Assembly (NCBI GenBank): GCA_902764145.1 | Contig: CACWUS010000007.1 | Coordinates: forward strand, 6,654 to 70,653 | Source: an uncultured Erysipelotrichaceae bacterium | GTDB taxonomy: Bacteria; Bacillota_I; Bacilli_A; RF39; UBA660 | Length of the DNA stretch: 64,000 nt | Reading direction: 5' to 3' | Shown here: one piece after another, positions 1 to 64,000 of the stretch | Layout: each line of letters starts with the position of its first letter | Numbering within the stretch: the first letter of the stretch is position 1 | Program-made: the position numbers and the translations under genes | The notes under the pieces: model-generated | Told to the model about the DNA's origin: nothing | The model's database searches: none | The model's input: only the letters and a program-made list of their open reading frames with translations

Positions 1-3000
1 TTACTATGACTATGACATCTGCTATAAGTGTTTCAACTTCTGTTAGTAATTTAATGAATGGTACTGCCACATGGAAGTCAGCTTTACCCGCAATTGTAAT
101 AGCAGTAGCTATGATAGCATCAACTATATTGTGGCCATCATTAATGAAAAGATATAATAAGAAGAAAACAGGTAAAAAAGAACAAGAAAGACAACAAAAA
201 TATACAGATTATTTAGCAGAAAAAAGGCAAAAAATAATTAACATTAGAAATAATCAATATCAAGTATTAGTAGAAAATTATCCAACGCCAAATGATTTAA
301 CTAACATAATATTAAATAAGAAAAGAAATTTATGGGAAAGACAAATTCAAAGTGATGATTTTTTAAATGTTAGAATAGGAATTGGAACAATTCCATTAAA
401 AATTAAATTAAGTTATGGTATGGAAGATTTCACTATGATTGAAGATAATCTTAAAGATGAACTTAATAGATTAACTGAAAGTGCTAAAGATATTCCATCA
501 TCTCCTGTTACAATAGATTTAACAGCAAGAAATAAGTTAGTATTAATAGGTGAATCAAAATATAAAGAATCAATGCTTAAAAGTATAATGCTTCAATTAG
601 TAACATATCATGCTTATAATGATTTAAAATTAGTATTTATGATAAGTGATGATAGTAGTGATATATGGGGAGATTTAAAGATTCTTCCACATGCTTGGAG
701 TGATGCTAAAGATATAAGATTTTTTGCTAATAATTATGATGAAATGTCAAAATTATCATTTTATTTAGAACAAGTATTTACAGCTAGAAAATATTCTGAA
801 GATGATGGAAAACAAGTAGAAAATAAAATTAATTTTAGAAATGTTCAACCATATTATTTAATTGTTGTTGATAATATAAAGAAAAATAAAAATATAGAGA
901 TTATAGAAAAAGTATTAAAAGAAAAAAATAACTTAGGATTTGGTTTAATTATATTAAATGATGAAATATCAAATTTACCAAATGAATGTACTGATTTCTT
1001 AACAGCAGATGGTGATAAATCTGCAATTATTACAAATGATTTAAATAAAGATAATCAACAAAAGTTTACAATGGATAATACAGATAATATCAATCTTGGA
1101 TTAATGTGTGAAAAATTATCTAATATACCAATTAAAACTGCTGAAATGTTTAATGAGTTAAAGAATTCTGTTGGTTTTTTAGAAACATATAAAGTAGGTA
1201 AAGTTGAGCAGTTAAATATATTAGATAGATGGGAAAATAATAATCCTGTAAATAGTTTAAGCGTTCCAATTGGAGTAAGGTCTGATGGAGAAGTATTTAA
1301 TTTAGATTTACATGAAAAATTTCATGGTCCACATGGGCTTATTGCTGGTATGACTGGTAGTGGTAAATCTGAATTTATTATTACATATATACTTTCTATG
1401 AGTTTGAATTTTAATCCAGAAGAAGTTTCATTTGTATTAATAGATTATAAAGGTGGAGGTCTTACTGGAGCTTTTGAAAATAAACTAAATGGAATAAGAT
1501 TACCACATTTAGCAGGTACTATTACTAACTTAGATACTGCTGAAATTAAAAGAAGTTTATCATCAATACAAAGTGAACTTAAAAGAAGACAAGAATTATT
1601 TAATAAAGTTAAGTCAGAATTAAATGAAAGTACATTAGATATATATAAATATCAACAGTTATATAGAGAAGGCTTAATAAAAGAACCTATATCACATTTA
1701 TTTATTATATCTGATGAATTTGCTGAACTTAAAAGTCAACAATCAGAATTTATGAATGAGCTTATTTCTACAGCACGTATAGGTCGTTCTCTTGGAGTAC
1801 ACTTAATACTAGCTACACAAAAACCAAGTGGTATAGTAGATGATCAAATATGGTCAAACTCTAAATTTAAAGTTTGTTTAAAAGTTCAAGAAAAAGCTGA
1901 TAGTATGGATGTTATTAAGAGACCAGATGCAGTAACTCTTAAAAAAGCTGGTAGATTTTATTTACAAGTAGGTTACAATGATTATTTTGCAATTGGTCAA
2001 GCAGCTTATGCAGGAACTAAATACATTCCAAAAGATAAAATTACTAAGGTAGTTGATAGGGATATATCATTTATAAATAATATTGGTGATACTATTAGAA
2101 ATGTTGAAACTACTAAGAGAATTGAAAATATTTCTCAAGGTGAAGAACTTCCAAATATATTAAAATATATATATGAAAATGCAAAAGAAAAAAATATGGT
2201 AGCCAAGAAGCTATGGCTTGATAAAATACCAGCTGAAATATTTGTAACAAGTTTAATGAGAAAATATGCATTTATGAGTAGACCTTGGAATATTGAAGCG
2301 GTAGTAGGTGAATATGATGATCCTAATAATCAAAAACAAGAATTATTAACATTAGATTTTAATGATAATGGAAACACTTTAATATATGGTGTAAGTGGTA
2401 AAGAAATATTCCTGTCATCAGTTATATATAGTTTGATTATTAATCACTCTTCTGATGAAATTAATATTTATATAATTGATTTTGGAAGTGAAATGTTTGG
2501 TACATTTGTAAATGCTCCTCAAGTTGGAGATGTAGTATTTATTAATGAAGCAGAAAAACTTACAAATTTATTTAATACAGTAACAAAAGAACTAGAAAGA
2601 CGTAAGAAATTATTCTCTGATTTTAATGGTAGCTATAATTTGTTTATAAAAAATAGTGGTAAAACGTTACCAAGAATAATAATATTTATTAACAATTATG
2701 AGTCATTAAATGAAAATTATGAAAACTATATTGATACTATTTCTTCTCTTACTCGTGAAGGGGAAAAATATGGAATTGATTTTGTAATTACTGCTACTGG
2801 TGTTAATGCTGTAAGAGGAAAAACAGTACAAAACTTTAATAAGCAATTCTGTTTAAGTTTCAATGATCCTAGTGATTATACTTCAGTTCTTGGAAGCACT
2901 AAAGGAATGATTCCTTCAGATATTGAAGGTCGTGGTCTTGTTAAAATAGATAATACTATTTATGAATTTCAAACAGCATATCCATATAAATGGGATGAAA

Positions 3001-3761
3001 TTAATACATTTATTAAAAATATTTGTAATCAACTTAGTGAAAAAGTTAAGAAGAGAGCAGGTAAGATTGCTATACTTCCAGCTCATGTTAGAATGATAGA
3101 CATTACTGGTAACATTAGTGATATTAAGAATACACCAATTGGTATAGAAAAAGATTCACTTGAAACATCTACATTTGATTTTGGTAAAAATCCTATATCA
3201 CTTATATCTGCACAAGATATTACAATGCTTGATAAATTTATTCCATCACTTGGACAGGTATTCCAAAATATGTATAATGTTGAACTTATTATGGTAGATT
3301 CTAATGAAATAATAAAAGATAGTTCTAAATTTAAAAATTATTATTCAACGAATTTTAAAGATGTTCTTACAAAACTAGAAGAAGTGTCTAATAAAGATAA
3401 TAGTAAAACATATATATTTATGATATTTGGAGTAGAAACATTTGTTAATTCATTTGAGGGAGAATCATTAAGAAAACTTAAAACTGCATTTAGTAATGTT
3501 AAGAATTTCAAAAATGTTAGAATTATATTTGCGGATGCTGTTACTAAGATTAAGATGTTTGAGTATGAGGATTTCTATAGGAATTGCGTACAATCTATAT
3601 ATGCTATATGGGTTGGTTCTGGTATAACTGATCAATTTACTATTAAGTCTTCAACTTATAATAAAGTAACAAGAAGTCAAATTCCTAATGATTTTGGATA
3701 TAATGTTGATAGAGGAAATGCTATTCAAATTAAACTACTAGATTTTTATACGGAGGAATAA
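1..3761 (+). CDS. essC: Type VIIb secretion FtsK/SpoIIIE-family ATPase EssC/YukB, 5'-truncated by the window edge
   Basis: ORF 6..3761, but the frame stays open back to the window start and the FHA/N-terminal part of EssC is absent. TM helix ALPAIVIAVAMIASTILWPSL is followed by repeated FtsK-like P-loop domains: Walker A GMTGSGKSE, Walker B IISDEFAEL, LILATQKPSG. Confidence 0.85.
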   Translation, partial: TMTMTSAISVSTSVSNLMNGTATWKSALPAIVIAVAMIASTILWPSLMKRYNKKKTGKKEQERQQKYTDYLAEKRQKIINIRNNQYQVLVENYPTPNDLTNIILNKKRNLWERQIQSDDFLNVRIGIGTIPLKIKLSYGMEDFTMIEDNLKDELNRLTESAKDIPSSPVTIDLTARNKLVLIGESKYKESMLKSIMLQLVTYHAYNDLKLVFMISDDSSDIWGDLKILPHAWSDAKDIRFFANNYDEMSKLSFYLEQVFTARKYSEDDGKQVENKINFRNVQPYYLIVVDNIKKNKNIEIIEKVLKEKNNLGFGLIILNDEISNLPNECTDFLTADGDKSAIITNDLNKDNQQKFTMDNTDNINLGLMCEKLSNIPIKTAEMFNELKNSVGFLETYKVGKVEQLNILDRWENNNPVNSLSVPIGVRSDGEVFNLDLHEKFHGPHGLIAGMTGSGKSEFIITYILSMSLNFNPEEVSFVLIDYKGGGLTGAFENKLNGIRLPHLAGTITNLDTAEIKRSLSSIQSELKRRQELFNKVKSELNESTLDIYKYQQLYREGLIKEPISHLFIISDEFAELKSQQSEFMNELISTARIGRSLGVHLILATQKPSGIVDDQIWSNSKFKVCLKVQEKADSMDVIKRPDAVTLKKAGRFYLQVGYNDYFAIGQAAYAGTKYIPKDKITKVVDRDISFINNIGDTIRNVETTKRIENISQGEELPNILKYIYENAKEKNMVAKKLWLDKIPAEIFVTSLMRKYAFMSRPWNIEAVVGEYDDPNNQKQELLTLDFNDNGNTLIYGVSGKEIFLSSVIYSLIINHSSDEINIYIIDFGSEMFGTFVNAPQVGDVVFINEAEKLTNLFNTVTKELERRKKLFSDFNGSYNLFIKNSGKTLPRIIIFINNYESLNENYENYIDTISSLTREGEKYGIDFVITATGVNAVRGKTVQNFNKQFCLSFNDPSDYTSVLGSTKGMIPSDIEGRGLVKIDNTIYEFQTAYPYKWDEINTFIKNICNQLSEKVKKRAGKIAILPAHVRMIDITGNISDIKNTPIGIEKDSLETSTFDFGKNPISLISAQDITMLDKFIPSLGQVFQNMYNVELIMVDSNEIIKDSSKFKNYYSTNFKDVLTKLEEVSNKDNSKTYIFMIFGVETFVNSFEGESLRKLKTAFSNVKNFKNVRIIFADAVTKIKMFEYEDFYRNCVQSIYAIWVGSGITDQFTIKSSTYNKVTRSQIPNDFGYNVDRGNAIQIKLLDFYTEE

Positions 3762-3764
3762 GTT

Positions 3765-4019
3765 ATGGATGATTTTAGAGTATTTGTTATAATTGAAATG
3801 CCTATTTTAGATAGAAAATATGAATTATTTATTCCTATTGATAGGAGAATTCATGATATTATTAGAGTATTAAAAAATACCATACCTGATTTATCAAATG
3901 ATTATTATGAAAATAATGAACCAAATATTTATAGTAAATCATCTGGTGAAATATATGATATGAATTTGATAATAAAGAATAGCAACATCAAAATGGGAAC
4001 AAGATTAATATTATTATAG
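3765..4019 (+). CDS. YukD/EsaB-like small ubiquitin-fold T7SS accessory protein (tentative)
   Basis: 84 aa, starting 4 nt after the essC stop behind a GGAGG RBS. Size, position and the C-terminal ...MGTRLILL resemble YukD/EsaB. Assigned by eye only. Confidence 0.5.
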   Translation: MDDFRVFVIIEMPILDRKYELFIPIDRRIHDIIRVLKNTIPDLSNDYYENNEPNIYSKSSGEIYDMNLIIKNSNIKMGTRLILL

Positions 4020-4042
4020 GATGCAAAAAGCATCCTATTTTA
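4019..4042 (+). terminator. Intrinsic terminator after the T7SS genes
   Basis: GGATGC-aaaaa-GCATCC stem-loop followed by TATTTT, overlapping the stop codon. Confidence 0.7.
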
Positions 4043-4055
4043 ATTAAAAAATCAT

Positions 4056-4084
4056 TTGACAAACATAACTTATTATTGTATACT
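4056..4084 (+). promoter_or_regulatory. Sigma-A type promoter of the T-box/valS operon
   Basis: TTGACA, 17 nt spacer, TATACT. Confidence 0.55.
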
Positions 4085-4090
4085 TTAACA

Positions 4091-4310
4091 TGTAAAAACA
4101 AGGACCAAGAGGAGTAGTTTGAGTAATTTATTAGAGATGAAAAGTCACCGGCTGAAAGCTTTTCTTAATTTTAATCAAATGAATGTAGCTTGTGAGTTTA
4201 ATATCTGAAGTAGTAGTAAGATATTACGTATATATGCGTTAAATAAATAAAGATAATTAAAGGATGGTACCGTGCATATGCACTCCTTGTGCCATTCTTT
4301 TCTTTTGGAG
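4091..4310 (+). promoter_or_regulatory. T-box leader (tRNA-sensing transcription attenuator), probable valine specifier
   Basis: Stem I: AGUA (4113-4116), helix GUUUGA...UCAAAU, GAA (4181-4183), AGAGA bulge (4133-4137). T-box core AATTAAAGGATGGTACCGTG (4255-4274). Terminator helix GGATGGTAC (4262-4270) pairs with GTGCCATTC (4289-4297), followed by TTTTCTTTT. GUA (4185-4187) lies in the specifier loop, and valS is downstream. Confidence 0.8.
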
Positions 4311-4316
4311 GAAAAA

Positions 4317-5048
4317 ATGAATGAAAATCATGATGCTTTTGATGAATATGTTTTAAAATTTGATATGAATGAGAGAATGATAGCATACAAATATAATCAT
4401 TCTTATAGAGTCGTCCACCAAGCTGAAGAAATATGTAGAAGTCTTGAACTTGATACATATGAAAGGGATATAGCATCATTAATTGCACTTTTGCATGATA
4501 TAGCAAGATTTAGACAATGGAAAGACTTTAAAACTTTTAATGATAGTGAATCTTTTGATCATGGTGATGAGGGTGTAAAAATATTATTTGATGAAGGTGA
4601 AATTAATAATTATCAAGTAGATAAGAAAGAATATGATGTGGTCAAAAAAGCAATTAAAAATCACAATAAATTTAAACTTGATACTAAAAATATGAATGAA
4701 AGAGAAAAAATGCATTCAATGATAATTAGAGATGCAGATAAAATAGATATTATTTATTCATTTTCAACAAATAGGTTATTAGAACTTGAAGAAAACGATG
4801 AAGAAATAAGTGAAAAAGTAAAAGAAGAGTTTTTTAATCATTCTGATGTATTAAAAACAGATATTAAAAATAAAAATGATAAAATTATTATGTTAATTGG
4901 CTTAATATTTGATTTAAATTATGACTATAGTAAAGAAAGAATATTAAACGAAAAATATTTAAATAATATGTATGACAATTTAAAAAACAAGAAGAGATTT
5001 AAACCATATATTGATGAAGCAATTAAATATTTGAAAGGAGAAAAATAA
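4317..5048 (+). CDS. HD-domain metal-dependent phosphohydrolase
   Basis: ORF 4272..5048 trimmed to Met16. That ATG sits behind GGAGG, and upstream codons would lie inside the T-box terminator. Motifs: HSYRV...LLHDIARF...RDADKIDI (H..HD..D). Confidence 0.8.
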   Translation: MNENHDAFDEYVLKFDMNERMIAYKYNHSYRVVHQAEEICRSLELDTYERDIASLIALLHDIARFRQWKDFKTFNDSESFDHGDEGVKILFDEGEINNYQVDKKEYDVVKKAIKNHNKFKLDTKNMNEREKMHSMIIRDADKIDIIYSFSTNRLLELEENDEEISEKVKEEFFNHSDVLKTDIKNKNDKIIMLIGLIFDLNYDYSKERILNEKYLNNMYDNLKNKKRFKPYIDEAIKYLKGEK

Positions 5049-5049
5049 T

Positions 5050-7581
5050 ATGTTAGATATTAAATATGACCATAAAAAAGTAGAAGAAGGTAAATATAAT
5101 AAATGGTTAAAGAAAGAATATTTTAAATGTGATGAAAAGTCTAAAAAAGAACCATTTTGTATAGTTTTACCACCTCCAAATGTTACTGGAGTATTACATT
5201 TAGGACATGCTTGGGATGTTGCTATACAAGATATAATTATTCGTTATAAAAAGATGGATGGATATGATACTTTATGGTTACCAGGTATGGATCACGCAGC
5301 TATTGCAACAGAAGCAAAAGTTGTTAAAAGATTGAAAGATAAAGGAATTGATAAATACGAATATGGACGTGAAAAGTTTTTAGAAGCTTGTTGGGATTGG
5401 ACGCATGAACATGGAGATATTATTCGTGAACAATGGGCTAAACTTGGAGTAAGTTTAGATTATACGAAAGAAAGATTCACTTTAGATGATGGACTTAGTG
5501 AAGCAGTAAGAAAAGTATTTGTAGATTTTTATAATGAAGGATTAATTTACAGAGGAGAAAAAATAATTAACTGGGATCCAGTTGCTAAAACTGCTTTATC
5601 TAATGAAGAAGTTATTTATGGTGAAGAAAAGAGTGCTTTTTATCATATTAAATATGTTTTAGAAGGCGATGATAGTAAATATATTGATGTAGCAACAACA
5701 AGACCTGAAACATTATTTGGTGATACAGCAGTAGCAGTAAATGAAAAAGACCCAAGATATAAAGATTTTGTTGGTAAAAATGTTATTCTTCCACTAGTTA
5801 ACAAGCCAATTCCAGTTATAACAGATGAACATGCTGATATGGAAAAAGGAACAGGAGCGGTTAAAATTACACCTGCTCATGATCCAAATGACTTTGAAGT
5901 AGGAATTAGACATAATTTAGAGAGAATAGTAATTATGAATGATGACGCTACAATGAATGAAAATGCTCCTGGTTATGTAGGATTATCACGTGAAGAATGT
6001 AGAGATAAAGTTTTAGAAGATTTAGAAAAGTTAGGACTACTAATTAAAGTTGAACCATTAGTACATGAAGTTGGTCATAGTGAAAGAACTGGTGTTATGG
6101 TAGAACCTATGATTAAGAAACAATGGTTTGTTAAAATGAGACCACTTGCTGATCATGTACTTGAAACTCAAAAGAAAAAAGATGAAAAAGTTAATTTTGT
6201 ACCTACTAGATATGAAAAAACAATGAATCACTGGATGGAAATAACATATGATTGGTGTATTTCAAGACAATTATGGTGGGGACATAGAATACCTGCTTGG
6301 TATAAAGATGATGAGGTTTATGTTGGAATGGAAGCACCAAAAGGTGAAGGATGGGTACAAGATAATGATGTTCTTGATACTTGGTTTAGTAGTGCTCTTT
6401 GGCCATTTGCAACTTTAGGTTGGCCACAAAGTGATACATTAGTTAATAGATATTATCCAAATGATGTATTAGTAACTGGATATGATATTATTCCATTCTG
6501 GGTAAATAGAATGACTTTTCAAGGTGAAAAATTACTTGGTAAAAGACCATTTAGAGATTGCTTAATTCATGGACTTATTCGTGATAAAGAGGGAAGAAAG
6601 TTTAGTAAATCTTTAGGTAATGGAATAGATCCATTTGATATGGTAGAATTATATGGATCAGACGCACTTAGATATTATTTATCTACTGATGTAGCACCTG
6701 GAACTGATATGAGATTTGATGAAGAAAAAATTAAATCAACATGGAATTTTATTAATAAAATATGGAATGCATCTAGATTTGTACTTACAAATATTGAAGA
6801 TTTAAAAGAAATAAAATTAGAAAATTTAAAACCAGAAGATAAATGGATATTATCAAAATATGAGCATACAATTCATGGAGTAAGAAAATTCATGGAAAAA
6901 TATGAATTTAATAATGCAGGATCAGTATTATATGAATTTATATGGAATTATTTTTGTGATAATTATATTGAAATGACTAAATTTTCATTAGAAAGTGAAA
7001 GTACAAAATCTACATTATGTTTTATACTTACAGGTATTCTTAAAATGCTTCAACCATTTATGCCATATGTAACAGATGAAATATATTCTAAATTACCAAT
7101 TAAAGATGCTGAAGATATTATGATATCTGAATATCCTAAATATGATAAAAAATTAATATTTAAGATAGAAGAAGAAAAAGTAGATGATATGGTTGAATTC
7201 ATTAAAAGATTTAGAAATATTAAAGCAGAGAATAATATAACAAAAGATGCTAAAGTAATGTTTGAATCAGATGAAAACAATGACTTAATTATAAAGATGT
7301 TAAAATTAAAAGATAATCTTATTAAAGAATCATTGAATATTAAAGCATACAAAGTTTTCTCAAGTGGAGTAAAAGCAACTATATTCTTTGAAAAAATAGA
7401 AACTGAAGCTGATAAAGTACTTAAAGAATCACAAATAAAAATGCTTAAAGAATCTATTGCTAGACGTGAAAAACTTCTTTCTAATGATAATTATGTAAAT
7501 AAAGCACCTGAGAAAATTGTTCAAATGGATAGACAAAAATTAGAAGAAGAAAAAAGAAAATTAGAAGAATTATTAAAGTAG
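5050..7581 (+). CDS. valS: Valine--tRNA ligase
   Basis: 843 aa class I aaRS. HIGH motif (NVTGVLHLGHAW), KMSKS motif (KFSKSLGN), C-terminal coiled coil. Starts 1 nt after the HD gene stop. Confidence 0.97.
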   Translation: MLDIKYDHKKVEEGKYNKWLKKEYFKCDEKSKKEPFCIVLPPPNVTGVLHLGHAWDVAIQDIIIRYKKMDGYDTLWLPGMDHAAIATEAKVVKRLKDKGIDKYEYGREKFLEACWDWTHEHGDIIREQWAKLGVSLDYTKERFTLDDGLSEAVRKVFVDFYNEGLIYRGEKIINWDPVAKTALSNEEVIYGEEKSAFYHIKYVLEGDDSKYIDVATTRPETLFGDTAVAVNEKDPRYKDFVGKNVILPLVNKPIPVITDEHADMEKGTGAVKITPAHDPNDFEVGIRHNLERIVIMNDDATMNENAPGYVGLSREECRDKVLEDLEKLGLLIKVEPLVHEVGHSERTGVMVEPMIKKQWFVKMRPLADHVLETQKKKDEKVNFVPTRYEKTMNHWMEITYDWCISRQLWWGHRIPAWYKDDEVYVGMEAPKGEGWVQDNDVLDTWFSSALWPFATLGWPQSDTLVNRYYPNDVLVTGYDIIPFWVNRMTFQGEKLLGKRPFRDCLIHGLIRDKEGRKFSKSLGNGIDPFDMVELYGSDALRYYLSTDVAPGTDMRFDEEKIKSTWNFINKIWNASRFVLTNIEDLKEIKLENLKPEDKWILSKYEHTIHGVRKFMEKYEFNNAGSVLYEFIWNYFCDNYIEMTKFSLESESTKSTLCFILTGILKMLQPFMPYVTDEIYSKLPIKDAEDIMISEYPKYDKKLIFKIEEEKVDDMVEFIKRFRNIKAENNITKDAKVMFESDENNDLIIKMLKLKDNLIKESLNIKAYKVFSSGVKATIFFEKIETEADKVLKESQIKMLKESIARREKLLSNDNYVNKAPEKIVQMDRQKLEEEKRKLEELLK

Positions 7582-7604
7582 ATTAAAAATCTACTTTTAA
7601 TTTT
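7578..7604 (+). terminator. Intrinsic terminator after valS
   Basis: GTAGATT-aaa-AATCTAC followed by TTTTAATTTT, overlapping the stop codon. Confidence 0.6.
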
Positions 7605-7648
7605 ATTAAAATATGGTATAATTTTTATAGAATAAAGGGTTGATAAAT

Positions 7649-9409
7649 ATGTTTGGGAAAATTATTTCAGTATATGAAAATACAATAATAATAGAAAATC
7701 TAATTAAGAGAGTAGAAACTTCATTTCTAGGAGTTCATATTGTTTTTGAAGATAAATATAAAATACTAGCAGAAATTACAAAAATTACTCCTGAAACAAT
7801 TGAATGTATTTTAGTTGGAGAATTTGATAATGGTAAATTTTATAGTGGAATGACTCATAAGCCTAGTGCTAATTCAATTATAAGAATTGTAAATAAAGAT
7901 GAAGTAATTAATTTGTTAGGAAATCAAGAGATTGATTCTGATAAATCCCTTTATTTAGGAAAAAGCTTAATCTATGATGGATTTAATGTTTCTGTTGATA
8001 TAAATAATTTCTTTTCAAATCATTTTGCTATTTTAGGAAATAGTGGTGCTGGAAAGAGTTGTACAGTAGCTAGAATAATTCAAAATTTATTTTATAGACA
8101 AAAATATGTTCCCGAGAATGCTAGAATTGTCTTATTTGATGTTTATGGAGAATATCGTAATGCTTTTGATACAATTAATAAAACAGATAAATGTAGATAT
8201 AGAACTTTAACAACAGATGTTACATCAGAATATGATATTGTTAAAATACCACCATATTTTTTAGAAGCTGATGATATTGCATTATTATTAAATGTAGAAA
8301 GTCCTACACAAATACCTATAATTGAAAAAGCATTAAGGTATGTATACTTATTTACAGAGGAAGAAGATAAAGTTCTTGCATATAAAAATAATATAATTGC
8401 AAAAGCATTATTGGATGTTTTAACAAGTGGAAAAGAACCAGCTAGAATTAGAGATCAAATAGTAGCTGTATTAAGTACATTTCATACAAAAGATATTAAT
8501 TTAGAAAGTGAAATAGTACAACCAGGTTATGTAAGAACACTTAGACAATGTTTAAATGTTGATCAAAGTGGAAAAATTAATACAATACAATTAGTAATAG
8601 AATTTATTGAAACATTTATCAATGAAGATTTAAAATTAAATAAAAGTATGAAACCTAAAAAATATACTTTAAAGGACTTATATGATGCTTTTGAATTTGC
8701 ATTGATTAGTGAAGGTGTATTAAAAAGTGATAAGGTATATGATGTAAATAATATTTTAAAGGTTAGGTTAGATTCAATTATAAATGGTAATTATTTAAGA
8801 TATTTTGAAGTTAATGATTATATCACTATGGATGAATACATGAAAATGTTGTTCACAAGTAAAGATGGAAAAAAGGTTCAATTACTAAATTTTAACTTAA
8901 ATTATGTAGATGAAAGATTTGCTAAAATATTAACAAAAATATTTTCTAAAATGTTTTTAAACTATGCAATTAGTTTGGATAAAAAAGAAAATTATTCATT
9001 ACAAATAATTTTAGAAGAAGCACATAGATATGTTCAAAATGATAGTGATATAGATGTTTTAGGATATAATATTTTTGATAGAATTACTAAGGAAGGTAGA
9101 AAATATGGAGTTGTTCTTGGAATGGTTACTCAAAGGCCAAGTGAACTTTCTAATACTGCACTTAGTCAATGTTCTAATTATATAGTTCTTAGAATGTTCC
9201 ATCCAGATGATATTAGTATTGTTAAAGATATAACACATAGTATTTCTGAGCAAGATGTAGAAAAAATAAAATCACTTGGTTCTGGAAGCGCATTGTGCTT
9301 TGGTACAGCATTTAACATTCCATTATTTACTAGAATAGATCCGCCAAATCCATATCCAAACTCAGCAAATGCTGAAGTAGGTAATAGTTGGTTTTATAGT
9401 AATCAATAA
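7649..9409 (+). CDS. HerA-like (DUF87) P-loop ATPase
   Basis: ORF 7640..9409 trimmed to Met4 (ATG behind AAGGG). N-terminal barrel-like region, Walker A ILGNSGAGKSCT, Walker B IILEEAHRYV, GMVTQRPSEL. A TGgTATAAT extended -10 lies about 30 nt upstream. Confidence 0.75.
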   Translation: MFGKIISVYENTIIIENLIKRVETSFLGVHIVFEDKYKILAEITKITPETIECILVGEFDNGKFYSGMTHKPSANSIIRIVNKDEVINLLGNQEIDSDKSLYLGKSLIYDGFNVSVDINNFFSNHFAILGNSGAGKSCTVARIIQNLFYRQKYVPENARIVLFDVYGEYRNAFDTINKTDKCRYRTLTTDVTSEYDIVKIPPYFLEADDIALLLNVESPTQIPIIEKALRYVYLFTEEEDKVLAYKNNIIAKALLDVLTSGKEPARIRDQIVAVLSTFHTKDINLESEIVQPGYVRTLRQCLNVDQSGKINTIQLVIEFIETFINEDLKLNKSMKPKKYTLKDLYDAFEFALISEGVLKSDKVYDVNNILKVRLDSIINGNYLRYFEVNDYITMDEYMKMLFTSKDGKKVQLLNFNLNYVDERFAKILTKIFSKMFLNYAISLDKKENYSLQIILEEAHRYVQNDSDIDVLGYNIFDRITKEGRKYGVVLGMVTQRPSELSNTALSQCSNYIVLRMFHPDDISIVKDITHSISEQDVEKIKSLGSGSALCFGTAFNIPLFTRIDPPNPYPNSANAEVGNSWFYSNQ

Positions 9410-9436
9410 AAAATACTACTTATTAGTAGTATTTTT
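9410..9436. terminator. Bidirectional terminator between convergent genes
   Basis: AAAATACTACT-tatt-AGTAGTATTTT, with an A-run on one side and a T-run on the other. Confidence 0.65.
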
Positions 9437-10565
9437 ATTCTTGTTTAAATATTCTATAAGGATCACTTTGAGTTCCAGTTCCAGATTTATAAAATGCAAA
9501 CTCATTTAAATTTGCTGTTAAGTAAACAACCTTTTTATTTTTTGTTGAACTTAAATCAAAGAATTTTCCATTAAACTCATATGCTTGATAATTATTTATT
9601 GGGCTTGCAGTAATAATCCATTGCAATTTAGCTTCTTTATCATATAAGAAGTTATAATTTGAGCAAGCTTTATCAGTTGTTTTAATACAATCTTCATCAA
9701 GACTAGCTCTCATATATTCATAAGGAGTAAGTGTTCCAAATAACATATTATCAGATGATAATACTGAACATTCAGTTGAACCATCTTTTGTTGTATCTTC
9801 TTCTGAACGCATTCCTATACATAATTGAGTAGCTTTTAATTTAGCTTTTTGTTCATTTGTTAAGATATCTTCATTTTTAGCAAGTTCATTTAAATATGAA
9901 TGTATGATTCCAAGCTCGAAATCATTGTATCCAACATATGAATTTTTTTCAACATTGAATCTTGAATCATAATCAGTTTTAGTATTAGTTGCTTCTGTAG
10001 ATCTAATTTTAATTGTTCCATCAGGAGCTATACTAAGTATTTGCCATAAAACATCAACTTTCTTTTTCTTAACTGTCTTTTGACCAAAAACTATGTAATT
10101 ATTAGTAACTTTTCCTCTGAAATAATAAGAACCATCTTCATTTTTATATAATCCACTTCCAGTTTCAACAACATCAGTTTTAGCAAGTATTTGTTTATAT
10201 AATTCAACACTTGTATAACTTTCACCACAATTTAATTTTGGAACATATGCATATGTGTTTCCACTTTTAATGACATATATTTCAGCATTGCAGTTATCTC
10301 CATCTTTCAATAATTCATTTAATGGTTTTATATATTGTCCTTCAACCAATGTATTATAAGATAATGTATATTTACCATCATTTACTGGTAATAGTTCTGG
10401 CTTTTCTTTATAATATTTTTTTGCTGCTCCAACTATCTTTTCTTCAACAGATTCATATGTTACATAATTCTTTTTAAAAATACTCATTAACCATACTACA
10501 ACTAGTAATAAAACTAATACACCAATAATAGAGCAACCTGCAATTATTAATGTTTTTTTATTCAT
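9435..10565 (-). CDS. Membrane-anchored extracellular protein, function unknown
   Basis: 376 aa with an N-terminal TM/signal anchor (IIAGCSIIGVLVLLLVVVWLM). The remainder is Cys-containing and soluble-looking. No family recognised. Confidence 0.65.
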   Translation of the reverse strand: MNKKTLIIAGCSIIGVLVLLLVVVWLMSIFKKNYVTYESVEEKIVGAAKKYYKEKPELLPVNDGKYTLSYNTLVEGQYIKPLNELLKDGDNCNAEIYVIKSGNTYAYVPKLNCGESYTSVELYKQILAKTDVVETGSGLYKNEDGSYYFRGKVTNNYIVFGQKTVKKKKVDVLWQILSIAPDGTIKIRSTEATNTKTDYDSRFNVEKNSYVGYNDFELGIIHSYLNELAKNEDILTNEQKAKLKATQLCIGMRSEEDTTKDGSTECSVLSSDNMLFGTLTPYEYMRASLDEDCIKTTDKACSNYNFLYDKEAKLQWIITASPINNYQAYEFNGKFFDLSSTKNKKVVYLTANLNEFAFYKSGTGTQSDPYRIFKQE

Positions 10566-10619
10566 TTTTCACACATCCTTTAATATATTAATTATACAAT
10601 ACAAACAAATAATTAACAA

Positions 10620-10985
10620 TTATTTTGTTAGTATTTCATATATTTCTTTTACTTCGATTTTTTCTTGCTTTTTATCATAACTAGGTATTATATGTAAGTG
10701 ATAATGTTTTACTTCTTGTAATATTCCATTATTTTGAGTTAGCTTAAATCCATCAGGTTTTAAATTTTTATTAATTAAATCAACTATTTTTTTTGATGAT
10801 TCATGTATTTTAAATAAATATTCATTTTCTATATCATTAATATCTGTAAAGTGTTTTTTAGGAATTATAAGAGCATGACCATTAGATATAGGATTAATAT
10901 CTAAAAAACATTTTACATAATCATCTTCATAAATAGTATAAGATGGTATTTCACCATTAATTATTTTACAAAATAAACAATCCAT
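10620..10985 (-). CDS. HIT-family (histidine triad) nucleotide hydrolase
   Basis: 121 aa with the histidine triad HYHLHIIP and SNGHALIIPKKH. Confidence 0.9.
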   Translation of the reverse strand: MDCLFCKIINGEIPSYTIYEDDYVKCFLDINPISNGHALIIPKKHFTDINDIENEYLFKIHESSKKIVDLINKNLKPDGFKLTQNNGILQEVKHYHLHIIPSYDKKQEKIEVKEIYEILTK

Positions 10986-11092
10986 TTTTCTTCACCAATA
11001 ATATTATATATTAAATTTTTTTTTACTTCAATTATTATATTCATTATATTTTGTCTATAATAAATAGAATATATTATAATGGGTGAATTAAA

Positions 11093-12280
11093 ATGAAAAA
11101 TAAAAATAGTTTTAGTATGAAAGAAAAAGATATAATATACTTTGATAATGCAGCAACAACATTTAAGCCTAAAAGAGTAATAGATAAGATAAATGATTAT
11201 TATAATAATTATTCTGCTAATTCACATAGAGGAGATTATGATATTAGTTTTAAGGTTGATGATGAAATAGATTATACAAGAGATAATGTCAAAAAATTTA
11301 TAAATGCAAAAACTAAAAATGAAATAATATTTACAAAAAATACAACTGATTCATTAAATACAATTGTATTTGGTTTTTTTAAAAACTATTTATGCGATGG
11401 TGATGAGGTAATATTATCTAGTAGTGAACATGCTTCTAATATTCTTCCTTGGCTGATGCTTTCATTAAATAAAAATATAAAAATAGTGTTTGTTGATTCA
11501 GTAAATGAAAAATTATGTTTAGATGATTTAGTAAAAAAAATTACTGATAAAACAAGAGTAATATCTATAGCTCAAATTACTAATGTTTCAGGAGATAAAA
11601 GAGATATTAAAAAGATATGTAGTATTGCTCATGCAAAAAATATATTAGTTGTTGTTGATGCTGCTCAAAGTGCACCTCATATAAAAATAGATGTTCAAGA
11701 TTTAGATTGCGACTTTTTAGCTTTTTCTGCACATAAAATGTGTGGGCCAACAGGAGTAGGAGTATTATATGGAAAGTATAATTTACTTAAAAACATGATT
11801 CCATTTACTTATGGTGGTGGGATGAATTTAAATTATAATGAAAATAGCTTAGAACTTGCTAGTATTCCATATAGATTTGAATCTGGTACACCAAATATAG
11901 CAGGTATAATAGGGTTTGGTGAAACAATAGATTATTTAAATGAGATTGGAATAGATTATATAGAAAATAAAGTTAATCTTTTAAAAAGATATTTATTAAA
12001 AGAATTAGAAAGTATTCCATATATTAAAATATATAATAAAGATTGTGAAGGTAGTACAGTAATTATTAATATTGAAGGAATATTGTCTGGAGACTTAGGT
12101 TTATATCTAAATAAAAATAAAATATGTGTTAGAAGTGGAAAACATTGTGCTAAAATGGGAGATAATAAAGAAGATACTGTAAGAATTAGTTTATATTTTT
12201 ATAATACGTATGATGAAATAGACAAACTAGTAAAAGTACTAAAAGATAAAAAGAGTATTTATGAATTTATAAAAAATTAA
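11093..12280 (+). CDS. Class V PLP-dependent cysteine desulfurase (SufS/CsdA-like)
   Basis: 395 aa. PLP-lysine context FSAHKMCGPTGVGVLYG and catalytic Cys loop RSGKHCA. Confidence 0.85.
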   Translation: MKNKNSFSMKEKDIIYFDNAATTFKPKRVIDKINDYYNNYSANSHRGDYDISFKVDDEIDYTRDNVKKFINAKTKNEIIFTKNTTDSLNTIVFGFFKNYLCDGDEVILSSSEHASNILPWLMLSLNKNIKIVFVDSVNEKLCLDDLVKKITDKTRVISIAQITNVSGDKRDIKKICSIAHAKNILVVVDAAQSAPHIKIDVQDLDCDFLAFSAHKMCGPTGVGVLYGKYNLLKNMIPFTYGGGMNLNYNENSLELASIPYRFESGTPNIAGIIGFGETIDYLNEIGIDYIENKVNLLKRYLLKELESIPYIKIYNKDCEGSTVIINIEGILSGDLGLYLNKNKICVRSGKHCAKMGDNKEDTVRISLYFYNTYDEIDKLVKVLKDKKSIYEFIKN

Positions 12281-12450
12281 TATTTACTAATATTTATTTT
12301 TTTATTTAAAAAGTATCAATAATAATTGAAAAATTGACTAGGCAATTATTAAAAAATGATTAAAAGAAGTATATTTAAAAAAGATTTTTATTGATTTGAT
12401 TGAGATTTTCATATTTGTTATATTCCTTTATAAGAAAGGAGGTAGACAAT

Positions 12451-12777
12451 ATGTTAAATCAAATTGTGATAGCAGGAAGACTTGTTGCTGATCCAGAAAT
12501 AATAACAACTGATAATAATAAAAAAAGAACTTATATTACAGTTGCAGTTCCAAGAAGTTATAAAAATGTTGATGGCACATATGATACAGACTTTATAAAA
12601 TGTACATTATGGAATGTTATTGCAGAAAACACTTGCGAATATTGTAAAAAAGGAGATATTGTTGGTGTTAAAGGAAGAATACAAACTTCTAATTATGAGA
12701 AAGATGGTGAAAAAGTATATACAATGGATGTAATAGCAGAAAAAGTATCATTTTTAAGTAGTAAGAAAGCAGATTAA
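12451..12777 (+). CDS. Short single-stranded DNA-binding protein lacking the acidic C-terminal tip (SsbB-like)
   Basis: ORF 12400..12777 trimmed to Met18 (ATG behind AGGAGG). OB-fold SSB pattern (IAGRLVADPE...GDIVGVKGRIQTSNYE). Ends ...FLSSKKAD with no D-D-D-I-P-F type tail. Confidence 0.8.
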   Translation: MLNQIVIAGRLVADPEIITTDNNKKRTYITVAVPRSYKNVDGTYDTDFIKCTLWNVIAENTCEYCKKGDIVGVKGRIQTSNYEKDGEKVYTMDVIAEKVSFLSSKKAD

Positions 12778-12790
12778 TCTGCTTTTTATA
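12767..12790 (+). terminator. Intrinsic terminator after the ssb-like gene
   Basis: AGCAGAT-taa-ATCTGCT followed by TTTTTA. The stem includes the stop codon. Confidence 0.6.
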
Positions 12791-12853
12791 TTAAATTTTT
12801 ATTTAATTAATTATTATTTTATAGTATAATGTTTATAGTAGAGGTGTATAGAT

Positions 12854-13480
12854 ATGAATGGTGAGTACAATATTCAAGAAGATATAGATACATGTACTTC
12901 AAAATTAAGAGAATTAAGTGAAATAAATTCCTCTATGGCTAAAAAAGAGGTCAAACAATTTAATTCTAGGCTTAATAGTTTAATTAAATATGAAAAATCT
13001 ATTAAAGATACAAATAAGTCTAGTAATAAAAAATATATTTCTATATCTATAATATTATCAGCTATTGTTTTGTTAGAGGGATTAATAATACTTGGATATG
13101 AACATTCATTTGAGGCAATGTTTTTTTATATTTTTGGATTTGCATTTTTTATATCTGGTCATTATGTAGGTATGAATGTGCCTTTTTTTGGACTAATATT
13201 CTTGTTTACACATAGTGTTACTGGAATGTTTATTATGCTTAGTTCATTAGTAGGTGAAAGTCTTATAAGTCCTGTAATGAGTGATTTACCTTCTAATACT
13301 GTGAATTATATAGTAATAGATTCAATATTATTTATTTTGGCCACACTATATGTTATAGCATATAATGTAAGTAGTAAAATTAGAAATATAAAATATTCTA
13401 ATTATATACCAATTTGTATTTATATTATTGCTTTTGCAATGGCTGGATTATTAAATCATTATATAAATTATGGATTTTAG
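12854..13480 (+). CDS. Integral membrane protein, function unknown
   Basis: 208 aa. Polar N-terminal segment of about 55 aa, then about 5 predicted TM helices. Confidence 0.6.
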   Translation: MNGEYNIQEDIDTCTSKLRELSEINSSMAKKEVKQFNSRLNSLIKYEKSIKDTNKSSNKKYISISIILSAIVLLEGLIILGYEHSFEAMFFYIFGFAFFISGHYVGMNVPFFGLIFLFTHSVTGMFIMLSSLVGESLISPVMSDLPSNTVNYIVIDSILFILATLYVIAYNVSSKIRNIKYSNYIPICIYIIAFAMAGLLNHYINYGF

Positions 13481-13489
13481 AGGTGAAAA

Positions 13490-14767
13490 ATGAAAGCAAT
13501 TGAAATTATTGAGAAAAAACAAAAGAATGAAAAATTAGAATATAAAGAAATAGAATATATGGTAAATTCATATATTAAAAATAAAATAAATGATGACACA
13601 ATGAGTCAGTTTGTATGGGCTATTTATAATAATGGTCTTAGTATTGAAGAAACATACTTTTTAACTGATGTTATGATTAAAAGTGGTGAAACAATAGATT
13701 TATCTTCAATAAATAAGCCTATTGTTGATAAACATTCAACTGGTGGAGTAGGAGATAAAGTAACACTTATAGTTTCTCCAATAGTAGCTGCTGCTGGAGT
13801 ATGTGTTCCTAAAATGAGTGGTAGGGGACTTGGATTAACTGGAGGAACAATTGATAAACTAGAGAGTATTCCAGGGTATAAATTAAGTCTTTCTCGTGGA
13901 TCTTTTGTTGAAGAACTGAAGAAAGTAGGGTGTGCAGTAATTAGTCAAAGTGAAAAAATTGCTGTTGCTGACAAAAAAATATATGCTCTTAGAAACGAAA
14001 TTGGAGCAGTAGATTCTATTCCATTAATAGCAAGTTCAATAATGTCTAAAAAAATAGCAAGTGGTAGTGATATCATTATAATAGATTTAAAAGTTGGAAA
14101 AGGTGCGTTTATGAAAACAATTAAAGATGCAACTCTTCTAGCTAAAACAATGGTTAAAATTGGTGCATTTTATAATAAAAAAGTAATATGTACATTAAGC
14201 GATATGAATATTCCACTTGGAAGAAATATAGGAAATGCATTAGAAGTTAAAGAAGCTATTGATTTCTTTAAAGGTAAATATGACAAAAGATTATACGAAT
14301 TATCAGTATATATTTCAAGTTTAATGATAAGTACTGCTAAGAAAATTTCTTTTTCAAAAGCTAAAAAGTTAGTCATTAATTTATTAGAAAGTGGACATGC
14401 TAAAAATAAATTTTATGAATGGATTAGATATCAAGGTGGAGATTTAACAAAAATAAGAGATAAGGCTAAGAAATATATAGTGGTATCAACAAAAAGTGGA
14501 TATATTAATAATATAGATTCGTTAAAGTTGTCACAACTTGTATTTGATTTAGGGGCAGGCAGAATTAAAAAGACAGATAAAATAGATTATGCTTCAGGAG
14601 TTCTTCTAAATAAAACTATAGGTGATAGAGTAATAAAGGGTGACATTCTTGGTGTAATATTCTATAATAAAAAAGTAGAAGATATGGATAAAATATTTGA
14701 GTCATGTTTCAAAATAGAGCCTAAAAAGAAACGTCCAAAGAAAATTATTATTAAAACAATTAAATAG
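13490..14767 (+). CDS. pdp: Pyrimidine-nucleoside (thymidine) phosphorylase
   Basis: 425 aa with DKHSTGGVGDK phosphate-binding motif, SGRGLGLTGGTIDKLESIPG, and full-length collinearity with the family. Confidence 0.93.
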   Translation: MKAIEIIEKKQKNEKLEYKEIEYMVNSYIKNKINDDTMSQFVWAIYNNGLSIEETYFLTDVMIKSGETIDLSSINKPIVDKHSTGGVGDKVTLIVSPIVAAAGVCVPKMSGRGLGLTGGTIDKLESIPGYKLSLSRGSFVEELKKVGCAVISQSEKIAVADKKIYALRNEIGAVDSIPLIASSIMSKKIASGSDIIIIDLKVGKGAFMKTIKDATLLAKTMVKIGAFYNKKVICTLSDMNIPLGRNIGNALEVKEAIDFFKGKYDKRLYELSVYISSLMISTAKKISFSKAKKLVINLLESGHAKNKFYEWIRYQGGDLTKIRDKAKKYIVVSTKSGYINNIDSLKLSQLVFDLGAGRIKKTDKIDYASGVLLNKTIGDRVIKGDILGVIFYNKKVEDMDKIFESCFKIEPKKKRPKKIIIKTIK

Positions 14768-14776
14768 GAGGATATT

Positions 14777-15895
14777 ATGAATAAAACAAATGTTAAATTT
14801 TATGCTATGTTTGAACTATTAAATGATCCAAAATCAATAATAGATGAAGAAGGCAAACTGCAGATGGTTGAAGAGTTTTTAAGTGAGATTGAAGCTCTAA
14901 ATAATGATGAGTTTAAAAGTATATTTGATAATGGCTTTGCTCAAAAGAAAAACATTAATGACCTTCCAAAAATACCTGGTTTCTTAATGCTTGAATTACT
15001 TTCTTGTCATGTTGATAAATTAATACCAAATGGAAAAGGAAATATTTATCAAAAGAGAAAAGCAAATGTTTTAAAACGAATTAAATCTATGAAAAAAAGA
15101 TCGCTTATATTAAATTTTGATCATAGGTTTGACCCAACATATGAATTAACTGATGAATGTATACAAGATGTAATTAGGACAAAAGGAAATTTCTATTTTG
15201 ATTTTCATGATATTAATGAATTAGATGAATATGATTATGATTTACTTGGAAATAAAAAAGTTTTAGGTTATTTTGGAGATATTCCTTCAGAAGTATATGA
15301 AGTTAGAAATGGTGTGTTAACAAATGTTGAATCAAGTACACTTCATGTTAGTGGATTTGTATATGAAGAAGAAAAAGTGAAAGTTGATTCAGAATATATG
15401 GAAGCTATGCAAGAATATGTGAATGATATAATAGATGAAATAGGTAGTTTCTTTGATGGATATTTTCCAAAAACTTATGAAGAAGCTAGACAATTATTAG
15501 TAGAAAAAGGGTATGATTATACTAAATATAGTGAACTATATGATTCAATGAAATTTAGATATAGATATTTAAAAGATAGATCAATTAAAAATAGAAGTGA
15601 GATAGAATTCACTCATAAACCTCTTATATCATTTAAAAAGAATTCTAAAATCAAACCTGCTAAGAAAGAAACTCCTACAAAATTTGGTGTATTTTCAAGA
15701 GTTAAAAATTATGAATTTGCTAAAACTAATGGAAGTAGAGAAGATAAAGTTCAAAAATTTGAATCAGAAAGAGAAAAACAAATTGCTAGAGATAAAGAAG
15801 TTATTGATGTAGTTATTTATCAGAGAAGAGTAGTAAATGGCAAAGAAGAATTAACTAAGCTAGATAATAGTGAATATAAGGTGGTAAGAAGATAA
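14777..15895 (+). CDS. Hypothetical protein
   Basis: 372 aa behind an AGGAGG RBS, 9 nt after pdp. Acidic and Lys-rich, with no TM and no recognised motif. Confidence 0.6.
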   Translation: MNKTNVKFYAMFELLNDPKSIIDEEGKLQMVEEFLSEIEALNNDEFKSIFDNGFAQKKNINDLPKIPGFLMLELLSCHVDKLIPNGKGNIYQKRKANVLKRIKSMKKRSLILNFDHRFDPTYELTDECIQDVIRTKGNFYFDFHDINELDEYDYDLLGNKKVLGYFGDIPSEVYEVRNGVLTNVESSTLHVSGFVYEEEKVKVDSEYMEAMQEYVNDIIDEIGSFFDGYFPKTYEEARQLLVEKGYDYTKYSELYDSMKFRYRYLKDRSIKNRSEIEFTHKPLISFKKNSKIKPAKKETPTKFGVFSRVKNYEFAKTNGSREDKVQKFESEREKQIARDKEVIDVVIYQRRVVNGKEELTKLDNSEYKVVRR

Positions 15896-16167
15896 TGAAC
15901 GAGAGTTTTATAAATTCTTATTATGATTTAGATTTAAAAGATAAAAGAAAATATTTTGGTAAAGAACTAAGTAATATTGGTAAGTTATTAGAACAAATAG
16001 AATATAAATTAGGTCTTGATAATGTAGTTGATATTGGTAAATATGAATCAGAAAAAAAACAATTTAGTGAAGAAGAAATGCTAGTTTATTTTTATCAAGA
16101 TATATTCAATATAGAAAGAGAATTAAGATTAATTGATGCAATTGTTAATGAAGATATAGAAAAATAA
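15895..16167 (+). CDS. Hypothetical small protein
   Basis: 90 aa. Its start overlaps the preceding stop (ATAATG), implying translational coupling. Confidence 0.55.
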   Translation: MNESFINSYYDLDLKDKRKYFGKELSNIGKLLEQIEYKLGLDNVVDIGKYESEKKQFSEEEMLVYFYQDIFNIERELRLIDAIVNEDIEK

Positions 16168-16190
16168 ATTCAAACTGAATTTATTTTTTT
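16166..16190 (+). terminator. Intrinsic terminator
   Basis: AAATTCA-aac-TGAATTT followed by ATTTTTTT. Confidence 0.6.
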
Positions 16191-16210
16191 AATTTGTAAA
16201 TAATAATTAT

Positions 16211-16903
16211 ATGAAAAAAATAATATTTTTTATATGTTTATTTATTTGTATATGGAATGTTAAAGCGATTGAAAATATAAAAATAGATAATAATGATTTA
16301 ATACCAAAGTTTAATAAACAGACACACGTATACAATTATTTTACTAATAATGATGAAATAACTATTTATGCTAAAGGAAAAGATAAAGAGATAATTGTTA
16401 ATGATGGAAAGTATTTGTTAAATAATGATGAAAATAAAATAATAATTACATCATCTAATAATGAAAAATACATAATTAATGTTTTTAAAAACTATAAAAG
16501 CAATAATAAAAAAGAAGTATATTTAGAAGACTTAACTATCGAAGGATATGATATTGAATTTAATAAAGATTGTTATTTATACAGCATTAATTTGCATGAT
16601 GAAGAAAATTTAAATATTGATTATGAATTATCAAATCTAGATGCTTATGTTAGTGTAAGTGGAAATGGAAATTTTAATTCTACTGATAATATCATTAAAA
16701 TAAATGTTAATAATGAGAAAGAATATATAATACATGCATATAAAAGTATAAATGTATCTAAAATTAGTGAAGAAGTTCCTATTAAAGAAATGAGTACCAC
16801 AAAAAAAGAAATAATTAAAATCATGATAATAACTATTTCTTGTTCATTAATATTTTTATTTTACTATTCTCTTTTTATTAATAAGAATTACTTTTATATT
16901 TAA
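16211..16903 (+). CDS. Secreted, C-terminally anchored protein with a cadherin-like beta-sandwich type domain (tentative)
   Basis: 230 aa. Signal peptide (FFICLFICIWNVKA), then I.I....L.P.F......Y repeats typical of cadherin-like beta-sandwich domains, and a C-terminal TM helix. Confidence 0.55.
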   Translation: MKKIIFFICLFICIWNVKAIENIKIDNNDLIPKFNKQTHVYNYFTNNDEITIYAKGKDKEIIVNDGKYLLNNDENKIIITSSNNEKYIINVFKNYKSNNKKEVYLEDLTIEGYDIEFNKDCYLYSINLHDEENLNIDYELSNLDAYVSVSGNGNFNSTDNIIKINVNNEKEYIIHAYKSINVSKISEEVPIKEMSTTKKEIIKIMIITISCSLIFLFYYSLFINKNYFYI

Positions 16904-17858
16904 CTAAGTATTCTTCATAAGTAATATTTTTTTCATACATTGTTGTTGCAATATCTATTCCTAAATACCTGTAGTGCCATGGCTCATATCCATATCCAGT
17001 TATAAATTCTTTGTTTTTAGGATATCTTTCAATAAAACCATATTTATATGAATTTTCTTTTAGCCATGTATATTCTTTAGTTTTTTCAAATTTAACATTT
17101 ACACTATTTATATCTATTGCAAGACCTAGTTGATGTTCAGAGTGATTAACTTTAGCAGAATAAATTAATGCATGTTCTATTCCATTTCTTTTGACATTAT
17201 TATTAAATAAACTATTTTGTTGTTTTTCAGTTCTATAACCTGAAACTACATATAATTTTATATTATCTTTCTTAGCAGCATTTGCCATTTCAACAAAGTG
17301 TTCATAAGCGACTTTTCTTAATTTTCTTTTTCCATTATCACTATATGGTTTTTCTACTGTAACTAAATCATCATAAGTAATGTTACTTGGTAGTTTATTA
17401 TACTTATTTACTAAGGCATCTTCATCATTATAATTTTCTATTACAGTAATATCAGTATAGAATTCTTTATCAAGTCCAATTTCAACATATAATACTGTAT
17501 CATCAGAAGAAAAATTATTTTTAGTAAAATAGTTCTCATATCTTGATATATTTTCAATATTAAAATATGGTGAGTAGACAAATTTAGTTAAATTATCATA
17601 TTTGTTATTTAATAAATATTTTTTAACATTGGTAGTACTTATTTTAGTTTCAATTATTTTTATATCATTTACAGTATAACCTAGTTCTAATAAATCTTCT
17701 TTATAAATATATTCTTCTTTTGATATATCTTTTCCCTTAACATCAGTTTCATTATTATTTTCATTCATATCTACTACCGATAAGTAAGAAAGATACACAA
17801 TTCCACATGTAAGTATAATTATAGAAAAAATTAATAATACTTTTAATGTTTTTTTCAT
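16878..17858 (-). CDS. VanY/M15B-family D-alanyl-D-alanine carboxypeptidase
   Basis: 326 aa. N-terminal TM anchor and zinc-peptidase motifs SGYRT..QQ, SEHQLGLAIDI, EPWHYRYLG. Confidence 0.88.
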   Translation of the reverse strand: MKKTLKVLLIFSIIILTCGIVYLSYLSVVDMNENNNETDVKGKDISKEEYIYKEDLLELGYTVNDIKIIETKISTTNVKKYLLNNKYDNLTKFVYSPYFNIENISRYENYFTKNNFSSDDTVLYVEIGLDKEFYTDITVIENYNDEDALVNKYNKLPSNITYDDLVTVEKPYSDNGKRKLRKVAYEHFVEMANAAKKDNIKLYVVSGYRTEKQQNSLFNNNVKRNGIEHALIYSAKVNHSEHQLGLAIDINSVNVKFEKTKEYTWLKENSYKYGFIERYPKNKEFITGYGYEPWHYRYLGIDIATTMYEKNITYEEYLVKYKSNSY

Positions 17859-17955
17859 TTAGACCTCCTTATAAATAATATTTTTAAAAGATAAAATAAT
17901 TAATATTATTATATTTTTATTATATCATTAATCATAATTTAAAAATAAAAAATTG

Positions 17956-18603
17956 TTAAATATTTAACAATTTTTTTGCTTTATTTACAGTTTTTTTGCT
18001 ACAACTAACAAATAAATATATTATTGTCATTAAAATATCACCAGTTATTACATCAATTATTACATGCTGTTTAACAAATAGTGTAGCAATCATAACTAAT
18101 ATTGACATTAATGTAACAGGAATTCTAAATTTATTTGTCACTTTTTTTGAAGTAAATGAAACTAATATAAATAGCATACTAACAGCACAGTGTAAACTAG
18201 GTAAGCAATTAATAGCAGGTGTATCAAAGAAGTAAATAGTATTTGTTATAAAGTTTAATATATTGTTATTTTCAAGAGTTGGTCTAGCTACTGTGGTAGG
18301 ATATATTGTAAATATAATAGCCGCGACTACAGCACATATACAATAACTTAATATATATTTATATAAGGCATCTTTATCTTTCTTGTATAAATAATATGGT
18401 ACTATAAATAACATTAAATACCAAAGAAAATATGGAATAATAAACCAATTACAGAAATGTATTTTATCATCAATATAATTTCCTATTAAATGGGGATTTG
18501 ATTGTAATAGTTTTGATAAGAAAAAGAAAGCTGATTGAAATACAACTAATCCAACTGATATAAGTAATGGTTTTAATTCAATTTTTTTTATAAACTTCTT
18601 CAT
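17956..18603 (-). CDS. PAP2-superfamily membrane phosphatase/transferase
   Basis: ORF 17956..18639 trimmed to Met13, because a TGtATAAT -10 would lie inside the longer ORF. Multi-TM with PSLHCAVS and KQHVIIDVITG motifs. Start is uncertain. Confidence 0.7.
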   Translation of the reverse strand: MKKFIKKIELKPLLISVGLVVFQSAFFFLSKLLQSNPHLIGNYIDDKIHFCNWFIIPYFLWYLMLFIVPYYLYKKDKDALYKYILSYCICAVVAAIIFTIYPTTVARPTLENNNILNFITNTIYFFDTPAINCLPSLHCAVSMLFILVSFTSKKVTNKFRIPVTLMSILVMIATLFVKQHVIIDVITGDILMTIIYLFVSCSKKTVNKAKKLLNI

Positions 18604-18711
18604 ATAAATCACGAAAGTATTATACAATATTATTTTCAAATAATCAAAAGAATAAAAAAATACTAGAAAAAATGATACTTTTTGTGTATAATGTATGCGA
18701 GGTGAATAACC

Positions 18712-20028
18712 ATGGCAAAAAGGACAATTTGTTTAGTTGGTAGACCAAATACTGGTAAATCAACTTTGTTTAATAGAATAATTGGTAAAAAAGTTGCTAT
18801 TATTGAAGATGCTCCTGGTATTACAAGAGATAGAATATATAGTAGTGCTACATTTAATGATATTCCTTTTTATCTTATTGATACTGGTGGTATTGATTTA
18901 AGTGATGGAGACTTTAATCAAGAAATTCGCATGCAAGTTGAAGTTGGTATTGAAGAAAGTGATATCATAGTTTTTGTTGTGGATGCTAAAGATGGAATTA
19001 CTAATAATGATGTGTTAATTCGTGATATGCTTAAAAAATCAAATAAAAAAGTAATAGTTGCAATTAATAAAGTTGATAATAAAGCTGGTCAAGATAATAT
19101 GTATGAATTTTATTCTTTAGGTTTTGATGATTATGTAAGTATTTCAGCAGAACATGGTATAGGAGTAAATGAACTATTAAAATTAATGACTAGTGGTCTT
19201 GAAAAGGGATACGAAGAAGAAGATAATAATATTAAAATATCTGTAATTGGCAGACCAAATGTAGGTAAGAGTAGTTTAGTTAATGCACTTCTTAATGAAG
19301 AAAGGGTTATAGTGAGCAATGTTGCTGGAACAACAAGAGATGCTATAGATACTAAGTTTACTTATAATAAGGAAGAATATACATTAATTGATACAGCTGG
19401 TCTTCGTAAGAAAGGCAAAATATTTGAATCAGTCGAAAAATATAGTTTATTAAGAAGTATGAAAGCAATAGACAGAAGCGATGTTTGTTTACTAGTACTT
19501 GATGCTACAACTGGTATTGTTGAGCATGATAAACATATTGCAGGGTATGCTTTAGAAGCAGGTAAACCGGTTGTTATAGTTGTTAACAAATGGGATACAA
19601 TAAATGAAAAAGACGAATCAATGAAAGAATGGAAAAATAGCATTAAACATAATTTTCAATTTATGGATTATGCAAGAGTAGTATTCTTAAGTGCACAAAC
19701 TAAAAAAAGAATACATACATTAATGCCGGAAGTATTAGAGTCATACAACAATTCTATTAAAGAAGTTAAGACAAGCATTATTAATGATATAATTAGAGAT
19801 GCATTTATAGAAACACCACCTGCATCATATAAAGGTAAAAAACTAAAAGTATATTTTGCTCATCAATCTGGAACTAAACCACCTAGATTTGATATAGAAG
19901 TTAATTCTAAGGGATTAGTACATTTTTCATATTATAGATACCTAGAAAATAAAATAAGACAAAATATTGATTTTAGTGGAACACCAATAATAATACAGTT
20001 TAAAAATAAAGGTGAAAGAGAATTATAG
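18712..20028 (+). CDS. der: Ribosome-associated GTPase Der/EngA
   Basis: 438 aa with two tandem GTPase domains (GRPNTGKST...DTGG; GRPNVGKSS...DTAG...NKWD) plus a KH-like C-terminus. Confidence 0.96.
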   Translation: MAKRTICLVGRPNTGKSTLFNRIIGKKVAIIEDAPGITRDRIYSSATFNDIPFYLIDTGGIDLSDGDFNQEIRMQVEVGIEESDIIVFVVDAKDGITNNDVLIRDMLKKSNKKVIVAINKVDNKAGQDNMYEFYSLGFDDYVSISAEHGIGVNELLKLMTSGLEKGYEEEDNNIKISVIGRPNVGKSSLVNALLNEERVIVSNVAGTTRDAIDTKFTYNKEEYTLIDTAGLRKKGKIFESVEKYSLLRSMKAIDRSDVCLLVLDATTGIVEHDKHIAGYALEAGKPVVIVVNKWDTINEKDESMKEWKNSIKHNFQFMDYARVVFLSAQTKKRIHTLMPEVLESYNNSIKEVKTSIINDIIRDAFIETPPASYKGKKLKVYFAHQSGTKPPRFDIEVNSKGLVHFSYYRYLENKIRQNIDFSGTPIIIQFKNKGEREL

Positions 20029-20060
20029 ATATTTGATTTACAAATATCTATTTTTATTTT
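20027..20060 (+). terminator. Intrinsic terminator after der
   Basis: AGATATTTG-attta-CAAATATCT followed by ATTTTTATTTT. Confidence 0.65.
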
Positions 20061-20081
20061 ATAATTTATTTGAGGAAGATT

Positions 20082-20645
20082 ATGAAAAAAAATAGTAAAT
20101 ATTTAGTATTAATATTATTAATAATTATTGCTTCATTAGGAGTATCATATGCTTATTTTGCAGCTAATATCATAAACAAAGATAATAAAACAGTTATTAG
20201 TACTGGAAAAATAGATATAAGTATAGATGATGCTAAACTTGAAGGAAAAGATATTGCACCTATATATGATGAAGATTATGAGATGCTTGCTTTTCATAAA
20301 AATTTTGTTATTAGATCTACTAGTAATACATTGAACTCATGCGTTAAAATTTACTTAAATATTTCACACATAGATAAAGAATTAGCAAGTAAATATTTAA
20401 AATATAAATTGATATCTACTAATGGAGAAAAAGAAGGAAATTTTATTGAAGCAAAAGACAATGAAAAAATGTTACTTTTAGACAAAATATTTATTGAAAG
20501 TGGAAAATCAATATATTATGATTTATATATATGGTTAAGTTATCAAGATGATGTAGATCAAAGTAATATTTTAGGTAGAGAAATGATATCTAATTTATAT
20601 GTTGAAGGCCTTGATGTTAGAAATAGAGAAACTTGCGAAAAATAG
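20082..20645 (+). CDS. Secreted protein with TasA/camelysin-type (SipW-cognate-like) signal peptide, function unknown
   Basis: ORF 20070 trimmed to Met5 (ATG behind GAGGAAG). The N-terminus ...IIIASLGVSYAYFAAN matches the G-x-YAYF signal class. Confidence 0.6.
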   Translation: MKKNSKYLVLILLIIIASLGVSYAYFAANIINKDNKTVISTGKIDISIDDAKLEGKDIAPIYDEDYEMLAFHKNFVIRSTSNTLNSCVKIYLNISHIDKELASKYLKYKLISTNGEKEGNFIEAKDNEKMLLLDKIFIESGKSIYYDLYIWLSYQDDVDQSNILGREMISNLYVEGLDVRNRETCEK

Positions 20646-20692
20646 TATTTTTATAAAACTAGTGTAATAATATTAAAATATAAAAATAATTA

Positions 20693-20721
20693 TTGACATC
20701 TAGTTTTTTTAATGGTAAAAT
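20693..20721 (+). promoter_or_regulatory. Promoter of the str operon
   Basis: TTGACA (20693-20698), 17 nt spacer, TGgTAAAAT extended -10 (hexamer 20716-20721). A leader of about 95 nt follows, with hairpin GGTTTTCA...TGAAAACC. Confidence 0.6.
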
Positions 20722-20815
20722 CAAATAGATTTCGGGTTTTCATGCTAGTGAAAACCTTAAAAAATGAGAATTATGATACACCTGGAAATGTGTATGAGAA
20801 AGGAGAAAATTATAT

Positions 20816-21229
20816 ATGGCTACAATTAATCAATTAGTTAGAAATGGTAGAGGAAATAAAACTAAGAAAAGTAAAAGCCCAGCATTAAATGTTGGTTACA
20901 ATTCTAAAGATAAAAAAAGAACAAATAATACTTCACCACAAAAACGTGGAGTATGTACTCGTGTTTCAACTAAGACTCCTAAAAAACCAAACTCAGCTTT
21001 AAGAAAAATAGCAAGAGTTAGATTAAGTAACGGAATGGAAGTTACTTGCTACATTGGTGGAGAAGGACACAACTTACAAGAACATAGTGTTGTTTTAATT
21101 CGTGGTGGTCGTGTTAAAGACTTAATCGGTGTTCGTTATCATATTGTACGTGGTACATTAGATACTGCTGGAATTGATAAAAGAAGACAAGGTAGAAGTA
21201 AATACGGAACTAAGAAACCTAAAAACTAG
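20816..21229 (+). CDS. rpsL: 30S ribosomal protein S12
   Basis: 137 aa: [28 protein letters not shown](I)GVRYH. See the finding on the P-to-I position. Confidence 0.98.
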
Positions 21230-21260
21230 TATAAAACTTTAAAGAAAGGAGAAATATAAC

Positions 21261-21728
21261 ATGCGTAAAAGACAAGCAATAAAAAGAGATGTTTTAGCAG
21301 ATCCAATATATAATTCTAAAATGATTACTAAATTAATTAATGGAATTATGTTAGATGGTAAAAAAGGAACTGCTCAAAAAATATTATATAATGCACTTGA
21401 TATAGTTAAAGAAAAGACTGGAAAAGATCCAATTGAAGTTTTAAATCAAGCATTTGAAAATATTAAACCAGCTTTAGAAATAAAGAGTAGAAGAATAGGT
21501 GGAAGTAACTATTCTGTACCAATGGAAGTAAGAGAAGATAGAGCTAATGCTTTAACACTTAGATGGTTAATTCAATATGCTAAAAACAGAAATGGAAAAG
21601 GAATGGCTGAAAATTTAGCTGCTGAAATTATAGATGCATCTAATGGTGTAGGTGGAGCAGTTAAAAAACGTGAAGATACTCATAAAATGGCAGAGGCTAA
21701 TAAAGCATATGCACATTATAGATGGTAA
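21261..21728 (+). CDS. rpsG: 30S ribosomal protein S7
   Basis: 155 aa, full-length S7 pattern (DPIYNS..., VPMEVR..R...ALRW), in the str operon position. Confidence 0.98.
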
Positions 21729-21743
21729 GAAGGGAGATAATAC

Positions 21744-23816
21744 ATGGCACGTGATGTATCAATAGATAAAACTCGTAATATAGGTATAATGGCTCACATT
21801 GATGCTGGTAAAACAACAACAACTGAGAGAATTCTATACTTAGGTGGAAACATCCATAAAATTGGTGAAACACATGATGGTGAATCACAAATGGACTGGA
21901 TGGATCAAGAAAAAGAAAGAGGTATAACTATTACTAGTGCTGCTACAACAGTTCACTGGAATGGTTATAGATTTAACATCATAGATACTCCAGGACACGT
22001 AGATTTCACTATTGAAGTTGCTCGTAGTTTAAGAGTTCTTGATGGTGCTATAGCATTAATAGATGCTCAAGCTGGTGTTGAAACTCAAACTGAACAAGTT
22101 TGGAGACAAGCAAATGATTATAAAGTTCCAAGAATGATTTGTGCTAATAAAATGACTAAAGTAGGAGCTGATTTCTATTATTCAATAGATTCAATTCATA
22201 ATAGACTAGCAAATAATGCAGAACCTATTATGTTACCAATTGGTAAAGAAGATCATTTTGATGGATTTGTAGATTTAGTTACAATGAAAGCATACAAATA
22301 TGATGGAACTCCTGCTCAAGAATTAACTGAAATTGATATTCCTGCAGATATGGTAAGTGAAGCTGAAGAATATAGAGGAAAATTAATTGAAGCTGTAGCT
22401 GATTATAGTGATGAATTAATGGAAGCTTATTTAGAAGGAAATGAAATAAGTGTTGATTTATTAAAGAGTACTATTAGAAAAGCTACAATTGATGTTAAGT
22501 TCTTCCCAATACTTTGTGCAGATGCATTAGATGACAAAGGAACAAGAGCTATGATGGATGCTGTTATTGATTATTTACCAGCTCCAACTGATATTGATGA
22601 TGTTAAAGGAATTGATTTAAATGATAAAGAAGTTACTAGAAAAGCTAGTGACAATGAACCATTTAGTGCTTTAGCATTTAAAGTAATGAATGACCCATTT
22701 GTAGGAAATTTAACATTCTTCCGTGTATACTCTGGTGTATTAAAGAGTGGAAGTTATGTAATGAACTCAACTAATGGAGAAAAAGAAAGAATCGGACGTA
22801 TCTTACAAATGCATGCTAATCAAAGAAAAGAAATTCAAGAAGTATATGCTGGAGAAATAGCTGCAGCTGTAGGACTTAAAGATACAACTACTGGAGATAC
22901 TCTTTGCGATGAAAAGAATCAAGTAATTTTAGAAAAAATGGTATTCCCAGAACCAGTTATCGAACTTGCAATTGAACCAAAATCAAAAGCAGATCAAGAA
23001 AAAATGAGTTTAGCTTTACAAAAACTTGCTAAAGAAGACCCATCATTTAGAGCAAAAACTGATCATGAAACTGGTCAAACTATTATCGCAGGTATGGGTG
23101 AACTTCACTTAGACGTATTAGTTGATAGAATGAAAAGAGAATTTGGTGTTGAAGCAAATGTTGGTAAACCACAAGTTGCATATAGAGAAACATTAAGACA
23201 AGCTGCTGAGTGTGAAGGTAAATATATTAAACAATCAGGTGGACGTGGACAATACGGACATGTTTGGGTTAGGTTTGAACCAAATAAAGATAAAGGATAT
23301 GAATTTGTTGATGAAGTTGTTGGTGGAGTTGTTCCTCGTGAATATATTCCAGTTGTAGACAAAGGACTTCAAGAAGCTTTAGCTGGTGGAGTACTTGCAG
23401 GATATCCAATGATAGATGTTAAGTGTACATTATTTGATGGATCTTACCATGATGTAGACTCAAATGAAATGGCATTTAAAATTGCTGCTTCAATGGCATT
23501 AAAAGAAGCTAAGAACAAATGTAATCCTTGTATCTTAGAACCAATTATGTTAGTTGATGTAAGAGTTCCAGATGAATTCATGGGAACTGTTATGGGAGAT
23601 TTAACAAGTAGAAGAGGTAAACCTCTTGGAAATGAAAGTATAGGAAAAGATATTGATATTAAAGCAATGGTTCCACTTTCAGAAATGTTTGGTTATATGA
23701 CTGTTCTTAGAAGTAATACTCAAGGACGTGGAACTTATCAAATGATTTTTGATCATTATGAAGAAGTACCTAAAAATATAGCTGAAGAAATTATTAAGAA
23801 AAATGGTGTAGAATAA
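21744..23816 (+). CDS. fusA: Elongation factor G
   Basis: 690 aa: [24 protein letters not shown]-like NKMT, GELHLD. Confidence 0.98.
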
Positions 23817-23909
23817 AATTACACTCTTGTTGCCAATTTAGTTATTTATACTTGAAAATAATTCGAGTATTAGATAAAATATATATATTGAAAAAGGAGG
23901 AAAAGTAAA

Positions 23910-25079
23910 ATGGCAAAACAAAAATTCGATCGTTCTAAAGAACATGTTAATATTGGTACTATTGGACACGTTGACCATGGTAAAACAACATTAACAGCTG
24001 CAATTACTAAATACTTTGGAGAATTTATGGATTATGATCAAATCGATAAAGCTCCAGAAGAAAGAGAAAGAGGTATTACTATTAATACTGCTCACGTTGA
24101 GTATACAACTGAAAAACGTCACTATGCTCACGTAGACTGCCCAGGACATGCTGACTATGTTAAAAACATGATCACAGGTGCTGCTCAAATGGATGGAGCT
24201 ATCCTAGTAGTTAGTGCTACAGATGGACCAATGCCTCAAACTAGAGAACACATCTTATTATCACGTCAAGTTGGTGTACCAAAAATGGTTGTATTTATCA
24301 ACAAATGTGATATGGTTGATGATGATGAACTTCTTGACTTAGTTGAAATGGAAGTCAGAGAATTATTAACTGAATATGGATTTGATGGAGACAATACTCC
24401 AGTTATTCGTGGTAGTGCTCTTAAAGCACTTGAAGGCGATGAAAAATGGATACAACCAATTAAGGATCTTATGGCTGCAGTTGATACATGGATTGATACT
24501 CCAGTAAGAGATACTGAAAAACCATTCTTAATGAGCATTGAAGATGTATTTACTATTACAGGACGTGGAACTGTTGTTACAGGTCGTGTTGAAAGAGGTA
24601 GATTAAATCTTAACGATGAAGTTGAAATCGTTGGTATTAGACCTACTAGAAAAACAGTAGTTACTGGTATTGAAATGTTTAGAAAATCTTTAGATTATGC
24701 TGAAGCTGGAGATAATGCTGGAGTTTTACTTCGTGGAATTAATAGAGAAGATGTTGAAAGAGGACAAGTTCTTTGCAAACCAGGAAGTGTTACACCTCAT
24801 AAGAAATTCAAAGCTAGCGTTTATGTTCTATCTAAAGAAGAAGGTGGACGTCATACTCCATTCTTTAGTAACTATAGACCTCAATTCTACTTTAGAACAA
24901 CTGATGTTACTGGTGTAATTACATTACCAGAAGGAACTGAAATGGTTATGCCTGGTGATAATGTAGATATGACTGTTGAATTAATCACTCCAATCGCAAT
25001 TGAAAATGGAACAAACTTCTCAATTCGTGAAGGTGGTAGAACAGTTGGTGCTGGTGTAGTATCAGAAATCTTAGAATAA
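23910..25079 (+). CDS. tuf: Elongation factor Tu
   Basis: 389 aa: [22 protein letters not shown], and C-terminal beta-barrel domains. Confidence 0.98.
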
Positions 25080-25093
25080 TTAAAGATATATTA

Positions 25094-25120
25094 AAGACCT
25101 TAATTATAAGGTCTTTTTTA
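25094..25120 (+). terminator. Intrinsic terminator after tuf
   Basis: AAGACCTTA-atta-TAAGGTCTT followed by TTTTA. Confidence 0.75.
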
Positions 25121-25149
25121 TTGCATAAAAAAATCTTTTATGTTATAAT
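25121..25149 (+). promoter_or_regulatory. Promoter of the HKTY-paralog operon
   Basis: TTGCAT (25121-25126), 17 nt spacer, TGtTATAAT (hexamer 25144-25149). Confidence 0.6.
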
Positions 25150-25178
25150 ATAGCATACATTTAGGGGGATTATATATA

Positions 25179-25934
25179 ATGGACGAAAATGGAATAATAA
25201 CAGGAAAGATACCAAGTAGTGGAAGTGGTATTCACAAAACATATGAAGAAAGTATTATTAGAGTATTTAAAAACACTGGTTTAAATGCTTACAAAAATGA
25301 ATATTTTATTAATGAAGCAGGTGGAATAACTTGGGCTAGTAGTGAAGAAGAATATACAAATATACTAAAGCAAATTGAAGATTGTGCTGAATTTAGAAGG
25401 GTTGAATTACTTGGAGTAATAGGACTTGGTAGCGATAAGGTTATAGTTGAGTTTATCGATTCAAATGCACTTAGAATGCATCTACTTGCAGAAGCTACTA
25501 TGAGAAATCAAGAATATCATTTAAATGTGGGAAATGAAGATGGTAAGTTATCATTTAGTGGACAGGGAGTTCATAAAACTTATCCAGAAAGTACGTTTAG
25601 AATTATAGATTCTTTTCATTACAAACAAGTATTAGATAAATCCAATTATGGTATTTTTATAAGAAAAAGTGATGGAGCTATTGTAATTCCATCACTTGCT
25701 AGTGAGTTTACTAATGGTTATTATAGAAACAATACTTATTATAAATATTACGAACTTTTATCAGATATACAAAAAAATAGTAATGAATATGAAGAAGTAG
25801 TAGTATTAAATACTATTTATAATGAGAAGAGCAATCAATTTTTCATTGAATTAATAGATAAAGATACTTTTGATATTTATACTTCAAGTAGTAGAGAAGC
25901 AAGACTATATAGTAGAGAATTAAAATTATTTTAA
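25179..25934 (+). CDS. Hypothetical protein, two-module member of the 'G-x-G-x-HKTY-x-ES' paralog family
   Basis: 251 aa behind a GGGGG RBS. N-terminal MDENGIITGKIPSSGSGIHKTYEES and internal GQGVHKTYPESTF at aa 128. No TM or signal peptide. Confidence 0.7.
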   Translation: MDENGIITGKIPSSGSGIHKTYEESIIRVFKNTGLNAYKNEYFINEAGGITWASSEEEYTNILKQIEDCAEFRRVELLGVIGLGSDKVIVEFIDSNALRMHLLAEATMRNQEYHLNVGNEDGKLSFSGQGVHKTYPESTFRIIDSFHYKQVLDKSNYGIFIRKSDGAIVIPSLASEFTNGYYRNNTYYKYYELLSDIQKNSNEYEEVVVLNTIYNEKSNQFFIELIDKDTFDIYTSSSREARLYSRELKLF

Positions 25935-25955
25935 TAAAAAAGGGGGTTTTTAGAA

Positions 25956-26666
25956 ATGGATGAAAATGGAATAATAACAGGAAAGATACCAGGTAGTGGA
26001 AGTGGTATTCACAAGACATATGAAGAAAGTATAATTAGATATAATCAAATTGATTATTTAAGAGCATATAATAATCAATACTTTATGAGTAGCGAAGGTC
26101 GTTTATGTTGGGGAGAAGATGAAGAAGATTATAATTATTATTTAAATAATTCAGAATATACAAAAGTTGATATATTAAGCGTGGAATGCACTCCAAATAA
26201 CGAATTTGTTGTTGAATTTATTGATTCAAAAGCATTAAGACTTCATTTAATAGCAGAAGCAGTTGAAAGACGTAATAAAGTAAATGTAAGTGAAAATGTA
26301 GATACTAATACATTACCAACAGTAGGAGTAGGTATGCATAAAACATATCCAGAAAGCACATTTTTAGTTTTAGGTGAAGTAGAATTTAGTGAATTATGTA
26401 GATTATCATATCTTGGTATATTTTTTAGTAAAAAACTTGGAAAAGTTGTATTTCCAAAAATTAATGATGTTTATGATAGTACAGGATATAGTTATATTGA
26501 GAATAGAAGAGTATATATGAGTGTAATAAATGAGCATTTAAATGATTATATCGAACTTTCAATATTAAATGTAGTACCAAATGGTGATAAATATATAGTT
26601 GAAGTTATTAATAAAGATATATTTGAATCTTATTCAGCAGGAAATGAACGTAAGTTAAGTTTATAA
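25956..26666 (+). CDS. Hypothetical protein, two-module paralog of 25179..25934
   Basis: 236 aa. The first 28 aa are nearly identical to the previous gene. Internal GVGMHKTYPESTF at aa 124. Confidence 0.7.
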   Translation: MDENGIITGKIPGSGSGIHKTYEESIIRYNQIDYLRAYNNQYFMSSEGRLCWGEDEEDYNYYLNNSEYTKVDILSVECTPNNEFVVEFIDSKALRLHLIAEAVERRNKVNVSENVDTNTLPTVGVGMHKTYPESTFLVLGEVEFSELCRLSYLGIFFSKKLGKVVFPKINDVYDSTGYSYIENRRVYMSVINEHLNDYIELSILNVVPNGDKYIVEVINKDIFESYSAGNERKLSL

Positions 26667-26678
26667 GGAGTGTTTAAA

Positions 26679-27053
26679 ATGGATGAAAATGGTTTTTATA
26701 CAGGAAAAATACCTGTAACTGGTGATGGTATACATAAAACATATGAAGAAAGCTTTTTTGATGTTTTAAATTTAAGAAGTTTACCTGAATTATTAAGATA
26801 TGAATCAAGAGGACTATATTATAAAATAGATGAATGTTTATTATATTGGCTAGATGATATAGAATTTGGAGAGAATGGAATTTGGAATAAAATTCAAAGT
26901 AATCCTAAAAATTTTATTGAAGTAAAAATTATAAATATTGTTCCTATAAATAATGATTGGGTTCTTCTTGAATATATTGATTCAAGTATATTAAATAATC
27001 ATTTATTGCATGAATCACAAGAAAAACAAGGATATCAAAGGGAGTTAAAATAG
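26679..27053 (+). CDS. Hypothetical protein, single-module paralog of the same family
   Basis: ORF 26670 trimmed to Met4 (ATG behind AAGGAG). MDENGFYTGKIPVTGDGIHKTYEES...LLEYIDSSILNNHLL. Confidence 0.65.
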   Translation: MDENGFYTGKIPVTGDGIHKTYEESFFDVLNLRSLPELLRYESRGLYYKIDECLLYWLDDIEFGENGIWNKIQSNPKNFIEVKIINIVPINNDWVLLEYIDSSILNNHLLHESQEKQGYQRELK

Positions 27054-27059
27054 CTTATT

Positions 27060-27818
27060 ATGAATAAGGAAATAAAAAAAGCAATTATTTCATTGTCTGT
27101 ATTTACTAGTTTATTAACAATGGCTGGATGTGGCAAAGAAGCAGAATGCGATATTGAAGGAAATCATATACATAAATATAAAAATAATGCTGGTATTGAA
27201 AGATATATAGAAGGAGAAAGCGAATCAAAATATAGTTTTAGTGGTAATATCTATTATAGAACTAATGAATATTTAACTCTTGATGAAGAAAGTCAAAAAA
27301 TATATAAAGTAGTTTCAGATAAATCACTAGTTGATATTAAAGATAATGAAGAATTATTATATAGTATTTCAGACAATTTAAAAGACTATTATGAATTTAA
27401 ATACTATTATTATGAAACAGAATATCATACACATTATTATACTGATGGAGATGGTAAGCAACACTCATATACAACTAGTGAAGAAGTAAAAAAATACAAA
27501 TGGACAACAGATCCACATCACAAAAATTTAACTGGTGATAGAAGAATAATAACTCATGTATTTTATGGTTATAAGATTGTTAAAGACAAGAACGGAAAGT
27601 ATAAGACTATTGAAGGTGGACCAGTTAATGATATTAGAGTATTACTTGAAATGGGATATGATTATGTAGATAATGATATTTATCATTCAATAGAAAGAGA
27701 AGATTATTTAAAGAAAATAGGATTATATAATTATGTTGATAGTGATAGTTTAAAACCTGTATATATAATTGAAGATGGTGCATATATTTTATATGATGAT
27801 TATATATTAAAAAGATAA
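27060..27818 (+). CDS. Putative lipoprotein, function unknown
   Basis: 252 aa. Signal peptide plus lipobox LLTMAG-C. Tyr/His-rich mature part. Confidence 0.65.
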   Translation: MNKEIKKAIISLSVFTSLLTMAGCGKEAECDIEGNHIHKYKNNAGIERYIEGESESKYSFSGNIYYRTNEYLTLDEESQKIYKVVSDKSLVDIKDNEELLYSISDNLKDYYEFKYYYYETEYHTHYYTDGDGKQHSYTTSEEVKKYKWTTDPHHKNLTGDRRIITHVFYGYKIVKDKNGKYKTIEGGPVNDIRVLLEMGYDYVDNDIYHSIEREDYLKKIGLYNYVDSDSLKPVYIIEDGAYILYDDYILKR

Positions 27819-27845
27819 GGATTTATTATAAATCCTTTTTTATTG
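27817..27845 (+). terminator. Intrinsic terminator
   Basis: AAGGATTT-attat-AAATCCTT followed by TTTTATT. Confidence 0.7.
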
Positions 27846-27892
27846 CTAACTTGATTTAAATCAATATATTTATTATAATTAATATGATTAAT

Positions 27893-28993
27893 ATGAAAAA
27901 TAAATATATTGTATTTTTTAAAGGAAGTATGGTTGTTTTATTAATACTACTTACAGTAGTAGGGTTTTCATTTGGAGTAACTTTCTCAAGTTTTGTTTAT
28001 TCATCCAATAATCATAGGGCTGTAGAAATGTATGTTAGTTCTTTAAATAATAAAATATATTTAAATAATGAAGAAACAAATTCAATTATAGTTAAACCTG
28101 GTAACAATTTAATAAATGTAAAAATAGAATCATTAAATAAAGTGGATACTTATTTTAAGCTTTCTATAAATAGTGATTTTGATTCATTTTATTATAATAG
28201 TTTAAAAGAAGAAATAATAAAAAAATTTGATACTGTTGAATATAATATAAATATTTATAATAATACAAATGAAAATAACAATATTACTTTTAAAGTTGAA
28301 AGTGGATATATTACAAATACAATTGATGATGTTAAAATAAGTAATGGTTACTATGAAATAAAAGATAGTATTAATACTGGATATGATTTAAATTTTAATA
28401 ATCAAAATTATAAGTTACTTGGAATAAATGATGATGGAAGTATTGAATTAATTGGTGAAACAATTGAAAACAATATTTTACTTGAGGGAAGTATTGGTTT
28501 TAATCAATCAATTGAGCAAATTAATCAGACTGTAAATAATTTAATTAATAATGAAAATATTATTGAAGTAAGAAATGTTAATATTAATGATATTTTGAAA
28601 TATACTAATAATGATATTATTAAATATATAGCTGTGCCTGTTAAGAAAAAAGATAATAATGATATATATGTACCATCTTCATTGTTTAAAACAGAAAATG
28701 AAGAAAGTTATAAAGTTGTTCCAATATTTTATTCACCTCAAATAACAATTGATAATGATTTGTTTAAAAGTGATTTGAATTATGAATTATTTAAATCAGA
28801 AAAAAGTTATTATCTATCTAGTAATTATAATGAAAGCAATTCTGATAATATTGAATATGGAATATATGAAGTATCTAATCAAATAAGTAAATTAAAACTA
28901 TATGATTGGGATAATAATTCATTTGAAACAAATTCTAATATTAGACCATTTATTAAATTATCTTATAAGATAAATATAAAAGACATTGATTAA
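27893..28993 (+). CDS. Secreted or membrane-anchored Asn-rich protein, function unknown
   Basis: ORF 27884 trimmed to Met4. N-terminal hydrophobic segment ending GFSFGVTFSSFVYSS, a weak resemblance to the TasA-type signal. Confidence 0.55.
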   Translation: MKNKYIVFFKGSMVVLLILLTVVGFSFGVTFSSFVYSSNNHRAVEMYVSSLNNKIYLNNEETNSIIVKPGNNLINVKIESLNKVDTYFKLSINSDFDSFYYNSLKEEIIKKFDTVEYNINIYNNTNENNNITFKVESGYITNTIDDVKISNGYYEIKDSINTGYDLNFNNQNYKLLGINDDGSIELIGETIENNILLEGSIGFNQSIEQINQTVNNLINNENIIEVRNVNINDILKYTNNDIIKYIAVPVKKKDNNDIYVPSSLFKTENEESYKVVPIFYSPQITIDNDLFKSDLNYELFKSEKSYYLSSNYNESNSDNIEYGIYEVSNQISKLKLYDWDNNSFETNSNIRPFIKLSYKINIKDID

Positions 28994-29004
28994 TCAATGT
29001 CTTT
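28979..29004. terminator. Perfect 26-bp palindrome spanning both convergent stop codons (candidate bidirectional terminator)
   Basis: AAAGACATTGATT|AATCAATGTCTTT. The + gene stop is TAA at 28991-28993 and the helD stop is at 28990-28992. Confidence 0.55.
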
Positions 29005-31038
29005 ATTTTGATTATAAATAATTAAATGATGCTGACTTCTTGTACATGATACATAATATAAATACCTTTCTTTACGTGTATATTTATTATCTTTTTCTGT
29101 ATATACAATAGTTGCATCAAATTCAAGTCCTTTTGCCATATAAGAAGGTAGGGTAACTAATTTTCTTGAAAATGCTTTTGAATTATTACTAATTAACACT
29201 AAATCATTTAAATCTCTTTTTAATAATTTATATATTTTAATTGTTTCAACATCTGTCTTAGTGATAATTGCAATACTTTTATTATCTTTTGATAGTTTAT
29301 TTATATCTTCTATTAGTTGATCATGTAAGTTTGTTTCACTCTTAAATTCCACAGGAATATGTGTATCTCTTCTTATGGCTGATACTAAATTTAAATCAAG
29401 TATTTTATTAGCATGTTCAATTATTTCAGGACTCGATCTATAAGTTTTATTTAGTTCTATGTAATTAACACTATCTTTAAATACAATTTTTAAATCTTCC
29501 AATGTTTTATATTGATAATAGGGATTTATTGTTTGATTAATATCACCTAATATAGTAAATTTACTTTTCTTTAATATTTTCTTAAGTAGAATATATTGTA
29601 AAATATTATAATCTTGAGCTTCATCTATTATTGTCTGTTCAATAGTATAATCGTTACCAAGAAACATTAATAAACTTTTCATATAAACAAACAAGCATGC
29701 ATCTTCAAATGATATTTTTTTATCATCAAGTTTATTTAAATAAGAATCCGGAATTAGTTTTTTATATGTAATAATAAAATCTTCACTTTTATAAAAATTT
29801 TTATATATTTCTTTTATATCAATAGAAATGTTAAGTCTTTCTTTTAGCCATTTTTTAATTTGCTTTTGTCTTGTTTTATTACCTTTAAATTCCATATCAG
29901 CTATCTTTGTTGCTATTTCATCTATTCTTTCAAATAGAGGTATAGATGAATATCTTTCAGTTAGATAGTAATTTAATTTGTCTTTTTCTATATATAAATC
30001 ATGATTTAATATATCACTAGTGAATCTAGCTTTTTTAGTATATTTTTCTATATATTTTTCTATTATTGGTATTATTTCATTAGATTGTTTAAATTTTATT
30101 AAATCAGTATATACTTCTTCATTTTTATAATATCTTTCAATGAATGATGTGAATGATTCTACATCTTTATATTCTGTTATATAAGTTTCTAAGAAATCGC
30201 TAAACGTTGTCTCTTTTGTATTTTCTTCTCCTAGTTCCGGAAGTACATTTGAAATATATTCACTAAAAACTCTGTTTGGTGCGAATATTAACACCTTGTC
30301 ACTTGTTAGATTTTTTATTTTATATAGTAAGAATGCTATTCTATGAAGTGCTACTGAAGTTTTACCAGAACCAGCTATACCTTGTACTATTAAATTTTTA
30401 TCTTTAACATTTCTAATAATTGCATTTTGTTCACTTTGAATAGTATTTACTATATTTTTCATGTATTCATCAGTTTTGTTTGCAAGGACTTCTTGTAACA
30501 ATTCATCTTGAACATTAAGTTTTGAATCAAATACACGCTTTATTTTAGCATCTTCAATAGTAAATTGTCTTTTATTATGCAAGTATCCTTTGATTATTCC
30601 ACCAGGGGCCTCGTATTGAACGTCACCTGACTCATAATCATAAAATATACTTGATATAGGAGCACGCCAATCATATATTATATTGTCTGTACCTTTAGTT
30701 AAATAGGTAAGGCCAATATAAATATCATTAATTCCTTCATCGCTCTCAAAAACGATTTTAGCAAAATATGGAGAATTTTGTATTTGATATAACTTTTTGT
30801 AATACTTTGCTTTCATCTCTAAATTATCAATTTCTTGATCATTATTAGACATGATAGTTTTCATTTCAGTTGGGTCTAAATCAGCTCTTGTATCCCAAAT
30901 GAACTTTTTAAATTCTTGTTGTTTTTCTTCGTTGTCATATAAATCTTGTGCGAGAGTAGATATTTGCTCTCTTAAAAGTTTTGTAGTTAATTCTAGATGA
31001 TGTTTTTCTTTTTGAAATTCTTCATCACTTAAATTCAT
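28990..31038 (-). CDS. helD: HelD-type UvrD/Rep superfamily 1 helicase (RNA polymerase-associated helicase IV-like)
   Basis: 682 aa. N-terminal coiled coil, WRAPISSIFYDY-type segment, Walker A GIAGSGKTSVALHR, Walker B IIDEAQDY, motif VI VSCTRSQHHL. Confidence 0.8.
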   Translation of the reverse strand: MNLSDEEFQKEKHHLELTTKLLREQISTLAQDLYDNEEKQQEFKKFIWDTRADLDPTEMKTIMSNNDQEIDNLEMKAKYYKKLYQIQNSPYFAKIVFESDEGINDIYIGLTYLTKGTDNIIYDWRAPISSIFYDYESGDVQYEAPGGIIKGYLHNKRQFTIEDAKIKRVFDSKLNVQDELLQEVLANKTDEYMKNIVNTIQSEQNAIIRNVKDKNLIVQGIAGSGKTSVALHRIAFLLYKIKNLTSDKVLIFAPNRVFSEYISNVLPELGEENTKETTFSDFLETYITEYKDVESFTSFIERYYKNEEVYTDLIKFKQSNEIIPIIEKYIEKYTKKARFTSDILNHDLYIEKDKLNYYLTERYSSIPLFERIDEIATKIADMEFKGNKTRQKQIKKWLKERLNISIDIKEIYKNFYKSEDFIITYKKLIPDSYLNKLDDKKISFEDACLFVYMKSLLMFLGNDYTIEQTIIDEAQDYNILQYILLKKILKKSKFTILGDINQTINPYYQYKTLEDLKIVFKDSVNYIELNKTYRSSPEIIEHANKILDLNLVSAIRRDTHIPVEFKSETNLHDQLIEDINKLSKDNKSIAIITKTDVETIKIYKLLKRDLNDLVLISNNSKAFSRKLVTLPSYMAKGLEFDATIVYTEKDNKYTRKERYLYYVSCTRSQHHLIIYNQNKDID

Positions 31039-31177
31039 GAAACCTCCTTATATAAATTAAGTGTCAATCCTTAAGTATAAAATTAACAGTATGCAAAAAA
31101 TATTATCAAATAAAAAATAATTTGTCAATATATAAATTTTAATTTTAATATGTTATAATTTATAATAGGTGTATAGT

Positions 31178-34100
31178 ATGAAGAATGATATAAAAAATTC
31201 AATTTTGGGATTGCTTTTAGCTGGAATAATTATTTTTGCTGTTTTAAATTTTGATTATATTAAAAGATTTGAATTTTTAGATTCTATTAAAAATGTTTTT
31301 AAAAATGATAAAAAAGCAGAAGAAGAAGAAAAGAATAAAAGCAATGATAAAAGTGTCAAAAATAATACAAATAATCTTGAAACTGATGATAAAATAGATG
31401 CTATTGATGAACCAAATATTAAAAATATAAAAGTTATATTATATGTTGATGATAAAAAAGAAGAATACATTTTTTATAAAGGAATAAAAAATCAAAAAAT
31501 TGAAAGTCAGAACACTAATAAAGATGGTTATATTTTTCTAGGTTGGTCATTAAGTAAAGATGGCAAAGAAATAATATATAGTGCAAATCAAAATATAGAT
31601 GATAAATTTATTGATAGCTATAATGGTAGTTTAGCACTATATAGTGTATTTAAACCTAATAATTATAAAATTACATTTGATTGTAATGGAGGAGAAAATC
31701 CACCTAAAGAACAAATTGTTTATTATAATGAAGAGTATACATTAACAGGTCTTTCTTGTACAAAAAACGGATATTATCAAAATGGATGGTTAGATGAAAA
31801 TAACAAAATTGTTCTTTCAAGTGAAAGAATTAATGTTAAATATTTAGAGAAAAAAAACATTATATTAAAAGCCAATTGGATTAAACTTGATAATGATATT
31901 ATAGTTCCAAAAAAATATCAAATATCATTTGATTGTAATGGAGGAGAAAATCCACCTGTTACACAAGTTGCTGAAGAAAATAAATCATTTAAATTAACAC
32001 ATAGTATTTGTAAAAGAAAAGGTTATTTACAAGATGGATGGATTGATCAAGATGGCAATACTTGGACAATTAATAATAAAAATAATATTATTTGGAAATA
32101 TAACAAGAATATTAAATTAAAAGCTAAATGGAATAGTAAATCATTAAATATAGTATTTAGTGCTAATTCAGGAATTGGTAATAATCAAAATCAAACATTT
32201 ACTTATGGAAGTTCTAATTTAAATATTACAGATAAAAAATTTTCAAAATCAGGTTATACTCTTAGTGGATGGAGTTTATCTTCAACTTCAACGATTAAAA
32301 CGTTTGAAACTTTTGGAAAAATTAACAATGATTTTATAGATACTTATTATCCAAATATAACTTTATTTGCATTATGGACAGCTAATAAATATACTGTTAT
32401 TTTTGATTGTAATGGAGGAACAAATGTTCCATCAAAACAAACAGCAACATATAATAAATCATTTACTCTTACAAGTAATACTTGTTCAAGAAGTGGTTAT
32501 ACACAAGATGGATGGTTAGATGAAGATAATAAAGCATGGAAAGTGAATTCTAAAACTAATGTTAAATGGACATGGACAAAGAATATTAAATTAAAAGCAA
32601 AATGGGTTAAAAATGAAGTTATCATAACTAATCCTAATCAGTATACTGTTACTTTTGATTGTAATGGTGGAACTGGAAATATTAGTTCTCAAATTGGGAC
32701 ACTTAACAAAGGATTTACTTTGACATCGAAAACATGTTCAAAAGATGGATATTATCAAAATGGATGGGTTGACCAAAATAATGTTGCGTGGACTGTAGAT
32801 AACACTAATAATTGGACATGGACTTATAAATATAATGTATCTTTAAAAGCAGTATGGAAAGAAAAAGTAAACAAGATTCATTTTATTAGTGCTGGAAGTA
32901 GTGATGCATTTTTAATAGAAAGTAATGGCCACTATGGGCTTATTGATTCATCTAATCCATCAATGTCTGATAGTATATGTACATCAACTAATTATAATGC
33001 TAGACAACATCCAAGTGTTTCATCTTCTAAAGTAAGTAACTGTATAGCTAGTTGTTCTTCTAGAAATAGTAGTGATAAAAGAACATCTATAGATCATGTT
33101 ATAAAATATTTAAAACAAGTAGGTGTTAATAAACTTGACTTTGTTCTTGCAACACATAACCACGCAGATCATATTGGTGGTATGAAGACTTTAGCTGAAA
33201 ATAATTATGTTAATAAAAATACGAAATATTACTATAAAAATTATGAAATAACAAAAGATGATTATGAATATGCTACATGGTGTAACTATGAATTTCATCA
33301 AAGATCAATTGAAGCAATGAAAAAGAAAAATGTTACACTAATTGATGTTACAAATAAAACTCCAGAATTTAATTTAGGAGATTATACTATTAAATTATTA
33401 AATACACAACCAGCATCAAATGATGAGAAAACAACTATTAATTATAATGGTAAAAGTATTAAAACAACAATAGGTGAAAATAAAAATACAATTATTGCAG
33501 TTTTAAAATATAATAATAAAAAAGTTTTGTTTGCTGGAGATATGGAAGTAGAAGATGAAGCAAGATTAGTTAGTAATAATGCAAGTGATATATCTAAAAT
33601 AGATGTTTTAAAAATGGGGCATCATGGATCTAAAACATCATCACGTTTATCTTTTATTAAAATGACTAATCCTAAATATATAGTTATTCCTACTGCATCT
33701 ATGCATTCTGGAAGAAACTATGGTAGTATAAGATATTTAGAAAGAAATAATAATCTTACTACATATGTTACTGGTTTTGTTAATGATGCAATAGTTTTGA
33801 AATTTAAGTCAAATGGTGAAATAACATTTAGTAATTCTGACAATAAAACTAATATAAATAAAGCTAAGTTTAATATAAAAACTTATGATATAAATAATAA
33901 AGAAAATTCTAACATTAAAAATGGATGGGAAAAGCTATTATACACTTCTTCAAATGGTATTTCTGAACATGTATGGTTATATTATGAAAATAATATGTTT
34001 ATTACTGGATGGAAAGAAATTAATTATAAAAACAAGAATTCATGGTTTTACTTTGATAAAGTATCTGGAGTAATGCAAAAAGGATGGCTTAAAGATGGAG

Positions 34101-34276
34101 GATATTGGTATTATTTAGATAATGAAGGTATTATGAAAACTGGATGGTTAGAACTTGATGGTGCTTGGTATTATCTAAATTCATCTGGAAGAATGCTTAC
34201 AGGAACTCAAAATATTAAAGGAGAAACTTTTGTATTTAATTCAAGTGGTGTATGTATAAGTGGACGTGGTTGTTAA
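31178..34276 (+). CDS. Large cell-wall-associated protein: Listeria-Bacteroides repeats + ComEC-type MBL-fold hydrolase domain + choline-binding-type wall repeats
   Basis: ORF 31169 trimmed to Met4. N-terminal TM. At least 4 repeats Y.(I/V)TFDCNGG....Q......F.LT...C...GY.Q.GW. MBL motifs ATHNHADHIGG and LKMGHHGSKTSS. C-terminal GW..(D/I)....YYL repeats. Confidence 0.8.
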   Translation: MKNDIKNSILGLLLAGIIIFAVLNFDYIKRFEFLDSIKNVFKNDKKAEEEEKNKSNDKSVKNNTNNLETDDKIDAIDEPNIKNIKVILYVDDKKEEYIFYKGIKNQKIESQNTNKDGYIFLGWSLSKDGKEIIYSANQNIDDKFIDSYNGSLALYSVFKPNNYKITFDCNGGENPPKEQIVYYNEEYTLTGLSCTKNGYYQNGWLDENNKIVLSSERINVKYLEKKNIILKANWIKLDNDIIVPKKYQISFDCNGGENPPVTQVAEENKSFKLTHSICKRKGYLQDGWIDQDGNTWTINNKNNIIWKYNKNIKLKAKWNSKSLNIVFSANSGIGNNQNQTFTYGSSNLNITDKKFSKSGYTLSGWSLSSTSTIKTFETFGKINNDFIDTYYPNITLFALWTANKYTVIFDCNGGTNVPSKQTATYNKSFTLTSNTCSRSGYTQDGWLDEDNKAWKVNSKTNVKWTWTKNIKLKAKWVKNEVIITNPNQYTVTFDCNGGTGNISSQIGTLNKGFTLTSKTCSKDGYYQNGWVDQNNVAWTVDNTNNWTWTYKYNVSLKAVWKEKVNKIHFISAGSSDAFLIESNGHYGLIDSSNPSMSDSICTSTNYNARQHPSVSSSKVSNCIASCSSRNSSDKRTSIDHVIKYLKQVGVNKLDFVLATHNHADHIGGMKTLAENNYVNKNTKYYYKNYEITKDDYEYATWCNYEFHQRSIEAMKKKNVTLIDVTNKTPEFNLGDYTIKLLNTQPASNDEKTTINYNGKSIKTTIGENKNTIIAVLKYNNKKVLFAGDMEVEDEARLVSNNASDISKIDVLKMGHHGSKTSSRLSFIKMTNPKYIVIPTASMHSGRNYGSIRYLERNNNLTTYVTGFVNDAIVLKFKSNGEITFSNSDNKTNINKAKFNIKTYDINNKENSNIKNGWEKLLYTSSNGISEHVWLYYENNMFITGWKEINYKNKNSWFYFDKVSGVMQKGWLKDGGYWYYLDNEGIMKTGWLELDGAWYYLNSSGRMLTGTQNIKGETFVFNSSGVCISGRGC

Positions 34277-34304
34277 AGAATACTTATTAAAGTATTCTTT
34301 TTTG
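34275..34304 (+). terminator. Intrinsic terminator
   Basis: AAAGAATACTT-atta-AAGTATTCTTT followed by TTTG. Confidence 0.7.
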
Positions 34305-34367
34305 ACAAAAAATATTATTGAATTTTATTAACTAATAACCTATAATTTATATAATAGTGGTGAAAAT

Positions 34368-35540
34368 ATGAAAGAGAAAAATACTAAAAATGAAAATATA
34401 TTAATGATTGTTTATGCATTAGTTTGCTTTTCAATGGGTGTATGGTCTAATTATAGACAACTTTGGCTTAGTGAAGCAGGCTTTAGTGTAACTGAGATTA
34501 GTAGAATATTTTCAGTTGCTTTAATATGTAGTGCTATTATTTCTTTTATTATTAGTATTTTTTCAGTAAAAGTTAAAGTAAAAAATGTAGTATTTTTATC
34601 AATAATATTTAGAAGTATTTCTATGTTAATGTTATTTGCAACAAAAGATATTTTCCTTATTAAAGCAAGTACATTATTATGTATTATGTCTGATGTAATA
34701 TTTATGGTTTCTTTTTATCCAATGTTAACATTTGTTACTATGAGTGATGAATCATATAGAAGAAAAACACTAATAGAATATATTGCAAAAGATGTGGGTA
34801 TTATTAGTTGTGGATTACTTTTTGGAGTTTCTTTTGGTAAATATATTTTTGATTATAATACATGTTTAATTATTGCTATTATTTCATGTATATTATCTGG
34901 ATTTATATTACTATTTTTTAATGGAGAAGAGAAGCATACTAAAAAAGAAAAATTAACATTAAAAAAATCATTTAAAGAAATATTATCATCTAAAATTAAC
35001 AGATTATTTTTATATAATCAATTAATAATTAATATTTCATATGCAGTTATATTTGATTTAATAATGATAATATTAACAGAATATATTAGTTTTGAAGTTT
35101 CATTTGCATCAGTATTTATAATTGTATGTAATGTGCTTGCTAATATGATTAATATATTAATTAATAAATATGGAAAAAATATGTCATTAAAAGTAAGTGC
35201 TATAGTAAAATTTGGTACTAGAACACTAGGATATATAGTTGCATTTATTTTAAATAATTGGACTGGTTTTGTACTTGCTATAGTTATAGGATTATTAACA
35301 TCTAGAATGCTTGAAGATAAGGTTACTGGTTCATTTCTACAACTAATTAATGAAGAGAATCAATTTTTGCATTCAAATATTAGATATTTTATATCATGTA
35401 TAGGTGAAGGTATTGGAGCATTTATTGCTGGAATTTTATTATCAGTTTCATTTAAATATATATTTTTAGGTGCTGCTATACTTACTTTTGTACAAACTAT
35501 AATACAAATTTATATGTCTAAATTAAAAGAAAAATGTTGA
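34368..35540 (+). CDS. MFS-type transporter (about 12 TM)
   Basis: 390 aa, hydrophobic throughout in two 6-TM halves separated by a basic loop (EEKHTKKEKLTLKK). Substrate unknown. Confidence 0.65.
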   Translation: MKEKNTKNENILMIVYALVCFSMGVWSNYRQLWLSEAGFSVTEISRIFSVALICSAIISFIISIFSVKVKVKNVVFLSIIFRSISMLMLFATKDIFLIKASTLLCIMSDVIFMVSFYPMLTFVTMSDESYRRKTLIEYIAKDVGIISCGLLFGVSFGKYIFDYNTCLIIAIISCILSGFILLFFNGEEKHTKKEKLTLKKSFKEILSSKINRLFLYNQLIINISYAVIFDLIMIILTEYISFEVSFASVFIIVCNVLANMINILINKYGKNMSLKVSAIVKFGTRTLGYIVAFILNNWTGFVLAIVIGLLTSRMLEDKVTGSFLQLINEENQFLHSNIRYFISCIGEGIGAFIAGILLSVSFKYIFLGAAILTFVQTIIQIYMSKLKEKC

Positions 35541-35653
35541 TTTTTTAATATATTTATAGTATTATTAACTAGAAGTTGTTCTTAGTTTAGATGAACCTTT
35601 CGCTTCTTTACTCAGAACTAACGGATGTTATGAAAAGAAAGGAGTTTTTTGAA

Positions 35654-35923
35654 ATGGCTTTAAGTAAAGACAAAAAAAGTGCTATCATATCTGAATTTGC
35701 TAGAAGTAAAGGAGATACTGGTAGTGTAGAAGTACAAGTTGCATTATTAACAGAAAGAATTAATAAATTAACAGATCATATGAAAGAACATGCACATGAT
35801 TATCATACTAATCGTGGACTTCTACAAATGGTAGGAAAAAGAAAAAGTTTATTAGATTATCTAAAACGTGAAGACGTAGCAAGATATCGTGAACTAATCA
35901 AAAAATTAAATTTAAGAAAGTAG
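35654..35923 (+). CDS. rpsO: 30S ribosomal protein S15
   Basis: ORF 35591 trimmed to Met22 (ATG behind AAAGGAG). 89 aa: [37 protein letters not shown]. Confidence 0.96.
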
Positions 35924-35951
35924 GCACTTGTTTTAAGTGTCTTTTATTTTT
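35922..35951 (+). terminator. rpsO-pnp intergenic hairpin (attenuator/processing site)
   Basis: AGGCACTT-gtttt-AAGTGTCT (one G-U pair) followed by TTTATTTTT, immediately before the pnp RBS. Confidence 0.55.
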
Positions 35952-35966
35952 GGAAGGAGAAGTGTT

Positions 35967-38141
35967 ATGAAAAGAGTATTCGAATATGATTTTCAAGGTA
36001 GGAAATTGATTGTTGAGCATGGAGAACTTGCTAAACAAGCAGGCGGAGCGGTTTTGGTTAGATATGATGATACAGTTATTTTATCAACATGTGTTATGAG
36101 TAATAATGTATCTACAGCTGATTTTTTCCCATTAACTATTCTTTATCAAGAAAAGTTATATTCTGTTGGTAAAATTCCTGGAGGATTTATTAAAAGAGAA
36201 GGTCGTCCAACAGATGCAGCAACTCTAACAGCTAGAGTTATTGATAGACCAATAAGACCAATGTTTGATGAAAACTTTAGAAATGAAGTACAAGTAGTAA
36301 ATACAGTATTAAGTGTAGATCCAGATAAAACACCAGAAATGACTGCTTTATTTGGTACATCACTTTGCTTAGGTATTTCATCTATTCCATTTGAAGGTCC
36401 TGTATCAGGAGTTAAAGTTGGTAAAATTGATGGAGAACTTAAGATTAATCCAACTTGTGAAGAAATGGAAAGAAGTACAATTGATTTAACTGTTGCTGGT
36501 ACAAAAGAAGCTATTAATATGGTTGAATCAGGTTCTAAACAAGTAAGTGAAAAAGAAATGTTAGAAGCTTTAATGTTTGGTCATGAAGCAATTAAAGAAT
36601 TATGTGCTATTCAAGAAGATATCATTAGTGAAATTGGTGAAGAAAAAATAGAAGTAGTTCTTGCTAATATACCAGATGAATTAAGACAAGAAGTTAATGA
36701 TGATATTAAAGATGAAATGGTTGCAGCTATTCAAATTAAAGATAAATTAGAAAAGTATGCAAGAATTGATGAAGTTAAACAAATGGCAGTAGATAAATAT
36801 ACTGAAAGACATGAAGGAGAAGAAGACTTAGAAGAAAAACTAAAACTTGTTAGTAAAGTTGCAAATGAAATTGAAGGGGCAGAAGTTAGACGTTTAATTA
36901 CTAATGAACATATTAGACCTGATGGACGTGCAATGGATGAAATTAGAGAATTATCTGCTGATGTAGATTTACTTCCAAGAACACATGGTAGTGCATTATT
37001 TACTAGAGGTCAAACTCAAGCGTTAGCTATTACTACTTTAGGAGCACAAAATGAAGAACAAATTTTAGATGGTCTTGGACTTGAAGATTCTAAGAAATTT
37101 ATATTCCACTATAATTTCCCAGCATTTAGTGTAGGTGAAACTGGTAGATATGGAGCTCCTGGTAGACGTGAAATAGGACATGGGGCACTTGCTGAAAGAG
37201 CACTTTTACAAGTAATGCCAAGTCAAGAAGAATTCCCATATACTGTACGTGTAGTATCTGAAGTATTAGAAAGCAATGGTTCATCAAGTCAAGCAAGTAT
37301 TTGTGCTGGATGTATGTCTTTAATGGCAGCAGGTGTACCAATTAAAGCTCCTGTTGCTGGTATTGCTATGGGACTAATTACTGAAGATGGAACATGCGAT
37401 TCTAAATATACAATATTAACTGATATTCAAGGTCTTGAAGATCACATGGGAGATATGGATTTTAAAGTTGCAGGAACTAGAGAAGGAATCACTGCTCTTC
37501 AAATGGATATAAAGATTAAAGGTGTAACAGAAAAAGTATTAAAAGAAGCTTTAGATGAAGCACATAAAGCAAGAATGAAAATACTTGACCTTATGGAAAA
37601 TACAATACCAGAGCCAAGACATGAATTATCACCATATGCACCTAAGATTAGAACTATGAAAATAGATCCAGATAAAATAAAAGATGTTATTGGTAAGGGT
37701 GGAGAAACAATTACTAAGATCATACTAGAATCAAGTAATGTTACTTCAGTTAATCATAAGGATGCAGTTAAAATTGATATTGATGATGATGGAAATGTAA
37801 TTTGTTATCATATGGATAAAGAAGTATTAGATAGAGCAATTTCAATGATTGAAAATATAGTTAAAGAAGTAGAAATTGGTGCTATATATACTGTTAAAGT
37901 AGTTAAAATAGAAGATTTTGGCGTTTTCGTTGAATTATGGCCAGGATGTGAAGGTCTTGTTCATGTATCTCAACTTGATAATAAGAGAGTTGAACATCCA
38001 AGTGATATTCTTAAAGTTGGTGATGAGATTGTTGTTAAAGCAATAGGATATGATAGAAAAGGAAAATTAAATCTATCAAGAAAAGAATTATTACCAAAAG
38101 AAGATAAAAAAGATAAAAAATCTAAAAGCGATGAAGAATAA
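35967..38141 (+). CDS. pnp: Polyribonucleotide nucleotidyltransferase (PNPase)
   Basis: ORF 35937 trimmed to Met11 (ATG behind GGAAGGAG). Two RNase PH domains, KH (GKGGETI) and S1 ([17 protein letters not shown]) domains. Confidence 0.97.
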
Positions 38142-38151
38142 TATAGAAAAT

Positions 38152-38182
38152 GAGATTTTTAAGTGAAAAATCTCTTTTTTTA
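38152..38182 (+). terminator. Intrinsic terminator after pnp
   Basis: GAGATTTTT-aagtg-AAAAATCTC followed by TTTTTTTA. Confidence 0.75.
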
Positions 38183-38235
38183 TTGTACTTTTTAAAAAAA
38201 GTATGTATAATTAATTTATAGGATAGGAGAGGAAT

Positions 38236-39918
38236 ATGAAAAAGAAATTTTTATTAAGCGTATTAACCTTATTCATTTTTTCTGTGTTTATGGTAAGTGT
38301 TAACGCTGCTGGGCCTGAATCAGCATTAGGAATTACATATGAAATAAAAGCAAAAACACCAGATTCAGTACCTGCTGTTGGTAGTCAAATGTATGGAACT
38401 GTTACTAATAAATTTGATTTAAGTAAAATAACATTCAATACATCAACAGGATCTACAGAAGCAGGCGAAACAAATTTAAGAAAGATTATAGTTGGTAATT
38501 TAAATGCAACTGAAGCCGGTACTGCGACTAGCAAAACAACAGATGCAGAAAAATTAGCTGCAGCATTTTCAAAATGGTATACAGCATATTGTTTAGATGG
38601 AACACAAGGTTATCCATCATATGGTATTTATTCAAATGAAAACTATGTAACAAGTTATATAGCTTATCAAACTGCAGTTGCTTCATCTGATGCAGCAGGA
38701 GTTCAAACAAATGCTGTAGGAATGTTAAATTCAATTGTAAGAGCTGCTATATTAAATGATTCATCTGTTCAAGATAAAATTAAAAATGTAACTGGACATG
38801 TTGATAGTGTGACTATAAATATGATGACAGGAGATTATACTTTAGTTGATAAGGAAGTTGCAACAGCATTATCAGATTTAAATGATAACACAAAAACAAT
38901 ACCTCAAAGATCATTTAAAGTAAATGTTAATAAAATCACATTTATGGATAGTGATACAATGACACCAACTGTTATTGAATTTTCTGATTATGAATTAACA
39001 GTTAGCCCAATTAATATTTTATTTGATAAATATGTTGTTAATGATAGTACAGATAAAGTTAGTACAAATAGTAAATCATATACAAAAGCTCTTTGGATAA
39101 TTGAACATACTTATCCATCACTAGATATTGAAACAGCATTAACTGAAGCTGGAGTAAATTATGATACTTTAAAAACTCAAATAGCAACACTTTATAGTAA
39201 AACTGAAGAAAGTGATATAACTGTTTTTACAGAAAATGCAGTATATGGAACTATTCAATATGCAATATGGAGTGTTACAGGTGGTAGTCCAAAAGGTACT
39301 GTATTTACTGGAGTAGCAAATAGTACTGAATTAGATACTTTATTTAAATATTTAGTGCAAGATAGAACAATCTCAAATGATTATGCATCTGGAATGTCAT
39401 TTAAAAACACTCTTGAAGAAGTAAGAGTTGGAGATGGAAAAGAACTTGTTGGAGAAGAAAATGGTGTATATAAATATGGACCATATTCAGCAAAATATGA
39501 TGCATTAGATGGTGAAAATATTAATGTTACTATTACTACAGAAGATGCAGATGGAGTTAAAATAGTAGATAAAGATGGAAATGAAATTACTGAAATTGAA
39601 CCAGGACAAGAATTTTATATTTTAATTCCTAAAAAAGCTAAACTTGGAAACGTAACAATCAAACTAGATGCAAAGGTTAGTGTATTTGTTCCTGATGGAC
39701 TTAGAGGTAGAATATATCAACCAATATTTGTACTAGGACAAAATGTTATGTCTGGTGGAAAAATTGATACAAAAACAATTAGTGCTAAATTTGATGTAAC
39801 AATTAATGCTAAAACTGGAGTTGAAGATATAGCTGTGTTATTAATGGTAACATTAGTTGCATTCTCACTTGGATATTTAGTATTAAGTTATAAAGCTAAA
39901 CCAGTTGAATTAAATTAA
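38236..39918 (+). CDS. Surface protein with putative internal-thioester (TQXA-type) adhesin domain and C-terminal sorting-like signal
   Basis: 560 aa. Signal peptide ...VSVNA/AG. Cys context WYTAYCLDG, Gln context GTIQYAIWSV. C-terminus NAKTG + hydrophobic helix + KAKP. Confidence 0.6.
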   Translation: MKKKFLLSVLTLFIFSVFMVSVNAAGPESALGITYEIKAKTPDSVPAVGSQMYGTVTNKFDLSKITFNTSTGSTEAGETNLRKIIVGNLNATEAGTATSKTTDAEKLAAAFSKWYTAYCLDGTQGYPSYGIYSNENYVTSYIAYQTAVASSDAAGVQTNAVGMLNSIVRAAILNDSSVQDKIKNVTGHVDSVTINMMTGDYTLVDKEVATALSDLNDNTKTIPQRSFKVNVNKITFMDSDTMTPTVIEFSDYELTVSPINILFDKYVVNDSTDKVSTNSKSYTKALWIIEHTYPSLDIETALTEAGVNYDTLKTQIATLYSKTEESDITVFTENAVYGTIQYAIWSVTGGSPKGTVFTGVANSTELDTLFKYLVQDRTISNDYASGMSFKNTLEEVRVGDGKELVGEENGVYKYGPYSAKYDALDGENINVTITTEDADGVKIVDKDGNEITEIEPGQEFYILIPKKAKLGNVTIKLDAKVSVFVPDGLRGRIYQPIFVLGQNVMSGGKIDTKTISAKFDVTINAKTGVEDIAVLLMVTLVAFSLGYLVLSYKAKPVELN

Positions 39919-39922
39919 TAAA

Positions 39923-39958
39923 AGAAAACATGAAAAAAGAAGTGTTTTCTTTTTTTTT
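39923..39958 (+). terminator. Intrinsic terminator
   Basis: AGAAAACA-(12 nt)-TGTTTTCT followed by TTTTTTTT. Confidence 0.6.
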
Positions 39959-39996
39959 GTCTAATAATAATTATAGAGGGATATGAAAGGAGAAGT

Positions 39997-40674
39997 ATGG
40001 ATGATATATTAGAATATCTTTCAAATAAATTAGAAGATTTTGATATTAAAAAATTAATATTTCCAACTATATTATTATTAATGTATATTGCAGGCTTTGT
40101 ATACTTTTTAACTATAATAAAAAATATAAATAAAAAAATTGATAAAAAGGAATTTGTTCATGAAGAAAGTCATACCATTATTCAAGATGATATTTATGTA
40201 GATGTAAAAGGTTCTGTTCAAAATCCCGGTGTATATAAATTAGATAGTAATTCGAGAGTTATTGATGCAATTAAGGCTTCTGGAGGAATAACTGAAGAAG
40301 CAAATACTAGATTTATAAACTTATCTAAACAATTAAATGATGGCGATGTAATAGTGGTATATTCTAAAAAAGAAATAAATGATGCTAAAAAAGATAATAC
40401 TGTTTATGTAGAAGTTCCTTGTGTGTGTGAAGAGGTTAAAAATGATGCTTGTTTTAATGAAGAAAAGAAAGAAGTAACAAATGAAAAAGTAAATATTAAT
40501 ACATCTACAATTGAAGAATTAAAAACATTAACTGGAATAGGGGAAGCAAAAGCAAATGCAATAATTGAATATAGAAATAAAAATGGTAATTTTAAAAACA
40601 TTGAAGATATAAAGAATGTAAGTGGTATAAGTGAAAGTGTTTTCGTTAAAATTAAGGAAAATATTACTATCTGA
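39997..40674 (+). CDS. comEA: Competence DNA receptor ComEA
   Basis: 225 aa. N-terminal TM, SLBB-like segment (VDVKGSVQNPGVYKL), and C-terminal helix-hairpin-helix pair (LKTLTGIGEAKANAIIEYR...VSGISESVF). Confidence 0.9.
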   Translation: MDDILEYLSNKLEDFDIKKLIFPTILLLMYIAGFVYFLTIIKNINKKIDKKEFVHEESHTIIQDDIYVDVKGSVQNPGVYKLDSNSRVIDAIKASGGITEEANTRFINLSKQLNDGDVIVVYSKKEINDAKKDNTVYVEVPCVCEEVKNDACFNEEKKEVTNEKVNINTSTIEELKTLTGIGEAKANAIIEYRNKNGNFKNIEDIKNVSGISESVFVKIKENITI

Positions 40675-42721
40675 TTTGTTCTTTATAATACTATTAATAT
40701 TCTCTTTTGTTTATTTAATTATTTATCATTTTTTATTTGACATTAGTAAAATCTATAATTATGATACTAATTATTTTGAAATTAAAATAAATAATTATTA
40801 TATCGATGGAGATAAATTAACACTTGAATTTGATAATTTAGTAGGTATGTATTATTTTAAAAATGAAAATGAAATAAAGTCATTTAAATTAAAATATTCA
40901 TTAGGAGATATTATAAGAATTAATGGTAATTTATCATTTCCAAATAATAATACAATACCTAATACTTTTAATTATAAAAATTATTTATATCATAAGAATA
41001 TTGAATATATTTTACATATTGATAATTTTAGTTTAATTAGTAAAAATAAAAATATTTTTTTAAAGATTAAAAACTATATTTATAAGAGAATAGATAATAT
41101 AAAATATAATGACTATTTATATGCTTTTATTTTAGGTAAAAGTTCAAACATTGATAAAAGTGCTTATAATAATTACAAGACTAATGGAATTACTCATTTA
41201 TTTGCTTTATCTGGGCTTCATGTTTCATTATTTTCAAGTATAATTTTGTCATTATTAAAAAGAATTAATACTAATGAAAAAGTATCATTTATAATAACAA
41301 GTTTATTTCTAATATTTTTTTCTTTCATAGCATCTTTTGCACCATCTATTTTAAGAGCAACTATATTTTTTATAATATCAGAAATTAACAAAATATATTA
41401 TTTTTATATAAAGCCAAAAAATATTTTATATTTAACTTTTACAACTTTAATATTTATTAATCCACATTATATATTTAATATGGGTTTTATATTATCATTT
41501 ACTATTACATTTTTTATTTTGTTATATAATGAAAATAATAATAAAAGTTCAATTTTAAAAATAAGTGTTATTTCATTTTTAAGTAGTCTACCAATAATAA
41601 TAAACATGTCTTATGAAATTAATATTATTGGATTTTTTAATAACTTATTTTTTATACCATATGTTTCATATATTGTATTCCCGTTTTCTTTATTATGTTT
41701 GGTATTTAATAAATTATCTCATATATTAAATTTTACTATTATTATTATGGAATTTATTTCTAAAATAAGTTCAAATTTATTAAATATTACAATATGTTTT
41801 TCAAAAATATCATTTTCTTTAATAATAGTATATTATTTCTTATTAATATTAATTATAAAAAAGATTAAAAAAGCAAGAATTTTGTTTATCATACTTATTA
41901 TATTTATGTATTTAAAACCATATCTAAATAAAGAATATATAGTATATTTTAATGATGTAAAACAAGGAGATAGTATTTTGATGGTTTTAAATAATAAAAG
42001 TATTTTAATAGATACTGGAGGAATAACAACATATCATAACAATGAATGGTCCAAAAGAAATAGAGATTATAATCTAATGGTTGATAGTTTAATACCATTT
42101 TATAAAAGCGTTGGATTAAAACAAATTGATTATTTGATTCTAAGTCATGGAGATTATGATCATATGGGTGAAGCAATTAATTTAGTTAATAATTTTAAAG
42201 TAGAGAAAGTAATATTTAATTGTGGACCATATAACGATTTGGAAAAAGAATTAATAAAAGTTTTAGATAAAAAGAAAATTAAATATTACTCATGTATTAA
42301 AGAATTAAATATAGACAATAATAAACTCTATTTCTTACAAACAAAAGAATATGATAATGAAAATGATAATAGTAATGTTATTTATACAGAAATAAATGGT
42401 TACAAATTTATGTTTATGGGAGATGCGAGTGTAACTGCTGAAAAAGAAATATTAAATAAATATAATCCACATAATATAGATGTATTAAAAGTAGGTCATC
42501 ATGGAAGTAGGACAAGTTCTAGTGAAGATTTTATTAATAAAATAAATCCTAGATATTCAATAATTAGAATTAGTGTGGGTAAGAATAATAGGTATGGACA
42601 TCCAGATAAAGAAGTACTAAATAATTTAGAAAATTCAAAAATATATAGAACAGATGAAGATGGAAGTGTTATGTTTAAGATTAAAAATAATAAATTAAAA
42701 GTTGAGACTTGTAGTCCATAG
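40631..42721 (+). CDS. comEC: Competence DNA channel ComEC/Rec2 with C-terminal MBL domain
   Basis: 696 aa, polytopic. Competence-domain motif GITHLFALSGLHVS. MBL motifs ILIDTGG, LILSHGDYDHMGE, LKVGHHGSRTSS. Only non-ATG starts are available (GTG 40631 overlaps comEA by 44 nt), so the start is uncertain. Confidence 0.88.
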   Translation: MKVFSLKLRKILLSDLFFIILLIFSFVYLIIYHFLFDISKIYNYDTNYFEIKINNYYIDGDKLTLEFDNLVGMYYFKNENEIKSFKLKYSLGDIIRINGNLSFPNNNTIPNTFNYKNYLYHKNIEYILHIDNFSLISKNKNIFLKIKNYIYKRIDNIKYNDYLYAFILGKSSNIDKSAYNNYKTNGITHLFALSGLHVSLFSSIILSLLKRINTNEKVSFIITSLFLIFFSFIASFAPSILRATIFFIISEINKIYYFYIKPKNILYLTFTTLIFINPHYIFNMGFILSFTITFFILLYNENNNKSSILKISVISFLSSLPIIINMSYEINIIGFFNNLFFIPYVSYIVFPFSLLCLVFNKLSHILNFTIIIMEFISKISSNLLNITICFSKISFSLIIVYYFLLILIIKKIKKARILFIILIIFMYLKPYLNKEYIVYFNDVKQGDSILMVLNNKSILIDTGGITTYHNNEWSKRNRDYNLMVDSLIPFYKSVGLKQIDYLILSHGDYDHMGEAINLVNNFKVEKVIFNCGPYNDLEKELIKVLDKKKIKYYSCIKELNIDNNKLYFLQTKEYDNENDNSNVIYTEINGYKFMFMGDASVTAEKEILNKYNPHNIDVLKVGHHGSRTSSSEDFINKINPRYSIIRISVGKNNRYGHPDKEVLNNLENSKIYRTDEDGSVMFKIKNNKLKVETCSP

Positions 42722-42725
42722 AAAG
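42146..42725 (+). repeat. Direct repeat copy A (functional comEC 3' end)
   Basis: About 95% identical by eye to 44271..44795. Homology ends at ...GTAGTCCATAGAAAG in both copies. Confidence 0.85.
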
Positions 42726-42733
42726 GAGTATAT

Positions 42734-43624
42734 ATGAATTATTATAATGAGATAAAAGAGACATTAATAAAAAGTGAAATATACGACAGAGCAAAAGATT
42801 ATTCGAAAGATAGACATAAAGTTATTGTATATTTTGAAACTGGAAAACTATTAAGTGAAGCAGGGAAAGAATATGGTAAAAATATAATTAAACAATACTC
42901 TGAAAACTTAATAATTGAAGTTGGTAAAAAATATAATGAAAGAAATCTTAGATATATGAGGCAATTTTATGAAATTTTCTCAAGTATAAAATGGAACCCA
43001 ATGGGTTCCAAATTAAGTTGGAGTCATTTTAGAGAATTGTTAATAGTCAAAAACATTGATGCAATCATGTATTATATTGATATATGTGAAAGAAATAATT
43101 TGACAAGAAGACAATTACAAGAACGAATAAAAAACAAGGAATATGATAGATTAAGTAATGAAACTAAAAATAAGCTAATTACTAAAGAGCAATTAAATGT
43201 CAACGATTTAGTGCCTAATCCTATAATTATAAAAACAAATATTTTAAAAGAAGAATTATCAGAATATGCATTAAAACAGGCTATATTAAATAGCATTGAT
43301 GAGTTTTTAAGGCAGTTAGGTATTGGTTTTACCTATGTTGGTAATGAATACAAAATCAAAATTGGCGATAGATATAATTATATTGATTTATTACTATATA
43401 ACATAAAATATAAGTGCTATGTAGTAGTAGAATTAAAAGTAACTGAATTAAAGAAAGAACATACAGGTCAAATTATGACATACATGAATTTTATTAATAA
43501 GAATGTTAAAACGATAGAAGAAAATGATACAGTTGGTATTATTATATGTAAGCAAGACAATGAATATGTAATTAAATATTGTTCGGATGATAGAATAATT
43601 GCTAGAGAATATGAATTGTTGTGA
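42734..43624 (+). CDS. DUF1016/YhcG-like PD-(D/E)XK nuclease-fold protein
   Basis: 296 aa. C-terminal core YIDLLLYNIKYKCYVVVELKVTELK (D...E-x-K) preceded by a helical N-domain. RBS AAAGGAG. Confidence 0.65.
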   Translation: MNYYNEIKETLIKSEIYDRAKDYSKDRHKVIVYFETGKLLSEAGKEYGKNIIKQYSENLIIEVGKKYNERNLRYMRQFYEIFSSIKWNPMGSKLSWSHFRELLIVKNIDAIMYYIDICERNNLTRRQLQERIKNKEYDRLSNETKNKLITKEQLNVNDLVPNPIIIKTNILKEELSEYALKQAILNSIDEFLRQLGIGFTYVGNEYKIKIGDRYNYIDLLLYNIKYKCYVVVELKVTELKKEHTGQIMTYMNFINKNVKTIEENDTVGIIICKQDNEYVIKYCSDDRIIAREYELL

Positions 43625-43677
43625 TATAATAAATAAATCATTTAGAATTAGTAATTTGAAAGTGAGTTGAATCCTAT

Positions 43678-44220
43678 ATGCTTGATATCAATATAATATT
43701 TAATATTTTATTAAGTGATAATATTTCATTATATGAAAATGAACTTTTTGAATTAATACCAGAACTAAAGTATGAAAAAGGGTTTGAACAAAAAAGTGAA
43801 TGGCATTGTTTTGATGTATGGGATCATACATTAGCTACTATAAATGCATGTGATATGAATCAGGAAGATAGATTAGTAATGCTCTTACATGATATTGGCA
43901 AGCCATTTTCATTTCAAGACTATGGAAATATAAGACACTTTAAAGGTCATGCTAAAAAATCTGCTGAAATTGCAAAGATAGTTTTAGATAGATTTAATAT
44001 TAATAACGAAATAAAAAACACGTTATTAAAATTAATAGAATATCATTCATGTAGAATAGATGTTGATGACATAAATATAAATAACGTTAAATTTTATAAA
44101 AGATTATTAAAAATTCAAATGTGTGATGCAAAAGGTTATGAAGAGGAGCATTCAAAAAAAATAATGGAACAACTAAATTATACTCGAAAAAAAATAAATT
44201 TATTAAAAGAGGGCTTATAA
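43678..44220 (+). CDS. Stand-alone HD-domain protein resembling the HD region of CCA-adding/poly(A) polymerase family enzymes
   Basis: 180 aa: WHCFDVWDHTLATI...LLHDIGKP...FKGHAKKSAEIA. No nucleotidyltransferase head domain. Confidence 0.6.
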   Translation: MLDINIIFNILLSDNISLYENELFELIPELKYEKGFEQKSEWHCFDVWDHTLATINACDMNQEDRLVMLLHDIGKPFSFQDYGNIRHFKGHAKKSAEIAKIVLDRFNINNEIKNTLLKLIEYHSCRIDVDDININNVKFYKRLLKIQMCDAKGYEEEHSKKIMEQLNYTRKKINLLKEGL

Positions 44221-44233
44221 ATAAGCTTTTTTT
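44213..44233 (+). terminator. Intrinsic terminator
   Basis: GCTTAT-aa-ATAAGC followed by TTTTTTT. Confidence 0.65.
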
Positions 44234-44270
44234 CTTTGTTTAAATCTGTATGCACAAACGTATATCACCA

Positions 44271-44795
44271 CATGGAGATTATGATCATATGGGTGAAGCA
44301 ATTAATTTAGTTAATAATTTTAAGGTAGGGAAAGTTATATTCAATTGTGGACCATATAACGATTTGGAAAAAGAATTAATAAAAGTTTTAGATAAAAAGA
44401 AAACTAAGTATTATTCATGTATTAAAGAATTAAATATAGACAATAATAAACTCTATTTCTTACAAACAAAAGAATATGATAATGAAAATGATAATAGTAA
44501 TGTTATTTATATAGAATTTAATAATTACAAATTTATGTTTATGGGAGATGCATCTATTACAACAGAAACAGAAATATTAAATAAATATAATCTACATAAT
44601 ATAGATGTATTAAAAGTAGGTCATCATGGAAGTAGGACAAGTTCTAGTGAAGATTTTATTAATAAAATAAATCCTAGATATTCAATAATTAGAATCTAAA
44701 AAACTCAAAAATATATAGAACAGATATAGATGGCAGTATTATGTTTAAAATTAAAAATAATAAATTAAAAATTGAGACTTGTAGTCCATAGAAAG
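44271..44795 (+). pseudogene. Degenerate duplicate of the comEC 3' end (direct repeat copy B)
   Basis: ORF 44250..44699 translates to ...HGDYDHMGEAINLVNNFK...VGHHGSRTSSSEDFINKINPRYSIIRI*. An internal deletion of about 55 nt relative to copy A gives a premature stop. The out-of-frame tail still aligns to the comEC end. Confidence 0.85.
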
Positions 44796-44838
44796 TGGTT
44801 CTACACGAAACATGATATTAAAATAATAGACAAACTTG

Positions 44839-44847
44839 TGATATAAT
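44839..44847 (+). promoter_or_regulatory. Extended -10 promoter element upstream of the Fic gene
   Basis: TGaTATAAT within TTGTGATATAATAA. The identical 14-mer occurs at 43619-43632 upstream of the HD gene. Confidence 0.45.
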
Positions 44848-44866
44848 AATTACAGGATGTGATAAT

Positions 44867-45889
44867 ATGGATAAAATTAGACAATTCTTAGAAAGTAACA
44901 ATTATTATAATATGTATGAAGAGTCTGATTTATTTGAAAAATATATCCAAGATTTAACTCCTGATGATGTTATGAAAATAGCAATTTCTTTAAATAAAAT
45001 GCTACGTAATAAAGAATATGAAGAAGTAATCTCTAATAATATGATTGCTGGAGAATTAACAGCTCCAACAAGTGACATTAGAAATGATATTATTCAAAAT
45101 CTTCTTACTGCTCTAAAAAAAATGAATGATAATAAATTAAGAGCAGAGTTGATATATTACACATTTATAAATTTACATATGTTTAATGATGGTAACGGTA
45201 GAACAGCGAGATTATTATATGGGATTGTTTCTGGGAATATTGAAGGTGAAGAATGGTATATACATTCAGATGATTCTATGCATAAGTATGATGGTGACTT
45301 TTGCAGTCATGTTGGAATATTAGATGAGAGTGAAGTAAATTATAATTCAAATAGAATGTTATCACATGTTGTAGAACCATATATAAGTAAATATCCAACT
45401 TTATCAAGTAAAAATATGTTTCAAACATATTCCACAGTAGCACATAGTGAATCATTTCCATTATGTGAGATTATATCAAAGGATATTTTAAAGCAATTAA
45501 CTACTGAAGAAATAAATAAGATAGGAATAATATTACAAGATAATGAAAGTCTATATTCAATAGCAGGATTAACCATGTTAATAATAACTGATAAGATTGG
45601 TCAATTAAATGAGTGGATTAAAAGAGATAGTGAGAATACTGAAATATGCTTTCAAAACGGATTTGGAGAAGATTGGATGCGACATCGACTATCTTTCAAT
45701 TTAATAAAAAATAAAGATTTAATATTAAAATGGAAAGTTGATGATTGGAAAAATGTTATACTAATAGGTAACAATTTAAAATTAATGCAGTTTAATAATA
45801 TGAATGAAATGTTTTTAAACAAATCTAATGAAAAACAAATGCAAGAAGAAACAGGGCAACCTGATACTCAAAACCATAAAAGATTGTAA
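44867..45889 (+). CDS. Fic/DOC-family protein (putative AMPylase-type toxin/effector)
   Basis: 340 aa with the canonical Fic motif HMFNDGNGRTARLL. I saw no (S/T)xxxE(G/N) inhibitory helix motif. Confidence 0.8.
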   Translation: MDKIRQFLESNNYYNMYEESDLFEKYIQDLTPDDVMKIAISLNKMLRNKEYEEVISNNMIAGELTAPTSDIRNDIIQNLLTALKKMNDNKLRAELIYYTFINLHMFNDGNGRTARLLYGIVSGNIEGEEWYIHSDDSMHKYDGDFCSHVGILDESEVNYNSNRMLSHVVEPYISKYPTLSSKNMFQTYSTVAHSESFPLCEIISKDILKQLTTEEINKIGIILQDNESLYSIAGLTMLIITDKIGQLNEWIKRDSENTEICFQNGFGEDWMRHRLSFNLIKNKDLILKWKVDDWKNVILIGNNLKLMQFNNMNEMFLNKSNEKQMQEETGQPDTQNHKRL

Positions 45890-45917
45890 TATAAATATAT
45901 TTAATAGGGTGATATGT

Positions 45918-46460
45918 ATGGCAAAAATATTAATAAGACCATTAGTAAAAAAAGATGTAGAAGATGCAGCTAAAATTAGAATCAATGGATGGAAAACAGC
46001 ATATAAAGGAATTATTAATGATAATCACTTAAATTCTTTGAATGTAGAAGAACAAATAAAAAAATTCGAAAAATATGTAGGTAAAGATAATTTTATTGTT
46101 GCAGTTGAAGATGAAAAAGTATTAGGATTTTGTAGATTCAGTTATGATAATTCTTCTTCATCAAATATAGATTATGTTGATTGTGAATTAAATGCGCTCT
46201 ATGTGCACCCTGAATTTAAAGGAAATGGTATAGGAACTAAGTTATTTAAATATGTATTAAATGTTCTTTGTAATTTGAATAAAAAAAGTATGATTTTATG
46301 GTGTTTAGCTGATAATGTAAATTCTATAAATTTTTATAAACACATGGGCGGAAAAATCAAAGAATCAAAAATAGCAACTATTGGTGAAGAAAATTATAAA
46401 GAAGTTGGTATAGTATTTGATATAAAAGAATTATGTAGTAATAGTAGTATAAAAGTATAA
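45918..46460 (+). CDS. GNAT-family N-acetyltransferase
   Basis: ORF 45828 trimmed to Met31. 180 aa with acetyl-CoA motif LYVHPEFKGNGIGTKLF. Confidence 0.8.
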   Translation: MAKILIRPLVKKDVEDAAKIRINGWKTAYKGIINDNHLNSLNVEEQIKKFEKYVGKDNFIVAVEDEKVLGFCRFSYDNSSSSNIDYVDCELNALYVHPEFKGNGIGTKLFKYVLNVLCNLNKKSMILWCLADNVNSINFYKHMGGKIKESKIATIGEENYKEVGIVFDIKELCSNSSIKV

Positions 46461-46480
46461 TAATTTAAGGTGTGAATAAT

Positions 46481-47308
46481 ATGGATTTATTAAAAAGAAT
46501 ACTAGATTGTAGCGAAGAAGAAATTGATTTGATAATTGAAAATGTCATTAAAGAATTAGATATTAATTCCATTAAAATCGATAGATTAGGATTTCTAGAT
46601 TATGGAAAATCTAATAGTGTTTTTAAAGGGTTTATACCACTTAAAACTAGAATTAAATATGCAAATTATAATATTGAAGACTATGGAATGGAGAGTACAG
46701 ATTTTATTTATGAGTTTGCCCATTTTATAAAAAAACATAATATTAATAACAAAGCGTCTTTAATTTATAATTTGGAATATTTTATTAATAGTTATTTTGG
46801 CTTTCCAGGTAAAAGTAGTAGAGAAACAATATTTAATGATATAGCATGGAAAACTACTAAAAGTGATGAAGAATACTTTGATGCTTTGAGTAATAATAAA
46901 ATAGGTGATTTAAAAGGTACAGGCTCAGCCCAGTGCACAGAAAGAAGTGCTCTAGCTGAACAAATACTAAGTGCATTTGGTATAGAAACTTATTATTGCA
47001 TGGGATGTGTTGATTTAGATGATAGACAAGAAGGACATTGTTTTAATATTGTTAAAAGAAAAAATGATTATGCTTTGCTAGATTATAGTATTCCAGTAAT
47101 GTCTTATAACTCTGAAGGTAAAATAATAGCTTATTATCCTTTTATTGGTATTTTAAGTAATGAAGAATTTTTAGACTTTATTAATAATGGTACTATTAAA
47201 TCTTTTGATGATTATTATATGAATGGAAGAGAAAAACAAAAAAAAGACAGTCAAAGATTATATGTGGTTGGAAAATATGAAATTAATAAAGCAAATATGT
47301 TAATATAA
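46481..47308 (+). CDS. Hypothetical protein with transglutaminase/papain-like Cys-His-Asp pattern (tentative)
   Basis: ORF 46472 trimmed to Met4 (ATG behind AAGGTG). GTGSAQCTERSALAEQIL...EGHCFNIV...ALLDYS resembles the transglutaminase-like cysteine peptidase core. Confidence 0.45.
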   Translation: MDLLKRILDCSEEEIDLIIENVIKELDINSIKIDRLGFLDYGKSNSVFKGFIPLKTRIKYANYNIEDYGMESTDFIYEFAHFIKKHNINNKASLIYNLEYFINSYFGFPGKSSRETIFNDIAWKTTKSDEEYFDALSNNKIGDLKGTGSAQCTERSALAEQILSAFGIETYYCMGCVDLDDRQEGHCFNIVKRKNDYALLDYSIPVMSYNSEGKIIAYYPFIGILSNEEFLDFINNGTIKSFDDYYMNGREKQKKDSQRLYVVGKYEINKANMLI

Positions 47309-47370
47309 TGCAACAAAATTAAAATATTGTATAAGATATTATGTACACACTTGGTGTGATTATATAGATT

Positions 47371-47398
47371 GAGATACTTTTAAGTATCTCTTTGTTTT
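47371..47398 (+). terminator. Intrinsic terminator
   Basis: GAGATACTT-tt-AAGTATCTC followed by TTTGTTTT. Confidence 0.7.
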
Positions 47399-47430
47399 AC
47401 AAATAAATAAAATTGATTTATAATTGAATT

Positions 47431-48324
47431 ATGGAAAAAGAGGATTTTTTTAAAATTAGTGTAATTAAAGATTTTAGTGATTTTATTAAATCTAAAAATT
47501 ATTCAGAACACACATATAATTCATATTTAAATGATTTATACTATTTTTATGATTATATAAAAAAAGATTTGATTAAAGTAGATGAAAATGATATAAGAAA
47601 ATATTTAGAATATTTAAACACTAAAAAAGAAAAAGCAAGTTCTGTTAGAAGAAAAATTAGTTCTTTTAAAACATTTTATAAGTTCTTATATTTAAATAAT
47701 TATATTGATAAAAAAGATTATCCTCTTGTTAAAATAGCATATCCAAAACTAGAAAAAAAATTACCAAAATTTGTATATTATAATGATTTACTTGAAATAA
47801 TTAATGAATCTTATAGAGATAAAGATGGGATTCGCGATAGATTAATTATTGAAATGCTTTATGCTACTGGAGTACGTGTAAGTGAACTTATTAACATAAA
47901 ATATGAAGATATTGATTTTAATAATAGACGTATTAGAGTTTGTGGAAAAGGTAATAAAGAAAGAATAGTTTATTATGGTGAATATGCAGAAGATGTGTTA
48001 AAAGAATATATGTCTACTCATAAGAAAAATGATTATGGATATGTTTTTACTAATTATAAAGGTGAACAAATAACAGATAGAGGAATTAGATATATAATTG
48101 ATAATATTATGAAAAAATTATCTGTTAAAGTCCATGTAACACCACATGTATTAAGACATACATTTGCAACAGATATGTTAAATAATGGATGTGATATTAA
48201 AATAGTTCAGGAGTTACTTGGTCATTCAAGTTTAAGAACAACAGAAGTATATACACATGTAACAAATGAAAGATTAAAAGAGGTCTACTATAAATGCTTT
48301 CCAAGGAGGGATAAAGATGAGTAA
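47431..48324 (+). CDS. Xer-type tyrosine site-specific recombinase
   Basis: 297 aa. SAM-like N-domain. Catalytic residues in ATGVRVSEL (R), HVLRHTFAT (H-x-x-R), LLGHSSLRTTEVYTHV (H...Y). Confidence 0.88.
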   Translation: MEKEDFFKISVIKDFSDFIKSKNYSEHTYNSYLNDLYYFYDYIKKDLIKVDENDIRKYLEYLNTKKEKASSVRRKISSFKTFYKFLYLNNYIDKKDYPLVKIAYPKLEKKLPKFVYYNDLLEIINESYRDKDGIRDRLIIEMLYATGVRVSELINIKYEDIDFNNRRIRVCGKGNKERIVYYGEYAEDVLKEYMSTHKKNDYGYVFTNYKGEQITDRGIRYIIDNIMKKLSVKVHVTPHVLRHTFATDMLNNGCDIKIVQELLGHSSLRTTEVYTHVTNERLKEVYYKCFPRRDKDE

Positions 48325-48913
48325 ATTATATTATAGATATGGAGCTATGAATTCTGGAAAGACTACATTACTTTTACAAGTAGCACATAATTATGAAGAA
48401 AGAGGAATGAAAGTTTTAATATTAAAACCCAAAGTTGACACTAAAGGTGAAGATAAAATAGTTACTAGAATAGGTCTTAAAAGAAAAGTTGATCATTTAG
48501 TTTCAAAAGATGAAAATTTAGGAAATTATTTGAAAAACGTTCCAAATGATATATCATGTATTCTTGTAGATGAATCACAATTTTTAACAAGAGATCAAGT
48601 TGATGAACTTTTCATGTTTACTAAACTACGTGATATAGCAGTAATATGTTACGGACTTAGAAGTGATTTTAGGACACTTGCATTTCCTGGAAGCTTAAGA
48701 TTATTTGAAGTTGCAGATGTTTTAGAAGAATTATATACTATTTGTAGATGTGGAAAAAGAGCTAAATTCAATGGTAGAATAGTTAATGGTAAGTTTACAT
48801 CTGATGGTGAGCAAGTCGCTATTGATGGAGAAAATAAAGTAACATATGAATCTTTATGTGGCAAATGTTATTTAGAAAAAGTACTAAATATTACTAGTGA
48901 AAGTGTTGATTAA
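48317..48913 (+). CDS. tdk: Thymidine kinase
   Basis: 198 aa. P-loop GAMNSGKTT, VDESQF, and zinc ribbon CRCGKRA...CGKCY. Overlaps the recombinase gene by 8 nt. Confidence 0.93.
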   Translation: MSKLYYRYGAMNSGKTTLLLQVAHNYEERGMKVLILKPKVDTKGEDKIVTRIGLKRKVDHLVSKDENLGNYLKNVPNDISCILVDESQFLTRDQVDELFMFTKLRDIAVICYGLRSDFRTLAFPGSLRLFEVADVLEELYTICRCGKRAKFNGRIVNGKFTSDGEQVAIDGENKVTYESLCGKCYLEKVLNITSESVD

Positions 48914-48933
48914 AGCAATTAAAGGAGGTTTTT

Positions 48934-49443
48934 ATGGAAAGATATGAAATTGCAAAATCAGAAGCAGAAAGAGAAAAGGACTATGAAAAAATAGTAAAAT
49001 ATTTAAGGGAGCATGGTATTAAAGAGGACTGGAAAATATCTAGTTTAATTGAAGTAAAGGAAAGTGATTTTGGACTTAACAACAATTTCCCTATATTAAG
49101 TGAACATGATGATGAGGTAAGAGATAGACTTTTTGTTGAAAGAGAAATACTTATTGGAAAATATAATCGTTTACGTGCTAAACTTGAACCAATGATAGTA
49201 TTAGAAAGAGAAATTTGGTTTCAATTAGGTCAATTAAATAAAATGATATGTGAAAAAGAAGGGCATAGATTATCAGAAAAATCCATTTGTGATTATGAGC
49301 CAGATGATTATGGACATCATCAAAAAATTGGATATTATAGAACTTGTCTTGTTTGTGGTAAAAGAGTATATGAGGCTGGATTAAAATACAATGATGTGGT
49401 TGTAAAAGGTGAAGAGGGGCCTAAAAGAATACTATATAAATAA
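48934..49443 (+). CDS. Hypothetical protein with C-terminal Cys/His zinc-ribbon-like cluster
   Basis: 169 aa, RBS AAAGGAGG. Contains CEKEGH...C...CLVCGK. Confidence 0.55.
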   Translation: MERYEIAKSEAEREKDYEKIVKYLREHGIKEDWKISSLIEVKESDFGLNNNFPILSEHDDEVRDRLFVEREILIGKYNRLRAKLEPMIVLEREIWFQLGQLNKMICEKEGHRLSEKSICDYEPDDYGHHQKIGYYRTCLVCGKRVYEAGLKYNDVVVKGEEGPKRILYK

Positions 49444-49470
49444 AATGCAATTATTGCATTTTTTTATTTT
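49443..49470 (+). terminator. Intrinsic terminator
   Basis: AAATGCAA-tta-TTGCATTT followed by TTTTTATTTT. Confidence 0.7.
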
Positions 49471-49519
49471 ATTTTAATATTCATTTAATCTTTAATAAAT
49501 AAAATTAAGAGGAAAGGTG

Positions 49520-51217
49520 ATGAATATGTATATTTTAAAGAATGCAATTACAAGTATTAAAAGAAGTAAAGGAAGAAACATTTTAATTGGTATTATTATA
49601 ATAGTTATTGCTACATCTTGTGCGATTACATTAGCTATAAGAGAAAGTGCTAATAAAATAATTACTGCTTATGAAGAAAAAAATGAAATAGAAGCAACTA
49701 TTACTATGGATAGAAGAACACTAATGGAAAAATTAAGGAGTGAGAATTCTACTCAAGAAGAAATGATAAATGCTTTCAATAATATTGAATCAGTTAGTGT
49801 AGAAGACATAGAAAACTATGGAAATAGTAATTATTTAAAAGATTATTATTATACTTATGAACTTAGTGTAGATGCTAAAAACTTAACAGAGGCCACTGAT
49901 AGTTTGGTAAAAGAAACAACTACAACTAAAACAGAAACAAGTACTAAAACAAGAACTAGAAAATTTAATGGAACTCCTCCTTCTGGTGGCCGTGGTTTTC
50001 CTGGTGGTGGAGGTAGTAAGACAACAACAACTACTCAAAAGAAAACAACAACAACAAAAACAGAAAAAATATTTAATGAAAAGGCAGAAGATGGAGCATT
50101 TAAATTAATTGGATATAATTCATATGAAGATATGAAAGAATTCATTAGTGGAAAATATACTATTACTTCAGGTGAAGTTAGTAGTGATTTTGAAAGTAAC
50201 AATTGCGTTATTAGTGAGGAACTTGCTACATTAAATAATCTTAGTGTAGGAGATACAATTACTATAATAGATCCTAAAACAACTAGTAATACATATACTC
50301 TTACAATCACGGGAATTTACAAAGAAAACACAGATTCATCAGGTAGTATGAATGAAATGTTTACTAATTCTGCTAATAATATTATTACTAACAGTAATTT
50401 TATTAAAACTATGGTAGAAAAAAATAGTAGTTTAACTCCAACAATTACTCCAACATTTATTGTCAAAGATAAAGAAAGTGTTGAATTGTTTGAAAGTGAG
50501 GTTGTAGAAAAAGGGCTTAGTGAATATTATCAAGTAACAGATAATTTAAGTGAAATAGAAAGTGCTACAGAAGCAGTTAGTAATGTCAAAACATTTGCAA
50601 CTACATTTTTAATAATAACTCTTATTATTGGTGGAGTTGTACTTGTAGTAATTAATATGATTAATATTCGTGAACGTAAATATGAAATTGGTGTTTTAAG
50701 AACAATAGGAATGAAAAAAAGTAAAGTTTCATTACAATTTATGAGTGAACTTTTAATAGTTTGTATAATTTCATTATCGCTTGGTTCAGTAATAGGTGCA
50801 GTAACAAGTGTTCCTATTTCAAATATGTTACTTCAAAATGAAATAGAAAGTACAAATAATAAATATGATAATATAAGTAAAAATTTTGGTATGGACAATC
50901 AAGAAGAACCAAATCAAGTTGAAACTAATGAAGATGTTGAAACTACTAGCGATGCAGAAAAAGAAGATGATACAGGAGTAAAAGAAGAAGTAAGTGAAAC
51001 TAATACCAATAAAGAAGAGGTAAAAGAACCAACTGAAAAATATAATTTTGGTCTTGCTAACGTAAGCGAAGTTGATAATATAAATGCAGTAGTCGACTTT
51101 AAAGTACTAGCTAAACTTTTAGGAATAGGTATTGCATTAACATTACTTAGTTCACTTGCATCAATGATAGCAATTTCAAGATTTTCACCACTTACTATAT
51201 TAAAGGAGAGAAGTTAA
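49520..51217 (+). CDS. FtsX/MacB-type ABC transporter permease with low-complexity insertions
   Basis: N-terminal TM, large extracytoplasmic domain, FtsX domain (RERKYEIGVLRTIGMKKSKV), and a final TM. Start chosen at ATG 49520 behind GAGGAAAGG; ATG 49526 is also possible. Confidence 0.8.
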   Translation: MNMYILKNAITSIKRSKGRNILIGIIIIVIATSCAITLAIRESANKIITAYEEKNEIEATITMDRRTLMEKLRSENSTQEEMINAFNNIESVSVEDIENYGNSNYLKDYYYTYELSVDAKNLTEATDSLVKETTTTKTETSTKTRTRKFNGTPPSGGRGFPGGGGSKTTTTTQKKTTTTKTEKIFNEKAEDGAFKLIGYNSYEDMKEFISGKYTITSGEVSSDFESNNCVISEELATLNNLSVGDTITIIDPKTTSNTYTLTITGIYKENTDSSGSMNEMFTNSANNIITNSNFIKTMVEKNSSLTPTITPTFIVKDKESVELFESEVVEKGLSEYYQVTDNLSEIESATEAVSNVKTFATTFLIITLIIGGVVLVVINMINIRERKYEIGVLRTIGMKKSKVSLQFMSELLIVCIISLSLGSVIGAVTSVPISNMLLQNEIESTNNKYDNISKNFGMDNQEEPNQVETNEDVETTSDAEKEDDTGVKEEVSETNTNKEEVKEPTEKYNFGLANVSEVDNINAVVDFKVLAKLLGIGIALTLLSSLASMIAISRFSPLTILKERS

Positions 51218-51218
51218 T

Positions 51219-51890
51219 ATGAAAAAAAATGAAGTTGTGTTAACAATTAAAGATGTTAATTATAGGTATAAAGATGCTAAAAAAGATGATTATGTATTAA
51301 GAAATATTAACTATTCTTTTGAAAAAGGAAAAGTTTATTCTATAAAAGGTAAAAGTGGAAGTGGTAAAACAACATTATTATCATTAATTAGTGGTCTTGA
51401 AAATAAATATGAAGGTGAAATATTTTATAAATCAAAAGAACTTAAAAAAATGGATTTAGATTTATATAGAAATACAAATATTGGAATAGTATTTCAAAGT
51501 TATAATTTATTACCTCATTTAACAGCAATTGAAAACATAATTCTTTCTATGGATATTAGTAAAATAAAATTTGATAATAAAAGACAAAAAGCAATAGAAC
51601 TCATGAAAAGTGTTGGTTTAAATGAAAAACTTGGAGATAGAAGAGTTTTAAAACTTAGTGGAGGAGAACAACAAAGAGTTGCTATTGCTAGGAGTCTTTC
51701 ATATAATCCAGAAATAATATTAGCAGATGAACCGACAGGTAATTTAGATAAAGAAACAGAAAATGAAATATTAGATATATTTAGTAGACTAGCTCATAAA
51801 GAAAATAAATGTGTAATTATAGTTACTCACTCATCTAATGTATGTGATAAATCTGATATAGTATATGAACTTAAAAAGAAGCAAGAATAA
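51219..51890 (+). CDS. ABC transporter ATP-binding protein (MacB/LolD-like)
   Basis: 223 aa. Walker [10 protein letters not shown], signature [13 protein letters not shown], Walker [12 protein letters not shown]. Confidence 0.93.
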
Positions 51891-51909
51891 TTTCTTGTTT
51901 TCTTTTTTT
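51882..51909 (+). terminator. Intrinsic terminator
   Basis: CAAGAA-taat-TTCTTG followed by TTTTCTTTTTTT. Confidence 0.6.
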
Positions 51910-51948
51910 GATATGTTATAATAAAAGTCAATTATTGGATGTGATAAT

Positions 51949-52584
51949 ATGGAATATTTAGAGTTGAGTCCAAAACAAGTTATTAGTTATTTTAGAAGTG
52001 ATAAAGAAATAGGAATAGGTAGATTTGGAATTCTTTATGAACTAGATTATGATACATTAATTAAATTAAATTATACTGAGTATATTTCTGCTTTTATTTC
52101 TAAAAAAGAAAGAGACTTTAAAATAGAAATAGATACAAGTATTGAACTTATGAATATTAACTGTGATTTTGATAGAGATAAGAGGATAGAAGAATTAATT
52201 AGAAGACTCAACAATACAAGTTCAAATGATTTGATTAAAGGAATTATTACTAACAGGGGATATAGAATAGGATTTTTATTAACATATTATAGAGATTTTA
52301 ATGTTTTAGGAGATAGAATTTATGAATATCCAGTACAAGTAAGAAAAGAAATATTAAAAAAAGTAAGAGAAAAAATATTTGAATTATTTAGTGTTGGTAT
52401 ATATCCTTTAGATATAAAAGAAGATAATGTTTTATTAAATGAGAACATGGATATTAAAATTATAGATTTAGATGGTTACGATGTTAGAATTGAAGATGAG
52501 GAATATATTAAAACTCATGATTATATAAAAAGAGAAAGTGAAACTAGATTAATTGAGATGGAATATAGATTACTAAGGCATTAA
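51949..52584 (+). CDS. Small protein-kinase-fold protein (tentative)
   Basis: 211 aa. GIGRFG glycine-loop-like segment, catalytic-loop-like LDIKEDNVLL, and IIDLDG (DFG-like). Confidence 0.45.
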   Translation: MEYLELSPKQVISYFRSDKEIGIGRFGILYELDYDTLIKLNYTEYISAFISKKERDFKIEIDTSIELMNINCDFDRDKRIEELIRRLNNTSSNDLIKGIITNRGYRIGFLLTYYRDFNVLGDRIYEYPVQVRKEILKKVREKIFELFSVGIYPLDIKEDNVLLNENMDIKIIDLDGYDVRIEDEEYIKTHDYIKRESETRLIEMEYRLLRH

Positions 52585-52696
52585 TAATCTATATTTTTTT
52601 GACAAATATTAAAATAAATCTATCATTAGAAAAAAATGTTTGTTATAATAATTAAGTCGGTGTTAAACACGAGTGTTTGAAAGGAGAAGTAAATTT

Positions 52697-55342
52697 ATGA
52701 AATATGTTTACATGTTTAGTGAAGGTAACAAAGACATGAGAAATTTACTTGGTGGTAAAGGTGCGAACTTAGCTGAAATGACTAGTATAGGTTTACCAGT
52801 ACCAAGAGGTTTCACAATAACTACTGAAGCTTGTACAGCCTACTATGATGCTGGAAAAGTTATAAGTGAAGATATCGTAAAAGAAATCTACAAGAATTTA
52901 GAAAGCCTAGAAAAACTAACTGGAAAAACTATGGGAGATTTAAAAAATCCATTATTAGTTTCTGTTAGAAGTGGTGCTAGAGCAAGTATGCCAGGAATGA
53001 TGGACACAGTTTTAAACTTAGGTTTAAATGATAAAGTTTGTGAATCATTTGCAAAAATAACAAATAATAAAAGATTTGTTTATGACTCTTATCGTAGATT
53101 CATTATGATGTTCGCAGATGTTGTTAAAGGATATTCTAAGAATTCTTTTGAAAGAGTATTAGATAAATTTAAGAATGAAAAAGGTGCTAAATTTGATACT
53201 GATTTAGATGAAAATGATATGTATGAACTTGCATTTAAGTTTAAAGATATCTATAAAGAACTATCTGGCGTTGAATTTCCACAAGATCCAAAAGAACAAT
53301 TAATTGAAGCAGTAACTGCTGTATTTAGAAGTTGGAATAATGATAGAGCTATTTATTATAGACGTATGAATGATATTCCATCTAGTTGGGGAACTGCTGT
53401 AAATGTTCAAGAAATGGTTTATGGTAATAAAAATGAAAATAGTGGAACAGGTGTAGCATTTACAAGAAACCCAGCTACTGGAGAAAAGAAACTATTTGGT
53501 GAATACTTAATGAATGCACAAGGAGAAGATGTAGTTGCTGGAGTTAGAACTCCAAAATCAATTGAAACTCTAAAAGAAAGTATGCCAGATGCTTACAATG
53601 ATTTTGTAAAAACTTGTGAAATCTTAGAAAAACATTATAAAGATATGCAAGATATGGAATTTACTATAGAAGATGGTAAATTATTCATGTTACAAACTCG
53701 TAATGGAAAAAGAACTGCTGCTGCAGCATTAAAAATAGCAGTAGATTTATATAATGAAAAAATGATTACTAAAGAAGAAGCTCTATTAAGAGTAGAACCA
53801 AAATCTTTAGATCAATTATTACACCCAAATTTTGATGCAGATGAACTTAAAAAAGCAACTCCAATTGCTACAGGACTTGCAGCATCTCCAGGTGCTGGAT
53901 GTGGTAAGATTTACTTTACTGCAGAAGAAGTTACTGAGGCTGCACAAAAAGGTGAAGATACAATTTTAGTTAGACTTGAAACATCTCCAGAAGATATTGA
54001 AGGAATGAACTTAGCACGTGGTATTTTAACTATTCGTGGTGGTATGACATCACATGCAGCAGTTGTAGCACGTGGTATGGGTAGATGTTGTGTATCTGGA
54101 TGTGGTGAACTAACGATAAGTGAGGAAAATAAAACATTAACAACAAAAGATGGAAAAGTATTTAAAGAAGGAGACTATATTTCAATAGATGGAACTACTG
54201 GTAAAGTATATGGTGAAAAAATTAAAACAGTTGAACCAGAAATCAGTGGTGACTTTGAAACATTCATGAAATGGGCTGATGAAGTTAGAACATTAGGTGT
54301 TAGAACTAATGCAGATACTCCAAGAGATGCAAGACAAGCTATGAAATTTGGAGCTGAAGGTATTGGACTTTGTAGAACAGAACATATGTTCTTTGAAGAA
54401 GAAAGAATATTTGCTATTCGTCAAATGATAGTTTCTGATACTGTTGAACAAAGAGAAAAAGCACTTGCCAAATTACTTCCAATGCAAAGAGGTGACTTTG
54501 AAGAACTTTATAAAGAAATGAAAGGTTACCCAGTTACAATTCGTTTCTTAGATCCACCTCTACATGAATTTGTTCCACATACAGATGATGAAATTAAACC
54601 ACTTGCTAAAGAACTTGGAATAACATTCAAAGAATTAAAAGATAAAATAGCTTCTTTACACGAATTTAATCCAATGATGGGTCATAGAGGTTGTAGACTT
54701 GCTGTAACTTATCCAGAAATTGCTAAGATGCAAACTAGAGCTGTTATGGAAGCTGCTATTAATGTAGATAAGAGTGGCCTTAAAGTTGAACCAGAAATTA
54801 TGATTCCACTAGTAGGAGATGTTAAAGAACTTGCATATGTTAAAGGAATAGTTGAAGAAACTATTAAAGAAGTATTTAAAGAACAAAATTATAAATTAAA
54901 GTATAAAATTGGTACAATGATTGAAATACCAAGAGCTGCACTTACAGCTGATAAGATTGCTGAAGAAGCAGAATTCTTCTCATTTGGAACAAATGACTTA
55001 ACTCAAATGACATTTGGGTTCTCAAGAGATGATGCTGGTAAATTCTTAGGAGATTACTATTCTAAACAAATATATGAAAGTGATCCATTTGCAAGAATTG
55101 ACCAAGAAGGTGTAGGACAACTAATTCAAATGGCTGTTGAAAAAGGTAAGAAGACAAGACCAAATATCAAACTTGGAATTTGTGGTGAACATGGTGGAGA
55201 TCCATCAAGTGTTGACTTCTGCCATAGAGCAGGACTTACTTATGTATCATGTAGTCCATTTAGAGTACCAATTGCTAGATTAGCTGCTGCACAAGCCGCA
55301 ATCAAGAGTATTATTAACTCGTGTTATTATTACAAAAGATGA
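52697..55342 (+). CDS. ppdK: Pyruvate, phosphate dikinase
   Basis: ORF 52673 trimmed to Met9 (ATG behind AAAGGAG). GGKGANLAEM, phospho-His loop GGMTSHAAVVARGMG, GICGEHGGDP, SCSPFRVPIARLAAAQAA. Confidence 0.97.
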   Translation: MKYVYMFSEGNKDMRNLLGGKGANLAEMTSIGLPVPRGFTITTEACTAYYDAGKVISEDIVKEIYKNLESLEKLTGKTMGDLKNPLLVSVRSGARASMPGMMDTVLNLGLNDKVCESFAKITNNKRFVYDSYRRFIMMFADVVKGYSKNSFERVLDKFKNEKGAKFDTDLDENDMYELAFKFKDIYKELSGVEFPQDPKEQLIEAVTAVFRSWNNDRAIYYRRMNDIPSSWGTAVNVQEMVYGNKNENSGTGVAFTRNPATGEKKLFGEYLMNAQGEDVVAGVRTPKSIETLKESMPDAYNDFVKTCEILEKHYKDMQDMEFTIEDGKLFMLQTRNGKRTAAAALKIAVDLYNEKMITKEEALLRVEPKSLDQLLHPNFDADELKKATPIATGLAASPGAGCGKIYFTAEEVTEAAQKGEDTILVRLETSPEDIEGMNLARGILTIRGGMTSHAAVVARGMGRCCVSGCGELTISEENKTLTTKDGKVFKEGDYISIDGTTGKVYGEKIKTVEPEISGDFETFMKWADEVRTLGVRTNADTPRDARQAMKFGAEGIGLCRTEHMFFEEERIFAIRQMIVSDTVEQREKALAKLLPMQRGDFEELYKEMKGYPVTIRFLDPPLHEFVPHTDDEIKPLAKELGITFKELKDKIASLHEFNPMMGHRGCRLAVTYPEIAKMQTRAVMEAAINVDKSGLKVEPEIMIPLVGDVKELAYVKGIVEETIKEVFKEQNYKLKYKIGTMIEIPRAALTADKIAEEAEFFSFGTNDLTQMTFGFSRDDAGKFLGDYYSKQIYESDPFARIDQEGVGQLIQMAVEKGKKTRPNIKLGICGEHGGDPSSVDFCHRAGLTYVSCSPFRVPIARLAAAQAAIKSIINSCYYYKR

Positions 55343-55427
55343 TATTCTAAGGTTTTTAGAAACTAAACCAGAATATTATAAAGTTAATATGATTGAGCCA
55401 ATACTCGTTGACATTTACATTTAAACA

Positions 55428-55470
55428 AAGACTAAGATGACTTTGATGTCGCATATCTTAGTCTTTTTTA
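55428..55470 (+). terminator. Intrinsic terminator downstream of ppdK
   Basis: AAAGACTAAGAT-(about 16 nt)-ATCTTAGTCTTT followed by TTTTA. Confidence 0.65.
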
Positions 55471-55504
55471 TGTAATATGCGATAGAGAAATGGAGGTAAT
55501 TTTA

Positions 55505-55981
55505 ATGCGATTATTATATACAAAACCAAAGTTAAGAGATTTATCTCAAGGTTCTAGAATAGCATTTATCAGACAATTTAAATCATTAAGTCAACACATT
55601 GTTGCTGATAAATTAGGACTACAACATGATAACAAAAGAAGAACCATAACAAGATATGAAAAAGGTGATAGAAATCCTAAAGATAATAGAACTAAAGAAA
55701 TTGCAAATATTTTAGGAGTTAATTACAATGCAATAAAAAAATATGATTATAAAGATCCTGTTGATTTATTTTATACTTTATTATGGTTAGAAGAGCTTAT
55801 TCCAAATTATATTCTGGATTTATCTTCTGTTCCTTTATTAAGTTTAAAAAATATTCAAGGTATAGATTCGTTTTTAAAAGAATGGGACTTTATGAAGAAA
55901 AAAAGAAATAAAAAAATCATTTCCTATGAAGAATATATTAATTGGAAATTCAATTATTCAATTAAAGAAGGAGATGATTAA
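55505..55981 (+). CDS. XRE-family helix-turn-helix transcriptional regulator
   Basis: ORF 55490 trimmed to Met6 (ATG behind GGAGG). HTH segment FKSLSQHIVADKLGL...RYEKGDRNP...IANILGV. Confidence 0.7.
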   Translation: MRLLYTKPKLRDLSQGSRIAFIRQFKSLSQHIVADKLGLQHDNKRRTITRYEKGDRNPKDNRTKEIANILGVNYNAIKKYDYKDPVDLFYTLLWLEELIPNYILDLSSVPLLSLKNIQGIDSFLKEWDFMKKKRNKKIISYEEYINWKFNYSIKEGDD

Positions 55982-55982
55982 T

Positions 55983-56867
55983 ATGAATAAATTGATAAAA
56001 ATAAAATTATCTGATATTGATCAATTTAAAAATCATCCATATAAAGTAGAAAATGATGACTCTATTAAAGAATTAGCAAAAAGTATAAGAGAAAATGGAT
56101 TAATTAATCCATTAATTGTTAGAAAAAAAGAAAATGGTAGATATGAATTAATATCTGGTCATAGAAGGAAACTAGCTTTGGAGTTAAATGGTGAAACAGA
56201 GGTTGAAGCAAATGTAAAAGAATTAACTGATGATGAAGCAATTATTTATATGGTTGATTCTAATATGCATAGAGAAAAAGTTCTTCCTTCTGAAAAAGCT
56301 TTTGCATATAAAATGAAATTAGATGCAATAAAACATCAAGGAAAAACATCTGCAACTGAGTTGCACAAGTCAAAATCTAGAGATACTGTTGGAAAAGATT
56401 TGGGAGAATCTGGGGAAACTGTAAGAAAATATGTTAGATTAACATACTTAATTCCAGAATTAATGGAATTGGTTGATAATACAGTTAAATATGATGGTAG
56501 AACAACTTTAACTATGGGAATCAAACCAGCTGTAGAATTATCATATTTAAATAAGGATGAACAAAATCTAGTATATGCATCTATTGAATATGAAGACTTA
56601 ACTCCAAGTCATGCACAGACAATAAAAATTAGAGAATTAAGTAAAGAAAAGAAATTAAATTTTGATTCATTGGAAGAAATAATGTGTCAAAGTAAAGGCA
56701 ATCAAAATGAGAAAATATCTTTTAATAAAGAAAAGATAGAAAATGTATTACCTAAAGAATTATTAAAAAGAGATAAAAGATATATAGAACAATATATAAT
56801 CAAAGCAATTGAGAAATATAAATCAATTGAACTTGAAAGGGGTGATGCTTATGATCTAGATATGTAG
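55983..56867 (+). CDS. ParB/Srx-fold N-terminal domain protein
   Basis: ORF 55926 trimmed to Met20 (ATG behind AAGGAG). IKLSDI...NHPY...LAKSIRENGLINPLIV...YELISGHRRKLA. Confidence 0.8.
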   Translation: MNKLIKIKLSDIDQFKNHPYKVENDDSIKELAKSIRENGLINPLIVRKKENGRYELISGHRRKLALELNGETEVEANVKELTDDEAIIYMVDSNMHREKVLPSEKAFAYKMKLDAIKHQGKTSATELHKSKSRDTVGKDLGESGETVRKYVRLTYLIPELMELVDNTVKYDGRTTLTMGIKPAVELSYLNKDEQNLVYASIEYEDLTPSHAQTIKIRELSKEKKLNFDSLEEIMCQSKGNQNEKISFNKEKIENVLPKELLKRDKRYIEQYIIKAIEKYKSIELERGDAYDLDM

Positions 56868-56922
56868 CACCCTATAACAAAATTGTTATTTATGGTAAAG
56901 TAATAGTAAGAGGTGAAATGGA

Positions 56923-57540
56923 ATGAAAAAAATTATAATTATATTTGTAGTTTTAGTTCTTATTTCTATCGGAATCATTTCATGTTTATACATCAATAAT
57001 AGAAATAAAGAAAGTAAATTATTGGATCAAAGTGGAACATCGAATGAAGTTGTTAAGGATATTGATGAAAAAAAGGAGGATATAGAAAATGAACCTATTT
57101 CAGAAGATATTAAAGATAACAATAATGATAATAAAAACATCACTAATAATGATGTTAATACTAATAAGAGTAATATGGAGAGCAATTCTTCAAGTAACTC
57201 TAATGTCATAAATAATAAAAATGATAATGTTACACAAGCAAAAGAAGAAAAGCACGAAACAGTTAAAGAAACTGTAGTTCAACAACCAATACCAGAACCT
57301 AAAAAAGAACCAACACCATGGGAAAGTTTAGGTATAAGTGAATATGATTATTATAATAAACCTATGTGGTCATGGGCTAGAGTTGATTATTCTGTTAAAA
57401 CTTATGGAACTCTTGAGCAAACACATCAAGCTTGTATTGATGCTGGAAATGAATTAGATGATATAATTAGCTTTTCTTGTGATAATATTAATAGTTATTC
57501 GGGTGATTATTTAGGAGATATGCTCAGAGTCAAAAAATAA
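56923..57540 (+). CDS. Membrane-anchored or lipoprotein-like protein with Asn/Ser-rich linker, function unknown
   Basis: 205 aa. N-terminal hydrophobic segment ending IGIISC, a low-complexity N/D/S region, and a Cys-containing C-terminal domain. Confidence 0.55.
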   Translation: MKKIIIIFVVLVLISIGIISCLYINNRNKESKLLDQSGTSNEVVKDIDEKKEDIENEPISEDIKDNNNDNKNITNNDVNTNKSNMESNSSSNSNVINNKNDNVTQAKEEKHETVKETVVQQPIPEPKKEPTPWESLGISEYDYYNKPMWSWARVDYSVKTYGTLEQTHQACIDAGNELDDIISFSCDNINSYSGDYLGDMLRVKK

Positions 57541-57555
57541 GGAAAGGAAAATAAT

Positions 57556-60336
57556 ATGAAGAAAAAACTTTTGAAGTGTGCTTTTATGAGCATACTTTTT
57601 TTATTGTCAATTTTTACTGTGCAAACAGTTCATGCTGAAAAATATACTGGACAAGCAATATGGCCAAGTGAATATATCAGCAATATTTATATTAAAAAGG
57701 TAAAGCCAGATGGTTATACTAAATATCAACAAGCTAGATTTATTAGAAGAAGTGAAGATAATAAGTTTGTTTATTGTTTACAACCATATACAGATATTGA
57801 TAATAATTTACCTTATTATGATGTAATAAGAGAGGATTATGCAAGAGTTTTAGGATTTAGTGAAGAACAATGGGAAAGAATATCTTTACTTGCATATTAT
57901 GGATATGATTATAACCAAAATGGATATGATCACACAGCTCAAAAATGGTATGTTATTACTCAAGTAATGATATGGAGAACTACAAATCCAGAATCAGATA
58001 TATTCTTTACTGATTCATTAAATGGTAATAGAATATCTAAATTCGATTCTGAAATTGCAGAAATGGAAAGATTGGTAGCAAATCATTATAAACAACCTAG
58101 TTTACAAAATGGAGTAGTGTTACCAATTGGACAAACAGTTGAATTAAATGATTCAAATAATGTTTTAAATGAATACAAAATAACTGGTTCAAATAATGTA
58201 ACAGCTTCTATCAATGGAAATACTTTATCAGTTACAGCTAATAGCATAGGTGAAGGAAGTATAACATTTGAAAAGAAAGCAACTAAATATGAATTACCTC
58301 CGATTGTATATTTTAGTGATCATTCACAAAATGTTATGAGAGTAGGTAGTTATGATCCAGTTAAAGCTAAATTTACTTTAAAAGTTATAGGAGGAAGAGT
58401 TACACCTTCTAAAGTTGATGTTGAAACTAGAACTAATACTCCTCAAGGTGAAGCAAAATTAGGAGGAGCAGTTTATGGAATTTATAAAGTAGATGGAACT
58501 AGAATAGGTTCAGTAACTACTAAAGAAGATGGAACAAATACTTCAGACTATCTGCCAGAAATAGGTAGATTTTATTTATTAGAAGAAAAAGCTTCTGAAG
58601 GATATTTATTAGATAGTAATAAATATTATTTTGAAATAACAGAAGATAATTTAAATCCTACAGTTCAAGTGTTTGAACAAGTTATTAAATTAGATTTTGA
58701 ATTCACTAAAGTTTATGCTAGTGCTGATACTCAAATAATGGAGCCAGAAGTAGGTATAAAATTTGGAATCTATAATAATAAAGGTGAACTTGTTAAAGAA
58801 GTAACTACTGATTCTCAAGGAATATTTAGATTTACTTTACCTTATGGAACATATACAATTAAACAACTTACAACAACTAAAGGACATGAAAAGATAGGTG
58901 ATTTTAATGTTGAGGTTAAGAATGTAGGTGAAGTAGTTCAAAAGGTTATTTCAAATGCACCAATTACAGCTAAATTAAGAGTTGTAAAAATTGATGCTGA
59001 AACAAAAGAAGTTATTAAAAGAAGTAATATCAAATTTAAAATATTTGATGTAAAAAATAATGAATATGTATGTCAAACAATTACATATCCTAACAAAGCA
59101 ACAATATGTGAATGGGAAACAGATTCTGAAGGTGAGTTTACTACAGCTTATCCATTAATGACAGGAACTTATAGACTTGAAGAAGTAGATCAAGTAATTG
59201 ATGGTTATTTATGGAATAGTCAATCTCATGAATTCACTATTGATGATGAATCAAATCTAAGAACTGATTCTGATTATGGAATTATTTTTGATACTGATTT
59301 TGAAAATCAAAGAGTTAAAGGTGAAATTCAAATTGAAAAAACTGGAGAAGTAGCAGAATTAACAGAGAATGGTTTTGAATTTAAAACTGCTAAACTTGAA
59401 GGAGTTAAGTTTGGATTATATGCTTTAGATGATATTGTATGGAATGGTAAAACAATTTATACAAAAGATACATTAATAATTGAAAAAACAACTGATAGTG
59501 AAGGTAAAATAGTATTTGGTAATTTATATTTAGGAAAGTATTATGTTAAAGAAATTGAAACATTAGATAACTATGTTTTAGATGAAAAACAATATGAAAC
59601 TGAATTAGTATATAAAGATCAATATACACCAACTATTTTTTATTCAGAATCAATATTAAATGTATTAAAGACAGGTAAATTAGAATTTACAAAAACAGAT
59701 ATATCTGAATCTAAAACTTTACCAAATACATTGATAGAAATTTATACAGAAAATGATGAATTAGTATTCTCTGGTAGAACAGATTCTGAAGGTAAAATAA
59801 CTATTGATAGATTACCTAAAGGAAAATATTACATTCTAGAAAAAGAAGCACCAGAAGGATATAAACTAAATGAAGAAAAAATGCCATTTGAAATAAAAGA
59901 AAATGGTGAAGTAATTAAATCTACAATGAAAGATGAAGATATAACTGGAACATTAGAATTTACTAAATTAGATTTTTCAAATGATAATCCATTACCAAAC
60001 ACTTTAATTGAAATATATAATGCTGAAACAGATGAATTAGTATTCTCTGGTAGAACTAATGAAGAAGGAATAATTACTATAGAAAAAATTAAATATGGTA
60101 AATATTACATTCTAGAAAAAGAAGCACCAGAAGGATATGAATTAAATCCAGATAGAATGTATTTTGAAATTAAAGAAGATGGTGAAATTGTTAAATCAGT
60201 TATGAAAGATCATCAAATAGTTAGAGTTCCAAATACTGAAGCTAATGATTATAAAGATTTATTAATTAGTGGAATATCATTGATGATTATAGGAACAGGT
60301 GTGATTATTTATGGAAAGAAGAAAAAGAAAAAATAA
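57556..60336 (+). CDS. Large surface adhesin: putative thioester domain + multiple CnaB/SpaA-type (prealbumin-like) repeats + C-terminal sorting-like signal
   Basis: 926 aa. Signal peptide ...TVHA/E. Cys context KFVYCLQPY, Gln context VITQVMIWRT. Repeats G.Y.L.E..AP.GY.L. C-terminus VPNTE + hydrophobic helix + KKKKKK. Confidence 0.75.
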   Translation: MKKKLLKCAFMSILFLLSIFTVQTVHAEKYTGQAIWPSEYISNIYIKKVKPDGYTKYQQARFIRRSEDNKFVYCLQPYTDIDNNLPYYDVIREDYARVLGFSEEQWERISLLAYYGYDYNQNGYDHTAQKWYVITQVMIWRTTNPESDIFFTDSLNGNRISKFDSEIAEMERLVANHYKQPSLQNGVVLPIGQTVELNDSNNVLNEYKITGSNNVTASINGNTLSVTANSIGEGSITFEKKATKYELPPIVYFSDHSQNVMRVGSYDPVKAKFTLKVIGGRVTPSKVDVETRTNTPQGEAKLGGAVYGIYKVDGTRIGSVTTKEDGTNTSDYLPEIGRFYLLEEKASEGYLLDSNKYYFEITEDNLNPTVQVFEQVIKLDFEFTKVYASADTQIMEPEVGIKFGIYNNKGELVKEVTTDSQGIFRFTLPYGTYTIKQLTTTKGHEKIGDFNVEVKNVGEVVQKVISNAPITAKLRVVKIDAETKEVIKRSNIKFKIFDVKNNEYVCQTITYPNKATICEWETDSEGEFTTAYPLMTGTYRLEEVDQVIDGYLWNSQSHEFTIDDESNLRTDSDYGIIFDTDFENQRVKGEIQIEKTGEVAELTENGFEFKTAKLEGVKFGLYALDDIVWNGKTIYTKDTLIIEKTTDSEGKIVFGNLYLGKYYVKEIETLDNYVLDEKQYETELVYKDQYTPTIFYSESILNVLKTGKLEFTKTDISESKTLPNTLIEIYTENDELVFSGRTDSEGKITIDRLPKGKYYILEKEAPEGYKLNEEKMPFEIKENGEVIKSTMKDEDITGTLEFTKLDFSNDNPLPNTLIEIYNAETDELVFSGRTNEEGIITIEKIKYGKYYILEKEAPEGYELNPDRMYFEIKEDGEIVKSVMKDHQIVRVPNTEANDYKDLLISGISLMIIGTGVIIYGKKKKKK

Positions 60337-60919
60337 GAGCTGGTTATATATAATCGGCTCTTTAATTTTCCTATGTGGTGCAGGTTTAATTTTTTATGAT
60401 TATTATTCAGAACAAAAAATAAATATTCAAGAGCAAGAAGCAATAGAAGAATTTTATGAAGATGAAAGAATTACTGATTCAATAGAAGAACCTCAGAAAA
60501 TAGAAGAAGTTGAAGAGCAAACTAAAGTTAATTATATTGCCATACTTAAAATTCCTAAAATTAAATTAGAGAGAGGTCTAGTTGAACCGAGTAGTTATTT
60601 AAATAATGTTAAATATAATCTTCAATGGATAGATGGTTCTTCAATGCCAGATCAAGTAAATGGGAATGTTATAATTGCAGGTCATTCAGGAAGTGCTAGA
60701 GTTTCGTATTTTAGAAAATTAGATCAGTTAGTTATTGGTGATTCTGTATCAATAGATTATAAGAATAAAACTTATAATTATAAAGTTGTAGATATTTATG
60801 ATATAGAAAAAACTGGAACAGCTGAAATAATAAAGAATAAAAATACAACTACTTTAACATTAATAACTTGCAGACATAATACAAATAAGCAAATTGTTAT
60901 TATATGTGAAATGGTGTAA
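60311..60919 (+). CDS. Sortase (transpeptidase)
   Basis: 202 aa. N-terminal TM, catalytic His VIIAGHSG, and catalytic Cys TLITCRH. The start overlaps the adhesin 3' end by 26 nt. Confidence 0.85.
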   Translation: MERRKRKNKSWLYIIGSLIFLCGAGLIFYDYYSEQKINIQEQEAIEEFYEDERITDSIEEPQKIEEVEEQTKVNYIAILKIPKIKLERGLVEPSSYLNNVKYNLQWIDGSSMPDQVNGNVIIAGHSGSARVSYFRKLDQLVIGDSVSIDYKNKTYNYKVVDIYDIEKTGTAEIIKNKNTTTLTLITCRHNTNKQIVIICEMV

Positions 60920-60925
60920 TTAAAT

Positions 60926-61759
60926 ATGAATCAAAAAGATTTTGAAATATTTGGTGCTACTGGATATACAACCATGTGTAATTATCATTTTCAAGATAAG
61001 AATCTCACATTAAAAGCAAAAGGCCTTTTAGGTTTAATGTTAAGCTTACCTAAAAATTGGGATTATTCGATAAATGGATTAGCAACTTTATCTAAAGATG
61101 GTAGAGATTCAATACGATCATGTTTAGATGAATTAAAACAGGCCGAATATCTTATTATAGACAAGTTTAAAGCCGAAAAAGGAAGGTTTAGGTATAAATA
61201 TAGGATTTATTATTTACCTTATCCTAAATGGCTTAAAATGCAAGATTTAACCACATACGGAAATTCCACACTGGAGGATTCTTCTCCAGATACGGATTTT
61301 CCAGGTATGGAAGTTCCAGATATGGAGAATCCGACACAACAAAATAATAATAAAAAAAATAAAGAAATAATAAAAGATAAAATCGATAAACATCAAGGCC
61401 TTATTAAAGGTGAAGAAGAAATAAAACATAATATTTTAACTTATGAGCTAATTTATAAGAACTATATATCTGAAAATGATTGTAGTTCTTTTTTATATGA
61501 TGACTTTTTTGAATCATTATTAAAAGAAGGATATACATATAAGAATTTAGTTGTAATGGTTAATTATGTAATTTCGAGAGTCATTGAAAGAAACTTCATT
61601 GATGAAGAAGGTAACGAAATTAAGAATAAATTTGGTTACTTTAAAAATGCAATTAATTCAAATATTAATAAATTAAATAATCCAATTGATTCTGAAGATT
61701 TATTTAATCCAGATGAATACGATTGGTTAAATGATGAGGAGGAAGATTTTGAATTATGA
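60926..61759 (+). CDS. Mobile-element helix-turn-helix / replication-initiator-like protein
   Basis: 277 aa. N-terminal winged-helix-like GYTTMCNYHFQDKNLTLKAKGLLGLMLSLPKNWDYSINGL, followed by a P/D/E-rich linker (PDTDFPGMEVPDMENPTQ) seen in Firmicute ICE Rep-like proteins. Assigned by eye. Confidence 0.55.
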   Translation: MNQKDFEIFGATGYTTMCNYHFQDKNLTLKAKGLLGLMLSLPKNWDYSINGLATLSKDGRDSIRSCLDELKQAEYLIIDKFKAEKGRFRYKYRIYYLPYPKWLKMQDLTTYGNSTLEDSSPDTDFPGMEVPDMENPTQQNNNKKNKEIIKDKIDKHQGLIKGEEEIKHNILTYELIYKNYISENDCSSFLYDDFFESLLKEGYTYKNLVVMVNYVISRVIERNFIDEEGNEIKNKFGYFKNAINSNINKLNNPIDSEDLFNPDEYDWLNDEEEDFEL

Positions 61760-61995
61760 AAAAGTTAGATAAACTAACACTTTTTGAAATAGAAGAACTT
61801 GCTGAATTTCAAGATCATATAGGAGCAGTAATAGGAGATATGAATGAATATGAAGAATATGTTCCTAAAAACAAAAAGAAAAAGTATAAAAAATGCTATG
61901 ACACTTTATATGAAATTTGGGAAGAAATAGAAAACAGTATAGATGAATTATGTAATGGCGATAAACGATATTTAAAAGACATTAAAAAGAAATAA
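61756..61995 (+). CDS. Hypothetical small protein
   Basis: 79 aa. Overlaps the preceding stop by 4 nt (ATGA). Acidic and helical. Confidence 0.5.
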   Translation: MKKLDKLTLFEIEELAEFQDHIGAVIGDMNEYEEYVPKNKKKKYKKCYDTLYEIWEEIENSIDELCNGDKRYLKDIKKK

Positions 61996-62067
61996 TTACT
62001 ATACATGAAAGGTGGTGGTTTTATAGATTAAAGAATTTTTATTCAAAATTTGAAGGGAGGTGAAATA

Positions 62068-62439
62068 ATGATGAACCAATTCTGTTGTGTAGGAAGACTT
62101 GTATCAGATCCAGAAAAACAAACATCTGAAAATGGAAAATCATATTTAAATTTTACATTAGCAGTTCCAAGAAGCTATAAAAATGCTGATGGAGAATATG
62201 AAACAGATTTCATTGATGCTGTAACATTTGGACCTGTTGCTGATAATGCTACTGAATATTGTAAAAAAGGAGATTTAGTTGGTATTAAAGGTCGCATTGA
62301 AACATCTGTTTATGAAAATGAAGCAGGTGAAAAGAAAAAATCTACACAAGTAGTTGCTGATAGAATTACTTTTTTATCAAGTGCAAGAATTAAAGAAGAT
62401 GAAAATGTAAAAGTATCAGATGGCGATTTAGATATGTAA
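62068..62439 (+). CDS. Mobile-element single-stranded DNA-binding protein
   Basis: ORF 62050 trimmed to Met7 (ATG behind GGGAGGTG). OB-fold SSB with blocks shared with 12451..12777 (AVPRSYKN.DG.Y.TDFI; EYCKKGD.VG.KGRI.TS.YE). Ends ...SDGDLDM. Confidence 0.8.
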   Translation: MMNQFCCVGRLVSDPEKQTSENGKSYLNFTLAVPRSYKNADGEYETDFIDAVTFGPVADNATEYCKKGDLVGIKGRIETSVYENEAGEKKKSTQVVADRITFLSSARIKEDENVKVSDGDLDM

Positions 62440-62453
62440 TATATGAAAAGATT

Positions 62454-62530
62454 AAAGCAAAGAAAAAGAGTTAAATCGCCGACAGCAAAATAACTCTAGG
62501 GATATTATATCATTCTTTGCTTTTTTCTTA
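62454..62530 (+). other. Nested inverted-repeat element (two-tier hairpin + T-run): terminator or other structured DNA/RNA signal
   Basis: Outer 11-bp stem AAAGCAAAGAA (62454-62464) pairs with TTCTTTGCTTT (62513-62523). Inner 7-bp stem AGAGTTA (62467-62473) pairs with TAACTCT (62491-62497). Followed by TTTTCTTA. Confidence 0.5.
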
Positions 62531-62554
62531 CTATTTTTTAAGGAGGAATGGAAA

Positions 62555-62833
62555 GTGAATAATTATTTAAATTTATTAAAAATAGAACACCTTGAAGGTG
62601 GAAGTTATAATGTAGATTCAATCATTAAAGCAATCCAAACATTTTCTACTTGGGCTTTGAGAGTAGGAATTGCAGCTGCAGGTGTATCACTTATAGTTGG
62701 ATTTATATTATATGCTGTGGTTGATGTAGATCAAAAACCAAGAGTAAAACAAAGAATAATTCAAACTATGTTTGGTATTGTTGGAATCATTTTAGCAATA
62801 TCAATCGTAAATCTAATTATAGACTTATTCTAG
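62555..62833 (+). CDS. Small two-TM conjugation-module protein (VirB2/TrbC- or Maff2-like, tentative)
   Basis: 92 aa, GTG start behind AGGAGG. Two hydrophobic helices separated by DVDQKPRVKQR, directly upstream of the VirB6-like gene. Confidence 0.5.
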   Translation: MNNYLNLLKIEHLEGGSYNVDSIIKAIQTFSTWALRVGIAAAGVSLIVGFILYAVVDVDQKPRVKQRIIQTMFGIVGIILAISIVNLIIDLF

Positions 62834-62844
62834 GAGGTGAGTAG

Positions 62845-64000
62845 ATGTTATTAAAAGCATTAGATTTATTAAGAACATTAGGTTGGGGTGTAATCCACTT
62901 CATATATGATTTAATTGATTCTCTATTTGATATTTTAAAAGGATTAAATGCTTTTGATATTATTAATTCTGTTTCTGGTGATAATAATTTTGTAACATTT
63001 CAAAAAGGTGTAATTGCAATAGCTCTGACTTTGTTAGGTTTATTTGCAATAACTAAATTTGCAAAAAAAATAATAGATCCAGATGAAGGATTAAGTTCTG
63101 AAGGTATAGTTAAGGAAATAGTTAAGTGTGGAATAATGGTTTTATTAAGCACTTTTTTATTTGTCCAAGCTTCTACATTCTCAATTAAATTAGCTGGATT
63201 CACCTCAAATATATTTTCAAGTAATAAAGTAACCATATCAGATTCAATGCTTACTATGTTTATTGATTATTCAGATGGATACAAAGATAGTGATGAATTT
63301 AAAGGTGAAAATATTGCTAAAAATGTTCAAAATGGTAATTTCAATGGAAAAGAAATGTATAACGATAAATATGTTACTTCTCATAGATGGATATTACCAG
63401 ATAAAAAAGATTATAAATATAAAATTAATTGGATATTAGCTATCATTGTTGGTGGCTTTTTCTTATATTCTTTATTCTTTAGTGGAATGATGTTAGCAAG
63501 AAGACAGATTGAATTCTTATTTTTATTTGTAATTAGTCCAGTTATATTTGCAACATCAATCGGAAATAAAGAACGAAGAAGTGCTGTTATTCAACAGTTA
63601 GTTTCTTTAATGTTACAAGGTGCAGTAATAATGCTTATTATTTCCTTAACTGCAATTGTTATGGGACAAATCAATGAAACTACATTCTTTAGTAATGGAT
63701 TTAAAGACATTGTTATTAAATGTATTTTATATATTGGCTGTGGTTCATTCTTATTAACTGGATCACAAGTAGTTAATAGATTCATAGGCGGAAATGTATC
63801 TGCTAATTCTGGTAGAGAGCAATTAATGGCTATGATGGGATTTGGTCAAAGTATGGGTGCTGTTGCTACAACTGGAGCTTTAGGAATAGGTGGAGCAGGT
63901 CTTATGGGTGCTGGTGCTGTCGCTAAAGGTGCTTCAAAAGTTGGAGGTGCTGGAAATAGTGCTGTAGGAAAAGCTGGTAAGGCAATTTCATCATTTGGCT
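62845..64000 (+). CDS. Polytopic VirB6/TrbL-like T4SS membrane protein, 3'-truncated by the window edge (absent from the ORF track)
   Basis: ATG at 62845 behind AGGAGGTG. My hand translation shows 385 codons with no stop up to nt 64000 (MLLKALDLLRTLGWGVIHFIYD...). Several TM helices and a Gly/Ala-rich tail (GALGIGGAGLMGAGAVAKGASKVGGAG). The track's minus-strand ORFs here are its antisense shadows. Confidence 0.7.
   Translation, partial: MLLKALDLLRTLGWGVIHFIYDLIDSLFDILKGLNAFDIINSVSGDNNFVTFQKGVIAIALTLLGLFAITKFAKKIIDPDEGLSSEGIVKEIVKCGIMVLLSTFLFVQASTFSIKLAGFTSNIFSSNKVTISDSMLTMFIDYSDGYKDSDEFKGENIAKNVQNGNFNGKEMYNDKYVTSHRWILPDKKDYKYKINWILAIIVGGFFLYSLFFSGMMLARRQIEFLFLFVISPVIFATSIGNKERRSAVIQQLVSLMLQGAVIMLIISLTAIVMGQINETTFFSNGFKDIVIKCILYIGCGSFLLTGSQVVNRFIGGNVSANSGREQLMAMMGFGQSMGAVATTGALGIGGAGLMGAGAVAKGASKVGGAGNSAVGKAGKAISSFG

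What the first reader, a model, noticed from the sequence alone, without database searches (positions are those of the whole stretch)
25179..27053. Tandem array of an unrecognised ~115-aa module (G-x-G-x-HKTY-x-ES ... V-E-F-I-D) present 2+2+1 times, with a near-identical 84-nt 5' segment
Seen:
- Three consecutive genes open with MDENG(I/F)(I/Y)TGKIP..G.GIHKTYEES.
- Genes 1 and 2 each contain a second internal copy of the motif: GQGVHKTYPESTF at aa 128 and GVGMHKTYPESTF at aa 124.
- Each module ends with a (V/I)(V/L)E(F/Y/V)I(D/N)..(A/I)L..HL-type strand/helix. Duplication has therefore occurred both within and between genes.
- The first 84 nt of genes 1 and 2 differ at only 4 positions. The rest of the proteins has drifted to roughly one-third identity.

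This mosaic pattern suggests gene conversion or constraint at the nucleotide level. The proteins have no signal peptide or TM. The array has its own promoter right after the tuf terminator and is followed by a lipoprotein and a secreted protein. I cannot match the module to any family I know.

Inference: a diversifying cytoplasmic paralog array of this shape is typical of immunity or anti-effector gene sets. A T7SS is present in the same window. This link is a hypothesis only.
Basis: partly seen in the sequence, partly recalled or inferred. Interest (0 to 1): 0.65.

Follow-up and report, generated by a model that had tools for sequence, protein, structure and literature searches.

The report
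Recombining tandem array, novel protein module
Three neighbouring genes in an uncultured cattle/sheep gut bacterium encode five copies of a small protein domain that matches no known family or fold; the genes swap sequence with each other and vary in number between strains, but their proposed role as toxin-immunity genes is unproven and no link to the type VII secretion system was found.

Summary
Window 25179-27053 holds three genes (251, 236 and 124 aa) built from 2+2+1 copies of a ~115-aa module. The first 84 nt of genes 1 and 2 differ at 4 positions, while the rest of the proteins is 35% identical.

The 5' tract results from repeated gene conversion. In three genomes, paralogs within a genome are closer (3-6 differences) than orthologs between genomes (12). 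One relative carries a g1/g2 hybrid gene made by unequal crossover. Module number and arrangement vary between relatives: 2+2+1, 2+1, 2+2, or five single-module genes.

The module has no match in Pfam, NCBIfam, PHROGs, PADLOC, PDB sequences, or Foldseek against PDB and BFVD. Only 62 cluster representatives exist among 1.84 billion proteins, all from ruminant-gut Erysipelotrichaceae-like bacteria.

The array, a lipoprotein and a membrane-anchored protein form a fast-evolving islet between tuf and helD (dN/dS 0.25-0.6 versus 0.03-0.1).

The immunity reading is only partly supported. The evolutionary behaviour resembles esaG/tipC arrays. However, none of about seven genomic contexts contains a toxin or T7SS gene, and EssC lies 21 kb away behind housekeeping genes. 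Function remains inferred.

The parts
23910..25079 (+). tuf (EF-Tu), the conserved upstream flank of the islet
   Evidence: ORF translation. It is 99.7% identical in L007 with dN/dS 0.03. It is the upstream neighbour in L001, L005, L007, L016 and L017.
25093..25116 (+). terminator-like hairpin after tuf
   Evidence: 10-bp stem, 4-nt loop and a T run. The scan found 4 such sites against 0.3 expected from shuffles.
25121..25149 (+). promoter-like site (TTGCAT, 17-nt spacer, TGtTATAAT extended -10)
   Evidence: Read directly from the sequence. The automatic scan did not list it because the -35 hexamer matches only 3 of 6 positions. It is a consensus match only, and no expression data exist.
25179..25934 (+). 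gene 1 (251 aa): N-module at residues 1-117 and variant C-module at residues 118-251
   Evidence: HMM hits at residues 1-111 (E = 1e-27) and 122-230 (E = 2e-15). The AlphaFold model shows the same fold twice.
25179..25262 (+). 5' gene-conversion tract, copy in gene 1
   Evidence: 4 differences from 25956-26039. 0 of 20,000 shuffles reach this similarity. Within-genome paralogs are closer than orthologs in three genomes. Repeat family D1.
25956..26666 (+). gene 2 (236 aa): N-module at residues 1-113 and variant C-module at residues 114-236
   Evidence: HMM hits at residues 1-110 (E = 1e-27) and 115-224 (E = 3e-14).
25956..26039 (+). 5' gene-conversion tract, copy in gene 2
   Evidence: Same evidence as for 25179-25262. 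Metagenome contigs break at 25991/26003, as expected for a repeat.
26679..27053 (+). gene 3 (124 aa): single module
   Evidence: HMM E = 2e-34. AlphaFold model has pLDDT 81 and pTM 0.70, with order beta-alpha-beta-beta-alpha-beta-beta-alpha, and residues 1-17 are unstructured.
27060..27818 (+). lipoprotein (252 aa), co-oriented and always directly downstream of the array in the tuf-helD context
   Evidence: Lipobox LTMAG|C. Present in 1-2 copies in L001-L007, L012, L016, L017 and L019. dN/dS is 0.21-0.54. No family match.
27884..28993 (+). membrane-anchored or secreted protein (369 aa), last gene of the unit
   Evidence: N-terminal hydrophobic helix with Kyte-Doolittle score 2.53. Conserved position in all tuf-helD loci. 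dN/dS is 0.28-0.79. No family match.
28979..29004 (.). bidirectional terminator-like hairpin between the islet and convergent helD
   Evidence: 11-bp stem, reported on both strands.
28990..31038 (-). helD (RNA polymerase recycling motor), the conserved downstream flank
   Evidence: NCBIfam NF041464 HelD_BACSU, 480 bits against a cut-off of 419. 84-94% identical in relatives, with dN/dS 0.045-0.11.

Best explanation
SHOWN.
- Genes 1-3 encode cytoplasmic, acidic proteins made of five copies of a previously undescribed ~115-aa alpha/beta domain.
- The domain has a fixed-length conserved core. It consists of an N-terminal peptide (M-x-x-N-x(6)-I-P-x-x-G-x-G-x-x-K-T-Y-x-E-S), strand beta4, and the beta5/alpha3 junction (E-x-I-x(4)-L-x-x-H-L-x-x-E).
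- Two loops that are hypervariable in both sequence and length interrupt the core.
- The family is confined to a small clade of ~26% GC Erysipelotrichaceae-like bacteria from ruminant guts, where it forms tandem arrays.
- The arrays change through tandem duplication, fusion of single-module genes into two-module genes, and unequal crossover (a g1/g2 hybrid exists). They also change through repeated short-tract gene conversion seeded in the 5' motif. That motif is the only stretch that stays similar enough at the DNA level.
- In this genome the array sits between tuf and helD. With a lipoprotein and a membrane-anchored protein it forms one apparent transcription unit. All of these genes evolve 5-10 times faster at non-synonymous sites than their flanks.

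INFERRED.
- The proteins are most likely a repertoire of specificity-diversified binding or neutralising proteins in a conflict system, in other words immunity-like.
- The conserved core would supply a common fold and a shared interaction or active site.
- The two hypervariable loops would supply target specificity.
- Two-module genes would be covalent heterodimers of what are separate subunits elsewhere.
- The target is unknown. It is not detectably a T7SS toxin. It may be related to the co-transcribed, co-diversifying envelope proteins.
For: Architecture and novelty:
- Searches give the module alignment, the invariant residues (Y22, S25, E98, I100, L105, H108, L109) and the hypervariable loops of 5-33 and 6-21 residues.
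- Searches find no family.
- Searches give a confident model with no Foldseek match (best E about 0.1-0.5, TM < 0.35).
- One search finds 62 cluster representatives in 1.84e9 proteins. Searches find 9 and 3 hits in 5.8e9.
- Searches place the family in ruminant-gut MAGs.

Recombination:
- first 84 nt differ at 4, 6 and 3 positions between paralogs within a genome, against 12 between orthologs.
- 0 of 20,000 shuffles reach this, in three genomes.
- P0007 is g1-like for residues 1-55 and g2-like afterwards.
- arrays of 2+2+1, 2+1, 2+2, 5x1, 4x1 and 2x1.

Fast evolution:
- dN/dS 0.29-0.34 for the array, against 0.03-0.05 for the flanks.
- dS of the islet is similar to dS of helD, but dN is 5-6 times higher.
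- divergent alleles of the lipoprotein and the secreted protein co-exist in single samples.

Operon: searches show terminators bracketing 25179-28993 and conserved gene order in more than 10 loci.

Immunity-like traits:
- Tandem non-identical paralogs that recombine through homology blocks are described for esaG and tipC (PMC9484751).
- The family is acidic. 95% of members are net negative, with a median of -4.4 per 100 aa against -1.7 for the window background.
Against: - No toxin, LXG/WXG100, nuclease or other effector domain lies beside any array.
- Seven invariant residues, four of them polar (Y, S, E, H) and joined by nearly invariant K20, T21 and E112, are more typical of an enzyme or ligand site than of most immunity families.
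- Gene-wide dN/dS stays below 1, so positive selection is not demonstrated.
- In other genomes the module pairs with, and is once fused to, a different ~145-aa protein instead of the envelope proteins. The envelope-protein link is therefore not universal.
- There are no expression data.
- The structure predictions rest on shallow alignments of 17 and 10 sequences, and no AlphaFold-DB-scale fold library was available.
Confidence: 0.4

Rival explanations
1. T7SS immunity array. The modules neutralise LXG-type toxins delivered by the type VII secretion system whose EssC gene is in the window.
For: EssC is real: TIGR03928, 964 bits against a cut-off of 778. The array behaves like the esaG/tipC immunity arrays, with homology-block recombination and variable copy number (PMC9484751). 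The proteins are cytoplasmic and acidic.
Against: - The array is 21.4 kb from essC, behind about 17 mostly housekeeping genes.
- Nothing downstream of essC or next to the array has a toxin or WXG/LXG domain.
- None of the other contexts (L008-L013, L016, L021, L024) carries T7SS genes.
- There is no match to DUF600 or any other Pfam immunity family.
Confidence: 0.08
2. Dedicated cytoplasmic accessory factors for the co-transcribed, hypervariable lipoprotein and membrane-anchored protein. They could act as chaperones, export adaptors or regulators, and would co-diversify with their clients.
For: The order array - lipoprotein(s) - ~370-400-aa protein is conserved in every tuf-helD locus, across 40-100% protein identity. 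The unit is bracketed by terminators. All members share elevated dN/dS. Lipoprotein copy number also varies between 1 and 2.
Against: - Family members in L008, L009, L010, L013 and L021 have no such envelope genes nearby and pair with a different partner.
- Module number (2-5) does not track lipoprotein number (1-2).
- A possible internal promoter precedes the last gene.
Confidence: 0.2
3. A small enzyme or ligand-binding regulatory domain. The invariant Y, S, E, H and E residues would form an active or metal/ligand site, and paralogs would differ in substrate. The function might be tied to translation, given the neighbouring genes.
For: Seven invariant and six nearly invariant residues across 42 members at about 29% mean identity. 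They are concentrated in two motifs and include K, T, Y, E, S, E, H and E. The weak Foldseek neighbours are sensor or regulatory alpha/beta domains such as PAS/Cache, Roadblock and ACT, none significant. The gene upstream of or near the arrays is tuf, tgt, alaS, obg or aspS in five of the chromosomal contexts.
Against: - Enzymes rarely form copy-number-variable arrays with dN/dS of 0.3-0.6.
- The most conserved peptide is predicted unstructured.
- C-modules consistently replace H108 with Y.
- The distribution is extremely narrow.
- Translation genes are common in small genomes, so the neighbour pattern may be chance.
Confidence: 0.15
4. One component of a two-gene conflict cassette (toxin-antitoxin, abortive-infection or anti-phage type) together with the ~145-aa 'YYxLxLNNN' partner. 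The window's array would be an orphaned or repurposed version lacking that partner.
For: Module gene(s) are immediately followed or flanked by the partner, often with overlapping or abutting coding regions, in L009, L010, L013 and L021. P0029 is a module-partner fusion. In L013 the neighbours are AAA_5 ATPases with PHROG matches. The arrays lie in variable spots between housekeeping genes.
Against: - The partner is absent from the window and from all tuf-helD loci.
- There is no PADLOC or PHROG match for module or partner.
- No relative was found in viral contigs, phage records or plasmid records.
- Both proteins are acidic.
- A toxin fused to its antitoxin would be unusual.
Confidence: 0.15

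Closest known systems
esaG (DUF600) and tipC tandem T7SS immunity gene arrays of Staphylococcus aureus and Streptococcus (Garrett et al. 2022, PMC9484751)
   Same: Both are strings of non-identical tandem paralogs encoding small cytoplasmic proteins. Both have short blocks of high nucleotide similarity, one at the 5' end in tipC, that mediate recombination between paralogs. Both show gene loss, expansion and hybrid genes between strains.
   Different: There is no sequence match to DUF600 or any Pfam family. No adjacent toxin or T7SS gene is present. The location is between tuf and helD. Here there is internal domain duplication into two-module genes. Only one homology block was found, and it coincides with the invariant N-terminal motif.
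Immunity gene arrays of polymorphic toxin systems in general (own knowledge of the Zhang/Aravind 2012 classification; not re-read here)
   Same: Both are fast-evolving, often acidic small cytoplasmic proteins in tandem paralog arrays with copy-number variation. 'Orphan' arrays without a cognate toxin are known.
   Different: Such families are usually broadly and patchily distributed through horizontal transfer and are found next to toxin cassettes in at least some genomes. This family has only 62 cluster representatives, lies in one narrow clade, and is never seen next to a toxin domain.
Variable surface lipoprotein loci of Mycoplasma (vsp/vsa/vlp) with conserved 5' gene ends used for recombination (own knowledge; a lead, not tested)
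   Same: Both occur in low-GC organisms labelled Tenericutes-like. Both are multigene loci with nearly identical 5' ends and divergent bodies, and both include hypervariable lipoproteins. Recombination at the 5' end reshuffles the genes.
   Different: Here the homogenised genes encode cytoplasmic proteins, not the lipoprotein. The repeats are direct, so recombination gives deletion, duplication or conversion rather than an expression-site switch. No site-specific recombinase lies adjacent.
Small alpha/beta sensor or dimerisation domains (PAS/Cache, Roadblock/LC7, ACT)
   Same: They share the size (~100 aa), a mixed sheet packed by helices, and a tendency to act as dimers or tandem pairs. They are the weak top Foldseek neighbours.
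   Different: No match is significant (E >= 0.1, TM <= 0.35). The strand order beta-alpha-beta-beta-alpha-beta-beta-alpha, together with a long C-terminal helix and an unstructured conserved N-peptide, is not that of these folds.

Membership tests
EsaG/DUF600, TipC and other described T7SS immunity families | Sequence match to the family profile | tested here: not met
   Pfam at E <= 1 returns only sub-threshold noise for all three genes. NCBIfam returns none.
EsaG/DUF600, TipC and other described T7SS immunity families | Encoded next to a T7SS toxin (EsaD, LXG, TelC-like) or inside or at the end of the T7SS locus | tested here: not met
   essC is at 6-3761 and the array at 25179. Housekeeping genes lie between them. 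There are no toxin domains in the window ORFs or in other family contexts.
EsaG/DUF600, TipC and other described T7SS immunity families | Tandem non-identical paralogs that recombine through conserved homology blocks, giving copy-number variation | tested here: met
   Compare PMC9484751.
EsaG/DUF600, TipC and other described T7SS immunity families | Binds and neutralises a cognate toxin | not testable with these tools
   This needs co-expression or binding experiments, and no candidate toxin has been identified.
Any curated protein family (Pfam-A, NCBIfam, PHROGs, PADLOC) | Score above the family threshold | tested here: not met
   No public source names any member.
Any solved or viral predicted fold (PDB, BFVD) | Significant structural or sequence-profile similarity | tested here: not met
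   Foldseek best E is 0.5 (PDB) and 0.096 (BFVD) for the single-module model with pLDDT 81, and 0.23 for the two-module model. A profile search against PDB sequences gives best E 0.72. AFDB was not available, so cellular predicted folds remain untested.
Type II toxin-antitoxin or two-gene defence cassette | Obligate adjacent partner gene | tested here: not met
   The ~145-aa partner seen in L009, L010, L013 and L021 is absent from the window and from all tuf-helD loci.
Phage or plasmid cargo gene | Presence on viral or plasmid sequences | tested here: not met
   No relative in IMG/VR scans, in GenBank phage records or in PLSDB plasmids. The scans were pattern-limited, so distant members could be missed.

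The most novel reading that the evidence does not exclude
The five-gene islet may be a self-contained, previously unknown antagonism or surface-exclusion system of ruminant-gut Erysipelotrichaceae-like bacteria. In this reading the hypervariable lipoprotein and membrane-anchored protein are the outward-facing effector or receptor pair. The new-fold modules are the matching cytoplasmic immunity or neutraliser repertoire, kept evolvable by 5' gene conversion and unequal crossover. A looser version is that the module is a new, recombination-diversified specificity scaffold with two hypervariable loops on a conserved core.
Probability: 0.12. Interest if true: 0.75.

Novelty: new variant of a known kind. 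Interest (0 to 1): 0.48.

Why it matters
The protein family itself is new. It has no sequence family, no name in any source, and no fold match in PDB or BFVD. Its genomic behaviour, however, is a known kind: tandem paralogs that diversify while a short homology block keeps them recombining. The locus gives an unusually clean natural example of short-tract gene conversion confined to the one segment held constant by protein-level selection, seen independently in three genomes together with a captured unequal-crossover product.

If the immunity-like reading is right, it would reveal a conflict system in uncultured rumen bacteria that does not depend on recognisable toxin or secretion genes. If instead the conserved Y/S/E/H/E site is catalytic, the family is a new small enzyme or sensor fold.

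The practical impact is limited by the very narrow taxonomic range and by the lack of a cultured host.

Tried and rejected
- **Family libraries.** Pfam, NCBIfam, PADLOC and PHROGs gave nothing for the modules, the lipoprotein, the secreted protein or the partner.
- **PDB sequence searches.** Profile and single-sequence searches gave nothing.
- **Foldseek.** Both AlphaFold models against PDB, and the single-module model against BFVD, returned only noise. I do not interpret the weak PAS/ACT/KH-like hits.
- **Broad alignment A2 for locus scans.** The narrower A1 pattern found only 3 genome loci, 2 metagenome loci and 0 viral loci.
- **Phage or plasmid origin.** Rejected for lack of any hit.
- **RNA-seq evidence.** No RNA run is listed, so operon structure and promoter remain inferred.
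- **Horizontal replacement of the islet.** Rejected as the explanation for its divergence, because its dS equals that of flanking helD.
- **Pure protein-level constraint as the cause of the 5' identity.** Rejected, because orthologs and gene 3 share the same residues yet have 3-4 times more synonymous differences.
- **Double-glycine leader, T7SS YxxxD/E signal or encapsulin-type targeting peptide.** I considered whether the N-terminal motif or the C-terminal 'LxLK' tail fits one of these. By eye the spacing does not fit. I did not pursue this further.
- **P0006 as a real fusion.** Its contig switches from 38% to 24% GC at the junction, so an assembly chimera is more likely.
Full report
**1. 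What is in the sequence.**

Between the tuf stop codon (25079) and the convergent helD gene (28990-31038, minus strand) lie five co-oriented genes:
- gene 1: 25179-25934, 251 aa
- gene 2: 25956-26666, 236 aa
- gene 3: 26679-27053, 124 aa
- a lipoprotein: 27060-27818, 252 aa, lipobox LTMAG|C
- a 369-aa protein with one N-terminal hydrophobic helix: 27884-28993

Terminator-like hairpins occur only at 25093-25116 and 28979-29004 (4 found against 0.3 expected). A TTGCAT-17-TGtTATAAT promoter-like site lies at 25121-25149, read. The five genes therefore look like one transcription unit. This is inferred, because no RNA run was available.

Genes 1-3 each have a G-rich ribosome-binding site. They have no TM-grade hydrophobic segment and are acidic, with net charge -9 to -13.

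**2. Check of the observation.**

All three genes open with MDENG(I/F)(I/Y)TGKIP..G.GIHKTYEES. Genes 1 and 2 carry a second copy of the motif starting at residues 128 and 124.

Five modules align over their whole length. The invariant residues are T, Y, E, S and a beta-strand E (alignment A1).

An HMM built from 42 single-module relatives recognises the C-terminal halves of genes 1 and 2 at E = 2e-15 and 3e-14. Neither half of genes 1 or 2 was in that alignment. A DNA repeat scan independently returns five copies of a 42-nt core and three copies of the gene 5' end.

The first 84 nt of genes 1 and 2 differ at 4 positions. After that, nucleotide identity falls from 95% to about 55-60%, and protein identity from 96% to 35%. 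No codon-column shuffle out of 20,000 produces such a window.

**3. The 5' tract is gene conversion.**

The same 28 codons are conserved at the protein level in orthologs and in gene 3, which gives an internal control.

| Comparison (first 84 nt) | Differences |
|---|---|
| Window g1 vs g2 | 4 |
| L007 g1 vs g2 | 6 |
| L006 gene A vs gene B | 3 |
| Window g1 vs L007 g1 (orthologs) | 12 |
| Window g2 vs L007 g2 (orthologs) | 12 |

Over the rest of the genes the relation is reversed. Orthologs are 72-78% identical in protein, and paralogs are about 35-40% identical.

Synonymous differences at identical codons tell the same story. They are 0.07-0.12 between paralogs within a genome. Between orthologs they are 0.27-0.32, and against gene 3 they are 0.40. 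This is the classical signature of concerted evolution, arising independently in three lineages.

A product of unequal crossover also exists. In L004/L005 the first array gene (P0007) is g1-like for residues 1-55 (75-100% identity to the g1 ortholog). After that it is g2-like (75-100% identity to g2). The array there lacks a separate gene 1.

The conversion tract coincides with the invariant N-terminal motif. My reading is that protein-level constraint keeps this stretch similar enough for homologous recombination. Recombination then homogenises it further. This is an inference.

**4. Variation between relatives.**

In the tuf-helD context the array varies as follows:
- 2+2+1 modules in the window, L001, L003, L007 and L019
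- hybrid(2)+1 in L004/L005
- at least 2+2 with no gene 3 in L002
- 2+2 in L006
- at least 1+1 in L012
- five single-module genes in L016-L018

Lipoprotein number varies between one and two.

Elsewhere in related genomes the family forms other arrays:
- four modules in L009
- two modules in L010
- five modules in L021, at a site syntenic with L010
- single copies in L008, L013 and L024

Two-module genes therefore appear to be fusions of what are separate single-module genes in other lineages.

**5. Rates.**

| Gene, window vs L007 | dN/dS |
|---|---|
| gene 1 | 0.34 |
| gene 2 | 0.29 |
| gene 3 | 0.32 |
| lipoprotein | 0.25 |
| 369-aa protein | 0.28 |
| tuf | 0.03 |
| helD | 0.045 |
| MFS transporter | 0.13 |

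Against the more distant L002, islet dS (0.6-0.95) equals helD dS (0.84), but dN is 5-6 times higher (dN/dS 0.44-0.60 against 0.09). Against L016 the 369-aa protein reaches 0.79.

The islet is therefore not an older or imported allele. It evolves faster at the protein level. Values stay below 1 gene-wide, so positive selection is not demonstrated. The estimates use the Nei-Gojobori method in a 26% GC genome and are approximate.

In single rumen samples two divergent alleles of the lipoprotein co-exist (0 against 61 differences in 510 nt). Two alleles of the 369-aa protein also co-exist.

**6. What the module is.**

No Pfam, NCBIfam, PADLOC or PHROG family matches, and no source names any member.

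Word-indexed searches of 5.8 billion proteins give 9 hits for gene 1 and 3 for gene 3. An exhaustive HMM search of 1.84 billion cluster representatives gives 62 hits at E <= 0.001. Most are single-module proteins of 113-140 aa.

Genome hits are MAGs labelled 'uncultured Tenericutes' and 'uncultured Erysipelotrichaceae'. Runs holding the sequence are bovine and sheep gut metagenomes. The window is 25.9% GC.

AlphaFold gives a confident single-module model (pLDDT 81, pTM 0.70). Its order is beta-alpha-beta-beta-alpha-beta-beta followed by a long C-terminal helix. Residues 1-17, the most conserved stretch, are unstructured. The two-module model (pLDDT 69.5, pTM 0.49) shows the fold twice, with both N-motifs unstructured.

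Foldseek finds nothing significant in PDB or BFVD. A profile search of PDB sequences also finds nothing.

Across 42 members at 29% mean identity:
- The invariant residues are Y22, S25, E98, I100, L105, H108 and L109.
- N4, I11, K20, T21 and E112 are nearly invariant.
- The N-motif (about 25 aa), beta4 (11 aa) and the beta5/alpha3 start (18 aa) have fixed or nearly fixed length.
- The segment 58-78 varies from 5 to 33 residues, and the beta4-beta5 hairpin from 6 to 21.
- C-modules of the two-module genes keep T-Y-P-E-S and the strand E but consistently replace H108 with Y.
- The family is acidic. 95% of members are net negative.

**7. Context and the immunity hypothesis.**

The window does encode EssC (TIGR03928, 964 bits). 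It lies at 6-3761, cut by the window start, and is followed by an HD-domain protein, valS and a HerA-like ATPase. About a dozen further genes, including rpsL, rpsG, fusA and tuf, separate it from the array.

No toxin, LXG or WXG100 domain was found among the unassigned window ORFs. None was found in the precomputed or computed Pfam annotations of the other contexts. The downstream 'UvrD-like' gene is helD.

A second recurrent context pairs the module with a ~145-aa protein ('..YY.L.LNNN..'). This protein directly follows or flanks the module genes, and one protein (P0029) is a module-partner fusion. That partner is absent from the window and has no family either.

No relative was found on viral contigs, phage records or plasmids.

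**8. Interpretation.**

The evolutionary mechanism is shown. It consists of duplication, fusion, unequal crossover and 5' gene conversion.

The biological role is not shown. Several traits point to a conflict-related repertoire of binding proteins:
- lineage restriction
- tandem non-identical paralogs
- copy-number turnover
- a 5-10-fold excess of non-synonymous change shared with co-transcribed envelope proteins
- acidity
- a conserved core carrying two hypervariable loops

The closest described behaviour is that of the esaG and tipC immunity arrays (PMC9484751). I therefore rank an immunity-like or neutraliser role first, at about 0.3-0.4. I reject the specific T7SS link (about 0.08).

The invariant polar residues and the predicted-disordered conserved N-peptide fit immunity proteins poorly. 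They keep three alternatives alive: an enzyme or ligand-sensor role, an accessory role for the envelope proteins, and a two-component cassette with the partner protein.

Confidence in the anatomical and evolutionary description is high, about 0.85 or more. The 0.4 given for the best explanation reflects its functional part.

**9. Limits.**
- Most related loci are short metagenome contigs.
- The structure predictions rest on shallow alignments.
- No AFDB-scale fold library was available.
- There are no expression data.
- The pattern-based locus scans only reach members that carry the HKTY(E/P)ES variant of the motif.

Noticed in passing
window 6-3761: An EssC (T7SS ATPase) gene, cut by the window start (TIGR03928, 964 bits). 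It is followed directly by an HD-domain protein (4272-5048) and valS (5050-7581), so the T7SS locus appears to end here with no downstream toxin or immunity genes in the window.
   Followed up: partly
window 7640-9409: A HerA/DUF87-type ATPase. Its best NCBIfam matches are 'anti-phage-associated helicase HerA' models, but it scores far below their cut-offs (183 against 800 bits). I did not check for a partner nuclease or Sir2 gene.
   Followed up: no
L009 9538-10014 and 11425-11883; L010 8375-8818; L013 1189-1605 and 1971-2405; L021 797-1243 and 3049-3504: A second unannotated family of ~140-158-aa acidic proteins with an N-terminal '..YY.L.LNNN..' motif and a helical C-terminal half. It directly follows or brackets module arrays outside the tuf-helD context, and in P0029 it is fused to a module. 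It has no Pfam, PHROG, NCBIfam or PDB match.
   Followed up: partly
L005/L016 (tuf), L010 (tgt, queA), L024/L025 (alaS), L008 (obg, yqeG, yqeH), L009 (aspS): In five chromosomal contexts the family sits immediately downstream of, or within a few genes of, a translation-related gene. This could be chance in small genomes, or it could reflect insertion behind highly expressed operons.
   Followed up: no
window 26679-27053 vs L007 3461-3835: Gene 3 has a much lower synonymous divergence (dS 0.13) than its neighbours in the same pair of genomes (0.45-0.72). This suggests a recent exchange of this one gene between lineages.
   Followed up: no
L006 99-851 vs 861-1586, about nt 270-330 of the genes: A second near-identical tract (90-98% identity) between the two paralogs, over the VEFID..L..HL motif region. 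It suggests that conversion can also be seeded at the second conserved motif.
   Followed up: no
window 26907-27416 and 27878-28154: In single bovine or sheep gut samples two contigs cover the same stretch. For the lipoprotein they show 0 and 61 differences, and for the 369-aa protein 0 and 36. Divergent alleles therefore co-exist in one community.
   Followed up: partly
L028 (1292 bp), junction at about nt 856, corresponding to window 25658: Protein P0006 joins about 60 residues of an unrelated zinc-finger-like protein from 38% GC DNA to the C-module of gene 1 (24% GC). It is probably an assembly chimera, though an insertion cannot be excluded. The gene after it is g1-like beyond nt 84, which hints at a g1-g1 arrangement.
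   Followed up: partly
window 25100-25124 and 27822-27846: A 25-nt direct repeat (84% identity) lies in the intergenic regions upstream of gene 1 and upstream of the 369-aa gene. A promoter-like site (TTGATT-17-TATAAT, 27851-27879) follows the second copy, so an internal promoter is possible.
   Followed up: no
window 40631-44699: By eye, a ComEC-like gene seems to be split. A 696-aa N-terminal part lies at 40631-42721 and a 149-aa metallo-beta-lactamase-like C-terminal part at 44250-44699. Between them are a YhcG PD-(D/E)XK nuclease/DUF1016 gene (42734-43624, Pfam hit) and an HD-like gene (43678-44220). The ComEC assignment was not tested.
   Followed up: no
window 44867-45889: A Fic/DOC-domain protein (Pfam E = 4e-7), 18 kb downstream of the array. 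It is the only toxin-like domain seen in the window and is not adjacent to the array.
   Followed up: no
window 55490-62439: The right end of the window looks like an integrated mobile element. It holds a SpaA/thioester-domain surface protein (57556-60336), a sortase (60311-60919), an HTH_36 replication-type protein (60926-61759) and a second SSB-like gene (62050-62439; compare 12400-12777).
   Followed up: no

Follow-up and report, generated by a model that had tools for sequence, protein, structure and literature searches.

We analyzed a window of 64,000 nucleotides from an uncultured Erysipelotrichaceae bacterium, in which the competence gene comEC is followed by a second, imperfect copy of its own 3' end and by two genes that lie between the copies. 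On balance, we favor the reading that segment 42146-44270 is an integrase-less cassette seated in the comEC attachment site of a temperate-phage family. The 2.1-kb cassette would comprise, in order, a surrogate comEC 3' end, a YhcG gene, an HD gene, a terminator and a 27-nt half-site. This reading draws on the repeat itself, on the comEC loci of related species, and on phages that integrate at the same nucleotide.

Structure of the comEC repeat and its cargo

The features discussed below are as follows (window positions).

40631-42721, + strand: intact comEC, 696 aa (Pfam Competence and Lactamase_B; NCBIfam TIGR00361)
42124-42170, + strand: attB-type site in comEC (..IDYLILS/HGDYDHMG..), with the probable crossover dinucleotide CA at 42146-42147
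42146-42725, + strand: copy A, a "mobile-type" comEC 3' end (last 191 codons plus 4 nt) that continues the reading frame of the resident 5' part and is the first element of the cassette
42734-43624, + strand: cargo gene for a YhcG/DUF1016 protein of PD-(D/E)XK nuclease fold, 296 aa (PF17761 and PF06250)
43603-43630, + strand: promoter-like site with TG-extended -10 TGATATAAT ahead of the HD gene (consensus match only)
43678-44220, + strand: stand-alone HD-domain gene, 180 aa, independent cargo (PF01966, 30.8 bits)
44206-44240, + strand: terminator-like hairpin closing the cargo, 12-bp stem and U-run (-9.3 kcal/mol)
44244-44270, + strand: type T1 half-site ATCTGTATGCACAAACGTATATCACCA, the putative left half (P arm) of a large-serine-integrase attP
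44271-44795, + strand: copy B, a displaced comEC 3' end starting at the crossover CA, with an attR-type junction to the half-site
44867-47308, + strand: older variable flank that separates the array from the conserved xer-tdk backbone (Pfam)

A repeat finder, a MAFFT alignment and an exact count agree that 42146-42725 recurs in direct orientation at 44271-44795, confirming the 580-bp imperfect direct duplication of the comEC 3' end reported in a preliminary description of this DNA. The gap-free part (42146-42567 versus 44271-44692) contains 22 substitutions, 13 of them bunched at repeat positions 242-299, for an identity of 94.8%. The earlier description gave 20-25 substitutions and ~95% identity; the ungapped length is 422 nt rather than ~460 nt. 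Identity over the final 103 nt (42623-42725 versus 44693-44795) is 91.3%. On the left, the repeat begins at the C of the HGDYDH His codon, CAT, in CATGGAGATTATGATCAT, and similarity ends directly after CCATAGAAAG, 4 nt beyond the TAG stop, so both copies do lose homology at one point, as had been noted. Copy B lacks 55 nt that are present in copy A, which creates the stop after ...SIIRI described previously (ORF 44250-44699). The TTAGAA microhomology proposed for this loss appears only when B is compared with A; measured against the intact B of sister strains, the deletion, located between 44692 and 44693, is 49 nt with microhomology of at most 1-2 nt. It is strain-specific: copy B is a pseudogene in this strain, and L089 has the identical deletion, whereas in most contigs of the species the B ORF is intact at 183 aa.

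The comEC product scores 260 bits with TIGR00361 (cut-off 190) and matches both PF03772 and PF00753, which places it in the ComEC/Rec2 family. YhcG starts 12 nt past the comEC stop, preceded by AAAGGAG, and exceeds the gathering scores of PF17761 (88.1 versus 32.8 bits) and PF06250 (124 versus 32.5 bits). It has the D...E-x-K catalytic motif (YID216LL, VVE231LK233) of the YhcG/DUF1016 family and is predicted to be a nuclease. Judged from sequence, YhcG appears to be a defense-candidate nuclease that is probably co-transcribed with comEC; like HD, it is cargo rather than a mobility factor. The HD protein matched PF01966 alone in Pfam. It had been called CCA-enzyme-like, but its score with NF008137 is 29.5 bits against a cut-off of 451, in an alignment limited to the HD stretch, and we rejected its assignment as a CCA-adding enzyme. 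The cargo had also been credited with its own promoter and terminator; the hairpin and U-run bear out the latter, but the number of promoter matches in the region is not above that in shuffles. Pfam and recombinase searches found no recombinase between copies A and B. The variable flank holds a Fic-domain gene, a GNAT gene and a 278-aa gene without assigned function, and it differs among the genus-mates L001-L008, whereas Xer and TK are conserved there at 73-84%.

comEC arrays in related species

Alignment to related genomes revealed that the arrangement is not a private accident: comEC is followed by 1-6 extra copies or fragments of its 3' end in 37 of 59 evaluable species of uncultured gut Bacilli. 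These copies share exact breakpoints. Across 80 species loci, 49 begin at repeat position 1, the C of the His codon in HGDYDH, in agreement with the earlier proposal of an integrating islet with comEC as its site-specific target; a second class (n=10) starts at position 429-434. Every extra copy has a conserved 27-nt non-coding block directly 5' of it. The blocks form discrete conserved types, every one ending in ..CCA, and there are at least four junction types at the two exact positions. The junction block and breakpoint are common to 27 other species.

The units are consistently 0.6-2.5 kb long. Junction types are mixed within the arrays, and the cargo consists of heterogeneous single genes, each with its own terminator. 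YhcG is the gene immediately downstream of comEC in 31 of 56 evaluable species, and many of its copies in related loci are frameshifted; many other cassettes have Bro-N/NUDIX genes, hydrolases or unknowns in its place. The nuclease and HD genes of the window had been suggested to form a two-gene module. However, YhcG follows comEC without HD in 31 species, HD homologs in other arrays occur with Bro-N/NUDIX (L048 and L129) or alone (L131), and HD lies next to YhcG in no other species locus examined. A defense search matched YhcG to PADLOC candidate PDC-S02 (E = 1e-64) and gave no PADLOC match for HD. Based on this lack of co-occurrence outside the window species and the candidate match for YhcG only, we rejected a two-gene defense system. 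As cargo, YhcG and HD are independent of each other and do not form a conserved pair.

We compared the window ComEC with 48 orthologs and found that identity steps from 0.2-0.6 to 0.8-0.96 exactly at HGDYDH (aa 506). The 5' part of the gene, up to 42145, is lineage-specific, and the 3' part is copy A, which shares 75-87% amino acid identity with the primary 3' ends of species in which the ComEC N-part reaches just 33-65%. Native 3' ends are displaced: in sister species, the vertically inherited, divergent comEC 3' end lies downstream. Within the genus of the window, L001 and L002 have distal 181-aa native-type ends that diverge from position 1 on and are 56-64% identical to each other, like the N-parts. 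The identity step and the displaced native ends substantiate the earlier claim that comEC received a surrogate 3' end traveling with cargo. The 3' part plus cargo is more similar than the comEC 5' part between L018 and L021, and between L011 and L029 the 3' part alone is less similar than its flanks. Against our reading, L008 has the native-type end proximal and the mobile type distal, the reverse of the simple order.

The data do not support copy B as the original native end. Both copies are of the mobile type, and strains of the window species have A-like and B-like patches swapped between them. The mobile 3' ends are old, which likewise speaks against our reading. Their synonymous-codon identity is only 0.71 versus a background of 0.61, and their similarity is therefore partly due to purifying selection. 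Since 3' end variants do not cluster by cargo, homologous recombination must also have contributed strongly.

A phage attachment site at the breakpoint

Phages integrate in comEC at the nucleotide where the extra copies begin. In prophages L103, L110, L111, L113 and L139, comEC 5' sequence is fused to the attP right half exactly at the nucleotide equivalent to 42146. The integrases of this phage family are 63-93% identical, and its attPs share one center and differ in their arms; in the verified phages, the attP right half adjoins the integrase gene and truncates comEC. One temperate siphovirus with a large serine integrase, of type T2, was seen both free and integrated in comEC at the HGDYDH nucleotide. 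On the free contig, its attP lies 24 nt past a 473-aa Resolvase/Recombinase/Zn-ribbon integrase gene and reads ATTCGACTTACT-N15-CA-N15-AGTAAGTCGAAT, with inverted arms that are perfect over 12 bp and CA as the center of symmetry. Over 27 nt, the type T2 half-site of the arrays matches the left half of this attP exactly, and a prophage right end (tail, holin, endolysin, morons) terminates in T2/CATGG.

Type T1, found in the window, is conserved across 12 species with a mean pairwise identity of 0.81, versus 0.49 in the next 27 nt upstream and 0.60 at third codon positions nearby; half-sites overall reach 0.81-0.89, versus 0.46-0.49 for adjacent non-coding DNA. Without gaps, the window T1 matches the attP arm of phage L106 at 20 of 27 positions and the T1 consensus that of L140 at 21 of 27, and T1 has the ..TCACCA/CA/TGG center in common with the verified attPs. 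Searches for the exact T1 attP or its integrase found neither. We infer from these matches that the T1 block is the left half of a phage attP. Copy B starts at the CA of the attP center (..CCA/CA/TGG..), and attL junctions fall at the same nucleotide, as at an attR breakpoint. Because T2 is an attP left half and T1 matches sister-phage arms at 20-21 of 27 positions, we interpret the left edge of copy B as an attR-type scar. That the junction coincides with the point where a phage large serine integrase crosses over in its att site argues against homology-facilitated illegitimate recombination, the second route considered in the preliminary description. The locus indeed lacks a recombinase in cis, as stated there, but its junction sequence suggests that one was provided in trans.

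A further point against our reading is that the left junction of the cassette is attB-like rather than a canonical attL, so that neither excision nor integration of the cassette would be expected from a canonical large serine integrase acting alone. We rejected a large-serine-recombinase prophage or integrative element as the identity of the cassette, given this junction and the absence of a serine recombinase and an attP right half. No serine recombinase was found in the window or L001-L100, or within 8 kb in the 59 evaluable species, and no array contains an attP right half. The surrogate 3' end is carried by none of the verified phages. Also against our reading, we found no comEC 3' copy or cassette on phage contigs, IMG/VR gave none, and the cargo genes have no similarity to morons of the few phages sampled. 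The layout of hairpin, T-run and linker precedes the half-site in other species and also in free phage L141.

Proposed formation and movement of the cassettes

In the reading we favor, the large serine integrase of the family would cross over at the CA of the HGDYDH His codon, and phage integration alone would split comEC. Because a complete replacement 3' end lies at its start, directly at the crossover, the cassette leaves comEC intact; it ends in a phage-type attP left half, so its junction with the older 3' end is of attR type. Cassette formation and movement presumably involve phage-assisted cis-mobilization, homologous recombination, or both. Lysogens may be where cassettes originate, for instance when attR, the 3' end and downstream genes are duplicated in tandem at terminator T-runs. 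A prophage excising via a distal rather than the proximal attR would carry cassettes between hosts, and later phage exit via the proximal site would leave the cassette behind. With a mobile-type 3' end in place, the 0.57-kb repeats could then recombine through RecA or undergo gene conversion, so that cassettes are reshuffled, duplicated or deleted.

More tentatively, comEC of uncultured gut Bacilli might be an integron-like, integrase-less cassette platform whose cassettes are hyperparasites of comEC-targeting serine-integrase phages. Each unit, made up of an extra comEC 3' end, one to a few cargo genes, a terminator and a phage attP left half, would exit with the prophage through a distal attR and stay when the phage leaves through the proximal one. 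If so, the cassettes would repair or preserve comEC and deliver defense-type cargo. A bolder version of this idea is that recombination of a circular cassette with the attL of a prophage could restore comEC and trap the prophage.

We weighed four other explanations. The first, which we think rather unlikely, is decay of a self-integrating element. Here a prophage, ICE or IME that encoded an integrase and already contained a surrogate comEC 3' end would have inserted at HGDYDH and kept nothing but that end, two cargo genes and attR, the classical route to a CIME. Tandem target-gene 3' ends beside decayed elements are a textbook result of 3'-end integration (PMC5704250; ssrA islands, PMC3146451), and the terminator, linker and half-site layout is phage-like. 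However, the known phages of this site truncate comEC with an attP right half that abuts the integrase gene and bring no surrogate, and no viral contig codes for a comEC 3' end. The missing serine recombinases and attP right halves, the uniform unit size and the absence of intermediate-size decay products also speak against decay.

It is also unlikely that the segment is a minimal mobile element driven by transformation, with two comEC 3' copies serving as portable homology arms; the attR-type junction would be an ancient relic inherited with the repeat, and spread would now occur by natural transformation and RecA. The hosts keep comEA/comEC, cargo type and 3' end variants are unlinked, patches are exchanged between A and B among strains, and identical cargo and terminator (cluster c62) precede T1 in L061 and T2 in L069. 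But native-type distal copies (48-56% amino acid identity) diverge from the very first nucleotide and are too divergent for RecA, and entry into naive genomes therefore needs a site-specific event. Half-site conservation far above neutral sites and the several junction types at two exact positions are likewise at odds with this explanation.

We consider it very improbable that YhcG is a free-standing homing-type endonuclease that cut comEC at HGDYDH and was copied in with the adjacent 3' end by break repair. Identity rises abruptly at a conserved catalytic motif, much as co-conversion would produce, YhcG is the commonest first gene, and many of its copies are frameshifted, as expected after fixation; all three would fit. 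We rejected YhcG as a homing endonuclease gene since occupied alleles entirely without it exist and the target is duplicated, with old 3' ends retained rather than replaced; break repair also leaves the phage attP half-site unexplained. Finally, a local tandem duplication or assembly artifact with no mobile-element history has next to no likelihood, despite the 94-97% identity and direct orientation of A and B, a possible chimera (L092), and the 20 of 79 MAG contigs that end just past comEC, where assemblers therefore struggle: more than 10 independent metagenome contigs of the species show the arrangement, contrary to a misassembly, its junction recurs in other species as described above, and the copies differ by 31 substitutions and an indel and are thus not a collapsed or looped identical repeat.

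Known systems resemble the comEC arrays in part. Streptococcal prophages of the phi1207.3/phi29961 type integrate with serine recombinases in the same comEC motif region (PMC4260502). These temperate phages or composite elements (phi1207.3/phi10394.4/phi29961 type, Tn1207.1; comEC/celB) likewise target comEC, and the annotated phi29961 junction falls ~6 nt on the 5' side of the HxHxDH His codon, in the motif region used here. They are 50-60 kb, carry recombinases and disrupt comEC, whereas the window cassette measures 2.1 kb, lacks a recombinase and preserves an intact comEC; neither a surrogate 3' end nor a cassette array has been described for them.

Accretion and cis-mobilization are established for integrase-less elements of the ICE/CIME kind (PMC5704250). 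Such att-bounded units (CIMEs/ICESt1/ICESt3; Pavlovic 2004 and Bellanger 2011, reviewed in PMC5704250) also pile up in tandem at a target-gene 3' end, and CIMEs can be moved by a functional element integrating beside them (PMC5704250). The cassette, a candidate CIME, has an attR-type site and no recombinase; its left site is not a canonical attL. CIMEs use tyrosine integrases and have a full core in both attL and attR, whereas the units here have serine-integrase sites, an attB-like left site, an attP left half only, and a coding surrogate of 0.15-0.57 kb each.

As in integron arrays, mostly single, promoter-poor genes of mixed function are ordered between repeats of a recombination site, and the most recent cassette lies closest to the insertion point. 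Unlike integrons, comEC arrays have no IntI, attI or attC, and what is repeated is the 3' end of a gene together with a phage half-site. We rejected an integron because the sole tyrosine recombinase (47431-48324) is XerC/D-like, lies 2.6 kb downstream and scores 129.7 with the integron-integrase model (cut-off 265); no attC-like structure or Rfam match was found. In Dehalococcoides, many islands are stacked at the conserved single-copy gene ssrA, each repeating the target 3' end, in a system that is old and lineage-wide, as here (PMC3146451). About half of those islands have their own integration module near the site, and the repeated piece is short and non-coding (tmRNA).

Elsewhere, YhcG genes have been described as hitch-hikers that occur singly alongside Fic/DOC and Bro-N/DinD-like genes (PMC9881135). 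The window YhcG belongs to the same protein family as YhcG/DUF1016 proteins in type I R-M and other defense loci (PADLOC candidate PDC-S02) but, unlike them, is translationally close-coupled to comEC.

The duplicated comEC 3' end in the window

The preliminary description held that a direct duplication of the comEC 3' end brackets a YhcG-type nuclease gene and an HD-domain gene. A repeat finder, a pairwise alignment and an exact count confirmed this arrangement, which comprises:

40631-42721, intact comEC (696 aa; Competence and MBL domains)
42146-42725, copy A, comprising the final 191 comEC codons; left edge at the C of the His codon in HGDYDH (repeat position 1)
between the copies, YhcG/DUF1016 gene, starting 12 nt past the comEC stop
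between the copies, HD-domain gene, preceded by a TG-extended -10
between the copies, 12-bp hairpin with U-run
44271-44795, copy B, the displaced repeat

Nucleotides 42146-42567 and 44271-44692 align ungapped over 422 nt with 22 substitutions (94.8% identity), 13 of which are clustered at repeat positions 242-299. Copy B has no counterpart for 55 nt of copy A, the final 103 nt are 91.3% identical, and both copies diverge 4 nt past the TAG stop. The ComEC product scored 260 bits against TIGR00361 (cut-off 190).

We weighed the explanation that the arrangement is an artefact against same-species metagenome contigs, more than 10 of which, all independent, have an arrangement identical to the window's. 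Copy B is mostly an intact 183-aa ORF in these contigs, and its frameshifting deletion in the window is therefore a late, strain-level event. In one same-species contig (L085, 6788-7616), a second YhcG follows copy B (100% identity over 82 aa), which suggests either that some strains carry a tandemly duplicated cassette or that the assembly has looped.

Arrays of comEC 3' ends in related species

In a scan at one genome per species we obtained 80 comEC loci. They come from MAGs of uncultured gut 'Bacilli/Tenericutes/Mycoplasmatota', among them CAG:1000, CAG:611, CAG:582 and CAG:433 genomes, a set that we take to belong to order RF39. The primary comEC 3' end was present in 79 loci. Twenty of these contigs end <=1.5 kb past comEC, and 37 of the 59 evaluable loci carry further (secondary) copies or fragments, one to six each. 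Secondary copies start exactly at repeat position 1 (n=49) or, in a second class, at position 429-434 (n=10; GTTGG.., encoding VGKNNRYGHP).

Among the species loci, the N-part of ComEC (aa 1-505) is 33-65% identical to the window's and the C-part 72-87% in nearly all; averaged over 48 orthologues, identity steps from 0.2-0.6 to 0.8-0.96 at residue 506. We distinguished two classes of 3' end in the window's genus: (i) 'mobile' ends, which are 75-87% identical across species; and (ii) divergent 181-aa ends (distal in the related-species loci L001 and L002, proximal in L008), whose mutual identity of 56-64% is the same as that of the N-parts (57-65%). The divergent ends are the vertically inherited ones, displaced downstream in L001 and L002. 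At conserved residues, mobile 3' ends have a synonymous-codon identity of 0.71, compared with 0.61 for N-parts and 0.57-0.67 for native-type ends; the mobile clade is therefore shared horizontally, yet old. In two pairs of close relatives (L011/L029 and L018/L021), the comEC 3' part varies independently of its flanks.

We rejected one contig, L092 (ena:ERZ27279997:k141_231199, 1-2700), in which Fic directly follows comEC, as a same-species empty site. Its comEA and comEC 5' part are 97.6% identical in amino acids to locus L073, of a different genus, and the contig fits the window species (~98% to its Fic-GNAT-xer-tdk backbone) only from the final ~85 nt of comEC on. It holds a third 3' end variant, with the switch exactly at position 1 and no shared k-mer there. 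The left junction looks biological; the right one is probably an assembly chimera.

The array cargo is heterogeneous and consists mostly of single genes with their own terminators.

Cargo of the comEC arrays
YhcG: 48 loci
Bro-N, with or without NUDIX: 14 loci
Other: HD, DUF488-like, M9-like peptidase, formylglutamate-amidohydrolase-like, AAA, alpha/beta-hydrolase, DUF218, histidine phosphatase, transglutaminase-like
Remaining: many genes without assigned function

YhcG matched the PADLOC candidate PDC-S02 at E = 1e-64, and Fic matched SoFic/PDC-S04 weakly; for DUF1016, the literature goes no further than predicting a nuclease fold and noting that the family is enriched in R-M and inversion loci. 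Nuclease and HD had been raised as a possible two-gene defence module. The data do not support such a module, because HD homologues of 60-87% identity turn up in comEC arrays alone or with different partners; a 47% homologue occupies the housekeeping context miaB-HD-mutS. YhcG homing was considered as an explanation for the arrays, in which this gene is one of many cargo types. A decayed self-integrating element was likewise considered. HMMs run against the window and L001-L100 in all six frames detected no serine recombinase; the arrays contain no phage structural genes, and they hold 0 attP right halves in the right context, versus 23 T2 and 23 T1 left halves (types defined below).

Half-site blocks and phages that integrate in comEC

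Immediately 5' of each secondary copy lies a block of ~27 nt. These blocks can be sorted into discrete conserved types, all of which end in ..CCA and are preceded by a cargo-gene terminator.

Types of half-site block
T1 (window type): ..GTATGCAYAAACGTATRTCACCA; 12 species; arm, GTATGCAYAAACGTATRTCACCACA
T2: ATTCGACTTACTTTTTGACAATCACCA; 16 species
T3: 2 species
Position-430 type: ..TATGTACTAACTAC..TACCA; 5 species

These blocks are non-coding, with a between-species identity of 0.81 (T1) and 0.89 (T2), compared with 0.46-0.49 for the 27 nt further upstream and 0.60 for third codon positions of the adjacent copy. The ..CCA end and a TACTAAC-like motif are explained by att half-sites. Three other candidates were rejected: (i) a structured RNA or intron end at the junction (no Rfam match at E <= 5 in 40000-48500); (ii) T2 as a promoter (TTGACA plus TATGAT), abandoned after the block turned out to be an attP arm; and (iii) a dif/Xer site, as the block has no dif-type palindrome and Xer is a conserved backbone gene common to the related-species loci L001-L008.

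The T1 half-site provides an in-frame ATG (MHKR(I/M)SP-HGDYDH..; window 44250-44270 and T1 junctions at other loci), which is why displaced T1 copies are publicly annotated as separate 183-aa 'MBL-fold' genes. No Shine-Dalgarno sequence lies upstream of this ATG.

A second exact insertion point in comEC is window 42575 (position 430), at GT(T/G)GG, with its own conserved upstream block. Insertions there (L015, L025, L027, L051, L059, L129 and L131) are arrays of 150-nt 3' fragments, five of them consecutive in L025. Similar to this block are the attP arms of a more distant serine integrase (L124, 37% identical). In the window, the copy B deletion (44692/44693) begins 1 nt from this point, and copy A has a 6-nt tandem duplication (AATTAG AATTAG, extra residues RI) directly 5' of it (42563-42574). 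This may be coincidence or mark a fragile or enzyme-visited spot.

We searched viral contigs with T2 followed by CATGG. L102/L105 is a free siphovirus genome that encodes a CI-like repressor and a 473-aa large serine recombinase. Its attP, 24 nt past the integrase stop, reads ATTCGACTTACT-TTTTGACAATCACCA-CA-TGGAGGTATGTGGTT-AGTAAGTCGAAT, with perfect 12-bp inverted arms and a CA centre, as is typical of serine integrases. L103/L104 is the integrated form of this phage: at that CA the comEC 5' part (..LIIT) continues into the attP right half, next to which lies the integrase. L101 is a prophage right end in which tail, holin, M23 endolysin, methylase and GmrSD/HNH genes are followed by T2 and CATGG. 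Related integrases (63-93% identical) are frequent in metagenomes and have either attPs with a common CCA-CA-TGG centre and differing arms or an attL in comEC (L110, L111, L113, L139). In ungapped comparisons, the window's T1 agrees with the arm of phage contig L106 at 20 of 27 positions, and the T1 consensus with the arm of L140 at 21 of 27; exact T1 and position-430 attP patterns gave zero matches in the viral and metagenome collections. In the free phage L141, the endolysin terminator, a T-run, a short linker and the arm follow one another in the layout seen in the arrays. No similarity was detected between phage morons and array cargo.

Phage integration into comEC through serine recombinases is already known. 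GenBank annotates S. pyogenes phi29961, phi29862 and phi29854 and S. suis 'phi-Ssu..._comEC' as serine-recombinase prophages disrupting comEC, the phi29961 junction lying ~6 nt 5' of the HxHxDH His codon; phi1207.3 is a described precedent (PMC4260502). Our literature search found no account of lineage-wide arrays of integrase-less cassettes in which every cassette combines a spare comEC tail with a conserved attP half-site. Other GenBank phage matches 'from residue 1' were trivial, since the query begins there, and only the annotated streptococcal records were informative. The 'late competence protein' of Geobacillus phage GBSV1, considered as a comEC fragment, is a complete stand-alone MBL protein, and the region beyond the right end of prophage P0257 was uninformative, leading to a related phage that has a tyrosine integrase and sits at a different site. 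Several Lachnospiraceae prophage records (Faecalimonas, Blautia and Coprococcus 'NatCom' phages PV036436, PV036434, PV036424, PV036442) end in a comEC fragment starting at ~residue 67-73 of the 191-aa tail, which hints at a third phage attachment site, in the comEC MBL domain of another family.

A proposed scheme for cassette birth and transfer

These facts force the reading that each array unit spans the interval from one serine-integrase crossover point to the next. A unit hence starts with a comEC 3' end and ends with an attP left half, and the junction upstream of copy B is probably an attR-type scar. The earlier suggestion that an islet targets comEC and supplies a surrogate 3' end was right; illegitimate recombination, the other route put forward, is unsupported. 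Spread by transformation only was a further rival to phage-mediated movement.

Joining an attB-like site on the left to an attR-type site on the right lies outside the reactions expected of a canonical large serine integrase, and the verified phages have no surrogate 3' end and by themselves truncate comEC. Cassette birth and transfer therefore need an extra step, for which we infer a three-step scheme as the most economical: (i) birth, in which [attR, 3' end, downstream genes, terminator] would be tandemly duplicated in a lysogen; (ii) transfer, in which the prophage would excise via the distal attR, loading the cassette into the phage; and (iii) deposit, in which a new host would be lysogenised and excision via the proximal attR would leave the cassette and an intact comEC, shifting the host's own 3' end one step downstream. 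Birth by duplication fits because L061 and L069, which share cargo c62 and its terminator and differ in arm type, have breakpoints directly past terminator T-runs, and because some arrays repeat YhcG after successive copies. The scheme uses the logic of ICE/CIME accretion and cis-mobilisation (PMC5704250), applied here to serine-integrase phages. Its main weakness is that IMG/VR yielded no phage carrying a cassette, nor any phage-borne comEC 3' end. Homologous recombination between repeats is clearly also at work on top of the phage scheme, because A/B patches are exchanged among strains and 3' end variants show no linkage to cargo type.

ComEC is the universal DNA-import channel and is strictly retained in these small-genome gut bacteria. 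The region of its metallo-beta-lactamase motif is a busy battlefield, where serine-integrase phages split the gene and, at the phages' crossover nucleotide, genomes stack small cassettes, each with a replacement 3' end. If the cassettes depend on phage integrase, they would represent a new route for integrase-less DNA between species and a new hotspot type for defence-candidate genes (YhcG/PDC-S02, Fic, Bro-N/NUDIX, HD), and would explain the contrast across genera between one third of ComEC, with 80-96% conservation, and the rest, with 20-60%. The repeat disrupts MAG assembly just past comEC, and displaced fragments get called as separate genes. The half-sites also provide natural attP/attB pairs for a serine-integrase family of an uncultured lineage.

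Two further observations concern neighboring genes in the window. Between pnp and comEA, 38236-39918 encodes a secreted protein of 560 aa that has a thioester (TED) domain and is membrane-anchored at its C terminus; it is 28-41% identical among genus-mates, versus ~91% for PNPase, and is a hypervariable surface protein. As listed, the GNAT ORF (45828-46460) shares its first 62 nt (45828-45889) with the end of the Fic gene; this long start is probably wrong, and public gene calls use a later one (180 aa).
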